32,000 nucleotides of DNA from Geobacter sulfurreducens PCA (GTDB taxonomy: Bacteria > Desulfobacterota > Desulfuromonadia > Geobacterales > Geobacteraceae), in assembly GCF_000007985.2 (NCBI RefSeq), contig NC_002939.5, forward strand, positions 930,001-962,000, given 5' to 3'. The notes beneath the pieces were generated by a model. It was not told the DNA's origin. It did not search any database and was given only the letters and a program-made list of their open reading frames with translations. A program made the translations under genes and the position numbers. Positions 1 to 32,000 of this stretch are shown in pieces (position 1 is the first letter of the stretch; the number at the start of each line of letters is the position of its first letter).

Positions 1-2922
1 GATGAAGAGGTCCTCCGTTGAGATCACGCCGTCGCTCATGGCGAAGGTGCCGGTGATCCTGTTGTAGGGCATGCCGTCCTTGACCATGTCGGGAAGCTGA
101 AACTTGAGGAGTTGGGACACGTTCAGGATCGAGAATACCTTCGACAGTACGTTGAACTTGCGCATCTTGCCGTCGTCGAACCGGAGGGTGGCGTGGCCGA
201 GCAGGCTCTTCCGCAGGTCGGCCATGGTCGCCCCCCTGGCGGTCACGTCGGCCTGAAGCGACAGGGTGCCGGTGACGATGGCGTCGCCGGGGATCAGGTC
301 CACCGCGTTGATCAGCGGTTCGGCTGATACCTTGTCCGCCTTGAGCTTCACCTGGTAGCGGGACGGACCGTTCCCTCCCCCGTCGGCCCGGAGCGTGCCG
401 GAGATTCGCCCACCGTAGGCGCTGAACTCGAAGGGTTGCAGGTAGAGGATGCCGTTCTCGTAGAGGGCTACCGTGTGGAGATGCCGGGCCGCCATCTTGC
501 CGAATGAGGCCGAATCGGCGTCTATGGTGGCTTTTACTGTGACTGCGCCCCCCTCGTCCCCCTGCTTCCGTTCCCGTTCCAGGGCAGAAAGGGCCAGGAT
601 GTCGTCCAGGTCGATAGTGGGAGAGGTGACGCTCACATCAATCTTGGGCTGCCGCATCTGGGTCACGGTCCCCTTGGCGGAGAGCTGGGACGAGCCGATT
701 TTGCCCGCAAGCGAGCGGATTTTGAGGGCGTCGTCCTGGTAGGTGAGGGTGCCCTGGAAATTCTGGATCTTCACGGTGCCCTTAGGGTGCCTCAGGCCCA
801 CGTCGTTCAGGTCGAGGGCCGGAGACGAGACATCCAGGGTGAAGGACGGATCGCTGAAGTTCGTCAGGGACCCCTTGCCCTGAAGCGGTGAATTGCCGAG
901 CATCAGGGAGAGCCGGGGGCTTTCCAGAGAGTTGCCCTTGAACCGGAGCGTGCCGGTCACGTTGCTGAGAGGCTTCACCGACTCGGCCGGCTTGAATGAA
1001 GCCCCCGCCAGCGCCACCAGGCCGCTCCACTTCATGTCGGCCAGGCTTTCGGCCACCCCCTCCGCCCGGGCGGAAATCTGCATTTTCCCCTGGGGATGGT
1101 ACGGTTTCGCCTTGGGGATGTTGGCCGCGAGCGCCCCCATGGCAAACTGGTTCGAGGAGATGTCGAGTTGCGTGGGCAGGGACTTCCCGTCCTGGAACCG
1201 GGCCGCGATAGACAGGGCCAGGGGAGGGAGCGCGTACTGGCACGACAGGGACCGGTCGCCGTTGCGGAGCAGGTTCATTCGGAACGCCAGGCTGTTTACC
1301 TGGCCCGCCGGCTTGGCAAAGGACTTCCCGTAGGAGTAGTCAGCGGCGGTCAGGTTGCAGTCGCCGGTAAAGGTGTAGGATGCCGTCCCCCCTTCGCCGG
1401 ACAGGTTGAGGATCGAGTCGCCCGTGAACTGGAGCGATGCCGCCGCTTCCTTGCCGAAGAGCCAGTCCAGCTCCGCCTTGCGTGGCGTGAAAACGCCCTT
1501 GAAGGGGTAGCCCGACGGCGTGTCGAGGCAGTAGTCGCTGATCATGCCGTTGAGGGTGAAGGGAGATGTCCCGAACTTTCCCGACATGTTGCGCAGGGTG
1601 AAGTTCTTGCCGGCCAGCTCCAGGTCTCCCTTGATGCTGTTGAAGACCGGCCAGCCGTCTCCCATGTCGACCACGGCCCCTTCCAGGGCAGTGGCGCGCA
1701 CCCGGAGCACGTTGTAGTTCTCCCCTTTCTCCATGGTCAGGATCTGGCTCACGCGGCCGTCGAGCCGTCCTTCGTCCACCCGGAAGTATCCTGCCTTGAT
1801 GTGCTGCTCGATGAACTGGGACGCGTCGTCGGCGATGATGCCGAAGGGGATGTAGTAAAAGAACTTCTCCAGCCGGAAGGGGGCGATAGTGGTCCACGCG
1901 ACGATACGGGGATCAGAGGTGTGGATGTCCTTCACCGCGCACCCCCCCTTCACGGTGAGGCCGTCCATGCGGAAGTCGACGGAGGAGATGTTAACCTCTT
2001 TGGGGGTCCGCGTCAGGGAATAGGCCAGGCGCACATCGGCGGGAGTAAGCGGCTGGCGGAACACCTCCGGGTAGACGAAGCGCAGTCCCGCCACCTGCAG
2101 CGATCCCTTGGAGGTGAACTCGAGCGGCGTGCCGTCCACGGTGCAGTCAAGGTTAAACCGCCCGCTCATGCGCTGGAACGGGACAAGGTTGCTGTAATAG
2201 GGCCAGTAGTGGCTTGCGTTGATGTTGTGGAGGCTCACCCGGGCATCCAGGTGCGCGGTGGTGAGGGGGGCGTTTTTAGCGGGCAGCTTCAGCTTGCCCT
2301 CGATGGCCACGGGGCTCTCGTTCTTCCCGTCCACGAGGCGCCCTTCGATAGAGATGGGGCTTTCCTTGCCCCGCACCAGGCGGCCGATGAACAGGTCGGC
2401 CTCCCTGAGGGCGGTGACGAGCGGGCCGCCAACCGCCGCGTGGTCGGTGAAGATCAGGTTCCCCTGCTTGACCCTCACCCCCCGCACCCGCAGCTCCATC
2501 GTGCTCTTCGTCTCCCGTTCGCGCAACAGGTCGTCGATGTTGAGGATGCCGTCCTTGTTCCGCACCAGTTGCACGACAGGCTTTTCCAGCTCTACCCGCC
2601 GGAGGATGACCTTTTTCTCCAGCAGGGGCAGAATCGCCAGCCGGAACCGGATCGTCGCGACGGTGGCAAAGGGGGTGCTGCCGTCCCGTTCCAGTATCTT
2701 CACATCCGTAAAAGTGAAGGCCGGTCCGAACCGCAGTGACACCTCCCCCGTGCGGTAGGTCACGGGGCGGTTCAGTTCCTTCCGGATTTCCGCCAGGAGC
2801 TGGTCCTTATAGGTATCCAACTCGTGGAGCCGCGCAACCAGCACGGTGAAGACCAGTCCGCACAGAAGCGCCAGCGGAACCGCGACGTACAGCAGGATCT
2901 TTTTCCAGGAGGGAAGGGTCAT
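1..2922 (-). CDS. AsmA-family protein (envelope/outer-membrane assembly); C-terminus runs off the left window edge
   Basis: Absent from the ORF track because it is edge-truncated. Hand translation from ATG (complement of 2920-2922) gives MTLPSWKKILLYVAVPLALLCGLVFTVLVARLHELDTYKDQLLAEIRKELNRPVTYRTGEVSLRFGPAFTFTDVKILERDG..., a TM anchor plus an AsmA-type N-terminal region. The same frame read at positions 1-360 has no stop and gives ...GKMRKFNVLSKVFSILNVSQLLKFQLPDMVKDGMPYNRITGTFAMSDGVISTEDLFI, typical of AsmA C-terminal regions. The middle was only partly hand-checked. Confidence 0.7.
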   Translation of the reverse strand, partial: MTLPSWKKILLYVAVPLALLCGLVFTVLVARLHELDTYKDQLLAEIRKELNRPVTYRTGEVSLRFGPAFTFTDVKILERDGSTPFATVATIRFRLAILPLLEKKVILRRVELEKPVVQLVRNKDGILNIDDLLRERETKSTMELRVRGVRVKQGNLIFTDHAAVGGPLVTALREADLFIGRLVRGKESPISIEGRLVDGKNESPVAIEGKLKLPAKNAPLTTAHLDARVSLHNINASHYWPYYSNLVPFQRMSGRFNLDCTVDGTPLEFTSKGSLQVAGLRFVYPEVFRQPLTPADVRLAYSLTRTPKEVNISSVDFRMDGLTVKGGCAVKDIHTSDPRIVAWTTIAPFRLEKFFYYIPFGIIADDASQFIEQHIKAGYFRVDEGRLDGRVSQILTMEKGENYNVLRVRATALEGAVVDMGDGWPVFNSIKGDLELAGKNFTLRNMSGKFGTSPFTLNGMISDYCLDTPSGYPFKGVFTPRKAELDWLFGKEAAASLQFTGDSILNLSGEGGTASYTFTGDCNLTAADYSYGKSFAKPAGQVNSLAFRMNLLRNGDRSLSCQYALPPLALSIAARFQDGKSLPTQLDISSNQFAMGALAANIPKAKPYHPQGKMQISARAEGVAESLADMKWSGLVALAGASFKPAESVKPLSNVTGTLRFKGNSLESPRLSLMLGNSPLQGKGSLTNFSDPSFTLDVSSPALDLNDVGLRHPKGTVKIQNFQGTLTYQDDALKIRSLAGKIGSSQLSAKGTVTQMRQPKIDVSVTSPTIDLDDILALSALERERKQGDEGGAVTVKATIDADSASFGKMAARHLHTVALYENGILYLQPFEFSAYGGRISGTLRADGGGNGPSRYQVKLKADKVSAEPLINAVDLIPGDAIVTGTLSLQADVTARGATMADLRKSLLGHATLRFDDGKMRKFNVLSKVFSILNVSQLLKFQLPDMVKDGMPYNRITGTFAMSDGVISTEDLFI

Positions 2923-3058
2923 GGGGGTGAGTCCTCGGAACCGGGCGGGTGTGGGAATGCGTTAGACAGTATATACAGGTGGGAATGGTGCCGCAACCCC
3001 TTGCGGGAAGTTGGAACCCGTGGCCGGTCGGCCGGCGCAGCAACGTGGCGTTTATACT

Positions 3059-3094
3059 GGACAGGGGCCTCCGGTTCGCCGAAGGTCCCTGTCC
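3059..3094 (-). terminator. Imperfect stem-loop downstream of the Spy-like gene (weak terminator candidate)
   Basis: GGACAGGG (3059-3066) pairs with CCCTGTCC (3087-3094), with further imperfect inner pairing. No clear U-tract follows on the minus strand. Confidence 0.3.
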
Positions 3095-3104
3095 GGTCAC
3101 TCGG

Positions 3105-3548
3105 TCAGTTCTGCCGGTCCTTGGCGCGCTGCTGGCGTTTTTCCCAGCGGTCGCGCGCCCGGTCGCGCGCCTCGTCGGCCTTCTGCCGCTGCTCCGGGGT
3201 GAGGATGGCGCCGATCCGGTCGTGGTAGCGATCTCGGATCTCGCGCATCTTCTCGCGTTTCTGGGTGCGGTTCAGGGACGCATCGTCACGGACGGCCTTC
3301 ATCTCTCCGTTTTCCTCGGCCAGGATCGGAGCGATGGCCGTCTTCTGTTCCTCGGTCAGCCCCAGATGCCGCTCCATCCGTTTCAGTCGCTCGGCCGGGT
3401 CCATCTTCTTCACTCCGCCGCCGCCCCGCACTTTGCCCATCCCGGCTCCGGGCGCCGGGTCGGTCTGGGCCAGGACCGCCTGCTGGGTGCCGGCCAAAGC
3501 TGCGACGGCGGTCAGTGCCGCCAGGGCAAGTTTGATTCTTCTGCGCAT
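3105..3548 (-). CDS. Periplasmic Spy/CpxP-like LTXXQ-motif protein
   Basis: Signal peptide MRRRIKLALAALTAVAALAGTQQAVLA. Two LTXXQ motifs (LGLTEEQ, ILTPEQ). Highly charged helical sequence. SD AAAGGAG lies upstream of the ATG. Confidence 0.7.
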   Translation of the reverse strand: MRRRIKLALAALTAVAALAGTQQAVLAQTDPAPGAGMGKVRGGGGVKKMDPAERLKRMERHLGLTEEQKTAIAPILAEENGEMKAVRDDASLNRTQKREKMREIRDRYHDRIGAILTPEQRQKADEARDRARDRWEKRQQRAKDRQN

Positions 3549-3624
3549 GGTGTGACTCCTTTCAGTGCGGCATCTGCCGCTGTTGTCATGATATGTCCGA
3601 TTTAACGGAGCCGCGGAGAATCGG

Positions 3625-3654
3625 TTGACAGGGCGCCTCGTCCGCCCGGATAAT
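3625..3654 (+). promoter_or_regulatory. Sigma70-type promoter for the lipid kinase gene
   Basis: TTGACA (3625-3630), 18-nt spacer, GATAAT (3649-3654). It is followed by SD GGAGGA and the ATG at 3683. The ORF-track ATG at 3653 lies inside the -10 element, which argues for the 3683 start. Confidence 0.55.
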
Positions 3655-3682
3655 GGCCCGGCCGAACTGCCGGAGGAAGCCC

Positions 3683-4552
3683 ATGTCCGATCGCTGCACC
3701 CTTATCGTCAATCCCGTGTCCGGAAGCTACTCGGAGGCTGCCGTCAGCGCCGCCATGGACGCCCTGCGCCGGGGAGGACTGGCCCCCCGCCTGCTTCTCA
3801 CCGGCGGCCCCGACGATGCGGCCGCCTTTGCCGCTCGGCTCTGCGCTCAGGAGGAGCATCCCTTCGTCATTGCCGTCGGGGGGGACGGAACCGTCAACGG
3901 CGTGCTGAACGGCCTCGAACCGGGGCGCGCCACCCTCGGCTACATCCCCTTCGGTACCGCCAACGTGCTTGGGCGCGAGCTGGGGCTGCGTTCCGCCGAG
4001 GATGCCGTGGCCCGGATCGTGCGCCGGGAAACGCGTTCTCTCGCCACGGGGCTCCTGGAAGGGTTCGGAGTACGGCGGCGTTTTTTTCTCATGGCCGGAA
4101 TCGGCTTTGACGGCCAGGTGGTGGAGGGGGTGCGCAGCGACGAGAAGAAGCGCTTCGGCGCCGGAGCATACCTTTTTTCAGCCATCAGGACCCTTGCCGC
4201 CTGGGACCGGCGGCTCCTGGAGGTGGAGGTGGACGGCGTCGCCATCGCCTGCCACGGGGCGGTGATCTGCAACGCGGCCCGGTACGGGGGCCCCTTTACC
4301 TTGGCCCCGGGAGCGAACCTTTTCCACGACGGATTTCGGGTCGTCCTGATCCGGGACCCGTCCCGATGGCGCTACCTCTCCCTTGCCCTGCGGGTGGCGG
4401 CGGGGCGCCGCGCCGGCGGCGGCCCCGAGGTCGTATCGGCCCGGCGGGTAGCCGTGGGCGGCAACAAGCCCGTTCAGGTGGACGGCGACTTCATCTGCCA
4501 CTCCCCGGTCACCGTGACTGCTGAGGCCGATTTCGCCCGGCTCGTGGTCTGA
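3683..4552 (+). CDS. Diacylglycerol-kinase-family lipid kinase (YegS/BmrU type)
   Basis: N-terminus CTLIVNPVSGSY and the GGDGTVNGVLNGL catalytic-domain signature. Start moved from 3653 to the internal ATG at 3683 on SD and promoter grounds. Confidence 0.8.
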   Translation: MSDRCTLIVNPVSGSYSEAAVSAAMDALRRGGLAPRLLLTGGPDDAAAFAARLCAQEEHPFVIAVGGDGTVNGVLNGLEPGRATLGYIPFGTANVLGRELGLRSAEDAVARIVRRETRSLATGLLEGFGVRRRFFLMAGIGFDGQVVEGVRSDEKKRFGAGAYLFSAIRTLAAWDRRLLEVEVDGVAIACHGAVICNAARYGGPFTLAPGANLFHDGFRVVLIRDPSRWRYLSLALRVAAGRRAGGGPEVVSARRVAVGGNKPVQVDGDFICHSPVTVTAEADFARLVV

Positions 4553-4778
4553 CCCGGCCGGCTCACACGTCGGCGCACACGGCGAATGCCGCTACGGAGA
4601 AGAGGGCCGGCGACTCACCCTCCGAAAAAACTCAAGCGTCGCCCCGCGTGGTCCGGTCCACCCGTGCGGGCGGGAGTGACGGGTTCCTTTTGTACTGCCG
4701 GTCTGCTTTTTGCGGGACTTTTTTCTCCGGGAGAGTCGCCGGCTCTCTTGGCGCGGGGAGAAAAATCATGATGGGACG

Positions 4779-4805
4779 TTAAGAAATCGGCGTTCCTGCC
4801 GATAC
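4779..4805 (+). promoter_or_regulatory. Sigma28 (FliA)-like promoter candidate upstream of the REC-PilZ gene
   Basis: TTAAGAAA-N11-GCCGATAC versus consensus TAAAGTTT-N11-GCCGATAA. The -10 matches 7/8 and is identical to the cheV promoter -10. The -35 is weak (4/8). It lies about 40 nt upstream of the ATG at 4845. Confidence 0.35.
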
Positions 4806-4844
4806 GGATAGAGGTAGCACGGGGATGAATGGAAGGAGCAACCC

Positions 4845-5591
4845 ATGGCAAAGCCCAAGGTACTGATAGTCGATGACGTGAATCTCATGCTCGAACTGGA
4901 GAAGAGTTTGCTGCGCTTTTCCCCTGTGCGGGTCTTCACCGCCCGCAACGGCGAGGAGGCCCTGGAGCTGGTGCGCAGCGAACGGCCCGACCTGGTCTAC
5001 ATGGACCTGAACATGCCGAAGATGAACGGGGTCGACTGCTGCATCGCCATCAAAAGCGACCCGGAACTGCGGGATACCCCCGTGATCATGGTGACCACCG
5101 CCGGCAAGCCCGAAGACCAGGAACTCTGCGCCCGAGCCGGCTGCGACGGCTACATCACCAAGCCCGTGGACCGGCGGCTGTTCCTTGAGATCGGCCGGCG
5201 GTACATCCCCGACATCGACCGCCGGGAGCAGCGGATTCCCTTTTCCCTGCCGGTCACCTGCCGCACGGAGCAGAAAGAACTGACCGGCACCACGACCGAC
5301 ATCAGCGTGGGCGGCCTCTACCTGGCCATCGACCACGGCATTGCTCGGGAGGAGAGCGTGGAGATCGCCATCACCATCCCCGGTGGCGGCGCCCCGGTCA
5401 GGGCCCGGGGGCGGGTGGCCTGGCTCAATGGCGTCGACGGGAAGGTCAAACCCCGGTTTCCGTCAGGCTTCGGGATTGAATTCATGGACATCTCCCCCCA
5501 GGATCTGGAGCAGGTCAGGGAGTTCGTAGAATCCCTGGCCAATCTTTCATCTCCCGGCGGAGGGTCAGCCGGAACCAGAGGAACGTCATGA
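4845..5591 (+). CDS. Response regulator with receiver domain fused to a PilZ (c-di-GMP-binding) domain
   Basis: REC signatures are LIVDDV, LVYMDLNMPKMNG and the conserved Lys in ITKP. PilZ signatures are RREQR (RxxxR) and DISVGG (DxSxxG). SD GGAAGGAG lies upstream. Confidence 0.85.
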   Translation: MAKPKVLIVDDVNLMLELEKSLLRFSPVRVFTARNGEEALELVRSERPDLVYMDLNMPKMNGVDCCIAIKSDPELRDTPVIMVTTAGKPEDQELCARAGCDGYITKPVDRRLFLEIGRRYIPDIDRREQRIPFSLPVTCRTEQKELTGTTTDISVGGLYLAIDHGIAREESVEIAITIPGGGAPVRARGRVAWLNGVDGKVKPRFPSGFGIEFMDISPQDLEQVREFVESLANLSSPGGGSAGTRGTS

Positions 5592-6651
5592 GCGCCGCCG
5601 CCGCCCGGCCAGCCGGATTGTCGGTCAGGAGATCAAACCAGCGGTCATGGAGCGAAAGGAGCGGGGTGGCACCGTCGTCCCCGCCCCGGCGCCAGGCGTT
5701 GCGGACATCCAGGAACAGCGGAATCTGCCAGGCATTGCCCCGCACGTAGCCGCCCGTCAAGTACCAGAGTCGGAGCCGCTCCTGCCGGGGTAGCGCAGCC
5801 GTCAGCCCGGCGATGCGCGCCAGATGCGGTCCCAGCCGCAGGCGGCCGGACCGGTCCTGGCTCCGGTAACCGGCCACCAGTTCTTCCACCCCCTGCTGCC
5901 AGCCGATGGCGGCGAAATTCATCAGGATCGCGTTCAGAGTCTGCCGCTCCCGCAACCCTTCCGTTTCGAACCGCCGGGCCGAAGTGATGATCTCCGCCGG
6001 CAGCAGCACCCACGTTCCCATCGCCGCAATCCGTTCCGCCAGCCGTACGTCCTCCAGAATCGGCAACCCCTCGTCAAAGGGTCCCACCTGATCGAAAAAC
6101 TCCCGCGGGATGAGCAGCCCCTGGTCTCCGTGGGTGCAGCCGGGACGGTGGAGCCGCGCCTTGCGTTCGTAGAAGCGGTAGGCGAGGGGAGACGGGCTGT
6201 CACCGGCAAAACGGAGCCGGAAGTGCCCGGCCGCCCGTTTGTCGCTCCGGCGGGCCGCGGCCAGATGATCGAGCCCCCGCCGCAGTGCCAGAGGATCGGC
6301 GATGATGCTGTCCGCGTGCAGGAACAGGAACGTCGCGCCCCGGGCGGCGGCCGCGCCGGCGTTCATCTGGCGCCCTCTCCCGGGCGGGGTCTCCGTGACG
6401 GTCACGGGAAAGGGGAGATCCCCCGCGCGGCCGCGCACCAGCGCTGCGGTGCCGTCGGTGGAGCCGCCGTCGCAGAGCAGGAGTTCCAGGGCCACATCCC
6501 GTTGGGCGGCCAGCGCGGCGAGCAGTGTTGCCACGGTCTCCGCCTCGTTCAGGGTGGGAACGACAACGGAAAGTTCGGGTTCAGGGGCTGAGAAGGCCAT
6601 ATCACCTGCCGGCAGAGCGATTTTCGCCATCATAGCACGGAATGCCCCCAT
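5515..6651 (-). CDS. Family 2 glycosyltransferase with about 130-aa C-terminal extension
   Basis: LSVVVPTLNEAETV...LLLCDGGSTDGT is a typical GT2 N-terminus and resembles the short rSAM/selenodomain-associated GT2-like families from memory (unverified). The start is uncertain: in-frame ATGs at 6651, 6633/6630 and 6600. Confidence 0.7.
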   Translation of the reverse strand: MGAFRAMMAKIALPAGDMAFSAPEPELSVVVPTLNEAETVATLLAALAAQRDVALELLLCDGGSTDGTAALVRGRAGDLPFPVTVTETPPGRGRQMNAGAAAARGATFLFLHADSIIADPLALRRGLDHLAAARRSDKRAAGHFRLRFAGDSPSPLAYRFYERKARLHRPGCTHGDQGLLIPREFFDQVGPFDEGLPILEDVRLAERIAAMGTWVLLPAEIITSARRFETEGLRERQTLNAILMNFAAIGWQQGVEELVAGYRSQDRSGRLRLGPHLARIAGLTAALPRQERLRLWYLTGGYVRGNAWQIPLFLDVRNAWRRGGDDGATPLLSLHDRWFDLLTDNPAGRAAAALMTFLWFRLTLRREMKDWPGILRTP

Positions 6652-6684
6652 TGCCTCTCGCGACGTTCATGGTCCCGCGGACAT

Positions 6685-6717
6685 GAAAAAGGCCCCTGAG
6701 GGTTTCCCCCGGGGCCT
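6685..6717 (-). terminator. Rho-independent terminator downstream of cheV
   Basis: The minus strand reads AGGCCCCGGGGGAAACCCTCAGGGGCCTTTTTC. This is a 7-bp GC stem (AGGCCCC/GGGGCCT) followed by a T-run, about 20 nt after the cheV stop. Confidence 0.7.
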
Positions 6718-6739
6718 GATGGGCAGATGAGCCGCAATC

Positions 6740-7678
6740 TCAATGCATGACGCTGTCAGCTATCTTGACCAGGTTCGGCAGGTCGGGTTTGGTCACGATG
6801 TCCAGGGCGCCCAGGTCCTTCCACTTGCGTTTGTTGTCGTCGCTGGCCAGGGACGAGAAGATCAGCACCGGCAGATCCTTGAGCACGTCGTCCTTCTTGA
6901 CCAGGGTAGTCAGGTGGAGGCCGTCCATCTTCGGCATCTCCACGTCAGTGATCAGGAGGTCCAGCTCGCTCCTGAGGTTGACACCGGCGGCGCGGCAACG
7001 GGTAAGCTTGTCCTGGATCATGTTCCAGGCATCCTCGCCGTTCTCGGCCTCATCCACGTTGTAGCCGGCCCCGCGGAGGCTGGAGCAGATGCTGTTGCGG
7101 ATGAAGGCGGAGTCGTCCGCCACGAGGATGCGGCGCTGGGAGCGGTCGAGCACCGGCCCGGGCAGGAGCTGCTCCTCGCTCAGGGCCCGCAGGGTTTCCT
7201 CGGAGCAGAGCTCGCCCACGATCTTCTCGAAGTCGAGGATCAGGATGATCCGGTCCTCCATCTTCACCACCCCGGTCACGTAGGCCGATTCGATGGCCCG
7301 CACCGGCGGCTCCACCTGTTCCCACGAAATCCGGTAGATGCGCGATACCCCGTTTACCAGCACACCCACCATCATCCGGTTGAACTCCAGCACCACCACC
7401 CGGTCGGGCGCCAGGGCGCTGTATTCCTTGCCCAGCACCGTGGCCAGGTTCACCACCGTGATCACCTTGTCCCGCAGCTTCATCATGCCGGACACGGCGG
7501 AATTGGCGTTGAACACCTTCCACATCTGGGGCTTGCGGATGATCTCGCGAACCTTGGCCACGTTCACCCCGAAGTAGGAATGAACCGTCTCGCCGTTGGG
7601 GCCGGTTTCATCGATCATGAACTCGACGATTTCGAGTTCGTTGGTGCCGCTTTCAAGGAGAATTCTCGGTTCCGCCAT
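6740..7678 (-). CDS. cheV: Chemotaxis protein CheV (CheW-like domain + receiver domain)
   Basis: The N-terminal CheW-like region (NELEIVEFMI..., VTGVVKMEDRIILILDFEKI) is followed by REC (ILVADDSAFIR, LLITDVEMPKMDG, conserved Lys in VTKP). SD GAGG lies 7 nt upstream of the ATG. Confidence 0.9.
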   Translation of the reverse strand: MAEPRILLESGTNELEIVEFMIDETGPNGETVHSYFGVNVAKVREIIRKPQMWKVFNANSAVSGMMKLRDKVITVVNLATVLGKEYSALAPDRVVVLEFNRMMVGVLVNGVSRIYRISWEQVEPPVRAIESAYVTGVVKMEDRIILILDFEKIVGELCSEETLRALSEEQLLPGPVLDRSQRRILVADDSAFIRNSICSSLRGAGYNVDEAENGEDAWNMIQDKLTRCRAAGVNLRSELDLLITDVEMPKMDGLHLTTLVKKDDVLKDLPVLIFSSLASDDNKRKWKDLGALDIVTKPDLPNLVKIADSVMH

Positions 7679-7728
7679 GGCCGTTAACCTCGCAGAGTGA
7701 TCGCCTTCCGGATGAAGGCATGGTTAAC

Positions 7729-7755
7729 GTATCGGCCATGCATGAGGAAACTTTA
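7729..7755 (-). promoter_or_regulatory. Near-consensus sigma28 (FliA) promoter of cheV
   Basis: The minus strand reads TAAAGTTT-CCTCATGCATG-GCCGATAC, against the enterobacterial consensus TAAAGTTT-N11-GCCGATAA (15/16 match, exact spacing). It lies about 50 nt upstream of the cheV ATG. Confidence 0.7.
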
Positions 7756-7787
7756 GCCAGGCTGTTGAAAAAGTTGCGGAAAGGCTG

Positions 7788-9803
7788 TCACGGGGCGGGG
7801 AGCACCTCGATCCGCGTATCATAGAATGTGCTGCCGTTGCCCCGGTCCGTGAGCCGTTGGCTGGTGAGGGCGTTCACGGTCCGGTCGCCCGGGGCGTGCT
7901 CCAGCCACCAGACCCCCTCGGCCACGGCCACCCCCGGCGGAACCCGGTCGGTGATCCGCAGGATGAAGGCGACCCGGCCCCGGTCGTTGACGGCGGTCAC
8001 CCGCTGCCCCTCGGCCAGGTTCCGGGCTGTTGCCTCGGCCGGGTTCAGGAGGAGCGACATGGCGCCCCCCTGCTTCTGCCGCAGCTCTTCCTGCTCGTAG
8101 AAGGAGGCGTTCAGGGCGTAGGGGGTGGGGGCGGTCATGAGCCTGAGGGGAAGCTCGCCCGCGTCTTCGTGGCAAGGAATGTGACGGGGGAGTGGTTCAG
8201 GCTCGCGGGGATTGAGGATCTCCACCTTGCCCGAGGGAGTGGCGAAGATGCGCGGGGCATCGGGGGCCAGGGGGAGTTCCACGGCCAGACCCGCGTCGAA
8301 ACGGACCTGGTCGATCCCGGCCCGCATGGCGGTGGGGACCGACAGGAGCCGGTCGATCATCTCCCCGGCGCTCCGGCGGAAAAACTCCTCCTCGAACCCC
8401 ATGGCCCCGGCCAGCAGGGCGAAGGTGTCCCAGTTGGATCTGCTCTCCCCCACGGGCGGGATGGCAGGGTGGGCCCGCTGGATGCAGTAGGTGCCGTAGG
8501 CCCGGTACACGTCTGCGTGCTCTAGGGACGAGGTGGCCGGCAGCACGATGTCGGCGTAACGGGCCGTGTCGGTCAGGAACCGCTCGTGGACCACGGTGAA
8601 GAGGTCGTCCCGGCAGAGCCCCCGGATCACCTCGTTCTGGTCCGGGGTCACCGCGGCCGGGTTCGAGTGGTACACATACAGGGACATGACCGGCGGGTCG
8701 GCCAGCCCGGTCAGGGCGTGGCCGAGCCGGTTCATGTTCACGACGCGGGTGGGCCGCGCCATGAAGTCCTCACGCAGCACCTCTCCCAGGGCAAAGGCGG
8801 GACCGGTGCTCGTTGAGGCCAGACAGCCGCCGCCCCGCACGGCATAAGCCCCGGTCAGGGCGGGCAGGGCCGCGATGCAGCGCACCGTCATGGCCCCGTT
8901 GCCGTAGCGGGAAAGCCCGCTCCCCAGGCGGATGAAGGGGGCGCGCGCCCGGCCGTAGCGCCGGGCCAGCTCTTCGATCTCCGCCGCCGGGATGCCCGTG
9001 AGGGCCGCCACCCGCTCCGGGGGATAGTCCGGGAGAATCCGCTCCGCCAGCTCATCGTACCCCTGTACCCGTTCAGCCAGGAATGCCCGGTCCACCAGGC
9101 CGTCCCGGGCCAGCACGTGCATCATCCCCAGTGCCAGTGCTCCGTCGCTGCCGGGGCGGGGCAGGATCACCCGGTCGGCTGCAGCGGCCGTAGGGGTCCG
9201 GTAGGTGTCGATCACCCAGACAGGGGCTCCCCGCCTGCGGGCCTCGCGCACTCCGTGGAGGAAATGGATATTGGTGGCCGCCGCATTGATCCCCCAGAGG
9301 ATTACCAGGTCGCTCTCCGCCACTTCGTCCGGATGGGGGGCCGGAGTATCGCCCATTACTGCCTTCCACCCCGCCTCCTTGGCCGGTGAGCAGATGGTCC
9401 GCTCCAGCCGCGACGCCCCCAGCCGGTGGAAGAAGGGGTGACCGGCATTGCGCTGCACCAGTCCCATGGTGCCCGCGTAGGAATAGGGGAGGATCGCCTC
9501 GGCTCCGTGGACGGCGATGATCTCGCGCCAGCGGGATGCAATGGCGGCAACGGTCTCGTCCCACGACGCGGGCCGGAACGAACCGCTCCCCTTGGGGCCG
9601 GTCCGCACGAGCGGAGTGGTCAGCCGCCGGGAAGAGTGGACCGTCTTTTCATAGTGGAGCATCTTGGGGCAGAGGGTGCCCCGGGTGAAGGGGTGGTCTG
9701 GATCGCCGGTCACGCGCACCGCACGGCCGTTCTCGACCTCCACCAGCAAGCCGCAGGTGTCGGGGCAGTCATAGGGACAGACGGAACGCTTCAGTTCGGG
9801 CAT
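7788..9803 (-). CDS. Cytoplasmic molybdopterin-dependent oxidoreductase (MopB superfamily) with N-terminal 4Fe-4S motif
   Basis: Begins MPELKRSVCPYDCPDTCGLLVEVENGRAVRVTGDPDHPFTRGTLCPK (C-x2-C-x3-C...C). No twin-arginine signal. Start set at the internal ATG 9803, preceded by SD GGGAGG. The ORF-track extension to 10124 overlaps the kinase gene in another frame. Confidence 0.85.
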   Translation of the reverse strand: MPELKRSVCPYDCPDTCGLLVEVENGRAVRVTGDPDHPFTRGTLCPKMLHYEKTVHSSRRLTTPLVRTGPKGSGSFRPASWDETVAAIASRWREIIAVHGAEAILPYSYAGTMGLVQRNAGHPFFHRLGASRLERTICSPAKEAGWKAVMGDTPAPHPDEVAESDLVILWGINAAATNIHFLHGVREARRRGAPVWVIDTYRTPTAAAADRVILPRPGSDGALALGMMHVLARDGLVDRAFLAERVQGYDELAERILPDYPPERVAALTGIPAAEIEELARRYGRARAPFIRLGSGLSRYGNGAMTVRCIAALPALTGAYAVRGGGCLASTSTGPAFALGEVLREDFMARPTRVVNMNRLGHALTGLADPPVMSLYVYHSNPAAVTPDQNEVIRGLCRDDLFTVVHERFLTDTARYADIVLPATSSLEHADVYRAYGTYCIQRAHPAIPPVGESRSNWDTFALLAGAMGFEEEFFRRSAGEMIDRLLSVPTAMRAGIDQVRFDAGLAVELPLAPDAPRIFATPSGKVEILNPREPEPLPRHIPCHEDAGELPLRLMTAPTPYALNASFYEQEELRQKQGGAMSLLLNPAEATARNLAEGQRVTAVNDRGRVAFILRITDRVPPGVAVAEGVWWLEHAPGDRTVNALTSQRLTDRGNGSTFYDTRIEVLPAP

Positions 9804-9822
9804 GGTCGCCTCCCTGGGAGGA

Positions 9823-11397
9823 TCAGGCCGGGGCACTCTCCGGGAGGGTGAAGTAGCAGGTGGTACCCGCCCCCTCGGCGCTTTCGAGCCAGACACGGCC
9901 CTGGTGGCGGGAAATGATCCGCTGCACGATGGCCAGCCCCACGCCGGTACCGGGGAACTCGTCCTGGCCGTGGAGTCGATGGAACGGCTCGAAGATCTTG
10001 TGGGCATAGCCCATGTTGAAGCCGGCGCCGTTGTCGCGGATGAAGCAGACGAGCTCTCCCTCCTGGTGCATGCTGCCGAACTCGATCCGCGCGTCGGCCC
10101 TGCGGGAGGTGAACTTCCAGGCATTGCCGATCAGGTTGTCCAGGGCCACCCAGAGGAGCTCAGGGTCCCCCGTGGCCGCGGCCCCCGGTTCCACCGACAC
10201 CGCCACCTGCCGCTGGGGTTCCGTTGCCCGGTGGGCCGCAACCACCTTCTCCACCAGTTCGCTCAGGTTCACCGGCTGCAGTTCAAGCTCCCGGCGCTGA
10301 ACCCGGAACAGGCTCGACATGGCGGACATGACCCGCTCCATCTGAACCCCCACCTCGGCGATCCGGTCCAGGTAGTCCCGCAGCTCCCCGTCCAGGCGGT
10401 CGCCGCAGTCCTCCTCAAGGGCCTGGCACAGGCCGCGCAGCCGGAGCAGCGGCGCCCGCAGATCGTGGGAGGCCGAGTAATTGAACGACTCCAGTTCCCG
10501 GTTGGCCGCCATGAGCTCGGCGGTCCGCCGGCGCACCATCTCCTCAAGGTTGACGTTCAGTTCCCGAATCTTGCGCTCCGACTCCTCCTGGGCCAGCTTG
10601 CGCTGGAGCAGCGACTCGGCCATGCTGTTGAACGACGCCGCCAGGGACCCCAACTCGTCCTGGGACTCCACCGGCACCCGCACCTCTTTGTTGCCCGCAG
10701 CGATCTCCCTGACCCCCCGCTCCAGGTGGGTCAGTGGCCGGGTAATTCCCCTGATCACGGGGTAGAGTGCTCCGATTACCGCCACCAGCGCAGCGGCGGT
10801 AACCAGCAGCGCCGTGGCTGCCAGCTGGTTCACTTTCCGGTGGAGCGGCCTCTCGTCCATCACCAGGTGCACCGATCCGATGACAGTACTGCTTTCACGG
10901 CCGCCCTCGAAGAAGAGGTCTTCCTCGTTGCCGGCCGAATGCTGGGTCAGGATCGGCTCCACGAACTCCAGGGAGTCCTGTCCGTCGCGGATGCGTCCCT
11001 CCACCCCAGGGCCGGGCGGGGAAAAAGCCGTTGGAGTACTTTTGTCGTTACGCGGATTTTGGCGGACGAAGTGGGCCAGCGGATGCCCTTCCCGGTCCAG
11101 GATTGCCGTTTCAAGCACAGTGCCGTGGCCCGTGACTCCCTGGACCACCTCCTGAAGCTGGTCGGTGTTGCCCGCGAAAAGGGGGAGCCGCGCGTTGTGG
11201 GCCAGGAGCCGCGTCATGAGCCGGCCCTCGGTGAGGAGCTTGTCGTGCAGGGAGCGGTACTGGTTGTAGAGGAAGAAGGCGGCAAAACAGGCGGAGAGGG
11301 CGATGATCGAGAGACAGATCACCGTAAAGAGCTTCGCCCGGAAGCTCGTGCGGAGAACGGCAAAAAAAGAACGCACTGGAGGAGCGTTCGCACCCAT
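9823..11397 (-). CDS. Membrane sensor histidine kinase (2 TM, periplasmic domain, HAMP, HisKA, HATPase_c)
   Basis: Two hydrophobic segments flank a roughly 150-aa extracytoplasmic region. H-box SASHDLRAPL, N-box DNLIGNAWKF, G-boxes IRDNGAGF and GTGVGLAIV. The start is 3 nt after the upstream gene's stop. Confidence 0.9.
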   Translation of the reverse strand: MGANAPPVRSFFAVLRTSFRAKLFTVICLSIIALSACFAAFFLYNQYRSLHDKLLTEGRLMTRLLAHNARLPLFAGNTDQLQEVVQGVTGHGTVLETAILDREGHPLAHFVRQNPRNDKSTPTAFSPPGPGVEGRIRDGQDSLEFVEPILTQHSAGNEEDLFFEGGRESSTVIGSVHLVMDERPLHRKVNQLAATALLVTAAALVAVIGALYPVIRGITRPLTHLERGVREIAAGNKEVRVPVESQDELGSLAASFNSMAESLLQRKLAQEESERKIRELNVNLEEMVRRRTAELMAANRELESFNYSASHDLRAPLLRLRGLCQALEEDCGDRLDGELRDYLDRIAEVGVQMERVMSAMSSLFRVQRRELELQPVNLSELVEKVVAAHRATEPQRQVAVSVEPGAAATGDPELLWVALDNLIGNAWKFTSRRADARIEFGSMHQEGELVCFIRDNGAGFNMGYAHKIFEPFHRLHGQDEFPGTGVGLAIVQRIISRHQGRVWLESAEGAGTTCYFTLPESAPA

Positions 11398-11400
11398 TGG

Positions 11401-12273
11401 TTACTCTCCGAGTCGTGCCGGGTCGATTCCCAGGTGGCGCGCCACCGAGCCGTTCAGCTTGAGGGTCGGCCGTGCCGGGCCTTCGGCCGGTACGCTCTCG
11501 ACGCCCACGCCGTCCATGATACGACGGGCCATCCTGCCCGCCTGGCGGCCCAGGTCGACCGGATCGATGGCCAGCGCCGCCAGGGCGCCCGTGCCCAGGT
11601 ACTTCTCGGCAAAGGCCACCACCGGTACCCGGCTGTTCTGGGAGAAGAGGAAGATCGCCTCCTGCCCCTCCCGGGTGAGTACCGTGGCGTCGGGGAAGAG
11701 CCAGAGCACATCGGTCTTGCCCGCCAGCTCCGACAGGGTGCGCGGCACGTCCCGGGGCGAGCGGACCACCCCTTCAACCAGGGTGATGCCCAGGCGCTCG
11801 GCCGCCGCGCGGGCCTGCCGCGCCATGACGCCGGTGCGCTCCGGGTCGTAGAGGATTCCCACCCGCCGGCCGCCGATACTGTCGCGGATGAAGGTAAGGT
11901 AGCGCTCGGGCGCCACCGTCATGGTCACCCCGGTCACGTTGCGGCCCAGGGCGCCGGTCGACTCGGGGGAGGCCACCATCACGTACACCACCGGAATCTC
12001 GCGGATCTCCCTCACCCGGATCAGGGCCTCGCGGCCCACGGCCAGCACCAGGCGGGGGCGCGCCTCGCGCACGGTCCGCACCACGTCGGCGCCCCGCAGC
12101 TCCGAGAGGACCAGCCGCTCCACGGTACGTACCCCGGCCGTCCCCTCGAAGCCGCGCACTGCCGCCTCGTAGGGGATGTTCCGCTCGCCCTGCACCACCA
12201 CGACCTCCGCGGCGAAAGCCGGGAAGCCCCAGAGGAGCAGCAAGGCGAGTATGTGGAAGATACGTGCCGTCAT
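11401..12273 (-). CDS. Periplasmic ABC-type substrate-binding protein (ABC_sub_bind-like) with no transporter partners in the window
   Basis: Signal peptide MTARIFHILALLLLWGFPAFA. Type I periplasmic-binding-fold-like sequence (VGILYDPERTG..., DVLWLFPDATV..., VPVVAFAEKYL). No adjacent permease or ATPase genes. Confidence 0.7.
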   Translation of the reverse strand: MTARIFHILALLLLWGFPAFAAEVVVVQGERNIPYEAAVRGFEGTAGVRTVERLVLSELRGADVVRTVREARPRLVLAVGREALIRVREIREIPVVYVMVASPESTGALGRNVTGVTMTVAPERYLTFIRDSIGGRRVGILYDPERTGVMARQARAAAERLGITLVEGVVRSPRDVPRTLSELAGKTDVLWLFPDATVLTREGQEAIFLFSQNSRVPVVAFAEKYLGTGALAALAIDPVDLGRQAGRMARRIMDGVGVESVPAEGPARPTLKLNGSVARHLGIDPARLGE

Positions 12274-12293
12274 GGGTTCCTAAATCGTTTTCT

Positions 12294-14177
12294 TTACCAC
12301 TTGATGCGCAGGCCGCCTTCGAACCAGCGGCCGGGGTTTTTGAATATCTCGTCGTGATACTGGGCACCGTTGAACAGGTTGTGGCCGGTGGCGAAGAGCT
12401 CGGCCTCCGTGTTGTCGCTCCGGAAGAAGCGCCACCCTAGGTTGAGGTCCCAGATGAAGTTGTTGTATTCGGCCCCGAAGTAATCGGGGGTGTTCCACCA
12501 GCGATACGCACCGGTGAGAGCGCCGCGGAAGGTTCGGTCGTCGTAGTGAAGTCCCAGGTCCCAGGTGTGCCGGGCGACTGCGGGAAGTTTCTCGTCGGTC
12601 TGGAGGTTCTTGGCGTCGGTGAAGACATATCCGGCGGTGAGCCATGAGTTGTAAATCGGTGCGGTGCGGGCCTCTATCTCAAATCCTTCCCGTAGCGTCC
12701 TTGTTACGGTATCACCCCGCTCTTTGAATTGATTGCGGAACCAAGTCCCTTTGAGCCAGAGGAAGGGGATATCGGTGGTTTCGAGGCCGGCCTGTACGGT
12801 CCAACCGTTGTCTTTGGTGGAATAAGCCGGGTTCAGGATCGGCAAGTTGTAGCCCCGGGCGGCGTAGGCCCGGAGCAGGGTTTTATCCGTGACGCTGAAG
12901 GTGGCCCCGAGGCTCGGGCTGAAGAAGTCGCCGGAGTGGCTGGTGAGGTCGTAGCGGACCGCCGGGGTGATGCTGAACCGCTCCCAGGTGATGGTGTCGT
13001 TTAGGAAGAAGCCCCACTTGTCGTTGGAGGCGTCGATCGTTTGGTTGAACAGGAAAAGAGGGTAGTCAAAGCTCGTCTTGGTCTGGCCATGGTCGAACTC
13101 GACTCCGCCGGTCAGGGTGTGGACCCCCTGGCGCCAAGTGAGGATGGCCGCACCGCCTGATGTTATTTCGTCGCTGGTGATGGTGGAGAAACGTTCGCCA
13201 GTGCTGAGGGTGTCATCAATACGGGTATAGTCAAACCGGCTACCCTTAAAGAACGTGTTGAAAGTGAGTCGGTCGGTCAGATTGTAGTCGAGAGAGATAG
13301 TCGACTGGAGGAAGCGGATCTTGAGTCGATCGGAATAGTCAGCAAACGTAATCAGGCCAATCTGCGGCGCCGTCTCCATGGAATTGAAGGTTAGACGTAA
13401 GCTTCCCCGGTCGGCTAGGTTCCAGCGGAGCTTGGCATAGGCGTTGTTGTTTTCGGTGGCGTTGAAGGAGTGGAAGCCGTTGCTCTTGACGTTGCCGCCC
13501 GACAGGTAGTAGCCGAAGCTTCCCACCGTACCGGAGACTTCGCCCCGGCCGTCACGGGTGCCGTTCTCGCCGCCCGAGAAGGAAGCGGCGCCGCTGAAGG
13601 AGGCGTGGAGGGCCGGTTCCTTGGTGATGACGTTGACGATCCCCCCCAGTGAGTTGCCCCAGCTTGAGGAGGCAGGCCCCTTGAGTACCTCCACCCGCTC
13701 GATGATCTGGACCGGAACCATGCCTGGGGCGGCAAAGTTGTCGAACTGATCGTCAATGGGAACTCCATCGACCAAAATCTGGATGTATCGGGTGGTGGCG
13801 CCTGCGAATTCAGTGAAGGTGATGGATGCCGGAGCAGTATTGCCGGAGACCTGAACACCGGGAACCGTAGCTAGCACGTCGGCCAGAGTGTGGGCGTTCA
13901 TCGCTTCTATCTGCTCGGCAGTGATGACCGTGATGTTTTCAGCACTCCGCGAAAGTGGCCGGGGGGAGCGGGTGGCGGTGGAGACGGTCAGGTCCTGGGG
14001 CTCGTAGTAGAGTTCCAGGAGTTCTCGGTCGCTGTCGGTTTCGGCGTGGGCCGTGAAGGGTAAGGTCAGGGCGAGGAGACCCAAGAAAAAAAAGAGCCCC
14101 GGAAGCAACGACGAAAGGCGCCGAAAGGTGCTTCCGGCGCGCGATTTCGCAGTGTTGATAGGGCTCGCAGTTGGCAT
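12294..14177 (-). CDS. TonB-dependent receptor family outer-membrane protein (plug + beta-barrel)
   Basis: Signal peptide ending FTAHA. Plug region ITVITAEQIEAMNAHTLADVLATVPGVQV and VEVLKGPASSSWGNSLGGIVNVITK. Barrel with alternating aromatic and Gly residues, ending in GGLRIKW (terminal aromatic). Confidence 0.9.
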   Translation of the reverse strand: MPTASPINTAKSRAGSTFRRLSSLLPGLFFFLGLLALTLPFTAHAETDSDRELLELYYEPQDLTVSTATRSPRPLSRSAENITVITAEQIEAMNAHTLADVLATVPGVQVSGNTAPASITFTEFAGATTRYIQILVDGVPIDDQFDNFAAPGMVPVQIIERVEVLKGPASSSWGNSLGGIVNVITKEPALHASFSGAASFSGGENGTRDGRGEVSGTVGSFGYYLSGGNVKSNGFHSFNATENNNAYAKLRWNLADRGSLRLTFNSMETAPQIGLITFADYSDRLKIRFLQSTISLDYNLTDRLTFNTFFKGSRFDYTRIDDTLSTGERFSTITSDEITSGGAAILTWRQGVHTLTGGVEFDHGQTKTSFDYPLFLFNQTIDASNDKWGFFLNDTITWERFSITPAVRYDLTSHSGDFFSPSLGATFSVTDKTLLRAYAARGYNLPILNPAYSTKDNGWTVQAGLETTDIPFLWLKGTWFRNQFKERGDTVTRTLREGFEIEARTAPIYNSWLTAGYVFTDAKNLQTDEKLPAVARHTWDLGLHYDDRTFRGALTGAYRWWNTPDYFGAEYNNFIWDLNLGWRFFRSDNTEAELFATGHNLFNGAQYHDEIFKNPGRWFEGGLRIKW

Positions 14178-14221
14178 GGGGCTTGCTTTGATGAGCTGGC
14201 AAAGTTGGAACAGACGTATGG

Positions 14222-14251
14222 CTTATAGCAGAGGAGCAGGACGAATGTCTA
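14222..14251 (-). promoter_or_regulatory. Sigma70-type promoter candidate for the TBDR-SBP-HK-oxidoreductase operon
   Basis: The minus strand reads TAGACA (complement of 14246-14251), 18-nt spacer, TATAAG (complement of 14222-14227). It lies about 45 nt upstream of the receptor ATG at 14177. Confidence 0.45.
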
Positions 14252-14306
14252 TCGCTTTTTGTCCGAAAGGGTAATGACGTCAGGTCGAAGAGAGGGGGTG
14301 AGACTA

Positions 14307-14426
14307 ATGAGCCAAATGACGGATGATGTGACGGTTCTCGACGCTGGCAATCCGACCCCCACAGAGGGGCGGGCGGCTTGCTGCACGTCGACGATTGCCG
14401 CTACGAGGGTCCAGCCGGAGGAGTAG
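14307..14426 (+). CDS. Unannotated 39-codon ORF: candidate precursor peptide for the downstream radical SAM/SPASM enzyme
   Basis: Below the ORF-track length cut-off. ATG at 14307 is preceded by SD GAGGGGG with an 8-nt spacer. It translates to MSQMTDDVTVLDAGNPTPTEGRAACCTSTIAATRVQPEE, ending at TAG 14424-14426. About three quarters of third codon positions are G/C, as in real genes here. Same strand as the maturase and 220 nt upstream of it. An alternative in-frame ATG at 14274 would give 50 aa but has poor SD spacing. Confidence 0.45.
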   Translation: MSQMTDDVTVLDAGNPTPTEGRAACCTSTIAATRVQPEE

Positions 14427-14432
14427 AAAACC

Positions 14433-14472
14433 GCAGAACGAGAAAGGGGCCATGGCCCCTTTCTCGTTCTGC
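14433..14472. repeat. Perfect 40-nt palindrome (18-bp stem, CATG loop) 7 nt after the small ORF's stop
   Basis: GCAGAACGAGAAAGGGGC-CATG-GCCCCTTTCTCGTTCTGC, arms exactly reverse-complementary (checked base by base). An A-run lies upstream and there is no T-run downstream on the + strand. Confidence 0.9.
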
Positions 14473-14646
14473 TCTCACAAAAACGGTACGAACTGTCCAT
14501 CCCCGGCCGGCGGACGGCCACGGAAGCAGCCACGAAGCCCCCGTTTTCCGGACCGCCATGGACTTTGGCGTCTTCGTCCATGGTGCTGGGGCGATGCGGC
14601 AATCTCTGAGATAGTTATTTCTTCATCCCTTTTCGGAGTCCATCCC

Positions 14647-15984
14647 ATGATCCTCTCCCGCTACGTCTCCTCTTACCCTTGTTCGGAATCACCCGACCAC
14701 GTCATCCTCTTCTCCTGCCGTACCGGCGCGGTGGTGCGGGGTTCCCGGTCCACCCTCGACGCGGCCCAGGCCGGCACCCTTTCTCCTGCCGCGGCCGAGA
14801 CCCTGGAGAAGCACGGCTTTCTCACGCCCGGCCCCGAGGCCGAGCGGGCGGAGATGCTCGCCTGGTTCGACCGGATCAACGCCGAGCGGCGCCGGGCCGG
14901 CATGGTGGCGGTGCTCACGCGGCGCTGCAACCTGGCCTGTCCCTACTGCTTCGAGGGAGGGCAGGCGCCGGAAGGCGACATGAGCGAGGAGACCGCGGAC
15001 CTCCTGGCCGCGATGATCGAGCGGGAGTACCTGGCAAAGGGGTGGCGGGTGGATATGGATTTCTACGGCGGCGAGCCGCTGCTCCGGCCCGACCTGATCA
15101 GGCGGATCGCGGAGCCGCTGCGAGCCGCGGGGGGCGGGCTGTTCCACGGCAACATGGTCAGCAACGGCTCCCTGCTGAACCGGGCGGTGATGACGGACCT
15201 GACAGCTTTGGGGATCGAGTCGGTCAAAGTGACCCTGGACGGTCCGCCCCAGGTGCACGACCGGTACCGCCCCTACGGCGGCGGCGCCGGGAGCTTTCAC
15301 GACATCCTGCGGGGAATGGGCGAGGTGGTCGATCTGGTGAAGATCCACGTGGGAGGGAACTTTACCCGGGAGACCTGGCGGGAATACCCGGCGCTCCTGG
15401 ACCTGCTGCTGGCAGAGGGGTTCACCCCGGACCGGCTCGGCACGGTGCGCTTCACCCCGGCCGTGGGGGGGAAGGGGAGCGGAGCGTTGCCCCACTTCGC
15501 CGAGGGGTGCGTGACCTGCGAGGAGCCGTGGCTGGCCGAGGCGGAGCTGGTGCTGCGGGAGGAGTTGATGAAGCGGGGCTTCGGCGTGCCCAAGCCCGGC
15601 CCCTTTTCCTGCATGATCGAGCTAGAGAGCGACCTGGCCGTGGACGCCGACGGCCGCTGCTACAAGTGCCCGGCCTTCATGGGGCACGAGGGGTATGCCG
15701 TGGGCGACCTGCGCGCCGGCTTCAGCCCTACGGCACCGTCCTACGGCTACGATATCTGGCGCCGGGAGGAGTGCCTGGACTGCTCCTGGCTCCCCCTCTG
15801 CTTCGGCGGCTGCCGCTTCATGAAGCTGGTGGAGGCCGGGGCGGTGACCGGCGTGTCGTGCCAGCGGGAGTACCTGGCCGGCACGGTGGAGACGATGGTG
15901 CGCCGGGGGGCTGGCGGTGGGCAGCTCAGTCCAGCAGTGAATCCAGGTGATCGAAGTCCAGAATCTCTTCGGCCTGGGCCTTGA
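14647..15984 (+). CDS. Radical SAM / SPASM-domain enzyme, peptide-maturase-like
   Basis: CNLACPYC (Cx3Cx2C) SAM cluster motif. C-terminal SPASM pattern ...DADGRCYKC... and CLDCSWLPLCFGGC (Cx2Cx5Cx3C). The N-terminal ~75 aa (MILSRYVSSYP...ILFSCRTGAVV...LEKHGFL) resemble the leader-binding N-terminal region of anSME-type peptide maturases. Start set at ATG 14647 (SD GGAG, 8-nt spacer) rather than the ORF-track 14395. Confidence 0.85.
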   Translation: MILSRYVSSYPCSESPDHVILFSCRTGAVVRGSRSTLDAAQAGTLSPAAAETLEKHGFLTPGPEAERAEMLAWFDRINAERRRAGMVAVLTRRCNLACPYCFEGGQAPEGDMSEETADLLAAMIEREYLAKGWRVDMDFYGGEPLLRPDLIRRIAEPLRAAGGGLFHGNMVSNGSLLNRAVMTDLTALGIESVKVTLDGPPQVHDRYRPYGGGAGSFHDILRGMGEVVDLVKIHVGGNFTRETWREYPALLDLLLAEGFTPDRLGTVRFTPAVGGKGSGALPHFAEGCVTCEEPWLAEAELVLREELMKRGFGVPKPGPFSCMIELESDLAVDADGRCYKCPAFMGHEGYAVGDLRAGFSPTAPSYGYDIWRREECLDCSWLPLCFGGCRFMKLVEAGAVTGVSCQREYLAGTVETMVRRGAGGGQLSPAVNPGDRSPESLRPGP

Positions 15985-17020
15985 CCAGCTCGATCTTTTC
16001 GGTGTCCTCGGCGCTGATCTTTGAGACGTGGTGCTTCATGGCCGAGAAGACGTCGGCGGTGGTCTCGTGGATGCGGATGACGGGGATGTTGCTCCCGTCG
16101 AGGATCTGCTGGGTGATGGCCGACACCGGGGCGTGGCCGGGGATGACCAGGCCGGCGATCTTCTCCCGGTAGGCCGGGATGTGGTAGAGGGACGAGATGG
16201 TGACCAGGAGCTCGTCCCGGGAGCTGGTGACCACCAGCAGGGTGGACTGCTCCAGGCCGTCGATGACCTTCTGGGAGGAGGCAGCCCCCAGCTGGATGTG
16301 GTGGACGATGCGGGTCCCCTGGGTCTGGTCGCCCCGCAGGGGGTGCTCCAGCAGGCGGGAGATGTGATTGAGGGTCGGGTTGGCCAGGACCGGGGACCAG
16401 TCGAAGGCACCGATTACCTCGATGCCGAAGGGCTTGAAGGAACGGCCCAGGTACGAGAGGGAGGTCTCCCGCTTTTCGGGCAGGAGCTTGTTGACCACAA
16501 GCGCCTTGACCGGCACCTCTTCCATCCGGTAGAGGGGGAGGTTGAGCTGGACCGAGTCGATGACGTTGCCGATGCCGCCGCCGCTCACCAGGATCACGGG
16601 CGCACCGGTGATCTTGGCAACCCGGGCGTTGTTGAGGCCGATGACCGAGCCCACCCCGCCGTGGCCCGACCCTTCGATGATCAGGAAGTCGTTTTTCTTC
16701 TCCAGGGCGGCAACCGCCTCGGTGATCCGCTCCACGGGCCAGAGCGCCGGGATCTCGCCGTCGATGAACTTCTTGGTGGAGCCCCGGCCGAGCACCACGG
16801 GGGACATGTGGGCGATGTCCTCTCCAAGCCCGAAGATGCGGGCCATGAGGGCCGCGTCCTTGTCCACGGTGATGCCGTTGAAGACTTGGCACTTGGGGCC
16901 CACGGCCTTGATGAAGCCGACCCGGCCGTATTTCTTGCGGGCCAGGTGCATGAGCGAGACGCTGATGGTGGTCTTGCCCGCGTTCATGCCGGTGGCGGCG
17001 ATGAAGATCTTTCTGCTCAT
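15926..17020 (-). CDS. Stand-alone BioD-like P-loop + DRTGG domain protein (resembles the N-terminal regulatory half of Pta; no acetyltransferase domain)
   Basis: MSRKIFIAATGMNAGKTT P-loop, IIEGSGHGGVGS, and later LLVVTSSRDELL... in a DRTGG-like region. Start set at internal ATG 17020. Confidence 0.7.
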   Translation of the reverse strand: MSRKIFIAATGMNAGKTTISVSLMHLARKKYGRVGFIKAVGPKCQVFNGITVDKDAALMARIFGLGEDIAHMSPVVLGRGSTKKFIDGEIPALWPVERITEAVAALEKKNDFLIIEGSGHGGVGSVIGLNNARVAKITGAPVILVSGGGIGNVIDSVQLNLPLYRMEEVPVKALVVNKLLPEKRETSLSYLGRSFKPFGIEVIGAFDWSPVLANPTLNHISRLLEHPLRGDQTQGTRIVHHIQLGAASSQKVIDGLEQSTLLVVTSSRDELLVTISSLYHIPAYREKIAGLVIPGHAPVSAITQQILDGSNIPVIRIHETTADVFSAMKHHVSKISAEDTEKIELVKAQAEEILDFDHLDSLLD

Positions 17021-17042
17021 GACGGTGACGATCTCCCGACAA

Positions 17043-17094
17043 TGGTTATTCCGGTAGAATGAGCAGTATAATTTTACCATTCAAAGGGATGCAA
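17043..17094. promoter_or_regulatory. AT-rich divergent promoter region with overlapping -10 boxes on both strands
   Basis: + strand: perfect TATAAT at 17067-17072, with a poor -35. Minus strand: TTGCAT (complement of 17089-17094), 18 nt, TATACT (complement of 17065-17070). This is the only markedly AT-rich stretch between the two divergent genes. Confidence 0.3.
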
Positions 17095-17249
17095 GCATGT
17101 ATACCGAACCGATTTCTTTCATCCCTCAGACAGAGGGGTGCCGCGCCGGCCGACGGGTGACGCGGCGGGGTTCGCCCGGGCATGCCCTCCGGTGTTCGTA
17201 ACGTCCCCCCGGTTGGCAACGTCGCACTGCCTGTGGTAAGGTTGCAGCC

Positions 17250-18575
17250 ATGAAACGAAAAACCCTCCCCAAACTCCTCTACGCCGACGCCAAAGGAAAC
17301 ATCTTCGATCATCCCCATCTCTGCATGGCCGGCATGAGCGGCTCCGAAGCGGTGCTCCCCGAATCGGTGGAGCTGATCCCGCTGCCCGAGGGGAGCCGGC
17401 TCTTTACCATCCCGGATACGCCGCCCGTTGCCTGGGACGAGCAGCAGCGGAAGTTCGTGACCGTGGCCTCGGTGCGGGAGGGGCGGCGCCCGATGCCGGT
17501 GCAGGCGGTGTCGGCCTTCATGGCGCCGGGGTACGTGCGGCTGCTGCTGCCGGCGTGCGATTATTCGCGCAAGAAGGTGCACCTCCCCCTCTGGTCGTAC
17601 ACGGCGGTGGGCTGGGACGAGGAGCGGGACTGCTTCGTGGTGGCGGCGAGCCGGGTGGACACCAACCAGAACTGGAACCCCTGCAACTACGACGACCGGA
17701 AGCTGGACCCCCTGGTGCGGCAGCGGTTGGCGGAAATGCCCCACAACCGGCTCCTGGAGCAGTTGGCCCGCTGCGCGGTGGATTACCACTGCTTCGCGGC
17801 CAAGAACCTCTTTTTCCGCCGATGGGAGGCGCCGCTCCCCACCTCGCCGGCGTGCAACTCGCGCTGCCTCGGGTGCATCAGCCTCCAGCCCTCGGACTGC
17901 TGCCCGGCCAACCACGAGCGGATCGGCTTCGTCCCCACGCCGGAGGAGATCGTGGAACTGGCCCTGCCGCACCTGCTGGAGGCGCCGGAACCCATCGTCT
18001 CCTACGGCCAGGGGTGCGAGGGGGACCCGATCATGCAGGCGGACACCGTGGCCGAGGCCACGCGGCGGCTGAAGGCGGCCACTTCCCGGGGGACGGTGAA
18101 CTTCAACTCCAACGGCTCCTTCCCGGACCGGATCGCCATGCTCTGCGACGCGGGCATGGACTCCATGCGCTTTTCCATGAACTCGGTGCGGGAGGAGGTC
18201 TACGACCGGTACTACCGGCCGGTGGGATACCGCTTCGCCGAGGTGAAGGAGTCGGTGCGGCTGGCGGGGGAGCGGGGGCTGTTCACCATGATCAACTACC
18301 TGGTGTCGCCGGGGGTGTCGGACAGCGCCGACGAGGTGGAGGCCCTGCTCCGCTTCATCGGCGAGACCGGGGTGAAGATGATCCAGATGCGGAACCTGTC
18401 CATTGACCCGGATTTCTACAACAAGCGGATGGGCGCCACGGGGCGGGGCATCGGCATGTACCGGATGCTGGAGCGGGTGAAGCGGGAGTTTCCCCACATC
18501 CAGTACGGCTACTACAACCGGACCAGAGAGAACTTCTTTCCGGCGGGGTATGAGAAGGGGTGGCCGATCCGCTAG
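17250..18575 (+). CDS. Radical SAM protein with a ~200-aa N-terminal extension of unknown function
   Basis: ACNSRCLGC (Cx3Cx2C) at about residue 200, followed by a TIM-barrel-like core (SYGQGCEGDP, NFNSNG, MNSV). The conserved-looking N-terminal region is unassigned. Confidence 0.8.
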   Translation: MKRKTLPKLLYADAKGNIFDHPHLCMAGMSGSEAVLPESVELIPLPEGSRLFTIPDTPPVAWDEQQRKFVTVASVREGRRPMPVQAVSAFMAPGYVRLLLPACDYSRKKVHLPLWSYTAVGWDEERDCFVVAASRVDTNQNWNPCNYDDRKLDPLVRQRLAEMPHNRLLEQLARCAVDYHCFAAKNLFFRRWEAPLPTSPACNSRCLGCISLQPSDCCPANHERIGFVPTPEEIVELALPHLLEAPEPIVSYGQGCEGDPIMQADTVAEATRRLKAATSRGTVNFNSNGSFPDRIAMLCDAGMDSMRFSMNSVREEVYDRYYRPVGYRFAEVKESVRLAGERGLFTMINYLVSPGVSDSADEVEALLRFIGETGVKMIQMRNLSIDPDFYNKRMGATGRGIGMYRMLERVKREFPHIQYGYYNRTRENFFPAGYEKGWPIR

Positions 18576-19186
18576 TCGGGCAGCCCTTCCACAACCATCC
18601 GGGCCCACTCGTGCAGCGCCAGATCCCGGTAGGTCTTGAAAATCCGTCCATCTCTCGTGCGGAAGAGCTTTTTGGGTTCGCGGTCGTCGATCGAGTTGTC
18701 GTACACATATGCCCGGTCAACCATGGAGATCGCCAGGGCGCTGTTGGCAATGGAGCGCTGGTAGCGGGAAATGATCTTGGCGATGGGGACATCGTGACCG
18801 CCCGCCATGACCCGCCTGGCGACGCGGGCAGCATTGATCGCGGGGCTGTCGGTGCCGATGAAAAAGAAGCGGATGAAGAAGTCGGCTTCTTTCGCCCGCC
18901 TGATAAAATCCAGTTTTTCCGGGACGGAAAAAACCGTTTCCAGGAGCATGCTCCTTTTTCCCCTCAAGCACTCCTCCCTGAGTTCCTGAGCCCTGGCCGC
19001 AGCTTTCATTACGGCCTCGGGAGAGTTCCAGTCACCGAATTCATTCTTGGCGATCTCATCGGGGTTGATGAAGATGCAGCCCTCCGACCAGTCGTGTCTG
19101 AGGACCTGGCTCGTGAACGTTGTCTTGCCCGAGCCGTTCGGCCCGGCAATGACGATCAGCTTATGCCTGAGAGCGCTTTTCGCCAT
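18572..19186 (-). CDS. Zeta-toxin-like / COG4185-type P-loop kinase (putative toxin)
   Basis: Walker A GPNGSGKTT. RVMAGGHDVPIAKIISRYQRS, characteristic of the zeta/COG4185 group. Start set at ATG 19186 (MAKSALRHKLIVIAGPNGSGKTT). Confidence 0.7.
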   Translation of the reverse strand: MAKSALRHKLIVIAGPNGSGKTTFTSQVLRHDWSEGCIFINPDEIAKNEFGDWNSPEAVMKAAARAQELREECLRGKRSMLLETVFSVPEKLDFIRRAKEADFFIRFFFIGTDSPAINAARVARRVMAGGHDVPIAKIISRYQRSIANSALAISMVDRAYVYDNSIDDREPKKLFRTRDGRIFKTYRDLALHEWARMVVEGLPD

Positions 19187-19370
19187 GGGCCTGGAACGCC
19201 TCGCGGGCCGACTCAATCTCGCGCCGCAGGTTGTCTCGAAGCAACTGCTTCAGCTCAATGGTCTGGGCCTTGGTCCGCTCGGCGACAGCCCGCATCATTT
19301 CGTTCAGTTCCTTCTCGGAAATCTCCCGGGGTCGCTCGTGGGATTCCTTATGTTTTTCAACAGGCTTCAT
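19161..19370 (-). CDS. Small charged helical protein, putative cognate antitoxin
   Basis: The 69-aa ORF MKPVEKHKESHERPREISEKELNEMMRAVAERTK... has SD GGAGG 4 nt upstream. Its 3' end overlaps the toxin start by 26 nt, the classic toxin-antitoxin layout. Confidence 0.5.
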   Translation of the reverse strand: MKPVEKHKESHERPREISEKELNEMMRAVAERTKAQTIELKQLLRDNLRREIESAREAFQAHGEKRSQA

Positions 19371-19396
19371 GGCGCCTCCACAATCGGTACAGGTCC

Positions 19397-19425
19397 AATC
19401 TAACGGAACCGCTCCATGGGGTCAA
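19397..19425 (-). promoter_or_regulatory. Sigma70-type promoter of the two-gene toxin-antitoxin-like unit
   Basis: The minus strand reads TTGACC-CCATGGAGCGGTTCCGT(17)-TAGATT, about 25 nt upstream of the small ORF's ATG. Confidence 0.5.
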
Positions 19426-19428
19426 TTC

Positions 19429-19474
19429 AATAAAACGGGAACGGGGTCTAACGTCAGGGGGCTGACCGCTTCCC
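19429..19474 (-). terminator. Candidate terminator after acyP
   Basis: The minus strand reads GGGAAGCGGTCAGCCCCCTGACGTTAGACCCCGTTCCC followed by GTTTTATT. The outer stem is GGGAA/TTCCC plus CGG/CCG, and the inner stem is GTCAG/CTGAC. The structure is imperfect. Confidence 0.4.
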
Positions 19475-19750
19475 TCAGTACCTGACGTCGAAGTCGTCGA
19501 ACTCGCCCCGGTAGTGCTCGCGCTCCAGGATGACCCGGTCAACCCGGGCGCGGGAAGGGCCGTGGTGGCACCAGGCCACCAGGGCGTCGACGGCCTCTTC
19601 TTCCCCCTCGAAGCAGCCCTGGACATCGCCGCCGGCAAGGTTTTTCACCCAGCCGGATACGCCGAGCCGCTGGGCCTGCTGCACCGTGTGGTGCCGGAAG
19701 GCCACCCCCTGCACCAGCCCCTTGATGGTCACGATGGCGCGGATCTTCAT
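19475..19750 (-). CDS. acyP: Acylphosphatase
   Basis: 91 aa. VTIKGLVQGVAFRHHTVQQAQRLGVSGWVKNLAGGDV is the canonical acylphosphatase signature. Confidence 0.9.
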   Translation of the reverse strand: MKIRAIVTIKGLVQGVAFRHHTVQQAQRLGVSGWVKNLAGGDVQGCFEGEEEAVDALVAWCHHGPSRARVDRVILEREHYRGEFDDFDVRY

Positions 19751-21793
<2,043 letters not shown>

Positions 21794-21804
21794 TTATAGC
21801 ACAG

Positions 21805-21820
21805 CGGCACCCGGATGGCA
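21805..21820 (+). promoter_or_regulatory. Weak sigma54-like -24/-12 element upstream of the protease gene
   Basis: cGGCAC-CCGGA-TGGCA versus TGGCAC-N5-TTGCW. GG and GC are correctly spaced, with two other mismatches. Confidence 0.25.
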
Positions 21821-21952
21821 ATTTGCGCTCCCGGCCGGGACGGGGCATTAGGGCCTCGCGGTTTCAGTCCGGTATCTGTTATAGTGGAGGCTCGGGGCGC
21901 AGAACAGGGACCGGCGGGCAGCATTTCCACCCCGCCGCGAGAAGGGGATACC

Positions 21953-24295
21953 GTGAAGCATGGAGTATGGGAGCGTGTGAGCGTGATGTGCCGGTTTCTG
22001 CCGGTCCTGCTGGCAATGGCGACGGCGCCGGCATGGGCCGCGCCGGCTGCGGGGTCGAAGGTGCCCGCCGAGGTGGGGGCTGCCCTGGCGCGGGGCGAGT
22101 CCCGGGAATTGATCGTCCTGCTGGATGACGGCCCGGTGGAGGCCGAACTGGCGGGCATCCGGGCGCAATCCGCGTCGCCGGCCGACGAGCGGGAGGCGGC
22201 TCGCCGACGGCTCGCGCTGAAGTCGGCGCGGTACGGCGAGATGAAGGGGCGCCTCGCCGCCGACCTGGCGGAAGAGCGAATGGAGGTGGTCAGAGAGTAC
22301 AGCCACCTGCCGCTCTTCTTCGCGCGGGTGGGATCGGCCAGGGCCCTTGAGCGGCTGGCGGGCCGCGCCGAGGTGAAGAGGGTTTTCCCCAACGAGGCCC
22401 GGAAGCTCCAGCTCACCGAGAGTCTTCCCCTGATTGAACAGCCCCGGGCCGCGGCTGCCGGTTTCACGGGCGCCGACACATCGGTGGCGGTCTTCGACAC
22501 GGGGGTCGACTACACCCGGCCGGCCTTCGGCTCCTGCACCGCGCCGGGCACGCCGGCCGGGTGCAAGGTAATCGTGTCCATCGATACGGCGTCCCCGGAT
22601 TTCCAGCTTGACGACCCCGACTCCTATCACGGCACCGGCGTGTCCGCCATTGTCCTGGGGGTGGCTCCCGACACCCGCATCATCGCCATCGACGTCTTCG
22701 ACGGTGAATACGCCTATGATGCGGACATCATCGAGGCCGCCAACTGGGCGATCGCCAATCGCGCCACCTACAACATCGTGGCCATCAACATGAGCCTTGG
22801 CGCGGGCTCGTTCACCTCGCCCTGCACCGATACCACCTACAATACCCTGGTGAGCCAGGTCCGCGCGGCAGGGATCATGCCCGTTGCCGCCTCGGGCAAC
22901 GAAGGACTGACGAACGCCCTCATTGCGCCGGCATGCATCCCGGGCGTGATTTCGGTGGGCGCGGTTTACGATGATTACAGCTACTTCCACGGAACCTGTC
23001 TCGATCCCATGGTGCCCGACAAGGTGGCCTGCTTCTCAAACAGCGCATCCTTTCTCACCCTGCTGGCCCCGGGGGCCTATATCACCGCGGCCGGAGAGCT
23101 CACGGCCGGCACCTCCGAGGCGACCCCCCATGTGTCGGGGGCCGTGGCGGTACTCCGATCGGCTTTTCCGGCGGAGTCCCTCGATGCGATTCAGGCGCGC
23201 CTCACCTCCACCGGCAAGCCGGTGACCGATTCCCGGAACGGGGTGACGAAACCGCGCATCAATGTTGCCGCGGCCATCGGCCCGCCCGCCAACGATCTCT
23301 TTTCCGCAGCCCAGGCCCTGCCCGCCACTGCCGGCCAGACTACCGGCGTCAACCTGAACGCCACCCGTGAGACAGGCGAGCCCGATCACGCGGGGGTGGC
23401 CGGGGGTGCCTCGGTCTGGTGGACCTGGCAGGGCCAGACCAGCGGAATCGTGTCCCTGGATACCCACGGCAGCTCCTTCGATACCCTGCTGGCGGTTTAT
23501 ACCGGCACCAGTGTGGGAAATCTGACGCCGGCCGCCGCCAATGACAACGACGGCGGCGTCGGCGGCACCAGCGGGCTGACCTTTACGGCCTTGGCGGGAG
23601 AGGTGTACCGGATTGCCGTGGACGGCCGGAACGGAGTCACGGGGCGCATTACCCTGAACCGGAACTTTACCCCGTCGGCCACAGCAGATATTGCCGTCGC
23701 CGCCTCGGGAGCACCGTCGACGAGCTTCGTGGGGGAACTGGTAACCTACACGGTGAGTGTCATCAACTACGGCCCGGAGACGGCAACCGAGGTGACGGTG
23801 ACCGATCCGATCCCTGCGGGGGCCACCTTTGTTTCCGCTTCCCCGGGGTGCGCCCTGTCAGGCAGCACCGTTACGTGCAACATCGGAACCCTGGCAGTCG
23901 GGGGGAGCGTCTCCTACACCATCGTGCTTAGCCCCACGCTGGCTGGCACCCTGAGCAACACCTTCCAGGCGGCCGGTTTCACCAACGATCCCGCCCCGGG
24001 CAACAACGCCTCGGCTGTCTATACGCCGGTGGCTGCATTTGTGTATCCGGTGCTGGTGGACAATGTGCAGTATCCAATGCTTCAGAACGGCTTCGACATT
24101 GTCCAGGAGGGGGGCGTGGTCATGGCCACGGCGAGCCTGTTCACGGAACAGCTGCTGCTGAGCCGCGCCGTCCGGTTCACCCTGCAGGGAGGCTATGACG
24201 CCTTCTTCACCTCCGCCACCGGCTACACCACCCTGCAGGGGAGCCTGACCCTTGCCAGAGGGGCGGTGACCGTTGACCGGTTGATCGTCCGCTGA
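21953..24295 (+). CDS. Secreted multidomain S8 (subtilisin-like) serine protease with propeptide, PPC-like domain and DUF11-type repeat domain
   Basis: Catalytic triad contexts VAVFDTGVD, HGTGVSAIV and GTSEATPHVSGAVAVL. Signal peptide VKHGVWERVSVMCRFLPVLLAMATAPAWA. Later comes GEPDHAG...SVWWTW...FDTLLAVYTG, a pre-peptidase-C-terminal-like region. Then ADIAVA...LVTYTVSVINYGPETATEVTVTDPIPAG, a DUF11-like domain. Start is either GTG 21953 (SD AAGGGG, 6-nt spacer) or ATG 21986. The ORF-track start at 21815 is unlikely. Confidence 0.85.
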   Translation: MKHGVWERVSVMCRFLPVLLAMATAPAWAAPAAGSKVPAEVGAALARGESRELIVLLDDGPVEAELAGIRAQSASPADEREAARRRLALKSARYGEMKGRLAADLAEERMEVVREYSHLPLFFARVGSARALERLAGRAEVKRVFPNEARKLQLTESLPLIEQPRAAAAGFTGADTSVAVFDTGVDYTRPAFGSCTAPGTPAGCKVIVSIDTASPDFQLDDPDSYHGTGVSAIVLGVAPDTRIIAIDVFDGEYAYDADIIEAANWAIANRATYNIVAINMSLGAGSFTSPCTDTTYNTLVSQVRAAGIMPVAASGNEGLTNALIAPACIPGVISVGAVYDDYSYFHGTCLDPMVPDKVACFSNSASFLTLLAPGAYITAAGELTAGTSEATPHVSGAVAVLRSAFPAESLDAIQARLTSTGKPVTDSRNGVTKPRINVAAAIGPPANDLFSAAQALPATAGQTTGVNLNATRETGEPDHAGVAGGASVWWTWQGQTSGIVSLDTHGSSFDTLLAVYTGTSVGNLTPAAANDNDGGVGGTSGLTFTALAGEVYRIAVDGRNGVTGRITLNRNFTPSATADIAVAASGAPSTSFVGELVTYTVSVINYGPETATEVTVTDPIPAGATFVSASPGCALSGSTVTCNIGTLAVGGSVSYTIVLSPTLAGTLSNTFQAAGFTNDPAPGNNASAVYTPVAAFVYPVLVDNVQYPMLQNGFDIVQEGGVVMATASLFTEQLLLSRAVRFTLQGGYDAFFTSATGYTTLQGSLTLARGAVTVDRLIVR

Positions 24296-24363
24296 TCTGT
24301 TGCCGCAGCGTGCAGGGCTCCCGCGCCCTCCTCCGGGAGGCGAACCGGTACAGCAATTTGCCC

Positions 24364-24379
24364 TGGCACGAATATCGCC
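24364..24379 (+). promoter_or_regulatory. Sigma54 (RpoN)-type -24/-12 promoter candidate
   Basis: TGGCAC-GAATA-TCGCC versus consensus TGGCAC-N5-TTGCW. The -24 hexamer is perfect, the spacing is correct and the -12 GC is present, with one mismatch. Confidence 0.4.
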
Positions 24380-24419
24380 GTCTTGATTTCCTCCCCCCCG
24401 TTCTGCTATCACTGATGCG

Positions 24420-24451
24420 GCCGGGCATGAACGCCCGGCTCTTTTCGTTTT
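24420..24451 (+). terminator. Rho-independent terminator
   Basis: GCCGGGC-ATGAAC-GCCCGGC followed by TCTTTTCGTTTT. It lies 125 nt after the protease stop and about 18 nt before the helicase start. Confidence 0.7.
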
Positions 24452-24469
24452 GCATCCCGAGGCATGCAC

Positions 24470-26512
24470 ATGCTTGATCTTTCCACCCTCAACCCGCCCC
24501 AGCGGGAGGCGGTCGACTGTACCGAAGGCCCGCTCCTGGTCCTGGCCGGGGCCGGCTCGGGCAAGACCCGGGTCATCACCTGCCGGATCGGTCACCTGGT
24601 CCTCCACAGGAAGGTTGCGCCCGAGAGCATCCTGGCCGTCACCTTTACCAACAAGGCAGCGGGAGAGATGAAGGAGCGGGTGCGCGAGCTGGTGGGCCGC
24701 GGCCGCACCAAGGGGATGATCGTCTCCACCTTCCACTCCCTGGGGGTGCGCATCCTGCGGCGCGATATCGAACGGCTGGGCTACAAGAGGAACTTCGGCA
24801 TCTACACCACGTCTGACCAGCTGGGGCTGGTGCGCCAGGCCCTGCGCGAGGTGAGCGACGACGGCCGCAAGGTGGACACCGAAGGGATCCTCTGGCGCAT
24901 CTCCGGCTGGAAGAACCGTCTGATTCCCCCCGACCGGGTGCAGCCCCGCCTGAACGACCCGGACGAGCTTCTGGCCGCCACGATCTACCCCCGCTACCAG
25001 CGGCTGCTCATGGCCTGCAATGCCATCGACTTCGACGACATCATCATGCTGACCGTGCGGCTCCTCCAGGAGCAGCCGGAGGTCCTGGACCACTGGCAGG
25101 AGCGGTTCCGCTACATCATGGTGGACGAGTACCAGGACACCAACGCCTCCCAGTACCTGTTCGTGTCGCTGCTGGCGAAGAAGTACCGCAACCTGTGCGT
25201 GGTGGGGGACGACGACCAGTCCATCTACGGCTGGCGCGGCGCCGACGTGGGGAACATCCTCGCCTTCGAGAAGGACTACCCCGGCTGCCGGGTGGTGAAG
25301 CTGGAGCAGAACTACCGCTCCACCGGCACCATCCTGGAGGCGGCCAATCACGTGATCAGGAACAACAGCGTGCGCACGGAGAAGCGCCTCTGGACCGACG
25401 CGGGCGAGGGCCGGCCCATCGACCTGGTCATCGCCCAGGACGACGAGGAGGAGGCCAGCCAGGTGGTGGAACGGCTCCAGATGGAGCGCTACCGGCACAA
25501 TCTCTCCTTCGGCGATTTCGCCATCCTCTACCGGACCAACTCCCAGAGCCGGGCCTTCGAGGAGCAGCTCCGCTTCGAGGACATCCCCTACGTGCTGGTG
25601 GGGGGAATGCAGTTCTACGAGCGCAAGGAGGTGAAGGACGCCCTCTCGTACCTGAAGGTGATCGACAACCCCCGGGACGAGCAGTCGCTCCTGCGGATCG
25701 TCAACTTTCCACGCCGGGGGATCGGCGACGGCACGGTCCTGAAGATCAACCAGTGGTCCCTGGAGCACGACTGCCCCCTTCTGGAGGCCTTCGGCCGGGT
25801 GGAGGAGATCGAGGGGGTCACGGGGGCGGTGCGGGAGAAAGTGCTGGCCTTCCACCGGCTGGTGGAGGAGTCGGTGCGCGATTTCCGCCATGCCGGCAAC
25901 CTGGCGGCACGGGTGAAGGGGCTGTTCGACCGGCTCGGGCTGGAGGAGGAGCTCTACCGGACCATCGAGGACCCGGCCACGGCCCGGCGCAAGGTGGAGA
26001 ACGTGGCCGAGGTCATCAACTCCCTGGCCGCGTTCGAGGAACGGATACCCGGCGCCACCCTGTCGGGCTTTCTGGAAAAGGTCTCCCTCATGGACGAGGA
26101 TCGCTTCGCCGGCAAGGACAAGAAGGAGCACGGCAAGGACGCGGTTACCCTCATGTCGCTCCACTCCAGCAAGGGGCTGGAGTTTCCCTTTGTGTTCCTG
26201 GTGGGATTCGAGGAGGAGATCCTGCCCCACAAGAGGACGGTGGAGGAGGGGATGCCCATCGACGAGGAGCGGCGTCTCTGCTACGTGGGGATAACGAGGG
26301 CCCGCCGGCACCTGACCATCACCCGGTGCCTGAACCGGAAGAAGTACGGCAAGCTTCAGGAGCGACAGCCGAGCCGGTTCCTGGAGGAGATCCCCGGACG
26401 TCTCCTGCAGGTCCACGAAGGGAGCGTAAAAAAGGCCTCCACCGAAGAAGAGGCGGAGGCCCTGGCCCAGGATTTCTTTGCCCGGATGCGGTCGATGCTC
26501 CAGCAGGAGTGA
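24470..26512 (+). CDS. ATP-dependent DNA helicase, UvrD/PcrA/Rep family (SF1A)
   Basis: LNPPQREAV, Walker A AGAGSGKTRVIT, VDEYQDTN, YRS, and C-terminal LHSSKGLEFPFVFL and RLCYVGITRA motifs. Start preferred at ATG 24470 (SD GAGG, 7-nt spacer) over 24464. Confidence 0.92.
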   Translation: MLDLSTLNPPQREAVDCTEGPLLVLAGAGSGKTRVITCRIGHLVLHRKVAPESILAVTFTNKAAGEMKERVRELVGRGRTKGMIVSTFHSLGVRILRRDIERLGYKRNFGIYTTSDQLGLVRQALREVSDDGRKVDTEGILWRISGWKNRLIPPDRVQPRLNDPDELLAATIYPRYQRLLMACNAIDFDDIIMLTVRLLQEQPEVLDHWQERFRYIMVDEYQDTNASQYLFVSLLAKKYRNLCVVGDDDQSIYGWRGADVGNILAFEKDYPGCRVVKLEQNYRSTGTILEAANHVIRNNSVRTEKRLWTDAGEGRPIDLVIAQDDEEEASQVVERLQMERYRHNLSFGDFAILYRTNSQSRAFEEQLRFEDIPYVLVGGMQFYERKEVKDALSYLKVIDNPRDEQSLLRIVNFPRRGIGDGTVLKINQWSLEHDCPLLEAFGRVEEIEGVTGAVREKVLAFHRLVEESVRDFRHAGNLAARVKGLFDRLGLEEELYRTIEDPATARRKVENVAEVINSLAAFEERIPGATLSGFLEKVSLMDEDRFAGKDKKEHGKDAVTLMSLHSSKGLEFPFVFLVGFEEEILPHKRTVEEGMPIDEERRLCYVGITRARRHLTITRCLNRKKYGKLQERQPSRFLEEIPGRLLQVHEGSVKKASTEEEAEALAQDFFARMRSMLQQE

Positions 26513-26552
26513 ACCTGTGTTCAGCGGTTGAACACGGCCGGTTCCCGGGCGG

Positions 26553-27224
26553 TTACTTTTTGATGGTCTTCTCGCCCGGCTTCCAGCCCAGGGGGCAGAG
26601 TTCGCCGGTCTGGAGCGCCTCCAGGACCCGGATGGTCTCCTCCACGCTCCTGCCCACCGACGGGGTCTGGACCACCTGGTACTGGAGGACGCCATTGGGG
26701 TCGATGATGAAGAGCCCGCGCAGCGCGACTCCTTCCTTTTCGTCCAGGATACCGTAGCGGATGGTGGCTTCCTTCTTGTTGTCGGCCAGCAGCGGGAACT
26801 TGAGGTCGCCCAGGTCGCCCCGGTTGATCCAGGCCAAGTGAGAGAACTTGCTGTCCACTGAGGCGCCGAGCACGACAGCGTTCAGTTCGGTGAAACGGTC
26901 CACGGCGGCGTTGAAGCCCCTGATCTCGGTGGGGCAGACAAAGGTGAAGTCGCCCGGGTAGAAGAAGAGAACCACCCACTTGCCCCGGTAGTCGGCCAGA
27001 TTGACCCGCTTGAACTCCTTGTTGACCACCGCCTCAAGCGAGAACGCCGGGGCCGGCTCACCCACCATGGCCCGTTCCGGCTCGCTCTGGACCATACCCT
27101 TGTGGTGCTGCACCATGAGCTCCGTGGCGCGGGTCATCCCGTCGACCTTGTCGGAGGCTGCCATGGCGGTGCTTGCGGCGAGCAGCAGGGTAAGCGTCAG
27201 CATGATGGGACCGGTTGATTTCAT
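26553..27224 (-). CDS. Typical 2-Cys peroxiredoxin (AhpC/Prx1 type) carrying an N-terminal signal peptide
   Basis: Peroxidatic Cys context FYPGDFTFVCPTE. Resolving Cys GELCPLGWKPG. The N-terminus MKSTGPIMLTLTLLLAASTAMA-AS looks like a Sec signal, followed by a ~35-aa linker before the Prx fold. Confidence 0.85.
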   Translation of the reverse strand: MKSTGPIMLTLTLLLAASTAMAASDKVDGMTRATELMVQHHKGMVQSEPERAMVGEPAPAFSLEAVVNKEFKRVNLADYRGKWVVLFFYPGDFTFVCPTEIRGFNAAVDRFTELNAVVLGASVDSKFSHLAWINRGDLGDLKFPLLADNKKEATIRYGILDEKEGVALRGLFIIDPNGVLQYQVVQTPSVGRSVEETIRVLEALQTGELCPLGWKPGEKTIKK

Positions 27225-27276
27225 TTGTTGCCTCCTGGCGCGAATAAGTACGGCTTCGAATTGAAATACATCTACC

Positions 27277-27304
27277 CTTATACTTGATTTGACAGACGAT
27301 GCAA
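27277..27304 (-). promoter_or_regulatory. Sigma70-type promoter candidate for the peroxiredoxin gene
   Basis: The minus strand reads TTGCAT (complement of 27299-27304), 16 nt, TATAAG (complement of 27277-27282), about 50 nt upstream of the ATG at 27224. Confidence 0.35.
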
Positions 27305-27391
27305 GCCGAGAAAAGGGTGTTCGCCGTCCGTCTTTTGTGATACACCTTGAGCCTCACAGTGTCATCTGATGATTACAGAAAGGAGCATGCC

Positions 27392-27907
27392 ATGAGCGAA
27401 GAGCAGAACCCCCGGGTCATGCTTGAGACCTCCCAGGGGAACATCACCATCGAACTGTTCAGGGACAAGGCGCCGATTTCCGCCCGCAATTTCCTCTCTT
27501 ACGTGAAGGACGGCTACTATGACGGTCTCATCTTCCACCGGGTCATCAAGGGATTCATGGTCCAGGGGGGCGGGATGGACGAAAACATGCAACCCCGGAA
27601 GACCAAGTTCGCCATCAAGAACGAGGCGACCAACGGCCTCTCCAACAAGCGGGGGACTCTGGCCATGGCCCGGACCGCGGTGGTCGACAGCGCCACGTCC
27701 CAGTTCTTCATCAACCTGGTGGACAACGCGTTTCTCGATAACCGGGGCAAGACTCCCGATCTTTTCGGCTATGCCGTGTTCGGACAGGTCGTGGAGGGGA
27801 TGGAGGTAGTGGACGCCATTGCCGGGGTTAAGACCGGCAACAGGGCGGGCCACTCGGATGTGCCGGTGGAGAACGTGTTTATCACCAGGGCTTCGGTGAT
27901 CGAATAA
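27392..27907 (+). CDS. ppiB: Cyclophilin-type peptidyl-prolyl cis-trans isomerase (cytoplasmic, PpiB-like)
   Basis: [36 protein letters not shown] and SATSQFFIN motifs. Start set at ATG 27392, preceded by SD AAAGGAG. No signal peptide. Confidence 0.9.
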
Positions 27908-27933
27908 GGTTCAGCTGCGTAATGAGGTCGCAT

Positions 27934-27966
27934 AAAAAAGGCCGTCCGATCGGGCGGCCTTTTTTC
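27934..27966. terminator. Bidirectional terminator between convergent ppiB and the GGDEF gene
   Basis: AAAAAAGGCCGTCCGATCGGGCGGCCTTTTTT. The GC stem has one mismatch and is flanked by an A-run and a T-run. It abuts the stop of the minus-strand gene. Confidence 0.75.
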
Positions 27967-30031
27967 ATGGCAGGTTGAGCGCCGTTTTGAAGCGGGAGAT
28001 CTGCTCGTGGTCGTCAACTGAATTCCCTGCGATGATTACCCGGTTCCGCCCGTCGGACTTGGCCCGGTAGAGGGCCACGTCGGCCGCCTTGACGAGCGAC
28101 GCCTCGGTGCTGCCGTCCTCGGGGAACGAGGCGATGCCGATGCTGGCGGTGAGCCGGCCCAAGGGAAGATTATCCTCGTGGGGGAAATCCTCTCCTTCGA
28201 TCTCGCGCCGGATCCGTTCGGCCACGAAGATGGACTCCTTCTTGGATGTTCCCGGCAGGATGATGCAGAACTCTTCGCCGCCGAAGCGGGTGACCACGTC
28301 CATCTGTCGGGCGGTTTCGCTGAGGATCTTGGCCGTTCTCTTGAGCGCCCGGTCGCCGGCCAGGTGGCCGCAGAGGTCATTGTAGATCTTGAAGTGGTCC
28401 AGATCGATGAGCATCACGGTCAGGTTCAGGTTGTGACGGATGCTGCGGGCCAGCTCTTCCTCCATGCGCCGCTTGAGGAAGCGGCGATTGTAGAGGCCGG
28501 TCAGGTGGTCGGTGATGGAGAGCTGCTCCAGGATGTCGGCCCGCTCGATGGAGAGGGCGCGTTCGATCATGATGGAGGCGTGATCCGTGAAGGTGATCAA
28601 TATTTTGAGGTCGGCGTCGGTGAAGATCCCCTGGTTCTTTTTGTCCGAGAGGTTGAGCACGCCGATGGTATCTTCCCGGAGTTTTATGGGAATGCTCACG
28701 AACGACTTGGTCTTGAAGCGGGGGCGGTTGGGGGTGCCGACCCGGCGGTCCTTCTCGATGTCGTTCACCAACAGCGGGTTGCCGCTGGCGGCCACCTTGC
28801 CGGCAATGCCGGTCCCCACCTGGACCACCATGCTCTGGGCCAGGTGAAGATTCATGCCGAGGGCCGATTCGATCTTGAGCTGGGAGCCGCTTTCGTCGAT
28901 GAACATGAGCGAGCCGCAGGTGGCGTCCACCAGGTCGGCGGCCATGCCGAGGATCTGCTCGTTGAGCTGATCCTTGCTCTCGGTCCGCGACAGGGCGCTG
29001 AACATGGTGAGGAGCTCCCGGGCCTGGGCGATCTCGGAGGTGTATTTATCCTTTTCCCGCATCCGCGCGAGCTGTGTCGCCGCCTTGCCGGTCACCAGGG
29101 AGACCAGCAGCTCTTCCCGGGGCGGGATGCTGGCATCGAAGAGGACTAGAATTCCGTGGACGGCCTGGCCAGAGGTGAGGCGGAGGCAAGTGGCGTGGCT
29201 CACCTCCAGGTCCGGGAAGATCGAGCGGCATTCATCTTCCTGCAGAACGACGCTGCCCGCCCGGTCCCTGGGGAACATGCCCAGCGCCTTGGGTCCGGAA
29301 ATCGTGCCGAGATCCCGCTGCAGTCCCCATATCCCCTTGACGGTGTAGGGCGAGGTGGGGCCGTTCTGGGGGATGAGCACGGCGATCTTGGAGATGTCGA
29401 AGAGGACGCCGAGGGTCTCGCTGATGAGGGTCATGAGATCGCAGACGGATTCCGCCGTGTCGATGCCGGTGGAGATGCCGGAGATGGCGGTGAGCCGCTG
29501 CATGGTCTTCTCGAATATCTGGCTGTGGAGGTTGCGGGCCAGCAGGGAGGGGACCAGTTCCTGCACCTTGCGCGCCACCTCCTCGACTTCTTCGACGGTG
29601 GCGACCGGCAGTTCCTCGATCTCGGCCAGCAGGGCGAAGGCGTCCATGCCGTCGGCGGCGGCAAGCGATTCCATGCGGGCGAGGTCAATGCTCTTGTCGC
29701 GGACTCCGCCGCCGATCAGGCAGGTGAAGGGGATGTCGCCGGCCCGGAGAGGGACGGCGAAGTTGAGGAGGCCGACGCTGCACTGGAACACCACCGGGCG
29801 GTTGCCGGCGACCGCGCGTCCGACCGCGTCTTCCAAGGCCAGCATGCAGGAATGCGTGCAGAAGTGATACTGGTGCGGCGAGCCGCAGACCGTGAACCTG
29901 GACTTGTAGCGCGGCATCCCTCCGTCCTGATCGCAGCAGAAAGTCAGGTGGTAGGGCGCGAGGAACTGGTGTGACTTGAGGGCCTCAAGCAGTTCCACCG
30001 GCTGAATTGTCGTCAGGTTCACATGGGGCAC
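27965..30031 (-). CDS. Diguanylate cyclase: PocR-like Cys-rich sensory domain + GAF region(s) + GGDEF
   Basis: The N-terminus is PocR-like: LTFCCDQDGG...FTVCGSPHQYHFCTHSCMLALEDAV...FQCSVGLLNFAVPL. There is a clear GAF (GSLMFIDESGSQLKIES...GIAGKVAASGNPLLVNDI...SFVSIPIKL...IGVLNLSDK), preceded by a second GAF-like stretch. The GGDEF domain has active site GGEEF and an RQMD (RxxD) I-site five residues upstream. Confidence 0.85.
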   Translation of the reverse strand: MPHVNLTTIQPVELLEALKSHQFLAPYHLTFCCDQDGGMPRYKSRFTVCGSPHQYHFCTHSCMLALEDAVGRAVAGNRPVVFQCSVGLLNFAVPLRAGDIPFTCLIGGGVRDKSIDLARMESLAAADGMDAFALLAEIEELPVATVEEVEEVARKVQELVPSLLARNLHSQIFEKTMQRLTAISGISTGIDTAESVCDLMTLISETLGVLFDISKIAVLIPQNGPTSPYTVKGIWGLQRDLGTISGPKALGMFPRDRAGSVVLQEDECRSIFPDLEVSHATCLRLTSGQAVHGILVLFDASIPPREELLVSLVTGKAATQLARMREKDKYTSEIAQARELLTMFSALSRTESKDQLNEQILGMAADLVDATCGSLMFIDESGSQLKIESALGMNLHLAQSMVVQVGTGIAGKVAASGNPLLVNDIEKDRRVGTPNRPRFKTKSFVSIPIKLREDTIGVLNLSDKKNQGIFTDADLKILITFTDHASIMIERALSIERADILEQLSITDHLTGLYNRRFLKRRMEEELARSIRHNLNLTVMLIDLDHFKIYNDLCGHLAGDRALKRTAKILSETARQMDVVTRFGGEEFCIILPGTSKKESIFVAERIRREIEGEDFPHEDNLPLGRLTASIGIASFPEDGSTEASLVKAADVALYRAKSDGRNRVIIAGNSVDDHEQISRFKTALNLP

Positions 30032-30228
30032 GGTTGTTTCCTCGGGAATATCAAGGGCGCTACGCGGGTGATCTCTATCTCATCCCCGGGCGTAGAGCGC
30101 TTTCCCCCTCATGGAAACGGTCCTCGCGACGCGAGCCATCCGTGGCCCCTCCCCTCCGGTGACGGAGCGGGAGGTACATCCTTCCCTCCTGAAACATCGC
30201 ATGGCGCCGTCCATCGCTGCCAATTGCA

Positions 30229-31611
30229 TCATGCCGCGCCGCCCACCGTTATTTCGTCGATGAGAAGCGTCGGTTGGGCATCGGAGACCGGCACACCCTG
30301 ACCGTCCTTGCCGCAGGTCCCGATGCCGAAGCCGAGATCGCTGCCGACCTTGACGATCTTCTTGAGAATGTCCGGGCCGTTGCCGGTAAGGGTGGCTCCC
30401 CTGACCGGTTCCCCGATGGCTCCATTTTCAATAAGATATCCTTCGGTGACTTCGAACACGAAGTCGCCGTTTACCGTATTTACCTGCCCGCCGCCCATCT
30501 TGCGGACGAAGAGTCCCTGGCCGACCCCCCGCACGATCTCCTCCGGGTCCGACTCGCCGGGGGCAATGAGGGTGTTGGTCATCCGGACGATGGGCTTGGT
30601 GTGGTACCCCTCGCGCCTGCCGTTGCCCGTGGAGGCGCAGCCGTCCTTCATGGCGGACAGCCGGTCGTAGAGATACCCTTTCAGGATGCCGTTCTCCACC
30701 AGTACCGTGCGCTGGGCCGGGGTTCCCTCATCGTCGAAGGAGAACGAGCCCCGCGCGTTGGGGATGGTGGCGTCGTCGATCACCGTCACCAGGGGCGATG
30801 CCACCTGTTGCCCCACTTTTCCCGTGTAGACCGACAGGCCGTTGCCGGCCAGGTCCGCCTCAAGGCCGTGGCCGATTGCCTCGTGCACCATGGTGCCGCC
30901 GGCCTCCGACGAGAGGACCACCGGCATCAGCCCTCCCGGCGCCTTGCGCGCGCCGAGCATCATGACCGCCCGGCGGGCGGCGGCACGGGCGATCTCTTCG
31001 GGGGGGCGCTCCCGGAAGATCTCGTGGCCCATGAATTTCCCCGTTGCTTCATAGCCGGTCTGGATCACGTCCGCGCCAGCAGCAACCACATGGGCCAGGT
31101 ACAGGGTGCCCGTCCGATTGGTTTCGATGAAGTCGCCCAGTGAATTGGCGATCTGGCATTTCACTCGGCTGTCGCGATAGGCAATTGTAACTTGCCGAAT
31201 TGTTTCGCTGATGTCGCGGGCAGCCTTGTTGCCTCTCTCCACCAGTGCAATTTTTTCATGGAGAGCTACGCCATCTGGCGTAATTTCTATGGGGAACCCT
31301 GCCCCCACTGCCCTCGGTTTCATTGCGATGGTCTGCTCAAAGACCTTGCCCCGCACTGCCCTGCTCACCGTTGTGGCCAGTTCCATGAGGGCGGTGCCGG
31401 TCACCTCGTTGGTGTACGCGTAGGCGGTGCGGAGATCGGAAATGACCCGGATCCCCACCCCGCGGTCCGTTCCGGCGAGGACCTTCTCGATTTTTCCGTC
31501 CTCGCAGAATACTGCGGTGGTGGAGCCTTCTTCGAAGTAAATCTCCGCGAATTCACCGCCGCCCGCGAGGGCCTGTCGCAGGATGGCGGATAGGTTCATC
31601 TGGTCGAGCAT
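30229..31611 (-). CDS. tldD: Metalloprotease TldD
   Basis: HEAIGHGLEAD metal-binding motif, with TldD/PmbA-family sequence throughout (GGEFAEIYFEE..., GGQVNTVNGDFVF). An alternative start at ATG 31599 forms an ATGA overlap with the upstream gene's stop. Confidence 0.92.
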   Translation of the reverse strand: MLDQMNLSAILRQALAGGGEFAEIYFEEGSTTAVFCEDGKIEKVLAGTDRGVGIRVISDLRTAYAYTNEVTGTALMELATTVSRAVRGKVFEQTIAMKPRAVGAGFPIEITPDGVALHEKIALVERGNKAARDISETIRQVTIAYRDSRVKCQIANSLGDFIETNRTGTLYLAHVVAAGADVIQTGYEATGKFMGHEIFRERPPEEIARAAARRAVMMLGARKAPGGLMPVVLSSEAGGTMVHEAIGHGLEADLAGNGLSVYTGKVGQQVASPLVTVIDDATIPNARGSFSFDDEGTPAQRTVLVENGILKGYLYDRLSAMKDGCASTGNGRREGYHTKPIVRMTNTLIAPGESDPEEIVRGVGQGLFVRKMGGGQVNTVNGDFVFEVTEGYLIENGAIGEPVRGATLTGNGPDILKKIVKVGSDLGFGIGTCGKDGQGVPVSDAQPTLLIDEITVGGAA

Positions 31612-31868
31612 ATCTCTTGTTTCCCGTCACCTTGCACCTTTTTTAAAGCAATTTCAGTGCCGAGTGCTGTTAAAAGTTCGTTGACAGTTTCCGTTAAATC
31701 GCTGGGGTATCGTACCGTGACGGTTCCGTTCGACTTGTCGGCCGAGCTGAGTACTGCGAGGCCTTCGTAGGACTCCAGGACAAAGTGAAGGTAGGCGATA
31801 TCCTTTCGTGCGACCTGAAAGGAGCGGAATGCTTCGCGGGGGGCGGTCACGGTGTCTCCTCCGGTCAT
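31596..31868 (-). CDS. Small conserved protein, DUF4911-like
   Basis: 90 aa. RKDIAYLHFVLESYEGLAVLSSADKSNGTVTVRYPSDLTETVNELLTAL resembles DUF4911 as I remember it (unverified). It appears translationally coupled to tldD. Confidence 0.55.
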   Translation of the reverse strand: MTGGDTVTAPREAFRSFQVARKDIAYLHFVLESYEGLAVLSSADKSNGTVTVRYPSDLTETVNELLTALGTEIALKKVQGDGKQEICSTR

Positions 31869-32000
31869 TTATGGTGTTAAGTATGTATCACGCAAGTGCT
31901 TAGAAAACAATATAAAAATTATGATACTCGAACACTTCGAAATAGCTTGAACTCTGCCTGTGCAGCGACGCCGGAAGCTGGTTGACAGGGGGAGCGATTG

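Follow-up and report, generated by a model that had tools for sequence, protein, structure and literature searches.

The window analysed here, a stretch of 32,000 nucleotides of Geobacter sulfurreducens PCA DNA, includes an apparent intergenic gap of 469 bp ahead of a gene for a radical SAM enzyme. The gap hides a real gene, encoding a 39-residue peptide, whose pattern of substitution indicates purifying selection. With the signals around it and the enzyme gene downstream, it makes up the following cassette:

14172..14187, plus strand: predicted sigma-54-type promoter, TGGCAT-N5-TTGCT, scoring 14/15
14292..14298, plus strand: Shine-Dalgarno sequence GAGGGGG, 8 nt 5' of the precursor ATG, read from the sequence
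14307..14426, plus strand: geopeptide precursor gene, 39 aa (TIGR04229, conservation, dN/dS)
14433..14472, plus strand: GC-rich hairpin (perfect 18-bp stem, 4-nt loop) beginning 7 nt past the precursor stop (folding)
14647..15984, plus strand: geopeptide radical SAM/SPASM maturase, 445 aa (TIGR04280, cysteines, AlphaFold2, Foldseek)
14647-14901, plus strand: RRE-like domain, enzyme residues 1-85, by predicted fold only
14926-14949, plus strand: CX3CX2C motif of the enzyme
15508-15861, plus strand: auxiliary-cluster cysteines of the enzyme

The small ORF runs from an ATG at 14307 to a TAG at 14424-14426, and its product is MSQMTDDVTVLDAGNPTPTEGRAACCTSTIAATRVQPEE. An earlier note on this DNA, made from its letters alone, had pointed to a hidden Cys-Cys ORF preceded by a strong Shine-Dalgarno sequence, and both are there; a signal of the GGAGG or GGGGG type likewise stands 5' of the peptide start in all 18 of the loci surveyed for this feature and for the hairpin. 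The same note's remark that third-position GC matches that of real genes holds in part: GC by codon position (0.59/0.59/0.74) is gene-like, but at 0.74 the third position lies at the low end, below the 0.77-0.93 of the window genes (window average 0.65).

That the ORF is more than a chance occurrence follows from its conservation in related loci. In all 26 peptide-bearing loci of the comparison set, a homologous peptide ORF lies intact and in frame 5' of the enzyme gene (enzyme identity 37-95%), and substitutions are mostly synonymous (dN/dS 0.13-0.37); by this measure of the sequence the ORF is under purifying selection. The only invariant residues among the 26 peptides are Cys25 and Cys26; the conservation and synonymous bias for which the earlier note had proposed to look are both present. 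Gly14 is more than 90% conserved, and belongs to a leader motif of the form hydrophobic-x-hydrophobic-hydrophobic-D/E-x-G, represented here by V-T-V-L-D-A-G (residues 8-14), that lies 8-12 residues 5' of the cysteine pair. Thirteen residues follow the cysteines in our peptide, among them an Arg at +8. The sequence CCTSTIAAT, which had been offered as the modified core, is not conserved as such; the core is better stated as CC with seven or more residues after it, the one at +8 being most often Arg or Lys.

Both genes belong to families that have been defined computationally. The entire 22-position profile TIGR04229, "geopeptide", matches residues 8-30 of the 39-residue peptide at 36 bits (E 3.7e-9), above its cutoff of 30, and TIGR04280, "geopeptide radical SAM maturase", matches the enzyme at 561.6 bits, where 400 is required, with enzyme residues 1-420 aligned to profile positions 1-423 of 428. 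With both curated cutoffs passed, the locus is a member of the TIGR04229/TIGR04280 pair and nothing in it differs in kind; the peptide gene lies on the same strand as the enzyme gene and directly upstream, an order repeated in the 26 loci. Homologues already go by the geopeptide name at NCBI. We therefore hold with high confidence that peptide and enzyme are a geopeptide precursor and its maturase, as the earlier note had suggested, with a tentative mention of the geopeptide name that turns out to be correct.

The enzyme gene begins with an ATG at 14647, preceded by GGAG at 14635-14638, and for its final 58 nt it runs into the convergent gene (15926-17080). Its product has the radical SAM motif C94-X3-C98-X2-C101, invariant in 62 sequences (PF04055, 54.9 bits), and a SPASM domain (TIGR04085, 47.9 bits; cutoff 27) with the cysteines for two auxiliary 4Fe-4S clusters: C288, C322, C341, C376, C379, C385, C389 and C405, all invariant among 62 homologues. 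The AlphaFold2 model (pLDDT 85.3) begins with three strands (residues 7-11, 18-23 and 29-33) followed by three helices (34-42, 47-55 and 63-80), at pLDDT above 92. On this prediction the N-terminal domain is RRE-like; Pfam finds no PqqD/RRE or other match in residues 1-90, even at an E value of 10. The full SPASM motif and maturase-type N-terminus noticed earlier are thus borne out, the latter as a predicted fold.

Foldseek places the model closest to SPASM peptide-modifying enzymes with N-terminal peptide-binding domains, CteB, TigE and SuiB, with each of which it aligns over its full length (CteB, E 1.7e-18). CteB, the SCIFF (thermocellin) enzyme (PDB 5wgg, 5why), is also the best match of solved structure by sequence (E 2e-33, at an identity of only about 22%): as is predicted for the enzyme here, it combines an N-terminal peptide-binding domain, a radical SAM barrel and, in the SPASM domain, a pair of auxiliary clusters; its Cys-containing substrate, CteA, is likewise encoded next door. 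The next-best HMMs are likewise all of maturases of Cys-rich peptides (TIGR04463, CefB, PapB, Clo7bot and nif11). With SCIFF, sactipeptide and ranthipeptide maturases the enzyme has no more than fold and mechanism in common, as the scores show: 73.1 bits against a cutoff of 425 for the SCIFF maturase (TIGR03974), 101.1 against 340 for PapB (NF047865) and 49 against 720 for the RumMC model. GeoRSP (TIGR04303 and partners) is another Geobacter-associated, computationally defined radical SAM/SPASM family, raised before as a possible home for this locus; at 45.7 bits against 400 the enzyme falls outside it. The model of anaerobic sulfatase maturases (TIGR03942), which would have spoken against a peptide substrate, gives 60 bits against 349, and the reading as a peptide maturase survives. 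Among structural neighbours anSME ranks lower, and is without the N-terminal domain.

Two adjacent cysteines make this substrate different from those of the better-known enzymes, which have six (CteA/SCIFF) or a repeated C-X3-D (PapB type), and the locus, unlike those of the CteB and PapB systems, belongs to Gram-negative anaerobes and has a linked TonB-dependent receptor. No cross-link acceptor is conserved among the residues that follow CC in the 26 peptides compared, so the chemistry is not readable from sequence. CteB, the closest enzyme in fold, forms thioethers, and we put the case that the maturase forms such cross-links at about even.

Between the two genes the stem-loop foreseen in the earlier note is indeed very stable (-39.4 kcal/mol, z = -6.9; none of 200 shuffled sequences folds as well), with one correction: its plus-strand tail, TCTCACAAAAA, lacks a U-tract, and a terminator scan scores the site on the minus strand only. 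Of the 18 loci folded, 17 have a GC-rich stem-loop between peptide stop and enzyme start, its position kept while its sequence differs, and at least eight of the related loci have a T-run after it (e.g. L006, L010, L012 and L017). We propose that the hairpin, by acting as a partial terminator or by stabilising the mRNA, may fix how much precursor is made relative to enzyme. Rfam recognises no RNA family anywhere in the window at the gathering threshold, so neither the hairpin nor the 220-nt spacer corresponds to a known riboswitch or leader. An alignment of five Geobacter loci shows the spacer between hairpin and enzyme gene to vary in length and sequence and to hold unrelated palindromic inserts, and we rejected the idea that this interval contains a conserved RNA or another small ORF.

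Short ORF, strong hairpin and enzyme gene, in this succession, are also the anatomy of an attenuator, in which the ORF would be a regulatory leader peptide acting with the hairpin on the radical SAM gene and the true substrate would be encoded elsewhere. This is barely credible given that it is the amino acid sequence that is conserved, at the low dN/dS cited above, and that the spacing between the invariant CC and a conserved leader motif stays fixed throughout the 26 loci. Nor is an alternative anti-terminator pairing evident, and the enzyme itself bears, on the model, an N-terminal domain of the peptide-binding type.

Transcription of the precursor gene may depend on sigma-54. The predicted promoter, TGGCATGGGGCTTGCT, lies 120 nt 5' of the precursor ATG and overlaps the start codon of the divergent receptor gene (CAT, 14175-14177). 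It was scored against the consensus GG-N10-GC with TGGCAC-N5-TTGCW-like flanks, for which about 1% of random 300-nt windows reach 13 or more. The position of the site is kept in seven loci (the window, L001-L005 and L007), and the promoter block is conserved in an alignment of Geobacter-clade loci (A3); L015 also has a match. The window contains no gene for a sigma-54 activator. A sigma-54 response regulator adjoins the cassette in L008, L090, L092, L094, L096 and L097, though in L090 and L092 no sigma-54 promoter is found.

The gene divergent from that of the precursor heads an operon of which the kinase gene is the last:

12294..14177, minus strand: TonB-dependent receptor, 627 aa, of Plug plus 22-strand-barrel type and BtuB-sized (PF07715, PF00593)
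11401..12273, minus strand: periplasmic PF04392 (ABC_sub_bind) binding protein with signal peptide (Pfam, 95.5 bits)
9823..11397, minus strand: sensor histidine kinase with two transmembrane segments, an sCache_4-like periplasmic domain, HAMP, HisKA and HATPase (Pfam)

Of the 26 peptide-bearing loci, 25 have a homologue of the receptor (34-80% identity) next to the cassette, either divergent, as here, or in the co-directional order receptor-peptide-enzyme; the exception, L018, is a short contig with a flippase-like gene upstream in place of the receptor. The association holds in reverse: a blind search starting from the receptor found the cassette in four cases out of four, and in every case receptor homologues come with it, down to 40% identity. 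As negative control, radical SAM relatives of 31% identity or less have neither receptor nor CC peptide. Twenty of the 26 loci have a homologue of the binding protein close to the cassette, as does L014, and a homologous kinase follows it in 16 loci (counted here: the window, L001-L006, L010, L090-L094, L096 and L097). No ABC permease or ATPase gene is found near the PF04392 gene, in the window or in the flanks of related loci; we propose that this protein serves as periplasmic ligand-binding partner of the kinase.

A TonB-dependent receptor beside the cassette in nearly all relatives suggests that the product works outside the cell and is re-imported or sensed, and weakens the idea, entertained in the earlier note, of an intracellular product; binding protein and kinase usually accompany the receptor. 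A geopeptide RiPP cassette with a released, receptor-linked product is in our judgement the best overall explanation of the locus, and a reasonably probable one. The receptor is proposed to be receptor or importer of the mature peptide; that the mature product is the ligand of this particular receptor seems to us evenly poised.

An intracellular cofactor precursor, like those of PQQ or mycofactocin, would agree with a SPASM radical SAM enzyme of the general kind of PqqE and MftC and with the lack of linked exporter or protease. It would hardly agree with the score of the PqqE model (TIGR02109, 47.4 bits against a cutoff of 381), with partners conserved not as a dehydrogenase or further tailoring enzyme but as an outer-membrane receptor and periplasmic sensors, or with a tail after CC that varies freely, a poor fit to a cofactor of fixed structure; we consider it very unlikely.

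Somewhat more room is left for the view that receptor, binding protein, kinase and sigma-54 regulator sense another ligand, a metal complex or nutrient, and only control the cassette, the peptide acting elsewhere. The accessory genes do have the character of a signalling rather than a transport module, there being no ABC permease or ATPase, the sigma-54 promoter does sit 5' of the peptide gene, and no peptide exporter is conserved. But loci like L011 and L012 represent a minimal three-gene form in which receptor, peptide and enzyme are co-directional and no homologue of binding protein or kinase is detected in the flanks, an arrangement that ties the receptor directly to the peptide; and the constant company of receptor homologues and cassette, down to the 40% identity mentioned above, is that expected of a cognate pair. 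Sensing of another ligand is thus unlikely, if not negligibly so. The annotated neighbours at L012 are unrelated.

The reading as a released, receptor-linked product has a special form in which the peptide is a metallophore. Methanobactin operons comprise the MbnA precursor, MbnBC, the TonB-dependent transporter MbnT, periplasmic MbnE and regulators. The layout here shares the small Cys-bearing precursor, modifying enzyme, TonB-dependent receptor, periplasmic binding protein and regulatory module; it differs in that the modifier is a radical SAM/SPASM protein instead of the MbnB/MbnC iron enzyme pair, and that there is neither a MATE exporter nor a sigma/anti-sigma pair. By analogy, sulfurs derived from the cysteines would chelate metal outside the cell, the receptor import the complex, and binding protein and kinase report it. 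Besides this parallel, the invariance of the adjacent cysteines, the BtuB-like size of the receptor, many homologues of which JGI labels "vitamin B12 transporter", and an HMA-domain gene near the L015 cassette are consistent with metal uptake. Conversely, affinity for metal drops if both thiols become thioethers, there is no linked inner-membrane importer, no site for a metal-responsive regulator was identified, and the HMA neighbour is not conserved among related loci. We consider a methanobactin-like function quite improbable, and in any case a sub-case of the preferred explanation, not a true alternative to it.

In the flanks of the related loci neither an exporter nor a leader peptidase is conserved alongside the cassette, and an exit route for a peptide devoid of signal sequence thus finds no support here. 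An S8 protease and TldD/PmbA, considered as leader peptidases and rejected, are 6 kb and 14 kb distant, with housekeeping genes in between, and the gene families common to the flanks of related loci include neither. The S8 protease that the earlier note had mentioned, as unlinked, is real (21815-24295) and stands, as the note allowed, outside the conserved module. The genes downstream of the enzyme, AAA_26/DRTGG (15926-17080), a radical SAM gene (17250-18575), acylphosphatase and LigA, are common only to close Geobacter relatives; their presence reflects synteny and places them outside the module.

Assembled into a mechanism, the released-product reading would run as follows. The sigma-54-type promoter at 14172-14187 would drive the short, efficiently translated 39-residue precursor gene, and the stable hairpin would let only part of the transcripts pass into the maturase gene, so that precursor mRNA exceeds that of the enzyme. 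The RRE-like domain of the maturase would bind the beta-strand-like VTVLDAG of the leader, and with its radical SAM cluster and both auxiliary clusters of the SPASM domain the enzyme would modify the core around Cys-Cys, the likeliest chemistry being thioethers from Cys sulfur to carbons of residues of the tail of at least seven residues. Leader removal and export, by steps not encoded at the locus, would release the mature peptide, which the adjacent receptor may then bring back through the outer membrane. In the periplasm the PF04392 protein could present the peptide, either by itself or complexed with a metal, to the sensor kinase, and this in turn could feed back via a sigma-54 regulator on the cassette promoter. 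The whole, a TonB-gated autoinducer or metallophore-sensing loop in which a peptide with a new Cys-Cys cross-link is released, re-imported, sensed and made subject to sigma-54 activation, we advance tentatively, as a possibility rather than an expectation.

If true, such a TonB-gated peptide loop would constitute a RiPP class of Gram-negative anaerobes, with new cross-link chemistry on Cys-Cys. We know of no characterised ribosomal natural products from Geobacter and related metal-reducing anaerobes. Invariant Cys-Cys, CteB-like maturase and conserved receptor, sensor and sigma-54 context together make a compact candidate for a peptide that is secreted as a signal or binds metal, which would matter in organisms important in metal cycling and bioelectrochemistry; the receptor link, absent from the earlier reading, provides a direct experimental handle. 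In the literature we found no paper on the geopeptide family, nor one on its receptor and kinase neighbourhood or its occurrence outside Geobacter.

The family has a wider range than its profile and name imply. A metagenome scan with the enzyme alignment, using generic radical SAM motifs, returned 80 loci of which about 10 are family members, the remainder serving as negative controls. Only one of ten relatives' peptides tested reaches the TIGR04229 cutoff; since this narrow model misses most relatives, the peptide gene is probably unannotated in many genomes. The earlier note had described such families as restricted to Geobacter, but this one is not: at L095 the assembly record labels the TonB-dependent receptor Thermodesulfovibrionales.

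By profile matching, the 39-residue precursor and the radical SAM/SPASM enzyme encoded downstream form one computationally defined NCBIfam pair, laid out as follows with its flanking elements.

Elements of the geopeptide cassette (window positions).
12294-14177 (-): TonB-dependent receptor gene, divergent from the precursor gene
14172-14187: predicted sigma-54-type promoter TGGCAT-N5-TTGCT, 14/15 against consensus, 120 nt before the peptide ATG
14292-14298 (+): Shine-Dalgarno GAGGGGG, 8 nt 5' of the precursor ATG
14307-14426 (+): geopeptide precursor ORF, ATG at 14307, TAG at 14424-14426, encoding MSQMTDDVTVLDAGNPTPTEGRAACCTSTIAATRVQPEE
14433-14472: hairpin, 18-bp perfect stem and 4-nt loop, starting 7 nt after the precursor stop
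14647-15984 (+): geopeptide radical SAM maturase gene, ATG at 14647, preceded by GGAG at 14635-14638

The precursor matches TIGR04229 "geopeptide" over its full 22-position profile (36 bits, cutoff 30), and the enzyme matches TIGR04280 "geopeptide radical SAM maturase" (561.6 bits, cutoff 400), all other models scoring far below their cutoffs.

Other models scored against the enzyme (bits; cutoff).
TIGR04463: 119.6; 525
CefB: 107.5; 600
PapB: 101.1; 340
SCIFF maturase: 73.1; 425
Anaerobic sulfatase maturase: 60; 349
PqqE: 47.4; 381
GeoRSP: 45.7; 400

The earlier note's tentative mention of the name 'geopeptide' was therefore right, and the clustering with sulfatase maturases that it had set against its own reading did not appear (60 bits against 349). 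Pfam recognises the radical SAM core alone, and NCBI already labels homologues in G. pickeringii, G. hydrogenophilus and several metagenome-assembled genomes "geopeptide radical SAM maturase". The locus thus adds a member to a family that NCBIfam had already named; publications on geopeptides or the cassette's gene neighbourhood were not found, within incomplete literature coverage. To the named family we add, by computational inference, a near-universal neighbourhood of receptor, binding-protein, kinase and sigma-54 genes, a conserved hairpin, a CC-X7-basic core pattern (CC being the two adjacent cysteines) and a broader taxonomic range.

The small ORF, its Shine-Dalgarno and the hairpin after its stop are as the earlier note described them. 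GC by codon position in the ORF is 0.59/0.59/0.74, where window genes have a GC3 of 0.77-0.93 and the window a mean GC of 0.65. For comparison we assembled 26 peptide-bearing loci (the window, 5 from a genome scan, 9 from a metagenome scan, 7 enzyme-homologue contigs and 4 receptor-homologue contigs), their enzymes being 37-95% identical to that of the window; the metagenome locus L014, with an upstream flank of 73 nt only, was left out, and L008 and L009 were counted as one, both carrying P0113. An ORF of 29-40 residues lies immediately 5' of the enzyme gene in all 26, with a strong Shine-Dalgarno in 18 of the 18 examined. In the peptide alignment nothing but the adjacent pair of cysteines is invariant; one glycine is more than 90% conserved, within a leader motif hydrophobic-x-hydrophobic-hydrophobic-D/E-x-G that stands 8-12 residues (most often 10) before CC. 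The tail beyond is 7-15 residues long and freely variable, with a basic residue at +6 to +9 after CC in 22/26 peptides and exactly at +8 in 18/26, counting every peptide with +8 among its listed basic positions. Within a group of five (four close relatives plus the window), dN/dS values are 0.13-0.37 and synonymous sites are nearly saturated; by this measure purifying selection acts on the protein that the small ORF encodes. That the ORF is purely an attenuator leader is disfavoured by this conservation at the protein level, and that ORF and enzyme are a precursor and its maturase we regard as very probable. The curated peptide model is narrow: the TIGR04229 cutoff is reached by one of ten relatives' peptides, another six come in at 21-28 bits, and the remaining three give no geopeptide match. 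Two variant precursors, in L010 (4121-4222; three consecutive cysteines, leader VMMVMEEG) and L096 (- strand, MDQNLEVLTDAMDVQIEIGCCYTALAVVI; conserved glycine absent, leader LEVLTDA), mark how much variation the leader motif tolerates.

Across 62 enzyme homologues the C94-X3-C98-X2-C101 motif is invariant, as are eight further cysteines (288, 322, 341, 376, 379, 385, 389 and 405). A profile search of PDB sequences returned CteB, the SCIFF thioether synthase (E 2e-33). An AlphaFold2 model derived from the alignment of 62 sequences (pLDDT 85.3, pTM 0.85) aligned as a whole in Foldseek with CteB (E 1.7e-18 over 458 columns) and also with TigE (TM 0.68), ChlB, SuiB and SkfB; with sulfatase maturase the core alone aligned. 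Residues 1-80 are modelled as strand-strand-strand-helix-helix-helix (pLDDT above 92), a fold that suggests a RiPP recognition element (RRE), the leader-binding domain; because Pfam recognises no family in this N-terminal domain, the assignment stands on the predicted fold. Homology makes a radical-mediated thioether joining a cysteine sulfur to a tail-residue carbon the most likely chemistry; we hold it about as likely as not that the pair yields a cysteine-cross-linked peptide. No conserved acceptor residue was found in the tails of the 26-peptide alignment; an acceptor that does not depend on the side chain, namely the alpha-carbon used in sactipeptides, therefore seems likelier than a beta- or gamma-carbon belonging to a fixed residue. 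A geopeptide locus is unsurprising in kind, yet as a target for the discovery of new RiPP chemistry it is compact and well supported. The last ~20 residues of the maturase are not conserved (pLDDT below 50), and the 3' end of its gene overlaps by 58 nt (15926-15984) that of a convergent AAA_26/DRTGG gene (15926-17080).

A homologue of the receptor (34-80% identity) adjoins the cassette in 25/26 loci, divergent from it in Geobacter-like loci and elsewhere in the order receptor, peptide, enzyme (e.g. L006, L008, L011-L013, L015, L016, L028, L091, L093, L095). The sole locus without one, L018, has a divergent polysaccharide-flippase-like membrane protein ORF upstream (1-1094); its contig is only 2.1 kb long, and a receptor could lie beyond its end. 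Alongside the receptor are a periplasmic binding protein of family PF04392 that lacks ABC partners (20/26 loci, plus L014) and a membrane sensor kinase (16 loci), and an adjacent gene encodes a sigma-54 response regulator in L008, L090, L092, L094, L096 and L097. L011 and L012 are a minimal form whose flanks show homologues of neither the binding protein nor the kinase, the annotated neighbours in L012 being unrelated genes; in L013, L015 and L028 the available flanking sequence likewise gave neither. We also searched in reverse, from four homologues of the window receptor on long contigs chosen blind to context: each of the four has as neighbours a radical SAM gene of the geopeptide type (42-46% identity), a CC peptide and a PF04392 gene. 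Radical SAM relatives at ≤31% identity, taken as a control, had neither receptor nor CC peptide. One of the four loci bears the source name Thermodesulfovibrionales, so the family, described in the earlier note as Geobacter-restricted, is not confined to that genus.

These associations point to a mature geopeptide that would exit the cell and be recognised by the neighbouring receptor together with the periplasmic sensor, a reading for and against which we hold the chances about level; a metallophore would be a special case of it. All-against-all clustering of neighbourhood ORFs gave no other shared family, notably no conserved exporter or leader peptidase. The rival reading is that the receptor module senses another ligand and merely regulates the cassette. 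An intracellular cofactor is disfavoured, the tail being variable and the partners located in the envelope. The cassette is equally a target in the search for a putative TonB-gated system of peptide sensing in metal-reducing anaerobes.

The predicted sigma-54 promoter overlaps the receptor start codon. Matches lie at equal distance in L001-L005 and L007, with another in L015; among random 300-nt windows drawn from these loci, about 1% score ≥13. The kinase might act through the sigma-54 regulator on the cassette promoter, a loop inferred from co-location, since the window holds no sigma-54 activator gene and L090 and L092 have no recognisable sigma-54 promoter though such a regulator adjoins. 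About 40 nt upstream of the -24 element, inside the 5' coding region of the receptor, is an inverted repeat (GCGCCGaAAG ... CTTcCGGCGC, 14118-14140) whose arms are conserved and spacer variable in 5/5 aligned Geobacter-clade loci (consensus CGCCGGAA-N6-TTCCGGCG); an enhancer-binding protein may bind here, or the repeat may form a structure within the mRNA of the receptor. Between promoter and Shine-Dalgarno, the short blocks TGTCTAT (14246-14252) and GCTTATAGCAGA (14221-14232) recur in relatives, and TTGTCCA occurs within 150 nt upstream of the peptide in 8/26 loci of several clades (at most 5 in shuffles), forming a palindrome, TGTCCATAGTTATGGACA, in L097. Such blocks may be a regulator binding site.

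The window hairpin folds at -39.4 kcal/mol (z = -6.9; none of 200 shuffles folds as well), with no U-tract after it on the + strand. A GC-rich stem-loop separates peptide stop and enzyme start in 17 of 18 loci folded, L015 having a weak AT-rich fold only; position is kept and sequence differs between loci, which fits a structural role. At least 8 (e.g. L006, L010, L012, L017) have a T-run after the stem, as expected of classical terminators. Partial termination or 3'-end stabilisation would leave precursor message in excess of enzyme message, a pattern common among RiPP structural genes. The remainder of the window's 220-nt spacer is not conserved and has no Rfam match. A palindromic element, CCCCCACGTACTTTCTTTGGSCGSCCAAAGAAAGTACG, which looks like a REP-type intergenic repeat, lies between hairpin and enzyme gene in L001 (~7790-7830) and at equivalent sites in L003, L004 and L005, and is absent from the window.

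Several other window genes drew attention. A second radical SAM protein (441 aa, 17250-18575), lacking a SPASM match, is ~92% identical in Geobacter relatives bearing it, against 78-82% for the geopeptide maturase in the same genomes, and is probably a housekeeping enzyme outside the cassette. A Zeta-toxin/AAA_33-like kinase gene (18572-19216, -) and the overlapping 69-residue charged ORF that precedes it (19161-19370, -; no family match) could form a pair of toxin-antitoxin type. The sensor kinase gene is followed immediately, in the same orientation, by a molybdopterin oxidoreductase gene (7788 to ~9806, -), its product with no obvious export signal, common to the five closest loci only. TldD/PmbA-family metallopeptidases process some RiPP leaders, e.g. 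that of microcin B17, and one is encoded 14 kb from the cassette (30229-31611, -).
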